A DNA stretch of 61,618 nucleotides, the filler included, from Basidiobolus ranarum (taxonomy: Eukaryota): NCBI GenBank assembly GCA_040143965.1. It is 17 parts of 17 records of this genome, joined end to end, with 100 filler letters (N's around TTAATTAATTAA, not from the genome) between each part and the next. Parts side by side here need not be neighbours in the genome. Positions count along the whole stretch, not along the records: positions 7,295 to 10,837 come from JASJQH010009300.1; 16 more parts are not named here. One strand, given 5' to 3'. This document shows positions 1 to 61,618 of the stretch, one piece after another (the first letter of the stretch is position 1; each line of letters starts with the position of its first letter). The translations under genes and the position numbers were made by a program. The notes under the pieces were generated by a model. It was given only the letters and a program-made list of their open reading frames with translations. It did not search any database and had not been told where the DNA came from.

Positions 1-1227
1 CAGCCAAATGATCAACCTTAAAGTCAATGCAAAGGCTGTTTTTCCTACCAGGTGCATCAACGACATCCAGCGTAGTAGGAAGACGGCCCCACTTTGATAA
101 GGAACCATGTTTTGATCTAGAAGACTAAATCCTACATTATTGAATGCCGAAATGGTGACGAAAAATGAGAACCACCAGGGGTTGATCGGCGCAGGGTTTT
201 CGTTTCCATTATGTGTTAGAGTGTTCGTGGTCATTTCAGGAGACAACGCAAACCAAAGACGGATAAGTAAGCCGATCACCAGCTGAAAACCAATAAAATA
301 AATGGGTAGTATCTTTTGAAGTGTCAGCAATCCACGATACTCCAGACCCCCAAGTGCCATCTTATCTTTGTAAGGAAGTTGGAAGGAGGAGGCTGTGGCT
401 GCGGTCTCTGTTCGCTCCAATGGGTTATCGAAATTGGTATTAGCACCTGGTGGTCGCTCTGGATATTGCTGTGATAAGAATTGCCTTTTCAGGCGAGCAA
501 GTTCGCGTTGATTATCTACTTCAGGTGCGTAGGCAATCGACCTTCCTGTCGTTGTGTTGATAGTGTCATTGACTTGTGAATGCTCATTATCCTCCGCAGA
601 CCATTGATAAGGGCTCTGGTCCGCACTATTTTCTATATTGCTTGAGGTATTATTGACTTGTCGCTGCCTTACACCCTCTTGCTGAAACATGTTCTCAAGT
701 GGACTATTATATTGACCCATTTCTAGTACTCTCTCATCTTGGTTTTCTCCTACTGGGGAACTTAGCTGTATGCCAGTGACTGTCTCGAGAGCATATGGAA
801 ATATTTCGGACTTGCGACGAGTGAGTTTTGCTTCTTTGCTGTTCTTTCTAACTTCCATTACGACCTCTTGGAATTTCTGGTTAAACCAATACCTACGGAT
901 CTGTACTAAACCCATGGCTACAAACACTTGAGAGCCCAGAAGCATCAATATAAACAGTAAAGTTTGTTGATAAATAGAGAAAGTGGATACATTATAAGTG
1001 CTTAGACCGGTAAGTGTCATAGCAGATGCAGAGAAAAATAGAGCATCGATGTAAGGTAGTTGACGGCCTTTGGAGTCTTCTATGTAAAGTAGTCCAGAGA
1101 AAATGAATATCGTAAAAAAGAAGTAAAGGAAATGAACCCTAAAGAAAGTCAATCTGTTTGCGCAAAAGACTTGCACTTTCTTGAATAGTTTATGACAGTA
1201 ATGTTTTGCCCGACGGTAAGTCACCAT
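1..1227 (-). CDS. TRK1: Trk-family potassium transporter, N-terminal part (runs off the window start)
   Basis: Manual translation from ATG at 1227: MVTYRRAK...FFRVHFLYF...YIDALFFSASAMTLTGLST (pore loop 1)...LGGLEYRGL...NPWWFSFFVTISAFNNVGFSL (pore loop 2)...LRLIIWL. These are fungal Trk hallmarks. Frame spot-checked rather than read in full; absent from the ORF track because it has no stop inside the window. Confidence 0.9.
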   Translation of the reverse strand, partial: MVTYRRAKHYCHKLFKKVQVFCANRLTFFRVHFLYFFFTIFIFSGLLYIEDSKGRQLPYIDALFFSASAMTLTGLSTYNVSTFSIYQQTLLFILMLLGSQVFVAMGLVQIRRYWFNQKFQEVVMEVRKNSKEAKLTRRKSEIFPYALETVTGIQLSSPVGENQDERVLEMGQYNSPLENMFQQEGVRQRQVNNTSSNIENSADQSPYQWSAEDNEHSQVNDTINTTTGRSIAYAPEVDNQRELARLKRQFLSQQYPERPPGANTNFDNPLERTETAATASSFQLPYKDKMALGGLEYRGLLTLQKILPIYFIGFQLVIGLLIRLWFALSPEMTTNTLTHNGNENPAPINPWWFSFFVTISAFNNVGFSLLDQNMVPYQSGAVFLLRWMSLMHLVGKTAFALTLRLIIWL

Positions 1228-2331
1228 GATGGAAGTAACATTCAAGAATCAAAGATGAACTATTAAATGAGGGTTATGGATTCTCTTGCTTTGTTTAGAA
1301 TTATTCTACTTACTCACCTTGAAACGTTAATATGCTGGTCAAACTAGATTCGTCATGTATCAGACCAAGTGGTTGCCTATATTTAGAAAAACAAGTACCA
1401 CTACCTTACCAGATCTATTGACCAATGAGATATGTCGAAATTCTAATGACGGTTGATTTTTCGACGTTTTGCCGCTCTTAAGCCGAAGAACATACACATA
1501 GTATTTTTACTAGTAACACACAATTTTCATGAACCATCTTAATAATACCTAAAGCAACTTCGATTTCGCCTAAATTCAATCCAGAGCCATTATTAGTGTC
1601 CAAAATTAAAACAAAGCAGTTCCCTCTAAACAAGCTCCTGCAATCTAGTCAACTTGCAATTGTGGCTCACGAGGTTATTCCAATATGAATCGAGAAAAGG
1701 AAATACTGACGGCAATGAGCAAAAAAGGTGGAGATGAAATTATGCAAAGGATGTTTATCTATCTCGACAACTAGCACAGCATTTATATTATGCTCGATAT
1801 CCAAATGCACACTTTTGGTCAGAATATTGGCCAACACACGCTTAGGTCAGGCAAGTCAGATTTCCATATATTTGAACTGGAAATACTATTTGAAACTAAT
1901 GTGCCGATCCATGAAAGTAATCAAGGTGAAGGGTCGAAGTTGTGATTGAAAGAGGATCTTTACAAGACCATTTTGGACGAAAAATGGTCACCTGTAGCTG
2001 CGGAGGAGTACCATATGGACCCTTCGTGCTATGAAAGAAATCCTTGTAAACCGAATTCAGGTATCAGCAGTATCCTTGGATAGTTTCACCGAATTTGGAT
2101 ATCAATCTAATAAAGATATTTATTGATCAATGAATAAGAAACTCAAGTCATGGTGCCTATTCTCAATCGCCTTTAATTTGACTGTCATAAAATTTTGATT
2201 TCCAAAGGATTTGCTTACTCTGTTACATAATCAGTGAGAAGAGTAAACTTTCATAGTAGGTTCCATTTCTTACATACACAGTTTGTTCAACCTGTTTGAC
2301 ACCATATTACCTACCTATAAGCTGAGATACT

Positions 2332-3240
2332 ATGGCTCAAGCTGAGGATCCTAATGCCAGACGGTCTCAACCGGAACTTGTAGCGACGACAGGGTACGAG
2401 GTTATGGAGGCAGATGAAAACGTTGAAACCGATGCCTATTTGTCGGATGAAACTATCATACTAGATAATTTCGTGACGAAAGTAACTTTGGGTGCTAAAT
2501 CATTAGACAATGTGGAGGTAACGGAGAGGAACAATGTGGTCAAAGTAGATTCAGGGGTCCCATCCGACACATTTAATGTGATTATTCCAATGTCGAAGGG
2601 TACAGAAAACTCCTTCCAAGAGTTGCTACGATCTGTTCAAACATTACAAATGAAAGGCTTCCCAATGAGTATATGGGTCGATGATCGCTTTATATCTTGT
2701 CACCTTACCAGTATGCTAAAAACGATGGGGTTTCAGGAAGCAGAAAGTAATATAACAATGAGAAAGAATATTTCAAGCAATATCCTGCCGTTTGAGACTT
2801 TAAAAGGTACATTGGACATACGACAAGTTATGAGTGCCGTGGACGTTCTAATCTACAGTGATATATTCAAATCATTGTTTGGAGATTCTATTGAATCGAA
2901 AGCAATTGGTGAGTATTTTAACAAAGTTGCTCTGATATTTGATTCCAGCCAAAGTGCTGTCCAAATGTATATTGGCTTTGCCAATGGCAGAGCGGTGTCC
3001 ACTGGTTGCATTGTAGAAGCTGACCATAGTTATGGTATATATGATTTGATTACCAAAGAGAAGGAACGAGGTAAAGGGTATGGAAGTGCAATGTTTCAGT
3101 ACTTACTAAATCAGTTAGATGGGTCTAAACACAAACCATGTATTTTGCAAGCCTCTCCTGATGGGCTAGGAATCTATAAAAAAGCTGGTTTTGAATCAAT
3201 TGGAGAGATGATTGTATTTGAAGCAAAATGTAGACTTTAA
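2332..3240 (+). CDS. GNAT-family N-acetyltransferase, intronless, bacterial-like
   Basis: 302-aa ORF. The C-terminal GNAT fold has the acetyl-CoA motif GIYDLIT..ERGKGYGS and LQASPDGLGIYKKAGF. The N-terminal half contains DSGVPSDTFNVI. Confidence 0.85.
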   Translation: MAQAEDPNARRSQPELVATTGYEVMEADENVETDAYLSDETIILDNFVTKVTLGAKSLDNVEVTERNNVVKVDSGVPSDTFNVIIPMSKGTENSFQELLRSVQTLQMKGFPMSIWVDDRFISCHLTSMLKTMGFQEAESNITMRKNISSNILPFETLKGTLDIRQVMSAVDVLIYSDIFKSLFGDSIESKAIGEYFNKVALIFDSSQSAVQMYIGFANGRAVSTGCIVEADHSYGIYDLITKEKERGKGYGSAMFQYLLNQLDGSKHKPCILQASPDGLGIYKKAGFESIGEMIVFEAKCRL

Positions 3241-3550
3241 AAGAAATGATTTCTTGATAAATGCAAACTACTATGTGATAGTTTGTGAAACTTTGATATT
3301 TCCATATATCATTGCATTTAGTATTTGTTTTACTATTCTGATGCCTGATATTATATACTATAAGTAATCATGAAATCTTAGGGGGGATGAAAAGCACCAG
3401 ATGGTGTGGACTTTATTTAGCTTAAATACTAATCTAAATAAAGTGACAATCAAGATATCAATCTTTTAAGATATTGTGACAATACTGGATCATATCCATA
3501 CTTAACCTGATGACCAATGTAATCAAGCTCAGAGGATGTAAATATAGTGT

Positions 3551-3650
3551 NNNNNNNNNNNNNNNNNNNNNNNNNNNNNNNNNNNNNNNNNNNNTTAATT
3601 AATTAANNNNNNNNNNNNNNNNNNNNNNNNNNNNNNNNNNNNNNNNNNNN
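3551..3650. other. Artificial assembly linker (N44-TTAATTAATTAA-N44), first of 16
   Basis: Identical 100-nt spacers with stops in all six frames start at 3551, 7195, 10838, 14477, 18112, 21747, 25381, 29010, 32636, 36261, 39886, 43510, 47134, 50757, 54378 and 57999. Contig lengths never increase along the window. Confidence 0.99.
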
Positions 3651-6600
3651 TAATTCAGTTGCTCCGCTGCGGACATTGAGTATTTCTTAAAACAATTCCC
3701 ACTTTAGCGCCCAAATTATCTCTTTAAATCTATCCTGTTACACAGCAGATGATTAAGGATGACATCAATCTGGTGTAGAATGGCTCATTTCCCCTGACTC
3801 TTCCCATCTATGTTTCATTGTTTGGCCCACTTTATTCGTAGTTCATTAGCATTCTACATTAACTAGGTATAAAAAGGGCAAATCACTTTGTGGTGATGTT
3901 GATATCTATAACCAATACAGAGACCAATCCAATTCTTGACCGAAGTGGAAATTGATGCTTTGGTCACTATTACTTGAGCAATCCATAGACTCGGTTGATC
4001 ATACGTTCTGTTTAATATGAGCAGTGGCTGTTCAAACGGATCTCCAATAAAAGAGGAGCTTGTTCGGCTATAAATATATCGGTTTCAATTGTAATTTCAG
4101 GGATAGGCCAAGTGATTGTTGCTACTACTTCACAATACAGAATACTCTAGAAGTCCCTATGCAACTGTAACTTTGGACATATCATATGATGTCATAGCAG
4201 TAAGTTTGCTTGCACTTCGATGCTCGTTTGTACATGAATATCAACTGTTCAGATTCCTCAAGGATATCACGTGAATTTAGGAGCAGCCTATGTATGATGT
4301 GGACAACGATGACCTTTCATTGGGGGTTCGAGAAGGAAATACTTATGCAATAGATATAGGATGTGGTAAGAGTCAGAGTGTGAAAGGAATATTTCATTTT
4401 GTTCAGTGCTTCTACAATGGTAACTAATTAATTTGGCGTTCCATCCAAGACAATTTTCTCACAAGGTGTACATGCTATTCAACGTAGAGGATTGTGGAGT
4501 GCTAGTTGCTAAGATAAAGACCTCTAGGATTCTGCAAGACAGGTTTGATATTACTTCGACATTAGCTAACTATATAATTCATCTGAATATGAATTTTCTA
4601 TCTATATTCAATGGTATCTTCAGAATTGCCAATGCTTAGCAATTTGAGGAAATCGTGGTGTTTGTGTTGGGTAATAAACATTGTATGACATCATTGCGCT
4701 TGTATCCGGTTTGCTTGAGCTGAACAACTGAAACGAATTTCGGGTTTTAAAGTTTCGATCTCTAAGAGGCTCTGAAAACCAGAAGCAAAGTTTTGGCCAT
4801 GCTCAATGTGGTAATCTATCTACAAGCAGGTCCAATTATAGAACTGTTGAGTCATTGAGCCTTTGTAGATGTTAATATGATCGCTGATATCGCTAGGTGT
4901 GGAAATACATTTATCCAAAAAGCAATGGTGATGTTGGTATGAAGGACGCTGTTGCCCGATTTATCATGAGTCGCCGAGTAAGCAAGAATGTTTATCTTGG
5001 ACCAGAAATGCTGAATATTAGAGTGTATACTTTTACATTGCACCTGTTAAAAAATGTTTACTGACAGATCCAACAGCTCGCATCATACTTCTTTAATTTC
5101 ATTTACAAGCTTAGGAGGTAACGAAGAGATAAATACTCCGCTCAGGTTTTCTTTCAAATACAACTCTGCATTCAGGTGGTGCGAACTATAGGCTAAAGAC
5201 ATCATTCACTTCAGGGAAGATGCCTATATAAGCCCTAATGACACATACAGTTGGTTATTTTTATTGCCAATTTTAAGCTGGAGTCATTTTGCAAGAGTCG
5301 TACATAAGATAGTGATACATGTATCGAATCAACATCCACTACAAACTTACTATGCCAACACCACGATTACCGCTCTTTAATTCTCCATGTTATTTTTAGA
5401 ATCTATGACATCACAGTCAAAACTCTCACTTTTGTCAGATGTATGAGCCCGACTTTTAGACCACTTTGTTTACATGCGCTAGAGTGCCGTTAATAGGCTG
5501 GAGAAGCAAGAAGAGAGGCGAGGGTGGGGATGGATTGCATATGATCGTTTGAAAGTGAAAAATAATGTATGCGATTTTGAGTTTCTTTGCAGTGAGAATT
5601 CAATTGTGGGCACAAAGCTCAAGTTTTTGCCACTTGGCGACCGAAACTTCTATAACGATTTCTCGTGTGGTATCTACATAGAGAGTAGGGTAATCTCAAT
5701 ATGGCGAATCCTACGGCCTAAACCCAGGTATCCTGTATATTTGCTCAGTGCTCTCTCCTTACTTCGCTCCTATAATTCGTCCTTAAATTCTTCGAAATAC
5801 TCCAGAAGCAACAATGTCAACATCAATAAATTATCTCGCTTCATGTGCATTCTGTCATGACATCATCCAGAGAGGATTTTCAAATAAGATGGCTCTGAGC
5901 ACGAGCAAGTACAGAAGTGGATCAACCTTCAACAATAATTAAGAGTGTTTAGTTGAAGCAAATTGATGTTACAGCCTATTCAAATAAATTCCTTCACTTG
6001 ATCTTCAAAAGCGTCATAGTCAGTTGCCAGATCTGATCATTGGAAACAAAGTGAAAACCATGTTACTACTTTACTTATTGGAGTGCAAATAGTACTCATT
6101 GAAAATTCAACCATTACTCAATGAAAGAAACAGATAACAAACAGAAATGATCTCATCAAGCTTGTAATCTCTAGAAAAGTTGGCACGCTTTGAAACCATC
6201 AAATACGCTCTTGTGATGGAACAGAAAACAATGTTAAATACGAGGGGAATGAGCACAGGAAATATGCACCATTTCAGAGATATTATCGTAAAGTTACGTA
6301 CTTGCTTCAAAAACCATCCTGACAAGCAATATCCATCAATAAACTTTCTAGCTTCGTTTGAGATGAATATGAATGCAAGTTTAGCATTCCTGCTAGTAAA
6401 TTAAATTAACGAATAGTTTGTACTTGATCTCGAGACAGATTGTCATGGTCTTGTTCATTGCGACTCTATATCTCCTCCTCCTGCAGTCTGGTACATTGTA
6501 CAATATGTCCTTTGCTTTGGAAAATTATCCACACTTGTAGGATCCCATGAATTTTATTCTCTCAATGAGCACATTCAAATATTGTGCAATGTATGTTTAT

Positions 6601-6801
6601 TTTCTCAAGATCTATGGGAAAATGCGCTATAAAACGACGACCATCTCATTTTTTTAGAGTGTGCTCCTCGGTTTAGATCACTTCTTCCATTCCCTTTTCA
6701 TCTTTGGTATTTCAAACGCTCTTGGCATTATAGTACTCTCATTCATTTTGAAAATATAGAGCGTACAAAAATTCCCAAAATTTGCCCGCTAAAAACGACA
6801 A

Positions 6802-7194
6802 ATGCCACAAGACATCTCACCACCATCATCAGCCCAAATACCTGACTCTAGAGAGCAGACAACCTCTACCTATGTTCTGTTCTGTGCATTTACCGCCATA
6901 ATCGGCGGATTCAATGCTGGGTATAACGCAGGCGTCCCTAACATCTCCCAGGATACTATTATTAATTGTACTCCTAATCCGAATTCCTCGTCTTACTTCC
7001 CTGATTGCTTACCCATGACTCCATGGACTTGGTAAGTGTTAATATTAAATACAATGCATCTCTTCCATTATGACCAAAGAGATTGCTAGATAAATGTTAA
7101 CATTTGATAATATGTAGCGGCTTCGCTGTAGGTGTTTTCGCAATTGGAGGATTAATTGGCAGTACGCTAGCGGGTAGTCGCACAGCCCGATTCG
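6802..7194 (+). CDS. MFS sugar porter (GLUT/SLC2A-like), 5' part; exons 6802-7031 and 7118->7194
   Basis: TM1 AIIGGFNAGYNAGVPN, then a GTAAGT...TAG intron at 7032-7117, then GFAVGVFAIGGLIGSTLAG..ARFG (TM2 and the start of the MFS A motif). Truncated by the contig end. Confidence 0.85.
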
Positions 7195-7816
7195 NNNNNN
7201 NNNNNNNNNNNNNNNNNNNNNNNNNNNNNNNNNNNNNNTTAATTAATTAANNNNNNNNNNNNNNNNNNNNNNNNNNNNNNNNNNNNNNNNNNNNAGATGA
7301 GTAAAAGCCTACGAAAGCCAGCTCTAAATTTAAAATAACTCCTATTTTTATTGATGTATTTCGAATTGTGAGGGGTTATTTCATAAATTACGAAACTCAA
7401 AGTCAGTGGATTAATCGAAATCCATACTTAGTTTACTAGGGGCAAAACTCAAAACAGGGATGCCACTAAATGCCAAAAGTAAGAAACTTCTTAATAAATA
7501 TCTGTAACCAAGTTGTTTTTTCCAAATGACGATAATTTAAGATTCTTTAAATATAGATATTTTAAATTCGATTTTTAAAATCTTCATTTTATTGGATGAA
7601 TTGAGGAGTTTGAGAAACCATTTCTGATATTGGGGATTTTTTTTTCTTCTTTCCTTGACCAATGAAATTGAATTTCTCACATAGATCATCGAACAATGAA
7701 AAAAGTGAAACTATTTAAACACGGCTTCATCTCTTTGTGTTCCTTACTTCTCCGCTCCATTAAGCGTGTTCATAAGGTATTTAATCAATGTTCGATTTAC
7801 TTCTATCCCCAATCTC

Positions 7817-7893
7817 TTCAAATGATGATCCAAACTCAGACCTGTTCTGAACACACATGTGGACAACATACATTGCCTTTTATTCTGATTTTT
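7817..7893 (+). ncRNA. Box C/D snoRNA, snR56/SNORD25(U25)-like, copy 1
   Basis: C box ATGATGA 7822-7828, guide CAGACCTGTT, D' CTGA 7847-7850, C' ATGTGGA 7857-7863, D CTGA 7885-7888. The guide is complementary to the conserved 18S sequence AACAGGUCUG. Confidence 0.85.
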
Positions 7894-8027
7894 ATGCAAA
7901 TTTTAACCATCATATTGTTATCGAACTGTATCTGACTTTTTCAAATTACTAGACCTTGGGTATATCACTCATCCTTATGGAATACGTATTTGTAAATAAT
8001 GTAAGTAATGTCCCTAGCTATATGTTC

Positions 8028-8114
8028 AAAATTCTCAGTGATGATCAACATTTCAGACCTGTTCTGAGTCCATAATGCGGATAACCTATATTGCCTTTAA
8101 TCTGACGAGAATTT
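8028..8114 (+). ncRNA. Box C/D snoRNA, snR56/SNORD25-like, copy 2
   Basis: C GTGATGA 8038-8044, same guide, D' CTGA 8064-8067, C' ATGCGGA 8075-8081, D CTGA 8102-8105. Terminal stem AAATTCTC/GAGAATTT. Confidence 0.9.
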
Positions 8115-8246
8115 TTTGAACATCATGTCATATTCTTATGAACCCACTCTAATCAATTTCTCTTTCAGATATGAACCTCTTATGATGTATTGACTAGAAG
8201 CGCTCGATTGACTTCGTTGTTGATTAGGTAAATATCATTCTGTAAT

Positions 8247-8336
8247 AGTGCCTTAATGATGATTCAAAACTCAGACCTGTTCCAAGTAAACATATGCGGA
8301 CAAACAAGTTATTGCCTAATGTTTCTGAAAAGCACT
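8247..8336 (+). ncRNA. Box C/D snoRNA, snR56/SNORD25-like, copy 3 (variant D' box CCAA)
   Basis: C ATGATGA 8256-8262, same guide, D' CCAA 8282-8285, C' ATGCGGA 8294-8300, D CTGA 8325-8328. Terminal stem AGTGC/GCACT. Confidence 0.85.
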
Positions 8337-8460
8337 TGAATTGCAAACATTTTAGAGTCTATTCTAACAGTTTATTAGTAATTTCAGATATGAAATGTCG
8401 TGTAAAATAATACCGCAACGATGAGCACAATGTAAGTTAAAATTCATGTTCATAAACCAA

Positions 8461-8546
8461 AACTATTGAAGTGATGATACAAATCTCAGACCTGTTCTGA
8501 ATACACATGTGGACAACATATATTGCCAAATACCTGATTAATAGTT
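8461..8546 (+). ncRNA. Box C/D snoRNA, snR56/SNORD25-like, copy 4
   Basis: C GTGATGA 8471-8477, same guide, D' CTGA 8497-8500, C' ATGTGGA 8507-8513, D CTGA 8534-8537. Terminal stem AACTATT/AATAGTT. Confidence 0.9.
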
Positions 8547-8686
8547 GCACCCTAATTTATAAATGTTCATTCGTTACAACATACTAATTTATTTATTGCT
8601 TACAGGGATAACATATGCTCAGAAGATTATTGTGTATAACATACTCAAATAAAAAAATTGTAATACTATATTTTTATCTTTATTAT

Positions 8687-9860
8687 TTAAAAAATCAAAT
8701 AATTGGTTTTACGTTTGGTGATTAGAGTAGTAGCCAAATGAAATATCAACAAATTTCTAGCTTGTATCGCATCTAGTTCTTTAAAACCATTTTCAAAGAT
8801 AAATTTTCTTCCTGAACAACCTAGCCTTGCTTTCTCGATAATAGTGATCATCAAAATTATGACTTCAAAAGCATCTTGAGACAGTGACAATGGGCATTTG
8901 GTTGCTCCATGATGAGATAGTTTCTCGATTAGGGAATCTGAAATGGAGCCAGTGCTTGCTAAAATTAATCCATCTACGTTTTCTAAAAGTTGTTCGAGTA
9001 TAAAGGTAGACATGTAACAGTCAATAAGACAACGAGCTGGTTGGACAGTACCTCTTGATTTACATGAATCGAAGAGAGCAGGTAAGATATAGAATGGTGA
9101 TAACGAGGAGTTCCTTGGTGTATTTGTCCTACAGGTCCGGTAGGCACTGACTTAAAGGAGACCTGGATGTCGCCTTGGGTAATATATAGAACAGAGTGAA
9201 TATCATTATTGATATAGACCAAAACACGTTTTAGACCACTTCTTCAAAGCAATCTGGAGAAGGATAGAGATATCAGTCATCAGTGAATATTAGCACTAGT
9301 TTAAAAAAACTCCAATCTATCAAGTATACCTGAATGGCTCCTTTGATAGTGGAAAAACCTTCATATCCTAAAATATCAGCTGGTTTCATCGAACCAGTGT
9401 TAACTAAGGATACATCCTTTTCAATTAACCATTTTCTTAGATATAAGTCCAGACAGAAAGCAACTTCTTCTATAATATCAGTTCCTACTACCAAAACAAC
9501 CGAAGAGATATTTGCAGATTGTGAATAGCATCTTTAACTTTAGAAATGGTTTCAAAGGTGAGCTCAGCTCCACTTGAACATCCTAAATCAACTACTATCG
9601 GATTTATACAACCTCTTATACGAGAACTCAAGGATATCAAAAGCTCTAAGGTGTTTATAGACAAGTGCATCTCCCCATTTCCGTTGGTGTTTTGAAGGAT
9701 AGCTTCACCAGTAACTATGACTAGTATACTGAAGAGTCAGTCATATTCTAAAGTAAAAGCGTTGGATAAATTAGAATCATGCGCACCGCTATCAGATATA
9801 CGTTGCCATAGCATTTGAATTTGACTATCAGAAATATGAAATTGTAGAGATTCTATCTAC
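8687..9860 (-). pseudogene. Disrupted, intron-containing class I SAM-dependent methyltransferase-like gene
   Basis: Minus-strand ORF pieces contain IVVDLGCSSG (motif I-like) and, after a frameshift near 9500-9520, VVGTDI. Upstream frames contain stops. Boundaries uncertain. Confidence 0.4.
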
Positions 9861-11279
9861 CCAATCTCTCGGAATATGCACCATTCCAACCTAAATAAAG
9901 ATGCCTTTAACCACTTCCGCATTCAATAAGTATCTGTGTATTGGTTGGAGGTAGGAATAGTATAATATGTAAGCATCACCTGATACTGTAGAATGCTTTT
10001 GCCTGAAAATTGAAGTCATTTAACCTTAACAAAGCCCGACTAATCATGAGATCCATATTCGACCTTCTTTCTTGGTTATCGGTATTCTAATTATGTGATT
10101 CTCTTATTGTTCTTGACAAGAATTCGAAATAGGAACATTCCTGTTGTTTCAGTATGTTTCTTTGTGTTTCGGATATATTAGGTTATTCACTCCTCAAATA
10201 CATCATTTGAGCTTTCCATCTGTCTTAATTAGCGTAGAGTCCAAGATAGTAAATCTCTAGAGAATCAAGCACCCTGAATATTACCAAGTCATGATTCATT
10301 GGTTTACATTTATAGAATTAAAAAGAGTCGATGATTTAGGAGTATCTGCGATAATATTTAATACGGATAATTTCTTTTCTGAAATACCCGTAAATTAAAC
10401 TTGGCAAAACCCCTTGCTACCAATTTAAGATGACAGGTAACGTACTGTTACTTCCATGACCACCCATGTGATGAGATCAAAGAAGCAACTTTCTAACCCT
10501 TGGATCAGAAAATAGTTACCGAGGAATCATCACCAGTACTCAACTTTAGATAGCCACATAGCAACACTGGTCAAATTGATCTTCTTGAAACAAGTACTGC
10601 AACGTTAACATCATACCAAATGAACGAAACCCCACAGAGTCGGTTTATATTATTGGGATATGGTAATTGTACGTAACACTCAGACTAAAGTGCCGGTGTA
10701 CCTGCCTCGATTTTCACATTCCGAAGTATCTTCACATATACCCCTGGTCTAGATGATGTTCCACAACATTTGAAATAGCCTAATACTGATTAGTGAAGAA
10801 AGGTGCATTGCAGTATATTAAAGTTTAAGAAAGTAACNNNNNNNNNNNNNNNNNNNNNNNNNNNNNNNNNNNNNNNNNNNNTTAATTAATTAANNNNNNN
10901 NNNNNNNNNNNNNNNNNNNNNNNNNNNNNNNNNNNNNTATGATATAATTGAACTTGTCTATTGCCTGTTGAAGAAATGATTACAGACATCTTAACCATAC
11001 CTTCTATTAAAGCACAATTTAAATTATCAAGATATAAGTTGGGTTTAAGAGTAATACAAAAAATTAGTTGAGTGAAATGTTAAAGTTGGATTAACAGCAA
11101 CTCTTTATTTGGTAGTTGGTTTATTCATATTATGATTATTTAGCATGCAACTCTACCATTCTAAAACATGTGCTTGTTGCTGAAATTGATATTAATATCA
11201 ATCAGAACATTTTTACCAGGTTTCACTCTTTCCAATTTTCAATATTTTCTCAAAGATCTCCAAGTCAACTAATATTTTC

Positions 11280-12271
11280 ACCCATGCTTTACACCTGCAG
11301 TGAAATGATGCTCCATGTAAAATTGTCAGTATTACCATATGCTAATCTGATTAACAATGTATAAGCAAGTCAAGTGATGGATGTCATGTGATGGGTTAAG
11401 GAGACCCCAGTGTATATTAACCTTCAAACAAAGGGCTCTTTTTGATGTGCTCACTGGTTTTTGCATTGTTTGAGCACAATAACAGCAACAAAGCCCAATC
11501 AATGGACACAGAGTAAGTACATTTATAATTTGGATTTATTTGTTGTTTTAAAAATCTGATAGTATTTATAGGAAAGCTGCAAGACAGACTTCTTGGTGAG
11601 ATAGCTTAAGATACACAGTATTATTGTTTTAGCCATAGGGTAATCTATTAAAGCAATGACACATCTTCCTGTGGCAGGACATCTGTTGACTGCAAGTTGG
11701 GGATATTTTGGCTGAATTCTTTGCAGAAATTTGCCAAAGTTCAAGAGCTTATTCTCATTGTGAATGGTAACAAGAGTCAGCTATTTGCCAAGTGTCAGTG
11801 GTATTCAAAAATTCAGATGTTGAGCAATTTTTCCACCATTAGTTTGCTGGTAAAGTATATAGATGTTGTTGAGTTATGTCCAATCAGTAAAGTATGTGCA
11901 TGTGTAGAGACTAAACACAACTGGACTCTTGTAATTTTTGATTCTCATTATGGCTGGAATACAAAGCCAAAAATATCTAAGTAAAGGCATGTATACTAAT
12001 TTTGAATTTATACAGCAGTAAACCCAGTAATTTGCCATTAGAAAATAAGATTATTAGGAAAATTGCCAGAAATTAAATAAGGCATGCCAAATGTGAGGAT
12101 CAATAAATCAACATGTATAAATACCATCAATATACCATCAAGAAGCCATTGTTGTTCCATCAAAATCCCTGGCAGAATGCAAGCCACCAATATTGTGTTG
12201 GTTCTCTGGTGGTATTGTAATTCCTAAGGGTGGATCTGATCTGGATCAAATCAATTTCATTTCTGCTAGCG
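11280..12271 (+). mobile_element. CMC/EnSpm-like DNA transposon 3' remnant
   Basis: Collinear with 26797-27594 plus 28638-28828. Ends in a degenerate terminal repeat TTCTGCTAGCG. Confidence 0.75.
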
Positions 12272-12278
12272 TACCTGG

Positions 12279-12720
12279 TCAATATGTAATCACAAAGCCA
12301 AAACTGGCAAGAGATAATGACCATGTTGCTTGATGGCAGTTGGAAACTATTGTTGTACTAAAATCCCAAAGTTTCTTATGATCACAATAAACTGTGATTT
12401 TGTGATTTGCTCCATCTCTGTATTGACACCATTGTTCAAATGCAGCAATGATTGCTAGTAGTTCCTTGTCATAGATGTCATAGTTGATTTCTGTTGCAGA
12501 GAACTTTCTTGAGTAAAAGGCAACAAGGTGCTGTAAGTTGTCTTCACCATACTGTGATGATACTGCCCCAAGAGCAAAGTCAGATGCATCAGGTCCAACA
12601 ATAAATGGCTTTTCTAGCTTGGGGTGTGTCAGGTTTTGTGCTGAGATAAAAGCATTCTTCAAAGTTACAATTGCTTGTTGGCAAGATGGATTCCAGTTAA
12701 ATGGGATTACTATATTATGT
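12279..12720 (-). mobile_element. Ty3/gypsy RT-RNase H fragment
   Basis: PFIVGPDASDFALGAV..VAFYSRKFSATEINYDIYDKELLAIIAAF..W..ITVYCDHK. Confidence 0.9.
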
Positions 12721-13109
12721 TCTTCCCAGGTAACTGCATGGTCAACACCTGAATCATCATTCTTTCAGCTATCTGGTACACAATTAGATGGGTAAGAAAA
12801 CTTATTATTTATCCTTGGTAGGACTTGCTCTCAAACTTTAAGGTTAGATGTTCCAGTTTCTTGCTAATGTTGGATATTTCTACCTCAACATCAACTATTC
12901 TGATATCAGTTAAAGCTTCTTCTGGTCTTGGTGGCTGTTGCTCCCTTCTCCACTGGAGCTTCTTCATAAGTGCTGTGCTCTCATGACTTGCTAGGAGGAC
13001 TTTCATCACACTAGAAAGAAGGAGAATGTCTGAGTTTGATTGTAGGTAGTTTCCTGATCTACTTTGGTCAGTAGATGTTGAGATGTAGCATTCAGTAGGT
13101 AAATAGTAA

Positions 13110-13339
13110 CCCTAACATAAGTTTGAGGATTGTTATTTTAGGAAAACAATCACAATTTTGATCCATTTGGGTTTAACTGTTTACTTACCATCATAAAATT
13201 GTCAAGCTAGATTTGATTTTGATCAATTTTTTCAGTTTCAGGAGTGAAATTTCAAGATCTCCCAGAATAGTTGTGCATGATTGGCTACAATATCAGAGAA
13301 CTATGGATCAACACATGTGCAAAAGATATAACTCAAATT
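13110..13339 (+). mobile_element. Left end of the CMC-like transposon (CCCTAACA terminus)
   Basis: About 230 nt highly similar to 57769-57998 and 49729-49822. All three begin CCCTAACA, the reverse complement of TGTTAGGG at 28821-28828. Confidence 0.75.
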
Positions 13340-14368
13340 TTACACAATTATCACCTGAACACTAATTTGTCACCTTCAAAATCCCTAGTATCTTTGATAT
13401 ATTCTCCCGAATATTTTTATATAGTTCTTCATACCCAAAGTTTAGCTGATACCCAACACAAGTTTGTATCAATATCTCCATCAAAGCCCACCATTGTATT
13501 AATGTTGATGAATTAACATTCTTCCAGCTATCTGGCAGATACCTTGCAATATTATGCCACTCTGTATTAAGTTCTTCCAGATATCTGCATGGTCAACACC
13601 AGACTTGTTGTCAATTTGAATATTCTTCTTTGGAAGCAACTTTCTGCATACTTGCACTGCATTTTTCCATTCACAATTTTAAAAGTACTCTTCAACCACA
13701 TTTTCTCTTTTATATGAATTTATGGTGTGTGCTTTGCATTACTTAGATGGCTTTTTGCTTGGCTTTAACTTTGGTGCTAATTTTGACACTTTGAAATGTA
13801 CCATTTGAGGTTAGGAAGATGTGAGTTCTATTTGATGATGTTTTAGCTTGTTGAAAGGTGCCAGTTGTTAGGTATACTTGGACTCTTGCACTTTTCCAAC
13901 TGGTGTACTAGATTGCTTAGTAAAATTATGAGTTTTTGAAAGTGTGTCTGCTGGTATATCTGAATATGGAAATACAGATCTTTATAATGGTGGGAAGAGT
14001 TGAGTAAATAGCACAGTGGATCCTAAGCTAATTGGCTCCTTTGCTTTTTACTTAACTCCTTGTTCTGATAGAATCTAAATCAAGAGAGTACAAGATACCT
14101 GCACAAACCTCCAAGCTTACTGGTGGCAGGAGGGTCACCTATACATAAAGTTGTATTAGTTTCAAAAAGTTTCACCCATCTAAACCCCATTGGACAACTG
14201 TTCACATTTTGCAACTATCGGTTCAAAGAAGCTATATATAAGAACTTGTGATTAAGTTCCAGATACAATCAATAGTACCAAAAATTTGTTACTCTTAAGC
14301 CACCTCAAAAGAGTAGTACTTTAGTTATTAGAAATTATTAGCCAGCTAGCCTTTCCAACTATATTTTC

Positions 14369-14476
14369 TGTTGGATAATTAATCTTTATTCAACATCATA
14401 GTTAACTTTAGTTATGATACATATATCAGAAACAGAAAGCAACGTATCTATAGCCCCTATATTCTAAATAGGAATA
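14369..14476. mobile_element. LTR fragment of the same family as 54977-55293
   Basis: Starts TGTTGG and is near-identical to 54983-55084. Cut by the contig end. Confidence 0.7.
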
Positions 14477-16752
14477 NNNNNNNNNNNNNNNNNNNNNNNN
14501 NNNNNNNNNNNNNNNNNNNNTTAATTAATTAANNNNNNNNNNNNNNNNNNNNNNNNNNNNNNNNNNNNNNNNNNNNCTACCTCCCTCCAACTCGCTTACC
14601 CACGGAAAGCATATTTATGAACCGAACATTCAATTAGTACCTACTAAATCTAGTAAACCATGCTCTTCGGTAAACAGAAGCATCCACAGGGTGTACAATA
14701 CAAATATCGTAGATTTGCCAAAAGGGGCAATAGGGGCCAAAAGAGAAATAGATATCAAATGATTTATTCTGATACACTTGATTTATCATTCCATAGCAGC
14801 TTTTCTTTTCCGTATATTTTCCTTATTACAGTCTGGAACTAGTGTTAGTAAATATTATGGCTAATCTTCTTCCGCTTATTAACAAGCTTTTGATGAAATG
14901 TTCTTGGAATATGATTGCCCGATCAACTAACATATTAAGTAATGCATCATGATCATGAAGTAAGGACTTTTATGTGTTTTAATATCCGTGATGTAAATAT
15001 AGCCGTACATATTGGGCTGACTTATCTATCATTCTATAAAGGGATGTAGTGTGGATCCATAACGGGGTGTAATGGGGAGGGCAATGAAAACATTTGTACT
15101 GGTTTCTGGATTGAATAGATAGCGCAGTAAACTTTGAAGTGCTAAATTTATTCAAATAATCTCCGAGTCTTACTTGTGAGTTTTTGGGAGGTATTGGAAA
15201 TCATTCGAAGAACCAGACAATTATATGATTTTCATTTAATTATTAAGTAAAGGTATAAAGCCTTGGCAATAACTGTTGAAGCATGTGGGAGTTGTTGGAA
15301 GCTGTTAGGAGAACTAGAAGAATTAGTGCTTTTCGCTAATTGTCCTATCTTGTAGAAAGTTGTCATTTATCATTTTGGCACAGAGTAAACAAAAAAACAT
15401 GTCAATATGTTAAGACAGAACCCAACTGTCTAAACGCCCACACAGTCATATATGTTAAAGCTTTTTGGGAGCCTGTTGGAAGTAGTTTAGAGAAATAGAG
15501 AAATTGATGGTTTTCACTTAGTGATGAAATTGAATTGAAAGTGGCCATTTATAGTTTTATCTATATACCTTAGTAAGGGTTAGCACTGAGAAGTTCATAA
15601 AAACTTTGAATAGTCTCATGAAAAAACTGTTTGTACAAAAAACTTGCAATTTTTATCAAAGTATGTCTCATTTTATTATGCTGTTTGAAATACTTAGGCA
15701 TTTTGTAAGATTTAATACCCATATGTGCTTAATTATGATATATGTTCAGTTTTTAGCCATATGTATTTAAAATATTTGCAATTGGAAATAAACATGGTGT
15801 TGCTGTATAAAGCTGGCCATAGGCATTATATTGTCCTCTAACACTGGTTGTAATGATGGTATTGTTTGTAACACAGGCTACTGTGAATTACTAACTGTAT
15901 CAGATATGCTTCATTATGTCTCAGGCTCTATACACTAGCTATTTGATCTCAGAATATAATAATAAACAAAGGGATAGAGTTCAAAACTAGGAGTTCTGAT
16001 AAAGACCATGTTTCTAGTTAGAAATTACCATATATCAATGTCCTTTAGTCAGTAACCTGTATCTTTGTTCCCTTGTTATTTGGCAACTCCGCAATTAAAT
16101 CCTTTTTCCCCTTCTACCATCTCACAGCCTTCAGTGAGGGTAAACAATGGCTTTACCTAGCACTTTACCAGTGCCACACCTCACTTCATCAGACTGACAG
16201 GGGCTATTAATGAATTCTTCCAATATTCTCATGTCTTCCTTGCATCAGCCTTCATACCTTCAGGAATGCTCTTCCAATTAGCTGACTAACTGTTGCTACA
16301 AGCTTTAGTTTTCTATGTAACTCAATGTGTGCTGGGTTTGTGTGAGTCCATCATTATAGACACAATATAGACACAAACATCCTATTTAAGCCCCTAAATC
16401 ATCATTTGATTGGACTAAGATTACTTTATATGTTCACTTGTTACCTTCCTCATAGTATATGTCACTGACCCAATCCTTGAAGAGCCATCATAAAAGGGGT
16501 TAACCTTGAATATTCAAAAATTCTAGCTATGACTACTCTCTATGGAGATTCATAATTATGCACAATGAGCCAATTAATCATAAAGCATATTCCAGTGAAC
16601 TTAATGCTTCAATACTAAATGCTTCAATAATCCAAACCTTGAGGATCATTCATACTTGACACACTAAATATATTCGTATATTAGTTAAATTTATTTCTTC
16701 TAGATCTTGCAACATGACCCATAAATATCATTATAGAGTATACACAAGTTCT

Positions 16753-17256
16753 CTATTTATCACAGTCCTCACCTCCATTGCCTTTTCCACCATTTCCAGC
16801 ATCATACGCACCAGCTCCATTACCGCCATTACCATTACCGTTATCACCACCGCTTCTATCTTCGTTGCCGTTTCCACCCTTTCCGACATCATAAGCACCA
16901 GCTTCATTACCGTTATCACCACCATTTCCGGCACCGCCATTACCATTTCCACCATTCCGGCCATTACCGCTTTCAGCTCCGTTGCCGCCGTTGCCATCGC
17001 CATTGCCATTATCACCTCCATTTCCAGCATCGCCATTACCGTTACCATTTCCACCCTTTCCAGCTTTGTAAGCGCTGGCTGCATTGCCACCATTTCCATT
17101 GCTGTTATCACCACCATTATCAGCCCCGTCGTTAAAGAGGTCTTTAACGTCATATGCCCCATTGTCTCTTGCTTGTAGCCTTGAGTTTAGTGCAGCAGCG
17201 TTAATGGCACCAAGTCCAGAGAGAAGGCATAATAACTGGGGAGCAGAAAATTTCAT
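16753..17256 (-). CDS. Secreted Gly/Asn-rich repetitive protein (167 aa)
   Basis: ATG at 17256. Signal-peptide-like MKFSAPQLLCLLSGLGAINA, pro-region ending QAR, then GNG/GGDNG repeats punctuated by AYD/AYK motifs. Confidence 0.8.
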   Translation of the reverse strand: MKFSAPQLLCLLSGLGAINAAALNSRLQARDNGAYDVKDLFNDGADNGGDNSNGNGGNAASAYKAGKGGNGNGNGDAGNGGDNGNGDGNGGNGAESGNGRNGGNGNGGAGNGGDNGNEAGAYDVGKGGNGNEDRSGGDNGNGNGGNGAGAYDAGNGGKGNGGEDCDK

Positions 17257-18386
17257 TGTTAAGTGTATCAATTTTGTTAATAATTTAAAGTTGTTGCTAT
17301 GAAATGTAAACAAGATATTTGAGTAATATTCTTTAGTACACTGTAATTGTCTTTTATAGTACTGTATCCTAAGTATTTATTTACCCCTTCTACTCCTTGA
17401 TCCCAATTTCATATCTTGTATTCAGCACACAAATCGGTGCAGTTACTTTCTTCCCACCTCATACCCCACACTCCATTCTCTATCGAGTTTAAATGTGTTT
17501 CTTGATGGTAAACACTTCTAATTTGTTTAGATGGCTTTGATGTATATTTATTATACATTGAGCTTTCTGTGTACTGCAATGAGTTTGTCAATTGTAAGCA
17601 GGGGTTGTAGTTTATAAATTCCACTTAACATCAATATAGTAAATGTAGAATTAGTAATTGTATTCATGACATGTTGAGAACTGTCAACTGTTGTAATTTA
17701 GTGTGTTTTCAACGTAATAATCAACAATCTAATACTCGGTAAAACTTAGCAAAAGTCTTTATTAGATCTCATGCTAGGACTTGTACAAACTGGGCGGTAA
17801 TTCTATTGATAACACGATCTGGTATATTTACTAAATATTGAAATATTTGTTGAAATCTTTGTTACCCGTTACCAGTTTTCCCATTTACCCACTGATATAT
17901 ACGCCAAAGCAAGTAGTCTATTCAAGATCAGTCCTATAATTAGAAGCGTGGGTACTTTATCATCAGATCATTGGCTGTGGATTCGGAAATGAATGGTCCA
18001 AAATGTGACTTGCTTAATGATTTTGCTGATATGAAGTTTATATCAAAATACGATATGGCATGCACAATTATAATATTTCGATTTACAAATATACTATACT
18101 CTAACCATGTTNNNNNNNNNNNNNNNNNNNNNNNNNNNNNNNNNNNNNNNNNNNNTTAATTAATTAANNNNNNNNNNNNNNNNNNNNNNNNNNNNNNNNN
18201 NNNNNNNNNNNTAATGAGCCAAATATAGACTGACGAATCTTTGTGCACTAACAAATCATCTTGAAATCCATGTTTAGATGGATAGACTTCCAAAACAATA
18301 ACTTTAAACCAGTCCAAGTGTATGCTACATACACCAAGCAAGATTATAATCAAAGTATAAAGTCCAGTATCCTACCAAATGGAGAC

Positions 18387-20888
18387 TGTTGAAGTTTATT
18401 ATCTGTATCATATTTGTTATCACTATCTTTATAAACCCAACTAATTCATATATCACATAGAAGTTAGTTAAAAATACTTAGTTCAATATCACTTAGCTGC
18501 AAATTGGAACATCTATTTTATATGCATATGTGAATGATGTGAAAATTAGCAATTCCATATTGGAAATCTCAAACTCATCCAAATTGCCCCAAAAATAGCT
18601 CATTTTACTCCCACAGATGTTCTGAGCACAACCCTGGTGCTAGTTTTCTGTATTTCCATCAAGATGTATAAGTGCTTCATCTCTGGACAATAAATAATTA
18701 TCTCACAAAAGCTATTCACAACTCAACTTTTCTAAAGTTCCTCTTAACAGCCTATATTTTCCCAATAAGTTATGAGCCCCATGTTCTAACCTTTACAGCA
18801 TGACAGAAGCCACTACTACCACTTTAATTACCTCAAGTATTGAAAAGCCTGATGGAGGGAATGACAATTGTTGGAAGTTCAATAGCAAGTCCTTCTGGAA
18901 GACAGGAAGCTTTGGGATGTAGTCTCTGGAGATGAAAAGGAACCTTCTTACCCTTCTTTATTGGAAGCTCACAAACAAAGAGACAAGAAGGCCTTTAATG
19001 TCATTCGTCAATGTTTAAAGGATTCACAACTTGTGAATATTCAATATGCAAAGACTGCCCATCAAGCAATATTGGAAGAGTCTTATGATGCAAAGAGTCT
19101 TGCAAATTGACCCTTTCTCAAACAAACATTTTTCAATATAATGATGGAAAAGTCTGACAGTATGGTATGCATATTGCAAATGTGAGTTCTTTGGCAAAAC
19201 AACAGGAAAATATTGGTGCAACTTTACAAGAAAAAGATGTCATTATGACTCTTCTAAATAGTCTACAGAACAGTATTAAAACTTGGTCACAGCTTAGGAA
19301 GCAAGATATGACAAGTTATCTTTGGAGTTTGTGGTGGCAAGACTAATAGAACAACACCTTAGAAGTAAGAATCTGGAAAAAGAATCCGAGGAAATGGCTC
19401 TTTTTGGAGCAGGAAAATGCTGCTTTGGCAAGCACAAAGGTTGCAGAAGAAGGAAACCAGGTGTATGTTATAGTTGTGATGGTTGAAATTAGCAGTGCCT
19501 AAACATTTATATAGTCATATATAGCTTAGTACTTAGTTATCTTATAATTTGCTAAGATATCATCCATTATTCTGAATCAAAATTTATGCAGGATATTTTT
19601 ACCAACTTTGAAGTTTTCACATATATAGAGTTTTTTCAAACTTGTACTAGAAGCCCCAAACTTTGCACACATGTTCCTGGGACCTTCCTAATGCATTCTA
19701 CATGTTAGTCTAATTATATCTAGACAAAACTATAAGTGCCAATTTTCCACTTATAAATCAGTAAGTGAAAACCACCAATTCCTGTAATTCTCCAAGCTAC
19801 TTCAAACAAGCTCCCAAATACTTTAACAGTAACAAACCAGGGCACCAGTTAAAAGACTTTAAATCATTAAATTACAACAAAAATGTGAAGTCAGAAAAAG
19901 CAAATCAGGTTTTAACCAAAGAGAAAGTTTTATTGACTTCTGCTCTATCAGTGACCTCTGAACAAGACTGTAGGATATGATATATTATTTCTGCAGCCTC
20001 TCAACATTTCTCTAATCAAAAAAACTGGTTTAATATACTCAAAACTGACATAAACAAGTAGATTTATATGGGAGATGACTGGCTACTATGAGCTCTGGTG
20101 GTGAGAGAAATTGAAGTGGCTCCTGGGGGCACCTCTGGGGACATGTAATTGACACTGAAAAATGTGCCATATATGCCTGGGATAGCAAAAAAATTGTTAT
20201 TAGTTAGTAAAGCTACATATGAGAGATATAGCTTTAATTTTGATCAAAATGGCTGTACAATCAGGGATCAAAAAGGGAATTAAGTAGCTTCTCAAGCTAA
20301 GCAAAAATAACTTGCATAAACCTCATGATATTGGGACAATATATGAACAAGTTGGTACTGCCACAGCTGAAGAGATAGGATGGAAAATCTGGCATAGGAG
20401 ATGGGGTCATATAGCAGCTGAAAATATAAGAAATTTAATTCAACGCAAGATGGTCTTGGGAATACATTTATAATTCCACTGGATCTGGAGCTATATGAAG
20501 GCAGCCTATATGCTAGGCAATACAGACAGCCATTTTTGGGCTCTGCAGTGAGCAAAATTGATCAAATGTTGGGCCTGATACACTTAGAGCTATGTGGCCC
20601 TATGCAGACAAAATCCTTAGATGGAAAAAGGAATTTTACAACCCTAATTGATGATAAGACAAAGTATCCTTGTGTGTACTTTTGGCCAGTAAGGATGAAG
20701 CCTTGGTCATCTTCAAAAAATTTAAAGCAATGGTGGAAACTGAAATAGGTCCAAAGATTAAGATTATCTGTACCAATAATGGAGGGGTATATGTAACTCA
20801 AAGCTCTTCTCTAACTTCCACTGAACACATAGGATAATACAGCAGACTAGAGTGCCATATTCCCCACAGTAGAATGGAGTAGTAAAAC
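18387..20888 (+). mobile_element. Decayed Ty1/copia element: 5' LTR 18387-18767, PBS, gag-protease-integrase
   Basis: LTR TGTTG...CCCAATA, PBS-like AGTTATGAGCCC at 18768, zinc knuckle CYSC.KPGH split by a solo LTR, integrase LIHLELCGPMQTKSLDGKRNF. Many stops. Confidence 0.85.
19481..19828 (+). mobile_element. Solo copia LTR (family A) inserted in a gag zinc knuckle
   Basis: GGTTGAAATTAGC...TTTAACA, homologous to 22774-23095, 43720-44057 and 47399-47747. Flanks GTGAT/GTAAC may be a decayed TSD. Confidence 0.8.
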
Positions 20889-21746
20889 CATTGGGAAAAT
20901 ATGGGCTGTTTGAAGGAACTTTAGAAAAGAGGAGTTGTGAATAGCTTTTGTGAGATAATTAGTTATTGTCCTGAAATGAAGCATATATACATTTTGGTGG
21001 AAATATAGAAAACTAAAACTGGGGTTGTGCTCACAACATCTGTGGGAGTAAAATGACCTATCTTTGGGGCAATTTGGATGAGTTTGAAATTTCCAATATT
21101 GAATTGCTAATTCTCACATTGTTAACTTATAAATATGATATATGTGCCAATTTGCAGTTAAGTGATATTTGACTAAGTAATCTAAACTAACTTAAATATG
21201 ATATATGAGTTAGTTAGGTGTATAAAGATAGAGATAACAAATATGATAAAGAGAAAAACTTCAACACTCTACTTAACTCAATATCCATATATCTTAATCC
21301 TAACTTAAATCATAATTCTTCAAATTTTGGCTTGGGTATGGTTTGGTAAGGATGTCATCAATCATGTCCCCAGTTGAACAGTACTGTAATTGGATGTGCT
21401 TATTCTTAACAGCTTCCCTAACAAAGTGATGTTGAATTTCCATGTGCTTACTTCTAGCATGAAACTTGAGATTTTTATCTAACAAAATATAAGTTTAATT
21501 ATCCTTGAAAGTTATGGTGGGTGAACTTTGAAAATGCTCAAGTATTTGAACAGTTTTCTTAACCACATACCTTCCTTTGTTATATGTGATGCTGCCATGT
21601 ACTCTGCTTCAGTTGTGGAAAGTGCTACAGTGGTTTGTTTCTTGCTATTCCAAGATATGGCTGCCTCACTAAAGAGAAAGGTATATCCAGTGATAGCTTT
21701 TGTGTCCTCAATATCATGTTCCCAATCAGCATTACTAAGCCGAATT
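20889..21746 (-). mobile_element. 3' end of an oppositely oriented copia element: RNase H plus 3' LTR (20889-21266)
   Basis: ALSTTEAEYMAA and FHARSKHMEIQHHFVRE..YCSTGDMIDDILTK. The LTR is an inverted homologue of 18387-18767. Confidence 0.85.
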
Positions 21747-21846
21747 NNNNNNNNNNNNNNNNNNNNNNNNNNNNNNNNNNNNNNNNNNNNTTAATTAATT
21801 AANNNNNNNNNNNNNNNNNNNNNNNNNNNNNNNNNNNNNNNNNNNN

Positions 21847-22290
21847 CTTGGGTGTAGACCACAAGACAAGACAAGACTGGACAAGGAAGATACTTTGGCA
21901 AGAATCTTTATTGATAACTGGCGTTGATCAGACTGAGGTCTGATCAAGGAATACATGGGGCTTATATAGATATTGCAAGGTGAAACATAATATACTGAAT
22001 AGGGAATATACTGTGGCAAGTTTGAGAGTTGGGGTGTTAGGGACTACAAGGACCAATACAAAGAGGGATGATGTAAGGATGATGTAAGGATGATCAGGTG
22101 ACCTTCCATGGAAGGTCTTGGTGGAAATACACTATGTGTGGGATGACATGATTGGTTAGGTTTCATGGAATGTTCCAAAGAACATGACTTCCATATAAGG
22201 TAATCTGGATGAACTAACACCAGATTGCCAAGAAGGGATGGCATAGCAGATATGATGTCATAATCTAATAATAGAAGAGTTCTATTTGCA
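21847..22290. repeat. Unclassified dispersed repeat; inverted copy at about 48190-48610
   Basis: Reverse-complement similarity over about 430 nt, visible as matching shadow ORFs in the track. Confidence 0.7.
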
Positions 22291-22473
22291 GTGGATCAGT
22301 ATGCCAAGATCAGAATCATGACACAAACTCCTGAATATCTGAATCAGTTGACTTACTCCTCATCTATACAAGTCACCATATATCCTGAAGAATAAAGTAA
22401 CTAAAACACCATCATAAGTTGCCTCTAATGTACAATATCTACCTGTAGTATGTCAAGACTCTCCAGCAGCTTT

Positions 22474-23095
22474 TCATACCTTCTTGGCAGTATTAGCTCT
22501 TGAGCTTTGAATTAACAATTTGCCTTTGACATTGAAACAAATTGATTTAAAGACACTTTGTTCTTTTTTAACCTGGAGTAAAACTTTAGTTTCAGATAGT
22601 TGTACATTGCTTTTTTCTACAACAGTGTCCCAAAGTCCTTTTTCTTGTAGCAGCTTTTGCATGTTCATTTTCTAAACTTCATACATGGTTCCATCCATTT
22701 TTGAGGAGAGGAAAATGTTCCAGTTATTTGAGAAGTGGACATTATGGAGAGTGCAAGCTTGGGGCTCATAACCTGTTAAAGTTTTTTGGGAGTCTGTTGG
22801 AAGTTGTTTGAAGAATTAGAAAAATTGATAGTGTGCACTTATTGACATATTGAGTTTAAAGTTGAAATAAATAGTTTTGTCCAGATGTAAACAACCTAGC
22901 ATGTCAGATGTGTTAAGGAAGGTTGCAGGAACATTTGTTCAAAGCTTGGGGCTTCTTTGAAAAATCTATATATCTTCAATCTGCTAAGTAAATTCTTTGT
23001 GAGAATAATGGATGATTTTCTTAGTTCAATATAGGATAACTAAATACTAAGCTATATATGACTATATAGATGCTTAGGCAATGCTAATTTCAGCA
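22474..23095 (-). mobile_element. Copia 5' LTR (22774-23095), PBS and start of gag
   Basis: On the minus strand the LTR ends TTTAACA and is followed by GGTTATGAGCCC (22762-22773). Gag fragment LLQEKGLWDTVV. Confidence 0.85.
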
Positions 23096-24060
23096 TATGC
23101 ACATTAAATATTCATATGATATAAAAATAGAAGGTTTGCAAGAGAGGCTTTGCTATCCTTTCTCTTACAAACTTCCTATGCAATGTGTGCCATAGTCCCC
23201 TTGTCCTCTCAGCCAATATATCACAGGGCCTTCTGCTTTCTAGCAAGGGATACATTTCAAAGTTCCTGAAATTGTAGTTCTCTACAGTAGATTTTTTTAC
23301 ACTCGAATTCATATATATGGTTGTGGTGGCTTCAGTTGAAGAATTTTGGGAGTAATTTGGAGAACTAAAAGGATTGATAGTTTTCACTTACGGATTTATT
23401 GAATAGAAAGTTAACATTTATAGTCTCACGAACAGAAGTTTGTAATAATGTTCATTGTTAATGTATCATCCATTCTATTTCATGATTTACACTCGGGCAT
23501 TTTTGCACCTTCCAGTTTCTTTTCTTAATAACCCACTTGAACATATTTACCAGAAACTCTGAAGGAAATAATATTATTGCTAATTGACAAATAAGACATT
23601 TTGTTTTCATGTTTAGTCGTTACCAATAGTTGCCAGTTTTACTGAGTGCAAGTCAAAATTTCCACATTACCCAACTAGTAGGAAGAAAGGTTGACTTAAA
23701 AATCAAGTACAAGAATTTGATAAGAATATATACCGTAGTATTGCGCCTGATTGTATAAATCATTTCTTCGTAAATGATAATAATAGAGTCAATTTTCAAA
23801 GATCAATAAAAGAACAAAAATTTAACAAATCAGTAGAAAGTATGCTTATAATATATTAAAATCATCAAATCTGATGAAATTTAACCATTTGTTCTAGTCT
23901 GGACTGATGCGCGATTTAGCAACAGTAATCATATATTATACAACTTGAGTTTATTTTGAACTCTATCCATTGTAACTCTGCACCCTTATCAGCAAATGCC
24001 ACTGGAACACGAAAATCGGGAGAAAGAGAAGGAAAAAGAAGATCGCCCTTCAAAGCTACC

Positions 24061-25380
24061 ATGGGGGGTAACTCCAGAAACTTTACAACCGGGTACCATC
24101 AAGGTTTACTTTTTTAAATCCTCTGATTGAACCATATTATCACTTGACTCACAGTTCAGCCACCTATTCGATATTTTTTTCCTTTGGGTATTATTGGTAT
24201 ATGTAACGAAATAGCAAATTACAAAAGATAAGCTACAAGCTTTTAGTGTAGGGAACTATAAAAAAACCGCTTTTCAAAGACATAGAGAAGAATTGGAATT
24301 GAAGAAAAAGGTATCGAAGCACTTGTCTTACCTATCAATGTATATCCGCTAATACTATTGGGCTTAGAAAGAGACTGAAGACGCGGCCAAAGTTTACGCC
24401 GAGTTTGTCGCCTCTTTTGAGGAAGAACCAGACGTACCAAAAACTTTCGTAAAAGGAGGAACTCTAGCTCCCAAAGGTTCTACTCGAAACTAAATATGTC
24501 TATCAATTTTTTCATTTACCAACTCAAATCTTTGATCAAGATTCATACAACCAGTCATCTCAAAATGAGACGACGTCGAACGATGCTTTATTAAAACCTC
24601 AGATGTTCGTTTCCGCTAATCAAACTTCTGCGCCAAAACCAATCCCAAGATCTACAGCTTTTACCTCACCGGAGATCCAATACAACCGTGCACCAAGTCG
24701 TGAAGAATACCCAAATGATGTTTTAATATGCAAAAAGTTTATTTATATATAAAATAGCGCATTAACATTTATTCTTATATAGAGCACACCTCGGAGAGAG
24801 GAGAAAGGGAAAAAGAAGAGAAATCTTGATTCTTTTCTGGAAGAAATAAAAAAGTATGTGATTATGTCAACTATCAAATGATATGACATGTACGTTGACA
24901 GTTATAATCTACACATAGAGAGCAAGAGCAACCCGAAGAGCGTTTGCGCCAAAAACGGCACGTTAGTAGTAGCTCTGTAGTTCCTACTAAAAGAGGTACA
25001 TTTTTAAAAGATAATGGGACAAAATTTGTACTGACACCTGTTAAAGTTCACCCGGAAGAGCCTGGTGCCTCCTCGATTGCTGTAGAAGCTGGTATTTCAT
25101 CTCGAAATATCGCCTAGAAAATATAATGATACTAATTTGTATATCTACTATCTTGCTTCAGCATTTGAAGAGAAATCTGGCTCCCATGATACGGGAGATC
25201 CTGACACCACGAATTTATATATTGGAAATATATCTCCACAGGTTGAATCTTCACTTTTCAAATCTACTTGGAACTAACTCACTAATCGCTTTTTATGGTG
25301 AGCTAGGCTAACGAAGACACTTTGTGTAAGGAGTTTGGTCGGTTTGGGCCTATTGCTTGTGTTAAGATTATGTGGCCGCG
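24061..25380 (+). CDS. U2SURP: U2 snRNP-associated SURP motif-containing protein (SR140), 5' multi-exon part; start uncertain
   Basis: Exon translations: KDKLQAFSVG..KKTAFQRHREELELKKK / EDAAKVYAEFVASFE..KTFVKGG / KKKRNLDSFLEEIK / GSHDTGDPDTTNLYIGNISPQ / [20 protein letters not shown] (RRM). Separated by short GT-AG introns. Confidence 0.9.
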
Positions 25381-25480
25381 NNNNNNNNNNNNNNNNNNNN
25401 NNNNNNNNNNNNNNNNNNNNNNNNTTAATTAATTAANNNNNNNNNNNNNNNNNNNNNNNNNNNNNNNNNNNNNNNNNNNN

Positions 25481-28400
25481 GTCAAAATGGTTCTTTGGCT
25501 CTTTCCGGTGATCTGAGAAACCTGAAGTTATGTACTGTTTGCACACAATTGGCAATCACTGAATCAAGTAAATAATGTTCATGTTTGCATTACATACCAT
25601 TGATTCCCCATCTTAAAGTTTTGATGAAATCACCCAAATATAGATCATTGATCCAATTCCAAAGTACTCACAGTAAATCTGATGGTGTTACCAATATAAT
25701 TGATGGATATCACTACCAGAATCTGAAAATCAAGGTTTCTTTCAGAACTTGTATGATCAAGCATTTGCATTGGCTCTGTATGGTTTCTTACTAAACAAAT
25801 GCACCATTGGAAAAGCTTGCTGTCCAATAATTTTGATTAACTTAAATCTTCATCTTTCTGAACGGTATAAGAATCATAATATATTGATACCATCCATCAT
25901 ATCTGGACCTAAATCACCAGTGCTTATAGATAGCTTCTTGGAGCCTTTGATTGCGGAATTTGAACAGTTCTCTAATGGGGCTCAGATGGGTGAATATTTT
26001 ATTAAAGCTATTATCATTATATGTATTGGTGAAACTCCTGCCATCAGTAAACTTGGAGGTTTTGCAGGCACAATGCACCATCTTGCTGTAGACATTGTCA
26101 AATCAATGGAGTCAACTCTATCAGGCATATGACTTACTACTATCCAAATCCAAAACTAAACTCCACAATTTTACCATCAAGAGCCCAGTCAAGTTTCAAC
26201 ATGATCACTGATGTCAATTCTCCAAATAGTCAGTTTAATATCAAACTTGGTATTAGCCATAAACCTAAGATCATCTTGCTACAGGGGATCAGCTTGAGCC
26301 AGAGCTTCCCATTAGGCACTATGCACTTACTACTCAACAACATTTCAATACTACTTACTCAGCTACATAGGGGAAAATTCAATATGAATGAACCATATAA
26401 GATAGTATCAAAATTTGAATTGATTGGAAAAATTCTTGAAAACATCAAGAAACCATCATATTTTACCAAGACTCCCATCAATATCCAAAAGACTGGAATT
26501 ATGGGATTTGTATATATTGAAGTGGAATCTTGAAAAATTTCTGCCTGATAAGTATTGGCAACATTGGGAGCTGTTTGTAAATATTGTTGATATATTCTTA
26601 TGGCATCAACTCACATTGGCAGGTCTCAGGCAGAGACAGCAACAGTGCAAAGATTTTGTAATATGATATGAAAAAACTTTATTACAAGTTTAAAGAATAT
26701 AGACTGAATCTATGCCAGTATTCAATACATTCCCTGCTGCATCTTTTATAATGTTTAGAGATTATAGGCCCTTGCTATATATTCAGGGAGTTCCCAATGG
26801 AGTGCACCACCAATGAAATGATGCTCCATGTGAAATTGTCAATATTACCATATACCATTCTGTTTAACAATGCAGCAGCAAAATCAGTGATGGATGTAAA
26901 GCAATGGGTTAAGGAGACTCCAGAGTATATTAACCTTCCAGCAAAGGGCTCTTCTCAATATGCTTATGGGTTTTTGCATTTTTGGAGCACAATAACAGCA
27001 ACAGAACCCAATCTATGGACACAGAGTATGTACATTGATAATTCCAACTAATTTGTTTGTGTAATTATCTGACAGTGTTTCTAGGAAAGCTGCAAGACAG
27101 ACTTTGTGGTGAGATAGATTCAGATATGCATAATTATTGTTTTAGCTATAGGTTAATCTATTCAAGCAATGACACATCTAATTGTGGCAGGATATTTGTT
27201 GACTGCAAGTTGGGGATATTTTGGCTGGATTCTTTATGTAAACTTACCAAAATCCAAGAGCTAATTCTCATTGTGAACAGTTACAAGAGTCAGCTATTTG
27301 CCAAAGGTCAGGGCTATTCAAAATTCAGATGTTTAGCAATTTTTCTACCAATAGTTTACTGATAAAGTATATTGATGTTATAGAGTTATGTCTGATCAGT
27401 CAAGTATGTGCATATGCAGAGACTAAACACAACAACATTCTTGTATTTTTTGATTCTCATTGTGGCTGGAATACAAAGCCAAAAACATCTATATAATGGC
27501 ATGCTTATTAATTTGGATTCCTACAGTAGCAAACCCAGTAATTTACCATTTCAAAATTGGCTTTTTGCAGAAATTGCCGGAAATTAAATAATGCTGTAGT
27601 GTTGGAAATATTCCAACAATATCTTGCACATAATAAGTAGGAAGAATATTATCTATTGCTCTCTTATAATATTTTTACAGATCAAGAAAAAGAACAAGAA
27701 TATTAGCTTGCTCAAAGGTGCATCAATACTTAGCTTATTATGGGAACTCTAACTGCAATCAGAAACCCCTGAATTAGAGCTTTGCAACCATACAACAATC
27801 ATAAGTTTTGAGCAACTCTTGGTGGAGCTACAACCATTTCAAAGTTGCCAACACAAAAATCAACACTAGCTTGTATTCAGAACACAGGAATTCAGGACCT
27901 CAAGATGCTCACAACGTTAGTGCTAACTCTTGAGCCAGCCAATGGATTCATTTCAAATCTTGCACAGAGCTGCAGTGATACCTGATGCTAATGTGTTCAA
28001 AGTTTCAAAGCCACAGCTGCTATATCAGTGACCCAATTGGCACTTTGATGCTAAGCCACCCACTCATAGTATTTATTCTCAGCCACCAATTCATAGCATT
28101 TATTCTAAGCTAGTTCTTTATATAAGCAACCCTTCCCCCTAGTGAAAAAGCTTCTAGCCTTAGCACCATCCAAAATTACACCATACTCTATATCCTTTCT
28201 TTAACTAGATACTCTACCCTGTATCATAGTAGGATAATGAAGATTCCTATTGCAACTCAACTAGGCTTGACTATTGATAATTGCAGTTCAGATTCTTTCG
28301 TAGTTATCTTCACTTTTACAGCCATAGGATATATCTAACTCTTAATCAAAGTCTTTGCCAATCTCAAAAGAACTATATCTTTTTCTTCAGACTTCAAGTT

Positions 28401-28828
28401 AGAGAAACCACCAGAGTTTTACCTACCCTTGTAGTATTGAAGATTCTAGATAGTTCCATTATCAGAAATAATCTGGTCATATAGTGTGTCTTTACCCTTT
28501 AAAGATAGAGTGAAGAATATGTCTCTTATCAATATTTTTAAGCTTCCAGTATAAAACATTCAGCTTTGCTGGAGATTTGTAGTGGGATTAAGCTTTAGTT
28601 CTGAATATTTAAGTTAACACCCTTATCCCACACTACAATGCATGCCAAATATGAGGATCAATATTTTAGCATGTATGAACACTGTCAAAATACCATCAAG
28701 AGACCACCATCACACTATCAAAATCCCTAGCAGAATACAAGCCACCAATATTATGATGATTATCTGATGGTTTTGTGATATAGAAGGGTGAATACAATCC
28801 AGATCAAATTGATTTTATTTTGTTAGGG
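25481..28828 (+). mobile_element. Decayed CMC/EnSpm-like (Transposase_21/Tnp2-type) DNA transposon with intact right end
   Basis: Frameshifted transposase with PIILINLNL..ERYK..N..IISGPKSP..DSFLEPL, CIGETPAISKLGG and PLGTMHLL. Terminus TTTTGTTAGGG ends at 28828. Confidence 0.8.
27595..28637. mobile_element. Solo LTR-like insertion (1043 nt) with 4-bp TSD
   Basis: Ends TGTAGTGT...ACACTACA, flanked by an ATGC direct repeat. The empty site is visible in the paralogous copy near 12075-12095. Confidence 0.85.
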
Positions 28829-29109
28829 TTATAAAACATGGGATTTTTACCTAATTCAATATAACTCTGATAATCTTGATATATTGTAATTGGTCAATTT
28901 TGAGAATAATCTAAATCTGTTAAGAGTTTGCTTAACCATATTGCTTCTTTTGTTGCTTCACAGGCAGTCATGTATTCAGCTTCTGTTGTTGAAAGTGCTA
29001 CAGTAGGTTNNNNNNNNNNNNNNNNNNNNNNNNNNNNNNNNNNNNNNNNNNNNTTAATTAATTAANNNNNNNNNNNNNNNNNNNNNNNNNNNNNNNNNNN
29101 NNNNNNNNN

Positions 29110-32043
29110 AGCCAGTTGCAACTACTCTTTCTTTGTACCTCGCTATGGTTACATCAGCATGGTCTTTGACTTTGTGGACCCATTTGCAACCTATTGGTTT
29201 TCTACCTGATGGTAGAGGCCTGAAAACCCACCATTTATTTTGCAGAAGTGAAGAAAACTCAGTAGACAATGCTTTTTCTACTCATTTTAATTCTAGACAC
29301 TTCAGAGCTTGATCTTGTGTCTGTGGCTTGTCACAGAATGCTGCATAAGAATAAGCATGATGATTGGAAGTGTCCCACCAGTTTCCTAGCCTATTTCTCC
29401 TTCTTGACGATCTTCCAGGTTCTGAATCATCCTCTGATGTAATTGAGACTTGAATTTTGGTTGAATAGGCCCACACACAGCTGGAATTAAGTCAGACACT
29501 TCCTGAATAGTGCTGATTGTGTTTTCTGGATTGAGCACTGTGATTTGAGGAGAAAAATTTGCTTATTCATCAAAAATGACAACTCAGCACTTAATTAACT
29601 TCTGCTTTTTGGTATCAAATAGTCAATATGCCACAGCTCCATCACAGTAACTAAGAAATATGCATTTTCTGCTTTGGGGTTCCAATTTAGAGCTTGCTTC
29701 AGCTGCCATTAGGCAATATGCTGTGCAACCAAAGATCCTGAGATGATCCACACTTGATCATGATCCATATAGGGCTTCAAATGGAGTTGAATCTTTTAGC
29801 AATCTTGTTGGGCATCTTTTTTGATATAGACTGCAGTGGAGACAGTTTAACCCCAATATTGATAATCTTACTTTTGATCATATAACATCAATCTTACCAT
29901 CTCCACTATGGTCCTATTAGCACATTATGCAACTCCATTTTGCTATGGAGTATAAGGTACAGTAGTCAGTTGCCTAATTCCATGTTTTGAACAAAACCTA
30001 GTAAAGTCTTTAGAGCAGTATTCTCCACCATTATTACTCCTTAGTAATCTTATTTTTTGTGCTGAATCTTTCTCTACTATTGCTTAGTAGTGCTTTAATG
30101 TATCTAAGGCTTCAGATTTTAATTTGAGAAAAAATACCCAATTATATCTTTTTTTGTCATCAATATAGGTCACAAAATACCTTTTCCCACCTAGTGAGAC
30201 AGTTTCATGAGCCCACATAGGTCAGAATAAATCAAGGCAAAATTCTGAGTGGATTTATCTCTTCAGAGCTTGAAGACAGCTGTCAATGATGTTTTCCATT
30301 TACTCAACCTTCACACAGATCCAATATAGTGATATTCTTAATTTCAAAGCTGAAACAAGCCAATTTCAGATCATTTGGGTCAGTTTTTGTTCCCTAATGT
30401 GACTTACTCTTCTATTCCACATTTGACATCTTATTTGACTGGTTTTGGCCAAGCTTGCATGCTAAGAATGCAATTTGTCAATTACTAGCTTCTAAAAGTT
30501 TGAGTATTGATCACAGTAGTTAATTTGGTGATATTCTGATCCATGATAGTGCCTCCAGCCTTGCAGAACACAGAATTTAGTCCTTGACCTATTGCTTGGC
30601 TTACTGAGAGTAGTTTCTTGGCTATGTTTGCTACATAAAGCTCATCATCCAATTTTGCTGATGGTGTAGCTGAATTTTGGTCTAAACTGAGCACATCTGT
30701 TACTGTACCAACAGCATGTAATGCATAGTCTTCACCCAAGTAGACTATCCTTGTTTAGATTGTTTTAGAGCTGGAAAACTAATCTGTCTTCTTTGACATA
30801 TGTTGGGAGGCTTCTGAAGCAATGTACCATGTTTCTGAGTCTTCTTTAGTGGTTACTGATAGGGCAGACACAGATAGATGGTCCCTATCAGAGCTTTCTT
30901 GATTTGCTTGTTCCAATTGTAGCTTTTGGGCAAAAAATTCTTTTTCTACAATCTTTGATTCAATGGCCTGGTTTCTTGCAATACTTGCTGATGATTGATT
31001 TCCTATTGAGGGCACCATTATTGAAGCCTCTTGGAATTTTACAGCTCCAAAAAATGCCTGATCTGCATTATTTTGCTGAGAATTGGATGACCTCAATTCC
31101 TCCTTGAGAAGCCTAGCACCAATGTATTCTGTTGTTAATGGCTCTGATCTTGATTCTAGAGCAATTATGAGGTTCCCAAACTTCTCTGCCAGGCTGCCAA
31201 GCAGTGTCATTACTAAGTCATCTTCATTTAGAGGTGCTCCAATGGAGAGCTGATCTGCCTTAGTTTTTATCCAATTTATGTTATTAAGCATAAAATCATC
31301 AGAATTCATCTGAATTGTGAATAGTTTTCACCTAAGAGATATCCTATTAGCCAGACCTTTACTGTCATATAGTCCCTCAAGTGTTTCCCCAGCATTTTGG
31401 ATATTTTTGGCTGATTGTATTTACCTCAATTGAAAGTGTCTGAAATGTAGACAAAGTGTAGAGAGTGCTTTCCTCTGCTTCTTGTGGAAGGCATGAATAG
31501 CTTCTGCTGGTCCCTTTGGCTCTATTTCTTCTCCTGTAACAGATGCCACAAGATCCTTCTCTTATAGCACCATTTGCATCTTGAACTTCCAGAGGTGGAA
31601 GTCTTCACCATTAAACTTCTCTGTGGATGCATGCGCATTGGTAATTGTACTAGTAGACATTTGTTTAATAGCTAGCTTGGGGTTAATAACCTGAAAAAAG
31701 TTTTTAGGCGATTCAAAAGTATTTTGAACAAGATTTAGATTTGAAAATTAGACACTTAGGTGCTATTGAATTGAATATATCCTAGGTATAGCTTACTATG
31801 AAATAGGAATATTGCATGTGCTTATATGATAACAAACATGCCTGTCAAGCATGGGTGAGAAATTGAGATGATTTGCAGAAGTTTTTGAGAAAATAGTGAA
31901 AATTGATAAAAGTGATCTAATTGGTATATCTATCAATTAGAGCAATAAACACATGTTTTTGAATGCAAAAATTGAGTGCAATATAATCAGAATATCAATA
32001 AACTAACTACAAAATTAATAGTTGCTATTTACCTATTTCAACA
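29110..32043 (-). mobile_element. Decayed Ty1/copia element: LTR 31692-32043, PBS, gag-pol up to the start of RT
   Basis: PBS-like GGTTATTAACCC, gag EKFNGEDFHLWKFKMQMVL, protease WYIASEASQHM, RT start LPSGRKPIGCKWV..ARYKERVVA. Confidence 0.85.
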
Positions 32044-32085
32044 GAAGGTGGCTTCAGAAGAAGAACATTTAACTTGGCACTCTGT

Positions 32086-32635
32086 CTAGTGTTTACCTTG
32101 CTCATAGCTGGGAAGAACATAATACAGAGTGGCACAATATTGCTTGGTATCTGCCAGATACCTGGAAGACAGTGGATTGAGTAACATTAATGTAATAGTG
32201 GGCTTTGATGGAGATATTAACTCAAACTTGTGCTTATGAAGCATAGGATTTGTTGGTTTCAGCTCTTCAGCAACACTGTTCAGGGATATTGGCTTCATAG
32301 ATGCTTAGAGGATTTGGGCTGATGATGGGTTGAATACTTTGCAGGTGAGCAGATATGTACTAGGAGGTGGAGTTTGCCTGAACGTGATAATATTCTTCTT
32401 CCAGTTGATTACTGGGTTGTGCTGCATAAGCCATGAGATACCAAGGATGACTGGATGGTGAGATGAAGAAATGATATTAATGGCTATTTCTTCTTGATGA
32501 GCAGTGGACATGAGTGTCATAAAGGTTGTCTCATGTGTTACAGCACCTGATGATAGCGGCCTTCCATCAATTACTTCTACAAAGACTGGACTAGATTTCT
32601 TGATTGTTGGGATAGAGTGGGATTTGACAAAGGCA
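32086..32635 (-). mobile_element. Ty3/gypsy aspartic protease region fragment
   Basis: VEVIDGRPLSSGAVTHET...HPVILGISWLMQHNPVINW. The downstream part is homologous to about 13450-13600. Confidence 0.8.
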
Positions 32636-35600
32636 NNNNNNNNNNNNNNNNNNNNNNNNNNNNNNNNNNNNNNNNNNNNTTAATTAATTAANNNNNNNNN
32701 NNNNNNNNNNNNNNNNNNNNNNNNNNNNNNNNNNNACCATATTACTGGTGGTCCGGTTTCAGCCGATGATTAGACCATCGTGAGTGGCAACTAAATTAGA
32801 TCCGACCTAGAACTTGCCATATGGGTATTCTTCAGCTTGGTGGCAGTGATTTTGGGTATCTTTCTCCTCCCCTCTCCCCCACAATTTCCTTATTTTCCTT
32901 CGCCATCCGACTGTCTTTCAGACCAGGTTGATTGGATACGAGTAATATTCTCTATTGATACTGTCCAATCACCAACTTCGATCTGTGGAGTAGTCAGCGA
33001 TTGGATTAAATTCTAGCTGATGGATATGGAGGATTACAACAGGCAAATCCTGGATTCAGTAATATGGATATCCATACTGTATCCGTGCGCTGACGTAAGA
33101 AAACTCAACAGATATATTTGTTGATGGGTTTCATCAGTACGGCTTAGAAGGCCAACAGAGTCTAAGTAAATTTCCTAGTCCCCCATTGGAGCTGCAGAAA
33201 AGTATATTCGAGGTATCCAACATCAGATTCCAAATTGGAATGGCTGGTGGAGTAGATTCTCCAATGACTTATGACAGATGGATTTCTCACTCAGTGTAAT
33301 GAAGAATAGTTGCTAGAGTAAATATAGATCTTGTGCTGCCTCAAAGAATGCTGTACTTGGTAAGAAGAGATCTTGTTTATACTGGTTCTGACAAGGCGCA
33401 AAGGAACAAGAATGAAGGCCTAGACTCCTTCAAAATACAATATGAATGAAGTGCTTAACGAAATGAAGTTTCATAGTCAACATTAAAATTCAAGTTATTA
33501 AACAAGGTCAATGCTAGTAAAACACTACCATTTCAAAATAGTTCATAATCATGGGTGCTGTTGATTATCATTTGTAGATTATTAACTTGTACTTAGTTAC
33601 TTGTCTGGTGACAACAGTTCAAGCCTTATAGAGTTTATATGAAAGCTGGATTTTGTAAACAATATGGCTATATTTAGTAGTAATGTGATAAACAGAATCC
33701 ATGAAATTTTGGATTCCACTTTAACGTTATTAGCTATAGATACACATTGCTCCTTAATCACTCTATCGGTCCGATATTACATTGTGAAAAATACCAGCTG
33801 AAAATTCATATTAGTTACACATCATAGAATACATTTGTGCACAATGGCTTGAATCATTATCTGTCTATATACTTCTATCAAAGTTCAATCCTTTGCTAAC
33901 GATGTATAGCTTGGATTATATTTACGATTAAATGTGAGCAGGCTATTGGATACGTTACAGTCAGACAGCTTTCTAACTATGAACAAACCTATTTGTGATG
34001 ATTTCAAAAGGTTGAAGGGAATCGATTGAAATATTTTCTTTTTAATGATTCAATTATGACATGTCCTAATTATATTCCATTCATACCAAGGGAGATCCAA
34101 TCTGTTTAGTTTTCGATAGGTTGGCGCATTTGATGCCTTTTTATCATTACCTGGATTTCAACCTGGTTGCTATTAGCTTGACTTGTGAAATACTGGCATT
34201 AAATATGTTAAACAACATCCATCAAGCTTAAAATACTTGACTCAACTAATTCAATCAATTCTAGTATTCACTGTACTTCGGTTGAATTGGAAGTTTAGTT
34301 ACTCGGAGGAAACGCACGAGTTGCATTGGATTAAAAATGGATATTTCAGTTATTGGGGAATAGTGGTGCCCATAGTATGTTGGCATTCTTACGATACCAA
34401 TAGTTTTGGTATTTGAACTACTTAATAAAAGTATTCTGTTGAGCCTATCTACATCCAACCTGGGTATGCTTTTAGCTGGTCAAACGTCGAGTCGAGATAT
34501 ATCAAATGCCCAAAATATATATGTATACTCAACGCTAGGATATCTGCAGTCTTCTACATTACCTATGCTCATACATCCTGTGTTTTCCAAGTGCGATTGC
34601 GGGTATATTCCGTACAACGCTAGTGCTTACTCTCTACAAATAAGAAAAGGCTGTTTGGGATTCTATTCCATGATAGATTTAGAATATACTTGGCTATCAA
34701 TACTGAATTCCTTGAAGGTGTTGAACTAATGCAGATACAACCACGGCATATAGTGATTCGGAATCTGTATAGAAGATTTACAATGAGTTCATACTGAAAA
34801 AGCATATAAATTTCTTATACTGTCAGTGGTACATTTAAAATATGGCTTTTATTTATAGGAAAAGAATTATCAGGCTCATTATACATGATCCAACTTATGT
34901 CAGTATATCCACAAGAAAAGCCAATACCAGCTTATCATTACCAAGTGTGTACTCTATTTGTAATTGGTGTGAGTACTTTTATTATCATAATCTGTAATCC
35001 ATTCTTTTACTTCCACTTCAATTCATGCCATTATTATTTCATTCTAGAGCTATAAACTGTTGGAGTTAATGGGTCCTACAAGTTGTTTATCTCTATCTTT
35101 ATTCACCGAACTATATCATACATCACAACCAAGTTGGTTACCAATATTTAGACTAATATCACTTGATTCAGTATTGGTACCTATATCTTGAAGATATGTG
35201 AGCTACTCAAGAATTTGGAATGTTGGACTCTCCCGTTCAAAGTCATCCAAATTTCCTGCGAGATTGCACATTAGATTCCTACAGATACTTGGAAACCAAA
35301 ATTGCACTGCTCAGTGTCCACTTTCTCATCAAACAATATAAATATTATATGATTTATCAAGAAATAATACATCCATAACTTACAGTACTCCCATTTCTAA
35401 ATATTCCTTGGCACCACATCAAATTCTCATCATATACATCATTTTTGCATATACCATGATTAACCCACTCATGATACGTATACCAAACATTAAATAAGCT
35501 ACAATTAGATTAAACAATCAAAAAGTAGTAATTGTCATACTTATTATCCTATATCCCTCGGATTATGGTCTATACTAGGACACTAATTTTCTAGCAATCT

Positions 35601-37049
35601 GCTTCGTTCACACTATAATATAACTAGCTAATTTTATTTTGGTAATGGAATTATGCAAAATCACATGCACTTCCATCCGCTGTAAAGAATTACTGTATGG
35701 CCCAAACACTAAACATTATGCTAGCTGAATTCCTGCAACCTTAAGGAAAAAGCATGTGGACTCTTCTACAGACATATTGTTAATACACAACTGAAATATG
35801 TTCAAAACATAAGTGAAGGCAGAGCAAACCATTGACAGCTTGGACAGTGCCAAATCTCCTCATACTTTGCTACAAAACCCAATACAGATATGTTGTCCAT
35901 GAGTGAATCTACATTTTCATTGCTAATGTTACTGTTGTGTCCAAGAGAAAAGTGGATAAAAAGTCTTGAACTTTACTGAACCAAAGAAACAGTTAAGTGC
36001 AGAATCTTAGAACTGTTTAAGCAGGGTTTATCAGCAGAGCAGATCTAACTAATATATGTCTTGGGAATAGCAGTGGGTTGCTATGTTATGATAGAGAGTA
36101 GGTTTGCTAGGCAGCTAGGCTTGGTGTTCTGTAGGTGCTAGTCAATACTAGGCTTGGATAGAAATGAGGGGGAATATGGAATTTGTTGAGAAACACTGAG
36201 AAATGTTGAGATCCTATATTTGTTGAGACACACACTCAACCAAAAGGGTCAGGTAGCTTTNNNNNNNNNNNNNNNNNNNNNNNNNNNNNNNNNNNNNNNN
36301 NNNNTTAATTAATTAANNNNNNNNNNNNNNNNNNNNNNNNNNNNNNNNNNNNNNNNNNNNTGGTACAACCAATGATTTCACTTCAATCATCATGTTACCA
36401 TAAGAACAATCCATAGGGATCTGCTAGAATTTTTAGTAAGGGCCAATGATCTCCAAATATTGTGAAAGATGTAGGAGGGTATATATGAAATACTGGCATA
36501 TATTTAGTCAATCTATGATGAAGCTTCTTGCATTCAATCATAAAATCTGTACAAAGCGACTGTAGTAAGGCAGTGTTGCTACCCAGTGGTAGGTTAACTT
36601 ATTTGCACATCTAGTTCACATCATTGATATCTGTCTATCTTTATTTTGTTATCTTTATTGGATTTAGTCTTGTTTTTTAGCCATGCAACTTACACTATTG
36701 GTACTATCCCCTAGTATATGATACTTACTAGTGTTAACATATACCTGCCCTCTAATTGTCTGGAAATCAAATAATTGTCCAGAGCTTTCCATACTATATA
36801 TGAAATAATTAAAAAGTGATTTGATAATAATCAATGTAAACAAGATTCTACTCAAATCTTGCATGACTTTCTGTACTATTCTACAACTTTTGGGAACATA
36901 TTATGAATTACTACTCCTATGACCAATAGTGACATCTTATCCCCAGATTCTCATCAATAGACTTTGCTGGAATTTACAGAAACTCTCATTAGTAATCCAC
37001 CCAATCTTCAGTAAAGTGTAAATAGAGCTATATCTCTTCAATAAAAATC

Positions 37050-39885
37050 CACTGAATTTATTATTGCCTACATACTATATAGTCATAAATAGCAAAGCAT
37101 TCAGTTATGTTACACTTTCACTAAGAATTTACCATTATCCTCAAATGGAATTTAGCTGGAACATTTTTTCCTACTTAAAAGTTCTCAGATACTGGAATTT
37201 TCAAACTTGTGCTAAAAGTTACACCACTTGTACACATGTTCCTGGGACCTTTATTAACACATTTTTGTTGTCTGGTTTGTATCTTCACAAAACTGCAAAT
37301 GTCAGCTTACATTAATATGTGAAAACTATCAATTCCTCTGATTTTCCAAGCCACTTACACCAGGCTCCCAAATACTTTAGCAGGCTATGTGCCTAACGCT
37401 TTCACCATGTATAATGCACACTTCTCATATTTCTGGAACTTTTCCCTCTACTGAAAAATTTGATGGAACTTAACATCAAGTATAGAAATATATGATAAAC
37501 ATGTTGTTGCATGAAAAAGGGCTTTTGGACACTGTTGTAGGAAACATGAGCAATGCAAAACTATCCAGTACCAAAGCTTAACTTGGGGTTAAAAAGAATG
37601 TAGTGCCTTTATCACAATAATATCTTTTTGTCAAAGACAAATTGCTAGTTGATTGTTCAGGAGCCAAAACTGCCAGTAAGACATGGAAAGCCTTGGAAGA
37701 CACCTACCTAATATGTTCTGCTGCTAAGAATAAGTTTTTAAGAAGACAATTCTGTAAGTTAAGCAGCAAGCCAGGAGATGACATTAAATTACTAATAAAC
37801 AGAGTCACTCTTGGAGTGGGTGCAATGGAATTCATTGGAATACCTAATACTAATTAGGATCTAGCAGTTGCAGTCTTGAATAGTGTGCCATGTATGATTT
37901 AGTGCCTAGAGGTGGCTCTAGAACCAAGAACCAAAAGTTGTCCTTAGATTTTCCCTTCTTGGCAGACTCCTGGATGGGGATCCACACACATTAGGATAGA
38001 CCCAATGAATGACGAAATTTCTTTAGTAGGCTTTGGGAAAATTTCCAGTAACAGTTAAAAGAACATGTAAAAGAAAAGTTATATACTCTGTTATTACTGT
38101 AAAAAAGCAGGCTACTGAAGTGAAAATTGCTTAAATACAATTGAATGAGAGGATAAATGTACTGAATCTGGAATTGTGTTCATATCTTCTCCATTTATGA
38201 CTGCTAATGAGGATTCTCACAGCTTGTATATTTAATCTGGAACCTTGCAACATTTCATAAATGAAAAACACTGGAGTGTGTATTAGGAAGAAATGCCAAT
38301 TGGAAAGGTTTTTAGGCTGATGACCATGCATTTGATGGCATTGGAATGGGAACAATGCAAGCCTATTTCACTGGTGCCTCTGATGACAAAATGCATACTT
38401 TTAAGGATATATCACATGTTTCAGATATTGCCAAGAACTTAATATCCCTATATAAGGCTACCTCAGAAGTGCTAAAATTCAATTTTATAAGTTGTGGTGC
38501 ACCATCACTGATCTAAATGGGAGTCATTTTGCTCTAGGAGAAATAGTTCAGAGCTAATACCGAGATATTTTTATAATTCTATGGGTAAGTAGAAGTTGTT
38601 CCAACCAATAAACTATTGAATTATGGTTTAAGAGATTTGTATTTGTTGGATTTAATTATTTGACCAAAATGAATAAAATTTGCTTAAGTTCTGAAAACCA
38701 ACTGATCCCCCCCACCAAAATAAAAAAATATGAGGGTTGTATATATATTAAAGAAGTCAGGCAACTGTTCAAGAACCCTGGTTTAATCAATTCTGTTAAA
38801 AATTCGATCTAATTTATTCAGATTTGTTGCACCTAAGCAAAATTTATCTTTGGGAGGAAAAAATATTTCTTCACATTTATTGATGATTATACAACATTCA
38901 CTAAAGTCTACTTTATGTAAAGAAAAGAAGATGTACTCACTATCTTTAGAGATCTTAAATCACTCATGGAGACTGAAACTGCAACTAGAATTAAGAAAGT
39001 ACACACAGATAATAATGGAGCATAACTTTCAACCCTGTTTAATCACTTTTGCAATATTTATGGAGTTGAGCAAAAAACTATTGCCCCTGATTCACCTGAA
39101 CAAAATTTAGTTACCAAAAGAGCTGACAGAACTATAATTGAAATTGCAAGATCTATGATAAGTGCACAAACTTTATCCTATAAATGTTGGGTGGAATCAG
39201 TGATGACAGCTGTATATCTGAGGCATAGGAGTCTGTCAAGTGCTACACCAAATCAAACTTGGCTTGAAGTTAAACCTAATGTTAAACATTTATGGGTCTT
39301 TGAATACATTACTTAAGTTAAAATTATGACCAAAAATTGGTTGAAACTTAATCTAGAAAGCAACAAATTCATTTTTCTGGGCTATTGTATGCAACTACAG
39401 CCTTCAGAATCTGCAATACTAAAATTTCACAGTTAATCAAGTCCAGAGATGTTTTGTTTGTGAGAAATAAATGATGTTTGCCTAAAAGAATCTCAAATTA
39501 TCATTGAAATCAGTCTTCTCCTGATCTAATCAATCAAATTGAATGAAATATAAATAACTAGAAAATAGCATTCTTGCAAACCCTTCAAACAAAATGTTTC
39601 TTACACAAGTACCCAATACAATGCAACTAGCTGTAGTACCTATATCCAGAACCAGGAGATTAAGTTTAACCAGATATGGCCCTGACTACTCTTTTAGTGA
39701 GACCCATAATTGAGTGATGAGTTCCAGTCTTTGACTAATAATCAAATGTGAATTTTGTCAACTAGCTTACTGATAGAAAATCAATTGGCTACCAATGGGT
39801 ATTCAAATTTAAATATAACTCCAATGGCTTTATAGAAAGGTATAAGGCAAGACTACTAGCCAACAACTATTATAAGCACCAGGAT
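37050..39885 (+). mobile_element. Heavily decayed copia element: family A LTR about 37050-37382, then gag-pol
   Basis: LTR followed by a degenerate PBS GGCTATGTGCC. Collinear with the better-preserved copy at 55294-57768. Confidence 0.85.
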
Positions 39886-39986
39886 NNNNNNNNNNNNNNN
39901 NNNNNNNNNNNNNNNNNNNNNNNNNNNNNTTAATTAATTAANNNNNNNNNNNNNNNNNNNNNNNNNNNNNNNNNNNNNNNNNNNNA

Positions 39987-40151
39987 TTGAAGAAGCAACT
40001 CGGCAACAAGTATGCCAGCTACAAGTACGATCTTGCTAAGAAGTACATGGCTGGTCAAGTGTCTGGTAAGGATGAAGACTATGCTGACTTCTTGACTACC
40101 TTGATCTATGATGAGATTACCACTCTTCCTACCAACAAATCCAAACTTTAA
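39987..40151 (+). CDS. MLS1: Peroxisomal malate synthase, C-terminal end
   Basis: LKKQLGNKYASYKYDLAKKYMAGQVSGKDEDYADFLTTLIYDEITTLPTNKSKL*. Contains the FLTTL.YDEI motif and the PTS1 signal SKL. Confidence 0.85.
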   Translation: MKKQLGNKYASYKYDLAKKYMAGQVSGKDEDYADFLTTLIYDEITTLPTNKSKL

Positions 40152-40571
40152 GTTACATCACTGGTTTGAACAGATACACGTTGTACATTTTAGCAATGTC
40201 ATTTCCCATTTTCTTTACACTATTCCAACACCATTATACTCATGTAAAGTAAATAAATTCACGGATTCCATTTGATATATGGATGGAGAATTAAAGCACA
40301 AGAATATACCATTGACTGAAAGATATTGACTATACCGAATGATCTATTTAAAAATTCATTTATTTAAGTCATGTAGCATAAACGAATGGTGAATGTGTAG
40401 TTAATGAATTATCTGGAAGAAAATTTACAAACCACGAGAATACCAATGTAAATGAGTTCGATGATCAAAATAAAATAAAAATAATTGAAAATAATTTTAA
40501 ATGGTTAAAATAACATAAATTAAGTATATTACATTTCAAATTGGATGAAAAAGTAGTTGATCATGTTTTAG

Positions 40572-43509
40572 TTAGTACCGTTGTGGTCTAAAGCCCCCTC
40601 TACCTCCGCCACGTTGAGGCGGGCGGTCGTAATTACCACCTCCTCTACCTCGTCCATTTTGGAAACGTGGTGGTCTACCATCATTATGGCCACCTCGCCC
40701 TCTCGGGTCAAAGCCTCTCGATGTATTTCCAGCACTGGGAGGTGGAGGAGGAGAGGAGCTTTCATCGAATCTTCTTTTACCATATGGAGGGGCTCCTTGG
40801 TCCTGGTATCCACCTCTCATCGATCCCCCTTGCTCAGAAAACCCATGATGTGGGGGGCCAGAAGCGTTTCGATTTGTTCTTGGATCCTGAGGTGGGCCAT
40901 TATCATTCGGGCCAGAATTATATCTGGAGTTGTGATGATTCTCATTATAACCTCTGGATGAGCCAGAATCATTGAATCCTCCACGAGAGCCAGACGGTGG
41001 TGGAGGTGGTCTAGAATCGAATCCGCCTCTATGTCCAGAGGGAGGTCTCGCACCATCGAAATGACCTCTAGGCCCATTCATACCCCCACTTGATGGAGGT
41101 CGTGGAAATCCGGAATCTCCTGCAGCTCCTTGTCTCGAAGAGGGCGGGAAAGGTGGTTGACCTCCTCCGGGTGGGGGTCTCATACCAGGGGGCATATTAT
41201 TAGGCGGTCTATGCTGCGAATGAAATGGGGGAGCTCCGTGTCCAGGTGGCCCATTGGGTCTGAATGAGTAGTCGTTTGAAGGTGGCCCATCTCTACGATC
41301 AGACATGGGTCCATTTCGAGGTTTGGACATACCAAAGCCAGGTAAGGGACCATTCCTATCCTGACCAATTCCCAGACCTGGGGGAGCGAAATCCATTCCA
41401 CCTTTTTCTCTTCGATTTGGAGAACCTTGATGGTTTTTATTATTGAACATAGATAGGCCAGGAACATGGCTGTCTAAATGGATAAAAAAGAATCTGAGTG
41501 AGTAATGAATTCACACCAAAGAGAATATAATCCAAAGATTGAACCTTCTTCCCAATGATTGTCACCAGTGTTGAGACCGTCCGGCTTCTCATCAGTTTTA
41601 TCAGAGGTAGCGCCGGGTCTTTCACGAGTCCAAAACTTGGTGGAATGGTCATTCGAGCCAGAAGCAATGATATGCCCAACTGGATGCCAGTCTAAAGACC
41701 AGATATTCTGCTCATGAGCTCCCTCTATGTTTGCGACAGCCTGATCATTTCTGTTGTTTACATATTTAATAAGCAGGCACAAGAATGTCAAGTTTCAGGT
41801 ATAATACCTACCCTATAAGCCAGTATGTAAGCGAGCCCTCGGAACCGCCAGTAGCTAAGAGACGTTCATGGATCGGATGCCATGAAAGAGCTTTACACAA
41901 GTTAGCAAATAAGATGAATAGCTGACAAAATAAAATCTCCACTTACAAGACAGTTCTTCCTTTCCACTTCTAAATGTTTGAAGCTCCTTCATCATTCTAA
42001 TATCGTAAACTTTCATCATTTGATCACGAGCAACGGTGGCAAGCCAATTGCCATTTTTGTTCCATTCTATTCCACTTACAGTGGCTTTGTGACCATGTCT
42101 AAAACAACACGTTAGATTGCAGCAGAAATAAATATCACTTCGTAGTTGACTTACAATGTGGTCAAGTTTCGGCCGGATTTAGGATCCCACAGCTTTACCA
42201 AATTATCCTTGGAACCAGATGCAAGAAGAGCCTTAGATGGATGCCAGTCAACACATTTTACATCCCAGCCGTGACCTAAAAGTATCCAACAGTGAGAAAG
42301 CAAGATTCTGATATCGATTTTGGAGATGCAGTAATCTAACCTGTAAGTATTCTTTCCTCAATGCCTTCATTGAAATTCCAGATTTTGATAGTACCATCAT
42401 CAGAGCAGGTAGCAAATTTGACATCAGTAGGTGAAAATCTATGTGAATGAGTCAGCTAGGTTCACGGATTTGCTCTCTAGGTGGTTAGTGAATACTCACG
42501 CTATATCTCGGATGGCTTCTTTGTGTCCTTGGAATACTTTAAGATTATTCATGTTGGATTGCCAATATTTGATAACACCACTATGGTCTGCAGTGACCAT
42601 CCAGTTATCATTGTGAGTCCATTCCATAGCTCTGACCGCAGTATCATGAGCCTACCAATAGAGTTGCATTAAAGTTACGTTCTTTGTACACTACATTCTG
42701 AGTACTAACCTGAAGAATAGTTTCGAAATTGAAGGTCAATCCATTCCAGAGAGTGAATTCTCCACTAGTAGATCCGGTGATTAAACGTCTGCCTTCTGGT
42801 GTCCACTGGATAAATAGCATATCAAAATAACTTAAATTCCGCTACCAGGAACGTCGAAAGATGTGATCAAAACTCCTCGCTTACCTTCACAACATTGACC
42901 GGACAACGAATCTTGTTTGTTGAAGTGTGTACAAACTTGGTGGCTCCAGCGTCCACAGGATTATTTAAATGAAAAGCAGTAGGTAATAGCTATTACGAAG
43001 CAGACCATGAAAGTTGATACGACCAAGCAATAATATGTCGGAGAAAAAAGCTTTATTATTAGACACGCTGTATAGAGTACAAAACCTTGCAAAAACTACC
43101 AGTACAAAGAGTAAACTGGTAATAGCAATGAAGTTTGAAATACCAAGAAAATAATCAAGAGTTTTACTTACATTGACGATAAAATTGGGGTTGGGTCTAA
43201 GGATTGGTACATCTCTATGATCTTTCAAAGTTGGGAATAACTAGAATAAGAAAAAGAACAATTGATCTTTCATCAGTTCAAATCCTAATAGATACCATAG
43301 CAAAGTCAAGCCAATACGACTAGATTAAGCAGAGTCCTACAAGGTTACCAGATCAAATAAAGTATCATAAAACTTTTAGCATACCTCAGTTCCCAAAGCG
43401 ATAGAAGAGTTATAATCAACGGTACGACGTTGGATGGCTTTACGTAGACTTTTACCATCAAACGTCATACGATTTGAGTAGCCCATTCCTCCGCCGCCAC
43501 CTCCACCAC
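40572..43509 (-). CDS. PFS2: Pre-mRNA 3' end processing WD40 protein PFS2/WDR33, multi-exon, 5' end missing
   Basis: [98 protein letters not shown]. Ends in a Pro/Gly/Arg-rich tail. Confidence 0.95.
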
Positions 43510-43609
43510 NNNNNNNNNNNNNNNNNNNNNNNNNNNNNNNNNNNNNNNNNNNNTTAATTAATTAANNNNNNNNNNNNNNNNNNNNNNNNNNNNNNNNNNN
43601 NNNNNNNNN

Positions 43610-44344
43610 TACAAACCAAATGGAGAATAGGACAAATGAACCAAGATTTGTATGTTGATTGCTTGTTGCAACAATTGCTTCCATGGTACAATGAGCTACC
43701 ATGTTCTGAAGGTAGGAAGTGTTAAAGTATTTGTGAGCCTGTTGGAAGTGGTTTGGAGAATTAGAGAAATAGGTGGTTTTCACTTATTGATTTATTGAGT
43801 ATTCAGTTGACATCTACAGTTTTGTCAAGATAAAAGCAAACCAACATGTAGAATGTGTTAAAGTAGGGCCCAGGAACATGTGTGCAAAGTTTGGGCTTCT
43901 TTGAAAAATCTATATATCTGAGAACTTCTAAGTAGGTAAAATTATTCCAAGTAAATTACTCATGAGAATAATGGGCAATATCTTAGTGAAATATAAGATA
44001 ACTAAATACTGAACTATATATGACTATATAGGTGCTTAGGCAATGCTAATTTCAACAGGAAGTACACCTTCCAGGAAGACAACGCGCCTTGTCATACAGG
44101 TGGTTATGCAAGGTGGTGGAAGAGCAGTAGCTCCTTGAATGTTTTGGGGAACTGGCCAGCTCAGAGCCCGGTTCTGAATCTAATCCAGCACGTTTGGAGT
44201 GAGTTGGCTCATGAGATGAATAGCCTAAAGGCAACTATTAAAGATACTGAAAGGTTGAAGAAAGCTATAACCAAAGTTTGGGAAAAAATGATGATTGAGT
44301 TTGCTTCGGGATTAGTGGCAAGTATGGGGAGAAGGCGGTCATAG
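43610..44344 (+). mobile_element. Tc1/mariner transposase relic interrupted by a solo LTR
   Basis: Removing the LTR and one TSD restores MNQDLYVDCL..LLPW..YTFQEDNAPCH...WPAQSPVLNLIQHVW, with the catalytic Glu changed to Gln. Confidence 0.85.
43720..44057 (-). mobile_element. Solo copia LTR (family A) with perfect 5-bp TSD
   Basis: TGTTA...TCAACA flanked by GGAAG at 43715-43719 and 44058-44062. Confidence 0.92.
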
Positions 44345-44676
44345 ACGCCAAGAGCGATGCAACAAAGTATTGAATTGAATGATTTTTTTTTATTTTCTAA
44401 AAATAAACATGTATCACTTGTACAAAAAATGCTAGGAAGTTATTCCATGTTGTTCATGAGTAAGTTGAACATGAAAAGTGAGTGTTTATTGTGCTTTTTT
44501 TTGCAATTTTTGGACGAAATATTACTAACCACGACTGTATATCATCAATCATGTGAAGTCCCTTAAGAATATATGCGCATGGTTTCAACCTTCAAAGCTA
44601 TTTGCACAGATGACACGTGACTAGTTATACATTGATTTTTCAGTTTTGGTTTTCAGTAGCTCCTTCTTCCACATTC

Positions 44677-47133
44677 ATGTCAAAATTGGCTTATTACGAA
44701 AAACTTGCCGAGAATGGAACCAGTTTAACTCCAGAAGTCTTCAATTGGATGATGGGTCTTTATGAAGACGATGTCATTGCAAAGACTTATGTAGCACTTT
44801 CGATTCCGGCAGCCAATGCCTATGGCCAAGGACAATATGATCGTCGTCAGGAAGAAAAAGCACGCCGTCAGGAAGAAGCCCAACTTCTTCGTCTACAACT
44901 CCAAATTACAGAAGCAGACGAAGCAAAGTGGGCGCCACCCAATCTTAATCAGTTACTAACTGGGGTGAATTACAACAACTTAGAATTAGGAACAGACTGG
45001 GAATCATTGAAGTTCCAGGCTGAAGAAACACTTATCAATTCGACCGTGTTCGCAACAACTTTCCCGTTTGTAAATCGAGAATCAGCGTTGCGTCGTCTTG
45101 TTGGCTACATTGCTGAAATGCACTCCTTGCTTGAATATACTGGTAATTCGAACTCTATCACTAGTCAATATTACTCTAATGTTATGAAAGTGGCTCGACT
45201 ACTCACAATAACGGGCGCGCCAGGTATTGGCAAGACAACGTTCTGCCATCGTGCATTGGCTACAATTGTCAACTATCAGAAGCTGACCAACACCCCCTCC
45301 TCTACCTCCGGAAGTATGGAGCTAATGACCTCCACAGCTTCTGATTCAAGCATACCTACAAGTCCAATAGCGTCCACATCTATAGCTGTTTCATCACCCT
45401 CGCCTTCTAAAGCGGATGGTTCAAGCAAAATAATTCAACCGGTAAGTGACGAGGATTCTTCGTTGTTCAAATCTTTTCGCTCGCTACCGGATTCCCTCCG
45501 AGATGCTCTCCAATATGGCCACAGAAAAGGTTTGTCATTATATGTCGACATGAGTGATTTGGTATCTATATTGCCGAGTGGTAATATTGCTATTCCTTTA
45601 CTCCATGCATTTTTAAAGTCCCGCAAAGCATCACCGACATTGTTACACAACATCTGTGAGGGTGCGAAGACTAATCTGCGGAATCTCACTACAACAATGG
45701 TATTTAAACATATCAGGCAGACAATGGGCATAAAAAGGAAAGCAGTTCTGCTCCTTTTCGTTGATGAAACCAATTCTATCCTGAGCTCTGACGTGGGTAC
45801 CCAGTTTTTGTCCAACATGATGTTAGCGTATCGTCAAAGCATGGTTGAGGAACGTGAAACATTAATCTTCATGCCGATCTTTGTTGGTACGCGGCAAGAA
45901 AAATTACTAAGCACTGTGAGACTGAGTGGAGCGCAAAAATATGTTATCCCCATCCCACTCCTCCAGTACACTCACCTCTGCGAAATCTGTCGTCTCCTTA
46001 TCACAAAGGCTCTCCCTGATATACATGAACTTGAAATTCACAAACAGGTAAAAAATCGCCTTCTTCTTGCCGGTGGTCATATTCGAATATTTGTGGAGCT
46101 GTTATTTCGGTTAGGAAAAACCAAAATTTCTGGAGATTTCTCATGGCGACAGTTGTACTCTAGCTTGATTGGCAAAACACCTATCAGTTTAATTGACCGT
46201 GCTGTTGATGATGTTGCCAAAGACTTCTATGACGGAACCCACACAGACGTGTTGAAAATCATGCCTCGGCTCGCAGCGTACCAGGTTTTGCAGAAGCCTG
46301 TTTTCTTGGACACGGTCGTGGAAATACCGGGAGATATGGATGGTTCAAGAAGGCCGGGTGTACGAATTTCAGCACTTGTTGAAAATGGTTTTATTGCACT
46401 GGATTTACATGCTGATAAGTACTTTGTTGATGTGCCATTTTTGATTTTCAAGGCGGCTCTTGAAAAGCACACTATATCACGTCCATATGTACTGGCCTCG
46501 GTTTTAACGCATTTATCATCCGATGAAAACGAAAGAAACGACATGGACATTATACTGTTAAAGTTAGAAATGCTTCAGTTGCTTGATTGTACAAGTTTTC
46601 AGCTTGGCGACATCTTTCCACCTGAATCTTTCACCCATATCAAAGAAATGCAGCGTATTGAACAAAAATATTGCATTCCGCAGAATTTCATACGTAATCG
46701 ATTAGAGACAGGATTTGATTTAGACTCGCTTCGGGAATTAGTCAAGCAAAACCTCAACTGCAGGTTGAAAGAAGAGGTTACTGTAGCATTCATCAACTAT
46801 CCAAAAGCGTCCGGTCCAGACTCTGTTTTATTTGTAGAACCATTAAACTCGCCATCTGACATAGCCGTGAATAAGAAACGAAAGACATCAACTGATGGTC
46901 AATTGACAGCAATATATGTGCAATCTAAAGGCAGTCCCACCAGTCGCTCCAAAGAAGAAGGTTCCTATATTCTCAGCCCTTCAGGCTTTAAGATAGAGCG
47001 GAACAAGGCGAATCTTAAGGATTTGGACCTTTTCGTGTACATAACTGACAGAAAAACCAGACCAACCGACATTCAAGCTTTGTCTGACTCTGATCTTATG
47101 GTTGATTTTAGCAGTGCAAGCTTGTTTCTGGGG
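44677..47133 (+). CDS. Crinkler/RHS-type protein: P-loop NTPase plus C-terminal PD-(D/E)xK-like nuclease; 3' end missing
   Basis: Intronless ORF of more than 800 aa, first ATG at 44677. Walker A GAPGIGKT preceded by PFVNRE, Walker B LLLFVDE, AGGHIR motif. C-terminal FINYPKASGPD...IYVQSK and an NLS-like KKRK. Confidence 0.75.
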
Positions 47134-47398
47134 NNNNNNNNNNNNNNNNNNNNNNNNNNNNNNNNNNNNNNNNNNNNTTAATTAATTAANNNNNNNNNNN
47201 NNNNNNNNNNNNNNNNNNNNNNNNNNNNNNNNNCTATAGCTTCCCTAACAAGATGATGCCCAATAAATATGTGCTTTGTTCTAAAATGAAATGTAGGGTT
47301 TTTAGCTATTTAAATTCAACTTTGATTATGTTGAAATACAGTATAGCAAATTTTTGCTTATGTACTAAGTCTGTCAATAACTTCCTTAACCACATAGT

Positions 47399-47747
47399 TG
47401 TTAGAGCATTTGGGAGCCTGCTGGAAGTGGCTTGGAGAATTAGAGAAATTGATGGACTTCACTTATTGATGTATTGAGTAGAAAGTTGACATTTAAAGTT
47501 TTGTCACAATGTAAGCAAACTAACATGTAGAATGTGTAAAGATAGTCCTAGGAGCATGTGTGCAAAGTTTGCGGCTTTTAGCAAAAGTTTAAAAAAATAT
47601 ACATATCTGAGAACTTCTAAGTTGGCAATATATATTATAATTAAATTCCAGTTGAGAATAATGGATAATATCTTAATGAAATATAAGATTACTAAGTACC
47701 AAGCTATTCATGACTATATAGGTGTTTAGGCAAGGCTAATTTCAAAA
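47399..47747 (-). mobile_element. Solo copia LTR (family A) inside a copia RNase H fragment (about 47234-47830)
   Basis: Flanks ATAGT/ATAGC. The flanking minus-strand sequence reads ALSTTEAGYMAA...WLRKLLTDL. Confidence 0.8.
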
Positions 47748-49728
47748 ATAGCTTCTTGCATAGTAGCAGAGCAGCCATATACCCTGCTTCTGTAGTGGAA
47801 AGTGCTAAGGTTTGTTGTTTCCCATTATTCAAAGTTATGGTAAACCAATAGTTGAGCAAAGTGCAGCAGAAACACCATCAAAACCAACAACTTCCATATT
47901 GACAGCTTTGCCAACTATTGAACACCCCTCCATATACACTTTGGATAGAATTATTACAAGGGTTTATCATGCAAAACACAATAATGATTTGTATTCAATC
48001 ATAAGTAAAAATTACAAAGTTGCCACACAGGCCATGACAAACAATACTGCCAAAATGATGCAATTAATGGAGCATTATGAAGCAACAAGTCAACAGTTAG
48101 TGAGTCACTCAACAAAGAAACAAGACGTTCAGAATGATGATGCCATTATTCTGATCTCTGCATTCTCATCCACTGAAAATAGAACTCTTCTATTGTTAGA
48201 TTGTGACATCATATTTGCTGTGCTATCCCTTCTTGGCAATCTTGGGTTAAGTTAATCCAGGTTACCTTATATGGAAGTCAAGCTCTTTGGAACATTCATG
48301 AAACCTAACAAATCATGTCATCCCACACATAGTGTATTAACACCAAGAACTTCTATGGAAGGTCACCTGATCATCCTTACATCATCCCTGTTTGCAGTGG
48401 TATTTGTGATCCCCAACACCCCAATACTTGAACTTACCACAGTTTATTCCTTATTCAGTATTTTATGCTTCACCCTGCAATATCTATATAAGCCCCATGT
48501 ATTCCTTGATCAGACCTCAGTCTGATCATTGCCAGTTATCAATAAAGCCTCTTGCCAAAGCATCTTCCCTGTCCAGTCTTGTCTTCTGTTGCGGTCTACA
48601 CCCAAGTACTCTCGTGCCTTCTAGCCTCTTGTTATTGTTTCCAGTCCTTTTCCAGTTCCTTATTGTGACAGGTGTACTTGAGCTACAGCAACAAGCTGCT
48701 ACTTCTGTCCTTTCTTGTATGGGATTTCCATCAATACCACTCCATACATATGAATGTCACCATGACAATCTAGCAGAGCAGCATGTGTGTTGACCATTAA
48801 GCCAACACAATGACCAGAGTTTCTTGGGCACATGAAAGTAGAAATCTCATAGGAAAAACAGCAAACCAAGAGACTCTGAATGTCAGAACTGCTTTCACTT
48901 ACTCTGATGATCAGTGGTTTAACTATTTGGTAACTGTGCATAATCTTGCCTGAAATCACCTTTATATGAACCAATTGTGGAAAAACAAAAAACAAGGCAT
49001 TACTCTGAGGTTCTTGACTGTTTCTATGTGGCATATCATGGGTTTTTGCAAGCAAATGGCAATTGGGCTAATAAAGGCCTATTCATGAAACATCTCCAAA
49101 ATGTACACAATTATTGACTTGGCAAAGAAAGAAAAGAAGCTAAAGAAGTACTCAAGGAGCTGGATGTTAGTAAACCCAAGGCTAAAGCAAAGGAGCCAGC
49201 ATGTTTAGGCTCTACTGTCCCACTTATCCAATTCTTCACACCATTACAAATATCAGTACTTCTAGAGTCGGATATACCTTCAGATATACTGGTGAAAAGG
49301 CTTAAATTTATCATTGAACCAAGACACCAGCTGGAAGAGTGATAAGTTCAAAGGTTTATCCAACAACAAGCACCTCTTGACAAGCCAAAATACCATCAAT
49401 TATTACTCACAGCTCTCCAATCACAACTGGTATGTATCAAAGTGTTTATATTAGCCAAAAAAATACAAAAGTAGTCAAAGTGCTTGAGAAGTATTTTCAA
49501 AAGTATGAAGGGAAAAACGCAGGGCAAGTATGCCAAAAGTGGCATCAGTAGAAGAAATTCAACTTGACATTCAGTCTGGTGTTGGCCATGCGGATATTTG
49601 GGAAGAACTTAATACAGAGTGGTGTTGTGTTCAAGAGAAAAGTGGGTAAAAGTCTTGAGCTTTAGTGAGCAAAAGAAACAATTAAGTGCAGAATCTTAGA
49701 ACTGTTTAAGCAGGATATATTAGCAGAG

Positions 49729-49822
49729 CCCTAACAGAAATTTGAGGATTGTTATTGTAAGAAAACCATCACAATTTTAATCAATTTGGGGTAGACCATT
49801 TACTTACCATCATAAAAATTGT
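49729..49822 (+). mobile_element. CMC-like left end, interrupted by the next element
   Basis: Begins CCCTAACAGAAATTTGAGGATTG. Similarity to 13110 and 57769 stops abruptly at 49822. Confidence 0.75.
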
Positions 49823-50756
49823 TGTAGTTGTTTTAGAGTGTAAGCAGTAACTATAACTGCAATATCCTAAGGGTTTAGTGAGGTGTCCAAAGGGTGCAAT
49901 AACTGCGGTTGAAAAACTCAGGGATGCACTGTAATATGGGTCTGTCTCTTGCTTCTTGGGTCTTTGTGAAAGGGAATCAAGCCTCTAGAAATGTCTAAGG
50001 ACTGATAAACTACAATGCAATGTCCAGCTTTTGGTAGAATAATATACTGGCACCTGACAAAAGAATATACTGGCTTCAGCATCCTTTGAGAATGATCAGA
50101 TAAAAAGGGTATATCCAATCAAAAACAACTGTAAACTCAGCCAGCAGGGTCTTGAACAAGGATGCACTAGTAGTGATTTATCCAAGGATATGAAAAAGTT
50201 CCTTGCCTATGCAGACAAAGCTAGGGAAAAAATATAAAGTATCAGAAATATAACACCTACCTGTCAGTACTTCCTTTGAGCTGGTCAAGTCCTTTCTAGT
50301 CACACAGTAGCCTGTAACTGCCTCTAGTAGTCTCTCTTGAGCTTCCTCTTCAAAGGTCTTGTAAGCGGTGATGAAAATAAGGGGTGATCACAAGTAGTAA
50401 TTGTTAGTTGAAAACCAGGATGATTTTTATTTGAAAAGATATGGCTCCTATTTATACTTTTCTGAAGATAGACATGATTACTAATGAAAAATTTTCGGAA
50501 AGTTCCAGAGAATTCTATTGGTGGGGATCCACAGTTACGATATCATCAAAAATCATGAGATTAGTAATCCATGGAATGTTCCGGAAGGTTGTAGAAAAAT
50601 CCAGAAAGTAATGGAATGTTCCGGCAAAATCAAGTTTTGATTGGTCAAAACTCAATCAATCATCAAATGTTCCAAGAATCTTGTGGAATGTTCTGGAAGA
50701 TTGTAGAATTTGCAGAAAATAATAGGGCTAATGTGGGTTAATACTGATAAATCTGA
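49823..50756 (-). mobile_element. LTR-like element carrying a stress-motif-rich promoter
   Basis: TGTAGT terminus at the insertion breakpoint. Minus-strand TATAAATA at 50449-50456. The other end is lost at the contig edge. Confidence 0.6.
50478..50717. promoter_or_regulatory. Heat-shock element arrays and Yap1/AP-1-type sites
   Basis: Perfect GAAnnTTCnnGAA at 50574-50586 and 50686-50698, within longer runs of GAA spaced 10 bp apart. TTACTAA at 50478-50484 and TTAGTAA at 50561-50567. Confidence 0.6.
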
Positions 50757-53700
50757 NNNNNNNNNNNNNNNNNNNNNNNNNNNNNNNNNNNNNNNNNNNN
50801 TTAATTAATTAANNNNNNNNNNNNNNNNNNNNNNNNNNNNNNNNNNNNNNNNNNNNAAGAGAAATCGGTGATTTGAAAGGAAGCCATGTATCCTGATTGA
50901 TCCACATCGATTCAGTTTAACATTTGATTTTCAATTGTCAGATCGCCCCACCCTATTTCGCAAATGATGACAGTGACAATCTTTCACTTGCCTTTTGTGA
51001 GCAAAGAAAATACTTGATATATTTTTATCGGTAATAGAACAGGTACTGGTGTTGCACAAACACAACGCGATTACAATACATAATACATACCTTTGTTACA
51101 ACCTTTCCAATTATGTATTCCGTGTTACCTGATAGGCGACAACGGCACGAATCGAGAAACATTCGATTCAAGGTAAATAACAACAGAGAAATCTGCTCTC
51201 TGCGAGTAGCATTAAATGATGGGTTTAGTTGAACTTACGGTATAAACACTATCCTGCATTTATATCACTATGAAAATGATGTCTGATATAAGGCGGAATA
51301 TCTATTTCTCAAATTTGAATGGAGAAAGCTGTGTATGCGATAACTGGTCTTTCATATAAGTAAATGACGCAATATGAATACAAATACTGTTAGCGCTAAT
51401 TAGATCTAACCTGGGGAATTAATACCCCAGAGAGTTCCAATGGTCTTCTTTGTAAATAGTGCAGTGTCTAATAGTAGATGGCACCTAGATATGTGTGCAA
51501 TTTTTGGGTTATTCAATGGTATTCAAGCACAAATACTCTGATAAAAAATCTCTAAAAGAGTTATTCACATGGATTAATGCATCTTTCTTATGATGTAAAT
51601 CTCAAGCAATGAATGTTTACTTCTCTTTCAGTAATCACTCAAGTAACAATTCAAAACTCTGGTAAGTGAGCACTAAATGTTACTGTTACTATGAACTTTC
51701 CATCCAGTCGTGGTGATCCAAAAGTCCACCGAGTTGTAGATTGTTTTCTGAAACTTCATTCAAAGGTTGAATTATTTGCATTCAAATACTTGCGATTATC
51801 ATCATAAGGGAACGATAACATAATGATGTAACTTACTATCACTTTATTGACTTCCTGTGGTTAGTTCGCACTGGTAATTTCTTTGAACCTACAATGAATA
51901 CTATGGCGGGTATAAGAAATATGTTGTTTCTCAGCATTATCAGGATTCGATTTATTAAAATTGCGATATCTATTTATGAGGTGGTAGTTTAATGAGAATG
52001 CAGATATTGTAACTTAACTTAAAACTGTTAGCTATTTATCTTTGCTCTTTTAATAGGGGGAGTCTGAAGTACCTATAGGGTAACCATATCAGATGAGGAC
52101 AATAGGATTGAATGTTCGTTTTTTCACATGCTGCCATCAAGTCGTAATTTTCACCAGAGTGGAAGTTAAATTAACACAAAATATTACCATTGCGCCAATT
52201 CATATTTAAATTCGTTCATACCAAGAACCTTGCCGGCTTTTAAGTCAGTCTTCTTCATTGGTAGTGCAGTAATGCCATGCTTACCATCTTTATCTGAGTT
52301 TGAGTTAAAAGCGGTAGGATCAGAATTGGGATTAATACTAACCCCTTTATTGTTAAATGGTAATTGCTCTTTGGGAGGAGGGCACTTAGTGCCCTTATAT
52401 AGCGCTAGAAGAGTTTTAACCTATGTATCTTTTTTTTGATCTCAAGGCCTATTAGTATTGGTACATTCCCGCTGAAATATGTGCCACGATAAATAGAGTG
52501 AACTTGGCCAACCTTCTGGATTGCCTTGATGAGTCTGTCAGTGCCTCCGAATTGATTGATAAGCCAGTCGATTATTTTCAACTTGTTATGCCTACTAACA
52601 ATATTGTAGGCAGTAACAAAATCTGGGCCCTTGTATTTCATGCCTCATTCGCGTGTAGTCAATATTTCACTTCATCTCCTTGAAATATCTATAAACTCTA
52701 TCTCTAACGAATAACAAAAATAATATCTATACCGTTGATGTCGTATTCTTTGATAATGATCTCATAAAATAAGCCAATAAAAGCAGCTTGCGTGAGTAGA
52801 ACACTAGTAATGCGTGTAAAGCTGGACCCTCTTACAGGACTTGGGTGAGAGATGTTTTTGTAGGAAAGCAAAGTAGGTTAAGTAGCGATATTCTTTCGTC
52901 TATATCCAGTCTGGCTAAACTCTGATTCATCCGGCAAAATTACAAGTCTCAGTGAACCTAAACTCTGAGTATGTATTGATCTCTAATCGAAATCTAGCGT
53001 ACTCTCTTTTCATGTATAAACGTCGAATATCCTATTAGAACAGTCAAACGTAACAAGATAATTTAATCTGGGCGCTGTTGGGGTAATACAACAACCTGAT
53101 TGAGAGAATATTGGATATTATGTAACAAGGTGCTATGAAACACCCTGATTAAGAGAACAATTAACATACTGATGGATCACAAAATTCGCTGTGCGGGCCA
53201 GACTTGCAAACAATGTTGACCACTGGCAAAAAGCAGCAATAAGCAAATGGGATCAAAATACTTCCAATATAAGTGATATTGCAATGAGTATTGAAATTAC
53301 CTTGATACTGACTAAAAGCATCTGATTTAGCTGGGTGACTAATGTTAGGTGAATACGTTCAGTGAGTAAAGAGAAATCTTCAATGAAAGAGGATGAAGGT
53401 TTGTAACATACTATATTGAAAGAATGACGAGCAGTAGTTTATAGAAAAGAATAAACAGATCGATTTAGTGGGAAATTCATGTGCTTACAAATTGTTGGTA
53501 ACTATTTAACATGTTTCAACAAGATATTTACGAAAAAGGTGGTCGAGAAAATAACTCGAAGAACATATTCGAATAATGGTAAGAAAGAAAGTGTGTAGAG
53601 TTTGAGTATATAGGAACTAGCTGCTGATAAAGTCAGTGCTGCCTAAAACCCTAGTTACTCCACACCAAAATGAAGCAGCATAAATGATGCATGCATCTAT

Positions 53701-54185
53701 CGTAGAAAATACCAGTTTTGAAATTCAAGCATACAAACCTCCTCACAATACCGGCATTTGTTTGTAACAGCCAAGAAAATCACATGTGACACTTGAATGT
53801 TGGCGGAATATCCAACCAATAAAAAGGTATAAATTTGATTTGGCTGGCCATATAAACATCTCTAAACCCCAGTTATCCACTTTGGTAACAATATAACCGA
53901 GTACATATGTCGTCAACAGTCAAAGTAAGAAGCCCTTATTTGTCAAATATATTTGTAGTTAATATGACAGAGGTAGTTTTCGTGTATCAAGGTTGATGGT
54001 AGCACGTAGCTAAATTATGGTGAAATTCCAGATATACTTTAATATGTCCAGCCTCAGACGGTACAAAGTTGCAACCCGTTCCAAAGCACATTCCATTGTA
54101 CTTAGGTCATATTGTAAAATGTATAAATATCAGATTTCAAAATCCAAAGCCCTTATTCCTGATATTCTCATCATCTTCACAACCG

Positions 54186-54377
54186 ATGTTTTCATATAGA
54201 AGCAAGTATCTTGTACTTGCAGTTTCTATAGTCGCTTGTCTGACTCTGACGCTGTGGATATTATTTCGTCATGCCAACCAAGCTACTGATTACATTGAAC
54301 AGCCTAATAATGAGAACCATTTGGAAGGCAAACCAGATGAGTTAATCTTTACATACCCTAACAGTAGTCACCCATTC
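54186..54377 (+). CDS. N-terminus of a type II membrane protein (Golgi-enzyme-like topology), truncated
   Basis: MFSYRSKY, then a hydrophobic LVLAVSIVACLTLTLWILF segment, then a polar stem. Cut by the contig end; function not identifiable. Confidence 0.55.
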
Positions 54378-54477
54378 NNNNNNNNNNNNNNNNNNNNNNN
54401 NNNNNNNNNNNNNNNNNNNNNTTAATTAATTAANNNNNNNNNNNNNNNNNNNNNNNNNNNNNNNNNNNNNNNNNNNN

Positions 54478-54979
54478 TTATTTTTCGGCCAGCAATTTCT
54501 CCGTCGTAAATTTTTCCGAGGGCAGACTCTCCAACATAATTTTTCATGCAAATTTTTTTTGTTGGAATGGTAACCAGTTTGATTAGATCGGGGTCTAATT
54601 TGTGTGCGTCTCCGATTTTTCTGGCAACATTGGATTTGTTAATTAATTTATTTAATCTTTCGGTTGGACTAACATCTTGATGAGTATTAACAGGGAGGCA
54701 AACAGCTTCTATGCATAATATCCACATTAGTTGATTCATCCTGTCCATTAATTCACGATATTTATTATCTGCATTAAATGCCAATACCAATCTGATTACT
54801 AACCCCGAATCGCACATTTTAGAAATAAAAAGTTCACAATCTTTTATCGTTAAACATAAATCTTGTACAACTTTTCTGTCTAATAATTTTTCGCGAATAT
54901 AATTTTTTCTTTCCATGGACGAAATTCCATTTTTCATACGTACAATAGTGTCCTTAAGTGCATTACACTTATTCTTGGT
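54478..54979 (-). CDS. MLKL-like four-helix-bundle plus protein kinase gene fragment; 5' end cut by an LTR, 3' end by the contig edge
   Basis: The frame is open from 54979 (TKNKCNALKDTIVR precedes the tracked Met). The helical region matches the MLKL N-terminal pattern and is followed by a kinase subdomain I-like VGESALGKIYDGEIAGRKI. Confidence 0.6.
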
Positions 54980-55293
54980 TCAATAATTAATCTTCATTCA
55001 ACATCATAGTTAACTTTAGTTATGATACATATATCAGAAACAGAAAGCAACATATCTATAGCCCCTATATTCCAAATAGGAATATCTCTATATCTATATA
55101 ACAAGTATGTCTTATTACCCCCACTTATCTATTATATCTTATTACACAAACCCCTGAATATCTCAAACAATTGATTTACTTCTCAACTATATAAGTCACC
55201 ATATACTCTTAAGAATAAAGTAACTAAAACACACTATCATAAGTTGCTTCTAATACTCAAAGTCTACCCCCATTATGTCAAGATCCTACAACA
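54977..55293. mobile_element. LTR (family C)
   Basis: Ends CAACA. The 5' part matches 14369-14476 and the 3' part matches about 22335-22470. No TSD. Confidence 0.75.
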
Positions 55294-57768
55294 GAAGAAA
55301 ACAATGCAAAACTATCTGATACCAAAGTTTTACTCCAGGTTAAAAAATAACAGAGTGTCTTTAACACAGTTTGTCTTAATGTTAAAGACAAATTGCTAAA
55401 GCTATGTTCAAGAGCCAAAACTGCCAAGAAGGTATGGAAAACCTTGGAAGACACCTACCAAACAAGTTCTGCTACCAACAAGATATTTCTAAGAAGACTA
55501 TTCATTGATTTAAAGATGAAGCCATGAGAAGACATTAAATCACTGATTAATACAGGCACTATTTTAGTGGAAGAAATGGAATGCATTGGAGTACCAACTA
55601 CTGATCAAGAATTCATAGTTACAGTTCTGAATAGCATGCCACACAAGTTTCAGAGTCTAGTAATGGCTGCAGAAGCAAGAACCGAAAATTTTACCTTGAA
55701 TTATGTGTTTGGCAGACTTCTGAATGAAGATTTGCACAAATTGGGATCCAACCAAAAGAATGAAGAAAATGCTGTAATAGGCTACATGAAACTGCCTATA
55801 AAGGTCAAAAGCAATTTAAGTAGAAAAGTAACACATTGTGTGATTACTGTAAAAGAACTGGCCATTTAAGCAAAGATTGCTTTACAAGAATTGCAAAAGA
55901 AGAAAAATGTACTGAATCTGAAAATGTGGTTATAACAGAAGATCACTTGTTCAAATTTGCTCTATCTATGACTATCAACAAGGATTCTCAGATGTGGCAT
56001 ATTGATTCTGGAGCTTCCCAACATTTCACAAATGAAAAAGTTGGTTTGTGAAATATGAAGAAATCCCAATTAGATAGGTTTTCATGGGAGATGACTGCAC
56101 ATTAGATGCTATTAGAATGGGAACAATTCAAGTCAATTTAACTGGAGCTTCTGAAGAGAAAGTATATACCTTTAAGGGTATACTACATGTTCCAGATATT
56201 GCCAAGAACTTAATATCTGTATGCAAGGCCACCTCAGAAAGGCCAAAATTCAATTTTGATAAGTCAGGATGCAACATCACCGATCAAAATGGGAAATATT
56301 TAGCTTCAGGAGAAAAGGATCAAAACTCATACAAACTTACATATAATCCAAGAGGTTAATGTGTAAATATAAGTTATTCCAATCAAGAAACTATTCAATT
56401 ATGGCATAAGAGATTTGGCCATATTGGATTTGATTATTTGTGCAAAAAGATCAAAAATTGCCTAATTTTTAGAATTCAAATTAACCCCCCCAACCAAAAT
56501 GGAAATTTGTGAGGGTTGTATATATGGAAAGTAAGCCAAGCAACCATTCAAGAGCTCTGGTTCAATCATATCTGTCAAAAAATTGGATCTAATTCTTTCA
56601 GATGTGCTTGGACCTATGCAAAATTTATCTTTAGGTCAAAAAAGATATTTAATCACATTTATTACTGATTATACAGGATACACTTGGGTTTACTTTATGG
56701 AAAGAAAAGAAGAAGCTTTCTCTATCATTAGAGATTTTAAAACACTTATGGAGACTGAAACAGGAACTAAAATTACAAAAGTTCGCACTGATAACAGTGG
56801 AGAATATCCTTCAACACTATTTAAGCACTTTTGCAAAGTTCATCGAATTAAGCAATAAACTATTGCTCCCTATTCACCTCAACAAAATGGAGTTGCTGAA
56901 AGAGCTAACAGGACTATAATAGAAATGGCAAGATCCATGATAAATGCACAAAATTTATCTCAGAACTTTTGGGTGGAATCTGTTGCCACAGCTGTATATC
57001 TGAAAAATAAGATATTTACTAGATGTCTGTCTTACTCTACACCATATCAAGCTTGGTTTGGAGTGAAACCTGATGTAAAACATTTGAGGATCTTTGGATG
57101 CATTGCTTATGTCAAAATTATGACCAAAAATGGGTCTAAACTTGATCCAAAAAGTAAGAAATGCATGTTTCTGGGTTATTGTACTCAAACTAAGGCCTAC
57201 AGAATCTATGATACCAAAATCTCCAAGTTAATCAAATCCAGGGATGTTTTGTTAAATGAAAATGAAAAATTTTCACCCAAAATGACCTCAGATGGTGATG
57301 AAAATCAATTTTCTCCCGATTCAAACATTCATATTCATACAAATGAAAACAATGAAGAAAGTAGCATTCCTGTGGACCCTTCAACCCAAATTTTGCCTAC
57401 TAAAGTGCCCAATACAATGCCAGAAGTTGTAGTACATTTATCCCAAACCAGGAGATCAAAACGGATCAGAAATAGCCCTGATTACTATATCAATGAGACC
57501 AAAAGTTGGGCCTATGCCTGCACAGATCAAACACATGAACCCCAGACTGTAAAAGAGGCTCTAAATGGCCCTCACACAAAATTTTGGAGATCTGCAATGG
57601 CTGATGATTTCCAGGCTTTGATTGATAATCAAACATGGATTATAACCAACTTACCTGATGATAGATGATCAATTGGCTGGTGTTTAAAGTTAAATACAGC
57701 TCTGATGAAATATAGAAAGCTACAAGGCTAGACTGGTAGTCAAAGGCTATTCCCAAGCACCAGGAATA
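55294..57768 (+). mobile_element. Ty1/copia gag-pol, inactivated by stops and frameshifts
   Basis: Zinc knuckle CDYCKRTGHLSKDC, protease WHIDSGASQH, GAG-pre-integrase LWHKRFGH, integrase SDVLGP..RTDNSGEY..PQQNGVAERANRT, RT start YKARLVVKG. Confidence 0.93.
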
Positions 57769-57998
57769 CCCTAACAGAAATTTGAGGATTGTTATCAATG
57801 GAAAACTGTCACAATTTTAATCCATTTGGGATTGACCATTTACTTACCGTCATAAAATTGTCAAGTCCGATTTGATTTTAATCAATATTTTCAGTTTCAG
57901 GAGTGAAATTTCAAGATCTCACAAAATAGTTGCAAATGATTGGCTAAAATCTCAGAGAACTATGGATCAACACATGTGTGAAAAACGTAACTCAAATT
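57769..57998 (+). mobile_element. CMC-like left end inserted into the copia RT
   Basis: Starts CCCTAACAGAAATTTGAGG exactly where the RT coding sequence stops. Matches 13110-13339. Confidence 0.78.
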
Positions 57999-60196
57999 NN
58001 NNNNNNNNNNNNNNNNNNNNNNNNNNNNNNNNNNNNNNNNNNTTAATTAATTAANNNNNNNNNNNNNNNNNNNNNNNNNNNNNNNNNNNNNNNNNNNNAC
58101 CCTCTCCCCACTTCCCTTTTCACTACCTTCTCACCGAGCTTATCCAAAGCCCGAATTTTCAATTCTAGAGCCTGAAAGAAAAGATACGAATATGAATAAA
58201 TCTACTTTCCTTCAGAGAGAAATCTACGTGATATAAAATACCTGACCTAACCCTCCTTCCCCAGGACAGCTGTTTATTCCCACGTGTGACTTAAGAGGAA
58301 CTAAAGATTTCTAGACATAAACGACCAACTGTTTGAGAACGATTCTTTGTTGGAATCAACTGTAAGGAAATGTCTCTATCTGTGAACTGCAGTGACTCTT
58401 AAAAGAAACCACTTTCTTAAGGGATAGTTGATCTCAAGAGCGTAACATCCCATTTCTCTGTTATAGAAGGCAAACCCTTGTGTCCTTCATTCTTGGACGA
58501 TTCTAATATATATTTGGTGAAAAGTGGGTTTAAACATTACAATATGAATAACCCTAAGGTTCTTCAAATACTTTGTGTTTTGATATTTGTTCATGATTTA
58601 GTATCCAACTGTAGCTGATGGCAGTCAGGACCTCAAATATTTGATGAACACGACAAAAGAGGGGATTTGCAACATTCAAGTGATGATTTATTCACATGAA
58701 CTCCTCCCGATTAATGAATTATATGATATCGCAAGAACGATAGAAGATAGCTTAGTTGTCTCAACTTGTTTATCGCTCTATACAGTGTTTAACCTTAGAT
58801 CGTTTCCATACTATATTACCATTACATAAAAACATACTCTAGAAAGAGACATATTTAGACACCTATCTTAACCAGAAACTATATTTTGCTGTAGCGTTTT
58901 GAAATTAGTTAATAGAAAAGTATATAAGAATATCAACTGGATATAATAAAGAGCTTTTTTATCTGCTATTGCGTTCTATGAGGCCTCTGATTAATGAATT
59001 TACAGAATTATGTAGCAGATGTAATTAAGCACAAATCTATACATCCTTGATTAAATTATAACTGAATTAAGAACCATGATTTCTATGATATGATGGGTTT
59101 GTTTATCTTAAAAACAAATCTAAGAATCCAATGAGAATTGAGCGTCCAGTTCAGTTGGATGTCTAAAACTATATTTTGAACTTTTCACCTTGTTAGCAAA
59201 TAGCTAGTCGCTCGTTATACACATGGTAAAGTTCACCATTGAATTGACCTCTTTATTGTTGCACTTTTTAACGAGAATTCCTTTCTGAAAAAGGATAGTC
59301 ACTTTACTTACCTCCACCATCGCTCCAGTAATTTCATAGATATCGTAGATGAAAAATGGCATAAGGACGAATTGCCTGCAGATGGTAATTACTTTGTGTT
59401 TTTTCTGTTCTTTCCATAATTAACTCTCTTTAAAATAGATATTTCCATACCGGAGAATCTGGAACCGCCTCACCTGGAGGATTTACCTGTAGATAAAGAT
59501 GCTGACAAAAAATGGAATGACTTGGAGCTTTCTTTACAAAGTGACACAGTATGATTTGGGCATTCTATTTTTGTTAGCCTCTGTATCTCCTAGGTTTTCA
59601 GTCATGGATTATCTTTCCTTCAAAGATCGACTTATGTATCTCCAAGCTATAATTGTCCGTGAATTATCACACAAGATAAATTCATGACCACTAGTGAGTT
59701 TGAAGCTGTTGAAAACTGCCTCTGAAAAAGCAGTATCTTAAGCTATATTCGTGGAACCCTAATTTCTATTTTTTTTTGAAATCACTATGTAACCCCTAAT
59801 TAGCATGTAGTGAAAGATGATTGTTTTCTAGCTAAATAAAATAACTAAAACAGTGCCCCTCTAGATTGTGAATAATCTTAAAATTGAATAATAAAAAACC
59901 ACGCATTCGATTTTTGACACTTCACCCAGATTGAGTTAACAATAGAGATCATTTCATTTCAAATATGCTTAGCTTGCCTAATTTGCTTTTACCAAATTTT
60001 CTAAAAACCTACTCAATATCTCCAATCAGTCATCGGAGGAGCTAGGAATTTTTTTCGCTAGTTTTTTTTTCTTCACTATCAGAGATTTTTTTTTCGCCTA
60101 CTAACACATCAAGGCTCGTTTTGTCGCTAAAGGCAGCCTTTGACTTCTCCGTACGGTGTTTATTTTCCCTTGCGCTTTTTGTAGTCTTGTTAAAAT

Positions 60197-61618
60197 ATGT
60201 TGGTCCTCCACGAAACCCCCGCTGGTTACGCCCTATTCAAGCTCTTGGATGACGGCAAGATCGAGAAACCAGATGATTTGCACAAGGAGTTCGAGACCGC
60301 CGAGAAGGCCAACCAAACGTGAGTATTTTTCGTGTCTTTTACTCTTACTTCACTTTAACTTACAGGATATATTTTCATATTAGCATCAAATTGAAGGCTT
60401 TCCAAAAGTTTGAGAACACCATCGAAGCCTTGTCCGCTGCCACTGCCATCGTCGAAGGCAAACTCGACAAAACCTTGAAGAAATTCTTGAGTGACGAAAT
60501 TAGTGAAAAAGAGATGAAGAAGGAGAGTTTGATCGTAGCCGACTCTAAGCTTGGTAAGTCTGATCCAGGTTGATATTGTTGGATTATTGGCGGTTTCTAA
60601 CCTTTTATTTTCAGGTGGTTCCATCTCCAAGAAGCTTGGCATCAAGGTTATGTCTGATTCTACTGTGAATGAGCTTTACCGTGGTATTCGTAGCCAGCTT
60701 TCTTCCCTTCTTACTGGTATTCCTCACTCTGATATGAACGCTATGGCTCTTGGTCTTTCCCACTCCCTTTCTCGTTATAAGCTTAAGTTCTCTCCCGATA
60801 AGGTGGATACTATGATTGTTCAAGCTATTGCTTTACTTGATGATTTGGACAAAGAGTTGAACACTTATGCTATGCGTGCCAAGGAATGGTATGGATGGCA
60901 TTTCCCTGAAATGGCCAAGATTATCGTTGATAACTTGGCTTTTGCCCGTGTCGTCAAGATCATGGGTTTCCGTACCAACTGCTCCAAGACTGATCTCTCC
61001 ACCATCCTCCCCGAGGAACTCGAGAAAGAACTCAAGGATGCCGCTGAAATCTCTATGGGTACCGAGATTTCCGATGAGGATATCAACAACATTACTCATT
61101 TATGCGAACAAGTTATCTCCATCACTGAATATCGTACTCAATTATATGAATACCTTAAGAATCGTATGGTTGCTATCGCTCCTAACTTGACTACCCTTGT
61201 TGGTGAACTTGTCGGTGCTCGCTTGATCGCTCATGCCGGTTCTCTCATGAACCTCGCCAAGCATCCTGCCTCTACTGTCCAGATCCTTGGTGCTGAAAAG
61301 GCTCTATTCAGAGCTCTTAAGACCAAGCATGACACTCCCAAGTACGGTTTGATCTATCACGCTTCCTTGATTGGCCAAGCTGGTCCCAAGATGAAGGGTA
61401 AGATTGCTCGTATGCTTGCTACCAAGGCTTCCATCTCTATCCGTGTCGATGCTCTCGGTGACAAGGATACTGCTGAAGTTGGTGTCGAAAACCGTGCTAA
61501 GGTTGAGGCTCGTCTTCGTCAATTGGAAGGTCGTTTCGCCGCCGGTGCTAGCAGAACCCCCAATAAGACTCCTAAGAGTCAGAAGAAGTTCGAATTCAAT
61601 GGTAACACCAGTGCTTAC
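60197..61618 (+). CDS. NOP58: Nucleolar protein 58 (box C/D snoRNP core); exons 60197-60318, 60384-60553, 60615->61618
   Basis: [15 protein letters not shown]...[53 protein letters not shown]...[34 protein letters not shown]. Two GT-AG introns. Confidence 0.97.

Follow-up and report, generated by a model that had tools for sequence, protein, structure and literature searches.

The Basidiobolus ranarum contig JASJQH010009300.1 carries four box C/D snoRNA units of the snR56/U25 family in tandem on the + strand (Table 1). The four-copy array is real and is an ordinary case of a familiar gene layout that has been expanded locally, not a new kind of system. On the basis of the observed sequence features, family match, complementarity to 18S rRNA, conservation pattern and comparative layout, we consider it probable that the four paralogues are intronic, that they are carried on one short transcript and that all four guide a single G of 18S rRNA. 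The window, namely the whole 61.6-kb stretch of DNA analyzed, was put together from 17 short contigs with N spacers between them, and the contig of the array accounts for positions 7295-10837 only.

All four copies contained box C (AUGAUGA or GUGAUGA) and box D (CUGA), 66-72 nt apart (66, 67, 72 and 66 nt from box C to box D in copies 1 to 4). The distances between the starts of successive box C motifs were 216, 218 and 215 nt, in agreement with the recurrence of about 216 nt described in the first-pass annotation. When the copies were compared with Rfam, the best family for each was snR56 (RF01188, placed in clan CL00049 with SNORD25), with E-values of 8e-5 to 4e-3 over the whole window. The earlier assignment of the four units as paralogous snR56/U25-family box C/D snoRNAs was thus upheld. 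The Rfam gathering score of snR56, 54 bits, was reached by copy 1 only; copies 2 and 4 were slightly under it (53.1 and 52.9 bits) and copy 3 scored 45.8 bits. No snoRNA-family match beyond the four copies was detected in the window at E<=0.05.

Table 1. Features of the snR56/U25 array and its surroundings (window positions; exons and introns are predicted).
Feature	Position	Strand	Description
TATA-like motif	7712-7719	+	TATTTAAA; ~60 nt before first donor
Predicted exon 1	7745-7776	+	5' end guessed; 3' end from donor AAG/GTATTT
Predicted intron 1	7777-7952	+	176 nt; GTATTT ... TCTGAC branch site ... TAG
External stem of copy 1	7790-7796 with 7920-7926	+	7 bp, GTTCGAT with ATCGAAC; minimum-energy and centroid folds of intron 1
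snoRNA copy 1	7818-7890	+	Rfam snR56, 55.3 bits
Copy 1 box C	7822-7828	+	
Copy 1 guide	7837-7846	+	CAGACCTGTT
Copy 1 D'	7847-7850	+	CTGA
Copy 1 accessory element	7872-7877	+	ATTGCC
Copy 1 box D	7885-7888	+	
Predicted exon 2	7953-8000	+	48 nt; sequence reading
Predicted intron 2	8001-8168	+	168 nt; GTAAGT ... CTCTAAT ... TTTCAG
snoRNA copy 2	8034-8107	+	Rfam snR56, 53.1 bits; box D 8102-8105
Copy 2 terminal stem	8028-8036 with 8107-8115	+	9 bp
Predicted exon 3	8169-8227	+	59 nt; starts ATATGAA
Predicted intron 3	8228-8387	+	160 nt; GTAAAT ... TTCTAAC ... TTTCAG
snoRNA copy 3	8252-8330	+	Rfam snR56, 45.8 bits; box D 8325-8328
Copy 3 terminal stem	8247-8251 with 8332-8336	+	5 bp
Predicted exon 4	8388-8431	+	44 nt; starts ATATGAA
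Predicted intron 4	8432-8605	+	174 nt; GTAAGT ... ACTAAT ... TTACAG
snoRNA copy 4	8467-8539	+	Rfam snR56, 52.9 bits; box D 8534-8537
Copy 4 terminal stem	8461-8469 with 8538-8546	+	9 bp, one G-U among them
Predicted last exon	8606-8672	+	AATAAA 8648-8653; 3' end guessed
Convergent multi-exon gene, asparaginase N-terminal domain	8687-9736	-	ORF pieces; Pfam PF00710, 27.7 bits, 9276-9533

Each unit lies between predicted splice signals, with a donor 29-46 nt upstream, a branch site 39-50 nt downstream and an acceptor 59-68 nt downstream in all four. The largest donor distance, 46 nt before box C, belongs to intron 1, in which the donor GTATTT is weak. For introns 1 to 4, the distances from box D were 47, 47, 39 and 50 nt to the branch-site A and 64, 63, 59 and 68 nt to the acceptor, the latter matching the 59-68 nt previously noted between box D and the 3' splice site. 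A CAG located 3 nt past the branch-site A of intron 3 was discounted as an acceptor, since it is probably too close. A donor and branch/acceptor in this geometry occurred at 1.6% of 55,854 background positions of the window per strand, a control in which the distance windows were picked after the data were seen and against which the four units, sharing ancestry, do not represent four independent trials. The Rfam E-values, together with the presence of the splice geometry at all four copies against this background, exclude a chance origin of the array. Further, conserved islands were found exactly at the predicted junctions, namely AATGTAAGT in units 2 and 4 and TTTCAGATATGAA in units 2 and 3. 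The sequence TTTCAG/ATATGAA was present twice, at 8163-8175 and 8382-8394, as expected from the earlier remark that exons 3 and 4 open identically.

As a comparison set, we used 59 metagenome loci (uncultured fungi) with the same guide. Two copies were present in 27 of these loci, 197-320 nt apart and typically at ~200 nt, and none of the 59 contained more than two. In the 18 two-copy loci that were read out of the 27, each copy lay between a donor and a branch/acceptor. One snoRNA per GT-AG intron, as we infer for the array, fits both its splice signals and the layout of these metagenome relatives. Like the array, the metagenome pairs combine the same guide and ~200-nt spacing with one copy per GT-AG intron, and ATTGCC is found in their downstream copy. 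They differ from it in having at most two copies and in being linked to calcipressin in 37 of the 59 loci, whereas the array has four copies and no calcipressin on its contig. When the 59 loci were searched using blastn and tblastx, similarity was confined to the snoRNA bodies, without synteny or exon similarity. A short exon motif, TGTATTGA / GTATATCAC, common to some of the related loci was too short to tell from chance.

The optimal position of an intronic snoRNA was reportedly placed ~50 nt upstream of the branch point by Hirose and Steitz (2001); our literature search found no printed value for this distance. According to the available text of PMC2780460, processing from introns is influenced by how far the snoRNA lies from the 3' splice site. 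This point bears on whether the array is instead a polycistronic cluster, matured by endonuclease (RNase III type) and exonuclease rather than through splicing, like the clusters of budding yeast and plants, in which case the splice-like signals would be unused. The same-strand tandem with ~150-nt spacers does resemble plant and yeast polycistrons (layouts in PMC2780460, in part), and extended stems surround copies 2 and 4. We nevertheless regard such maturation as very improbable, because donor, branch site and acceptor stand at fixed distances in every unit against the 1.6% background, the islands fall exactly on the predicted junctions in otherwise random flanks, related loci also show the one-per-intron geometry, and spacing from the 3' splice site is described as important for intronic snoRNAs.

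Pairing was assessed against NS7, a published fungal 18S primer of conserved sequence that stands here for the target in place of B. ranarum's own 18S. In all four copies the guide formed 10 Watson-Crick pairs with it, directly next to D'. Guide position 5 faced the first G of AACAGG in every copy. By the +5 rule for box C/D snoRNAs, as stated in PMC10557570, this G is the predicted target, as the first-pass annotation had proposed from D'; it is the site printed for yeast Gm1428 and human Gm1490 (PMC2794176). According to PMC2794176 and PMC4344503, snR56 directs Gm1428 in helix 34. The array shares both the C/D class and the D' guide with snR56 (S. cerevisiae), SNORD25, that is U25 (human), snoR19 (A. 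thaliana) and Nc CD19/CD41 (N. crassa), for which the texts of PMC2780460 and PMC2794176 give a common helix-34 target G (Gm1428 in yeast, Gm1490 in human, Gm1431 in Arabidopsis and Gm1423 in Neurospora).

A second element, ATTGCC with its neighbors, paired with the adjoining 18S bases over 7-10 bp; it corresponds to the UAUUGCC element that the array copies have in common with the Rfam snR56 consensus. This element is not a box D guide, since it is separated from box D by 6-8 nt, and the sequence in between is different in every copy. Its accessory pairing with neighboring 18S bases had been missed by the first-pass annotation. In PMC3116282, snR56 is listed among the snoRNAs with flanking complementarity. 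We propose that all four RNAs, through the same 10-nt D' guide, would target fibrillarin to helix 34 of 18S for 2'-O-methylation of the first G of AACAGGUCUG, a G that would be the equivalent of yeast Gm1428 and human Gm1490 at the decoding centre. AUUGCC and its neighbors would pair with the 18S bases directly 5' of the target and would steady the weak 10-bp guide duplex; the duplexes described for N. crassa comprise 12-13 pairs, compared with 10 contiguous pairs here (PMC2780460, in part). The host 18S would be expected to carry AACAGGUCUG after GGCAAU, i.e., GGCAAUAACAGGUCUG in helix 34.

In pairwise comparisons the snoRNA bodies were 66-86% identical, whereas the intron flanks and exons were 35-61% identical, which is near random. 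Box C, the guide, C', ATTGCC and box D were invariant in all four copies and the spacers were variable. This difference between bodies and flanks indicates purifying selection on every copy, and the array is a clean case of four paralogues maintained by selection. An assembly artefact or a simple repeat was ruled out by the same range of identity between copies and by their unique flanks. The array would have been born by tandem duplication of an exon-intron unit, from a one- or two-copy arrangement of the kind common in other fungi. In a FastTree tree of 68 distinct snoRNA sequences (~70 nt; support values not considered), only copies 1 and 4 grouped, and we draw no conclusion from this tree about the order of duplication.

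The terminal stems of copies 2 to 4 (9, 5 and 9 bp) were distinct in sequence, consistent with the differing stems recorded earlier. The guide pairing of copy 2 comprised 10 bp, followed by one mismatch and 4 further pairs. Copy 3 was the most diverged unit, with a degenerate D' (CCAA) and the longest accessory pairing of the four (10 bp). Copy 1 had no terminal stem adjoining its boxes; the 7-bp external stem in the folds of intron 1 may replace it, and PMC10557570 assigns a role to intronic stems that flank a snoRNA. The z-score of the intron 1 fold was +0.67, which is not significant. The fold energies of the copies were likewise no better than those of shuffled sequences (z -0.84 to +0.90). 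Such non-significant z-scores are usual for C/D snoRNAs, and folds were not counted as evidence.

The low score of copy 3 (45.8 bits), its CCAA at D' and its stem, the shortest at 5 bp, together with the absent terminal stem of copy 1, would suit an array in which only some copies are functional and copy 3, copy 1 or both are decaying duplicates that do not form stable snoRNPs. This seems unlikely to us. None of the four copies has lost box C, box D, ATTGCC or any part of the guide, although the flanks have been randomized, and copy 1 has its external stem. Further, D' is also non-consensus (CCGA) in the upstream copies of the related pairs, and highly divergent C'/D' motifs are reported to be active in yeast (PMC3116282, in part). 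Decay of some copies overlaps with the reading that we favor, in which all four are guides.

In the favored reading, the host would be a short RNA polymerase II transcript of the + strand, from ~7745 to 8670, divided into five small exons by four introns (160-176 nt), with one snR56/U25 paralogue in each intron. The spliced lariats would be debranched and then trimmed by exonucleases to the 66-72-nt core protected by the snoRNP, and the spliced exons would most likely be a non-coding by-product. Transcription, splicing, RNA accumulation, methylation and the lack of coding exons beyond the contig start are predictions from the sequence. In the predicted spliced RNA (~250 nt), the longest ATG ORF was 19 aa, a value that covers the host from its predicted start and not any 5' extent beyond the contig start. 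The earlier interpretation is thus upheld in part: the predicted spliced RNA has no ORF of more than 19 aa, but the host is a putative dedicated non-coding gene at most, as the contig starts ~450 nt upstream.

The TATA-like TATTTAAA is a possible, weak candidate for a promoter element. A T/C-rich tract and CCAAT are located directly upstream of it, and a possible acceptor (TAG ending near 7683) is also found upstream. The convergent asparaginase-domain gene lies outside the array and forms its right-hand boundary. Box C/D snoRNAs as a class accumulate as stable RNAs of 60-100 nt to which fibrillarin, Nop56, Nop58 and Snu13 bind; a Nop58 gene on another contig of the same assembly shows only that C/D snoRNP machinery exists in the assembly. 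This Nop58 also placed the assembly near Basidiobolus, a TrkH fragment (28% identity at best) gave no information on the taxon, and the relatives of a GNAT ORF were bacterial.

A calcipressin coding region was located upstream of the snoRNAs in 37 of the 59 metagenome loci, on the same strand in 37 of 37, and its end was 37-313 nt from the first snoRNA. In two of the loci (L016 and L042) the stop codon lay 5-6 nt ahead of the donor of the first snoRNA intron. Since the same snoRNAs follow calcipressin on the same strand in these loci, the host in B. ranarum could extend upstream. The four snoRNAs, although real, would then belong to a gene with coding exons beyond the contig start, either within introns of its 3' UTR or in an extension downstream of it. 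The contig has 528 nt before the first box C (~450 nt before the predicted start of the array), and a donor GTAAGA at 7479 with a pyrimidine tract and TAG near 7683 might delimit an extra upstream intron. We consider a coding host of this kind improbable, however, on several grounds. Calcipressin gave no similarity in the whole window by tblastn, and a profile built from 31 related sequences gave a best E of 3.2 among the 265 reading-frame pieces of the contig. A same-strand calcipressin within ~313 nt, the largest gap in any linked locus, is absent here, where 528 nt are available. The longest + strand stop-to-stop frame in 7295-7776 was 44 aa and showed no family signal. In addition, 14 metagenome loci with >=400 nt upstream were also without calcipressin, and the TATA-like motif lies 60 nt before the first donor. 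A short transcript starting within the contig thus remains our preferred host.

In yeast, snR56 is encoded by a gene of its own, and the human counterpart U25 is located in an intron of UHG/SNHG1, among unrelated snoRNAs. The UHG-like hosts carry mostly different snoRNA families, in contrast to the B. ranarum array, which has one guide in all four introns. SNORD115 and SNORD116 have orphan or non-rRNA guides, are imprinted and eutherian-specific, and number tens of copies; here, four copies of a canonical rRNA guide are found in a fungus. Amplification of an exon-intron unit, with a single family and one copy per intron of a non-coding host, is described for the vertebrate arrays (PMC2653536 and PMC12429941, in part) and would apply to the B. 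ranarum array in the favored reading.

With respect to copy number, yeast has a single copy and N. crassa has two on different chromosomes (table of PMC2780460), as compared with four in tandem here. The available text of PMC2780460 also reports that 45 of 55 C/D snoRNAs of N. crassa are intronic, that some hosts are non-coding and UHG-like, and that both snR56 homologues lie in introns. As predicted for the array, the exons of UHG-like hosts (clusters I-V of N. crassa; UHG/SNHG1 and GAS5 of vertebrates) are short and contain no meaningful ORF, and each intron holds one C/D snoRNA at a set distance from its 3' splice site (PMC2780460). Splicing of those hosts was demonstrated by RT-PCR, whereas that of the B. 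ranarum array is predicted from sequence.

Much of what the array displays is already known: non-coding one-per-intron hosts in fungi (PMC2780460), duplication into adjacent introns of one host, which is described as the main source of new snoRNA paralogues (PMC2653536), and the common two-copy versions of the array itself. The understanding of snoRNA action is unchanged by it. The array adds a new annotated snoRNA locus for the lineage of Basidiobolus, on which our literature search found no snoRNA paper. Further, it suggests that snoRNA hosts of early-diverging fungi also undergo duplication of exon-intron units, a process well documented in vertebrates. A bolder and doubtful reading, which we rate below each of a coding host and partial decay, is that an early-diverging fungus independently built a SNORD115/116-style array, in which the snR56/U25 guide left a calcipressin 3'-UTR host, widespread in other fungi, and was amplified fourfold as an exon-intron unit in a dedicated non-coding gene, where the diverged copies could tune methylation. 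If this were true, copies that differ in D' box, in guide extension and in the length of the accessory pairing (7-10 bp) could set the level of methylation at the decoding centre and would not be mere redundancy.

As a by-product of the comparison, calcipressin and snR56 were adjacent in 37 of the 59 environmental fungal loci. No paper on this linkage was found in our literature search, and the adjacency may be of wider use.

When the window was searched with the Rfam covariance models at gathering thresholds, the sole match was snR56 at copy 1 of the array (see the table). At the E-value threshold, snR56 was the best family at all four copies, and no other snoRNA family was found in the window at E ≤ 0.05 except for a weaker, overlapping U25 model. 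The four paralogous box C/D snoRNAs proposed in the first-pass annotation were confirmed. Further, when a sequence model derived from the four copies was run on the window, it recovered these copies alone (67-75 bits). The start-to-start distances between box C elements were 216, 218 and 215 nt, and the span from box C to box D was 66, 67, 72 and 66 nt in copies 1-4, respectively. Box C, TCAGACCTGTTC, the C' box (ATG-GGA-AA), ATTGCC and box D were invariant in all four copies, with variable spacers.

Coordinates of the snoRNA copies and predicted introns of the array
Feature	Position	Strand	Evidence
snoRNA copy 1	7818-7890	+	Rfam snR56, 55.3 bits, above gathering score 54
snoRNA copy 2	8034-8107	+	snR56 best family, 53.1 bits, E-value threshold
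snoRNA copy 3	8252-8330	+	snR56 best family, 45.8 bits, E-value threshold
snoRNA copy 4	8467-8539	+	snR56 best family, 52.9 bits, E-value threshold
Predicted intron 1	7777-7952	+	GTATTT...TAG, 176 nt; branch motif TCTGAC
Predicted intron 2	8001-8168	+	GTAAGT...CAG, 168 nt; branch motif CTCTAAT
Predicted intron 3	8228-8387	+	GTAAAT...CAG, 160 nt; branch motif TTCTAAC
Predicted intron 4	8432-8605	+	GTAAGT...CAG, 174 nt; branch motif ACTAAT

To examine the target, we used the published sequence of the fungal 18S primer NS7 in place of the organism's own 18S rRNA. In every copy, the 10 nt just upstream of the D' box formed 10 Watson-Crick pairs with AACAGGUCUG of NS7, and guide position 5 faced the first G of the target. 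The published site of snR56 is Gm1428 of yeast 18S rRNA (helix 34), which corresponds to human Gm1490 and Arabidopsis Gm1431. It is located over the A-site tRNA, and -1 frameshifting is reported to increase 1.2-fold when it is lost (PMC2794176, PMC4344503). A table for N. crassa equates snR56 with snoR19 and U25 (PMC2780460). The identity and target of the array copies are well supported.

The ATTGCC element paired with 7-10 nt of 18S rRNA, (A)GGCAAU(AAC), directly adjoining the target on its 5' side, again as represented by NS7. We rejected ATTGCC as a second guide because 6-8 nt separate it from box D and these bases differ in every copy; its position and pairing instead indicate an accessory pairing element. 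In yeast, snR56 is one of the snoRNAs listed as having flanking complementarity, and flanking pairing of other snoRNAs raised methylation up to five-fold (PMC3116282).

The predicted introns contained branch-site motifs of the fungal kind 16-20 nt upstream of the acceptor. In copies 1-4, box D was separated from the branch A by 47, 47, 39 and 50 nt and from the acceptor by 64, 63, 59 and 68 nt. The combination of a loosely defined donor (26-50 nt upstream) and a branch/acceptor (45-74 nt downstream) was found at all four snoRNA copies versus 1.6% of 55,854 window positions on either strand, a background to be read with the distance windows having been chosen after the data were seen and the four units sharing ancestry. 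Further, units 2 and 4 shared the identical island AATGTAAGT, and units 2 and 3 the identical island TTTCAGATATGAA, each at predicted junctions and within flanks that were approximately random elsewhere. The layout of one snoRNA per intron, also put forward in the first-pass annotation, is therefore likely. The predicted spliced RNA is ~250 nt with a longest ATG ORF of 19 aa when its outer ends are guessed at 7745 and 8672, and the unspliced array region contained no ORF >38 aa.

When the four exon-intron units were aligned, identity among the snoRNA bodies was 66-86%. In contrast, the identities were 37-61% for the 5' intron flanks, 40-50% for the 3' flanks and 35-59% for the exons, values that in our judgement resemble aligner output for unrelated AT-rich DNA. 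We read this contrast as evidence of selection on each copy. Terminal stems were retained in copies 2, 3 and 4 (9, 5 and 9 bp, respectively), each with a sequence unrelated to the others. No terminal stem was found at the boxes of copy 1, and the fold of its intron included a 7-bp stem (7790-7796 with 7920-7926); intronic stems on either side reportedly assist assembly when a snoRNA has no terminal stem of its own (PMC10557570). Fold energies were not counted as support because shuffled sequences did equally well (z -0.84 to +0.90).

Scanning metagenome contigs for the pattern of box C, guide and ATTGCC yielded 59 loci, several of which duplicate one another with identical sequences. The best metagenome matches to the four-copy model scored ≤46 bits, and thus the scanned collection contained no copy from the same species. 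By the box C and guide expression, two copies were present in 27 loci, one in 32 and more in none. The copies of two-copy loci were 197-320 nt apart; in all 18 of these 27 loci that were read, both copies were flanked by a donor and a branch/acceptor, with a short exon of ~50-90 nt between them. In seven loci (L003, L054, L001, L015, L039, L008 and L052), the upstream copy shared only box C and the guide, and its 3' half was different. These loci were richer in G+C, and the box D guide of the upstream copy was different (ACATGCATGGCTTT before CTGA). Because a Gm1428-type D' guide is combined with a different box D guide, this copy is predicted to be a double-guide paralogue beside a single-guide one. 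Similarity between the window and the 59 loci was confined to the snoRNA bodies, and a tree of the 70-nt snoRNA sequences was uninformative.

The metagenome loci bear on the nature of the host. In locus L016, the ORF just upstream of the snoRNAs encoded calcipressin (Pfam PF04847, 104.9 bits); calcipressin occupied 967-1761 and the snoRNAs lay at 1802 and 2001. The stop codon preceded the donor of the first snoRNA intron by 5-6 nt in L016 (6 nt) and a second locus, L042, alike, which places these snoRNAs in 3'-UTR introns. tblastn with the L016 calcipressin gave a match in 37 of the 59 loci, in every case on the snoRNA strand and with 37-313 nt separating its end from the first box C. Among the other 22, eight had <400 nt upstream and were uninformative, and 14 had room but no match. 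A literature search found no paper on a linkage between snR56-type snoRNAs and calcipressin.

In the window, tblastn detected no calcipressin, and a profile of 31 related sequences likewise yielded no match on the array contig (best E 3.2 among 265 frame pieces). Since 528 nt without calcipressin precede the first box C of the array and the linked gap is at most 313 nt, the array apparently lies outside the calcipressin-linked pattern. Coding exons of a host further upstream of the contig start are possible; a dedicated non-coding host, as originally suggested, is plausible. A possible extra upstream intron was seen at 7479-7683 (+): GTAAGA at 7479 is followed by a tract rich in T and C, TTGAC and a TAG that ends near 7683. 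Use of this intron would put the start of the host transcript upstream of the position suggested by a TATA-like motif. To the right, a convergent gene with an asparaginase domain forms the boundary.

The array layout is already known in kind. In N. crassa, UHG-like non-coding hosts carry one C/D snoRNA per intron, 45 of 55 C/D snoRNAs are intronic, the ORFs of non-coding hosts are only 159-267 bp, and two intronic snR56 homologues are described (PMC2780460). The layout predicted for the array is the same, but splicing was confirmed by RT-PCR in N. crassa and is predicted here. In chicken and other vertebrates, new paralogues are reported to arise mainly by tandem duplication into neighbouring introns of a single host (PMC2653536). 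SNORD115/116 form homogeneous one-per-intron arrays (PMC12429941), as predicted for the present array, which is particular in comprising four copies of one canonical rRNA guide. Our literature search found no snoRNA paper for the Basidiobolus lineage.

The window (61,618 nt; G+C ~35%) was split into 17 pieces of ~3.5 kb by 16 spacers, N44-TTAATTAATTAA-N44 (3551-3650, 7195-7294, 10838-10937, then every ~3.64 kb), and the piece lengths fell steadily, indicating concatenated short contigs of a fragmented assembly. Features on different pieces are therefore not genomic neighbours, and the genomic context of the array is piece 7295-10837 only. The last contig carried a fragment of Nop58, a core box C/D snoRNP protein (60551-61618, +; Pfam Nop domain, 293.9 bits), 95% identical to that of Basidiobolus meristosporus; the next named match was 83%, and chytrid, Mortierella-group and Kickxellales sequences were 70-80%. 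These identities indicate that the assembly comes from a fungus near, yet distinct from, B. meristosporus. Another contig contained an intact 302-aa GNAT acetyltransferase ORF (2332-3240, +) whose named relatives come from Bacillus-type bacteria (Heyndrickxia, 45% identity; a Bacillus sp., 38%), beside a eukaryote-type TrkH transporter fragment (1-1248, -); this could reflect either a bacterial origin by gene transfer or chimerism of the contig. Retrotransposon fragments with RT RNase H, copia-type gag and retroviral-polymerase SH3-like domains were present on other contigs (12279-12764, -; 30779-31309, -; 56925-57668, +). Further, an 854-aa open frame at 44617-47181 (+) ran into a spacer and had only a weak P-loop match (AAA_22, 27.3 bits).

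Follow-up and report, generated by a model that had tools for sequence, protein, structure and literature searches.

Vertebrate MLKL is built from a four-helix bundle, a brace and a pseudokinase, with its helical region directly N-terminal to the kinase fold. According to the accessible part of one account, GFE replaces DFG in MLKL, the catalytic loop reads HGK, and K230 is termed the catalytic lysine (PMC5104457). Helical N-terminal modules are likewise found in fungi, as the HeLo, HELL and Goodbye domains and the MLKL_NTD-like domains of basidiomycetes, some of them kinase-fused. The available portions of the relevant papers describe fungal HELL domains, some of which occur in fusion with kinases or pseudokinases (PMC12881547), basidiomycete NLRs with MLKL_NTD-like domains (PMC9815663) and, in a paper on metazoan MLKL, a Basidiobolus meristosporus protein, ORX91397.1, that is named MLKL (PMC11476962). 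In the accessible text of a further source, homologues of the MLKL family (TCDB 1.A.105) in early-diverging fungi come from the Glomeromycotina only (PMC8778642). The idea of a fungal protein that joins a bundle to a kinase is already in print, on the accessible text of two of these sources (PMC12881547, PMC11476962), and the most optimistic reading of the locus analysed here would be a very divergent addition to it.

The first-pass annotation had taken this locus for an MLKL-like gene and a candidate executioner of the necroptosis type. An executioner at the locus itself is excluded, the N-terminus having been lost to an LTR and the kinase domain to the end of the contig. We consider it highly probable that the fragment is the insertion-disrupted middle piece of a Basidiobolus-type gene encoding a helical region followed by a dead TKL-like kinase, and that the intact family would work as an MLKL-style switch.

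The window, by which we mean the whole stretch of 61,618 nucleotides that was analysed, consists of 17 unrelated contigs in order of falling length (3550 to 3520 bp) joined by 16 identical linkers. Since the N runs are artificial linkers, neighbourhood across any N run is meaningless. The ORF fragment sits at the left end of the contig at 54478-57998, and the features of this contig and of the linkers are as follows.

54378-54477, no strand: artificial linker N44-TTAATTAATTAA-N44; the DNA to its left belongs to an unrelated contig
3551-3650, 7195-7294 and onwards to 57999-58098, window-wide: further linkers N44-TTAATTAATTAA-N44
54479-54975, minus strand: gene-derived fragment (about residues 3-167 of the frame); the gene probably encoded a TKL-type pseudokinase whose N-terminus is extended by helices
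54479-54544, minus strand: start of the kinase N-lobe, residues 146-167, with the GESALG loop, placed by the PF07714 start in the homologue and by alignment
54545-54975, minus strand: pre-kinase region, residues 3-145, predicted with low confidence to be all-helical
54976-55294, plus strand: 5' LTR of a Ty1/copia element, boundaries approximate, which repeats at other contig ends and has 0 CpG in 319 bp
55295-57998, plus strand: decayed Ty1/copia body with PF14223, PF00098, PF22936, PF00665 and PF25597, in that order

A frame scan and translation gave a stop-free minus-strand ORF of 167 codons running from 54979 to 54479, from which the translation quoted in the first-pass annotation was reproduced exactly. 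Its upstream limit is a TGA at 54980-54982, while its downstream limit is the contig end alone. The upstream extension that had been proposed therefore holds as an open frame to 54979, but its end is an LTR insertion junction and no gene start. At the other end, the kinase N-lobe breaks off a few residues short of the beta3 position, and the kinase domain downstream of the ORF is absent because the N run at 54378-54477 is a linker and the contig ends there.

A phmmer search of 1.84 billion representatives found a single relative of the ORF, the hypothetical protein K7432_017056 of Basidiobolus ranarum (338 aa), with an E-value of 1.9e-56. This match establishes the ORF as coding sequence and not a chance frame, and makes a Basidiobolus or a near relative the very probable source of the window. 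ORF residues 55-167 align with residues 1-113 of K7432_017056 at 81% identity (92/113) and 98% positives, and the alignment is ungapped, so that the absence of introns that had been claimed holds across the 113 comparable residues. The gene model of K7432_017056 begins at the Met equivalent to ORF residue 55, on a contig of 2475 bp, and this start may be an artefact of the contig. ORF residues 55-145 are therefore common to the two proteins, while residues 1-54 have no relative because the K7432_017056 model starts at the residue-55 Met. The two are alike in their GESALG loop and pre-kinase helices. K7432_017056 is, however, a different gene or species copy, with a complete kinase-fold domain that is absent from the window and without the 54 upstream residues that are present in the window ORF. 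Word-index protein searches with the ORF and with K7432_017056 returned only K7432_017056 and two bacterial Ser/Thr kinases, one with PASTA domains; the two bacterial proteins, matched by K7432_017056, are uninformative on the N-terminus. A tblastn search of the other 16 contigs of the window for paralogues of either protein gave none (best off-target E 0.095). The simplest reading is that the ORF derives from a native, fast-evolving and lineage-restricted gene family of Basidiobolus type.

In K7432_017056 a kinase domain follows the helical region, as had been predicted, with PF07714 matching residues 92-335 (E 1.9e-43) and PF00069 matching from residue 92 (E 3.7e-34). Residue 92 corresponds to ORF residue 146 (KNYVGESALGKIYDGEIAGRKI), which coincides with the placement of the N-lobe in the first-pass annotation, and the degenerate glycine-rich loop GESALG noted there is kept in the homologue. 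Of the kinase domain the window holds the initial 22 residues, which are recognised as such through the 81% identity to K7432_017056; the 167-aa ORF by itself had no Pfam kinase match (hmmscan, Pfam-A, E up to 10). The states of the beta3, HRD and DFG motifs likewise come from K7432_017056, these positions lying beyond the contig end in the window. When K7432_017056 was compared with the two bacterial kinases, KINLR was found for VAIK (Lys to Arg), HKD for HRD and GFE in place of DFG, with APE kept, and HMMER alignments to EGFR and the Src-Abl ancestor placed HKD and GFE identically. Having lost both the beta3 Lys and the DFG Asp, K7432_017056 is likely to be a pseudokinase, and its inactivity is predicted on these motif changes. 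The earlier pseudokinase claim thus agrees with the Arg at beta3 and the GFE, but the catalytic Asp of HKD and the APE are retained. K7432_017056 resembles MLKL in also having GFE for DFG and differs from it, as far as the accessible text describes MLKL (PMC5104457), in two motifs, with HKD against the HGK of MLKL and with Arg in place of the beta3 Lys that MLKL retains.

In both sequence and fold, the nearest of the matches listed for the K7432_017056 kinase domain were generic TK/TKL kinases, those from the PDB sequence searches including EGFR, the Src-Abl ancestor, JAK, MAP3K12, ZAK, ABL and BRAF. Unlike K7432_017056, the kinases MAP3K12/DLK, ZAK/MLT and BRAF, and also ABL, EGFR, RET and FGFR, are active and have both the Lys and DFG, and identity to the TKL and tyrosine kinases among the structure matches listed is only 20-26%. 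MLKL was not among the best 60 PDB sequence matches of K7432_017056, or of its catalytic plus activation segment. AlphaFold2 modelling of K7432_017056 from 4 sequences gave an acceptable kinase domain, with residues 1-81 mostly at pLDDT <50, and Foldseek and VIA searches with this model are tests of the kinase fold only. MLKL was not among the roughly 50 matches that they listed, but the kinases were all tied, which makes its absence uninformative.

The junction with the transposon is defined by repeats elsewhere in the window. Positions 54970-55084 match 14362-14476 at 93%, the latter being the terminal 115 bp of a different contig; the two sequences diverge upstream of about 54976, where both begin with TG. 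Further along, 55141-55294 matches 22318-22469 at 81%, and the DNA from 55302 matches a copia copy at 37551-39712 at 74%. The body at 55295-57998 encodes gag, a zinc knuckle, the Pol beta-barrel, the integrase core and an SH3-like domain. It shares with Ty1/copia elements this domain order from gag to the SH3-like domain, and LTR ends that are repeated elsewhere in the window, but differs from them in being decayed, with at least five stops or frame changes, and in running off the contig end before an RT and a 3' LTR are reached. Judged from these alignments, the LTR start at about 54976 is the edge of the kinase-like gene, with the first one or two ORF codons and the stop at 54980-54982 being LTR sequence. 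With the element adjoining at about 54976, the contig lacks the gene start together with at least the first helix, and these are either on another contig or lost. Separately, at 22318-22618 a copia LTR end (81% to 55141-55294) abuts the start of an inverted internal region (84% to 55293-55440, opposite strand), an arrangement that marks a rearranged or nested element.

The retention of CpG by the ORF relative to the adjoining transposon, which had been remarked on before, is borne out by the counts. The ORF part contains 16 CpG in 498 bp, an observed/expected ratio (o/e) of 1.22, against none in the 319 bp of the LTR and 9 in the 2704 bp of the copia body (o/e 0.11), where TpG/CpA reaches 405 observed vs 304 expected. 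CpG is bimodal across the contigs, with ten others at o/e 0.42-0.74 and six in the low class:

10938-14476, 18212-21746, 25481-29009, 29110-32635, 36361-39885 and 47234-50756: low-CpG contigs (o/e 0.04-0.11) with a strong TpG/CpA excess

A transposon ORF or a copia match was present in four of these six, and 18212-21746 had a marginal copia match (E 7e-7). This suggests that CpG decay of the methylation type is restricted to repeats in this genome, and the abrupt change in CpG where the LTR begins illustrates such transposon-restricted decay. The CpG contrast reflects the decay of the transposon and has no bearing on a foreign origin of the ORF.

The identity of the helices is less readily approached. 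In an AlphaFold2 model of the ORF, made from a 2-sequence alignment and with a mean pLDDT of 40, DSSP assigned helices to residues 2-16, 21-40, 45-67, 73-94, 105-125 and 130-136, a low-confidence pattern in which a linker separates four longer helices from two short ones that precede the kinase. The helix count in this model is compatible with a four-helix bundle plus brace but is undiagnostic. Foldseek found 0 matches to the model at E up to 0.001, its best hit (E 2.3) being noise. Searched with hmmscan against Pfam-A (E up to 10), the ORF gave no MLKL_N (PF22215), HeLo (PF14479), HeLo-like (PF17111) or RPW8 (PF05659) match, the sole rows being PF25083 (E 0.042) and PF21538 (E 3.2), both at chance level; such a search is limited in that at least the first helix is missing from the ORF and HMMER filters discard weak matches. 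No PDB chain matched the ORF (phmmer, all chains, E up to 10), an atlas search returned no usable protein match, and a hydrophobic-moment scan of the ORF gave nothing diagnostic. The helical region of the ORF therefore differs from that of MLKL in having no sequence or profile match to it, and from the fungal HeLo and HeLo-like domains in leaving their Pfam profiles unmatched. The first-pass annotation saw an MLKL pattern by eye; no tool matched the N-terminal 145 residues to MLKL_N, HeLo, HELL or RPW8. The identification with the MLKL/HeLo/RPW8 bundle is not supported: Pfam and PDB sequence searches gave no match, the AlphaFold2 model of the ORF is unusable, and at the sensitivity reached here no profile or structural match to that bundle was obtained.

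The positive leads are confined to the GFE of K7432_017056 and to its atlas language-model features, for which all of the matches listed were kinase clusters (0.97). Among those listed, a chordate MLKL cluster had the top shared-feature count (223/256), with PF22215 in 100% of its members, and a Basidiomycota cluster the second (220/256), with PF22215 in 23% of its members. Because PF22215 marks only 23% of this one fungal cluster, the Pfam miss is weak evidence. Nine of the 30 feature matches belonged to the kinase-only set of the first row, and an atlas structure search with K7432_017056 gave no MLKL set among the 10 matches listed. We regard kinship with MLKL as a plausible, live lead, with the chances nevertheless lying against it.

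We propose that in the protein of the intact gene at least about 145 residues of helical N-terminal sequence pass directly into a TKL-like kinase domain that is most likely catalytically dead. At this locus the Ty1/copia LTR at about 54976 would have replaced the start codon along with at least the first helix, and the 3.5-kb contig stops 22 residues into the kinase domain, so that the window copy is most likely an insertion-disrupted remnant and no working gene. In the intact family the kinase fold would act as a non-catalytic switch by which the helical module at the N-terminus is retained or set free, as in an MLKL-style architecture, in which phosphorylation of the pseudokinase or the binding of a partner to it regulates the helical domain. 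The data show that the ORF is coding, that it has a homologue with a kinase domain and altered motifs, and that a transposon adjoins it; the loss of catalysis and the regulatory coupling are inferred, and any disruption of membranes by the helices would be the most inferential step of all. Against the proposal, the helices match no effector domain in Pfam, the PDB, the atlas or the 1.84 billion representatives. The motif changes, moreover, come from K7432_017056, in which the HKD Asp is retained, and the searches turned up no full-length member of the family. It also counts against disruption that the 167-codon frame is still open and CpG-rich beside a decayed element, which could mean that the fragment is in use. 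On a rough estimate, however, about one disruption per approximately 500 bp would be expected at the rate of the element, and an open frame of 167 codons is then unremarkable.

The helices themselves can be read in more than one way. The chances are nearly even, if slightly on the negative side, that the intact protein is a TKL-family pseudokinase without a role in cell death, in which the helices form an unrelated region specific to this lineage that serves regulation or oligomerisation, for example as a coiled coil or a scaffold, the GFE being convergent. The helical region is indeed a sequence orphan, and the position of the kinase domain closest to EGFR, the Src-Abl ancestor, JAK, MAP3K12, ZAK and BRAF among the matches listed, together with the kinase-only set in 9 of the 30 atlas feature matches, fits as well. 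What this leaves unexplained is the top feature counts of the MLKL clusters and the coincidence of GFE, and the helices did not positively match a different helical domain either. It is also possible, although we hold it to be doubtful, that they are a true MLKL/HeLo/HELL four-helix bundle with its brace and that the intact family is a pseudokinase-regulated, membrane-permeabilising fungal executioner. The absence of MLKL_N, HeLo, HeLo-like and RPW8 from the Pfam-A search at E up to 10 argues against this, but is weakened by the occurrence of PF22215 in just 23% of one fungal cluster. In its favour are the helices directly upstream of the kinase fold, a low-confidence predicted helix pattern that is compatible with a bundle plus brace, and the top shared-feature counts of MLKL-bearing clusters among the atlas matches listed. 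The GFE for DFG is as in MLKL on the accessible text (PMC5104457), but could be convergent. Precedents exist, in the parts of the papers available, in the B. meristosporus MLKL (PMC11476962) and in HELL-kinase fusions (PMC12881547). Against these stand the 0 PDB chains at E up to 10, K7432_017056 as the sole match among 1.84 billion, the absence of MLKL from the best 60 PDB sequence matches and from the approximately 50 Foldseek and VIA matches listed, and the lack of an MLKL set among the 10 atlas structure matches listed.

The status of the fragment is less evenly divided. It could be a working gene whose transcription begins in the LTR or upstream and whose translation starts at an internal Met (15, 22 or 55), to give an N-terminally shortened protein, with its kinase domain on another contig, and the 167 open codons with 98% positives to the homologue, the undepleted CpG up to the LTR edge and the B. 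ranarum gene model that also starts at the residue-55 Met can all be cited for this. We judge it distinctly improbable, the adjoining element being old enough to have collected at least five disruptions and the B. ranarum start being possibly an artefact of its 2475-bp contig. Acquisition of the ORF from a virus or another foreign source is extremely unlikely. The compositional contrast with the neighbouring DNA that might suggest it is explained by the CpG-decayed transposon, and although the o/e of 1.22 in the ORF exceeds the 0.42-0.74 of the non-transposon contigs, only 16 CpG are involved. In one pattern scan, 144 matches on viral contigs yielded 0 tblastn-confirmed relatives of the ORF, which leaves the suggestion of a viral origin unsupported, and a pattern scan of metagenome contigs similarly yielded 0 from 85 matches, while the sole relative is fungal (B. 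ranarum).

The locus at 54479-54975 is itself broken, and its value is chiefly that it points to a gene family. That this family is a Basidiobolus orphan with true MLKL architecture, comprising a membrane-active bundle, a brace and a GFE switch too diverged for HMM profiles, strikes us as unlikely. If it were so, there would be an MLKL-type executioner with the GFE signature in an early-diverging fungal lineage, and either the whole architecture would predate the split of fungi and animals or the convergence would be striking. Should the helices be of the 4HB/HeLo type, the family would provide an example of Zoopagomycota grade in which a bundle plus pseudokinase shares GFE with animal MLKL, and would bear on whether necroptosis-type executioners are ancestral to opisthokonts.

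Elsewhere in the window, Pfam searches placed the following features on other contigs.

2326-3240, plus strand: GNAT acetyltransferase (Pfam E 2.3e-8)
12279-12764, minus strand: RT RNase H-like domain of an LTR element (Pfam E 1.8e-30)
25704-26132, plus strand: tnp2-type transposase (Pfam E 4.7e-9)
30779-31327, minus strand: copia gag (Pfam E 3.3e-11)

The unrelated contig to the left of the fragment ends in an open frame on the plus strand (54024-54377) that the contig end truncates; this frame encodes a signal-anchor-like hydrophobic segment (LVLAVSIVACLTLTLWILF) and gave no Pfam match. Another open frame, of 312 codons on the minus strand at 40572-41510, falls where the window is richest in GC (0.40-0.46), and Pfam at E up to 1 returned nothing for it. 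On the plus strand at 44614-47133, a frame of 840 codons without a stop takes up the greater part of its contig and continues to the contig end. Its residues 194-242 bear the signature of a P-loop NTPase (AAA_22, E 4.5e-6), with a weak nSTAND3 match (E 0.015) besides, and on these domain matches the frame may be a STAND/NLR-like gene, in which case it would be of interest for fungal immunity.
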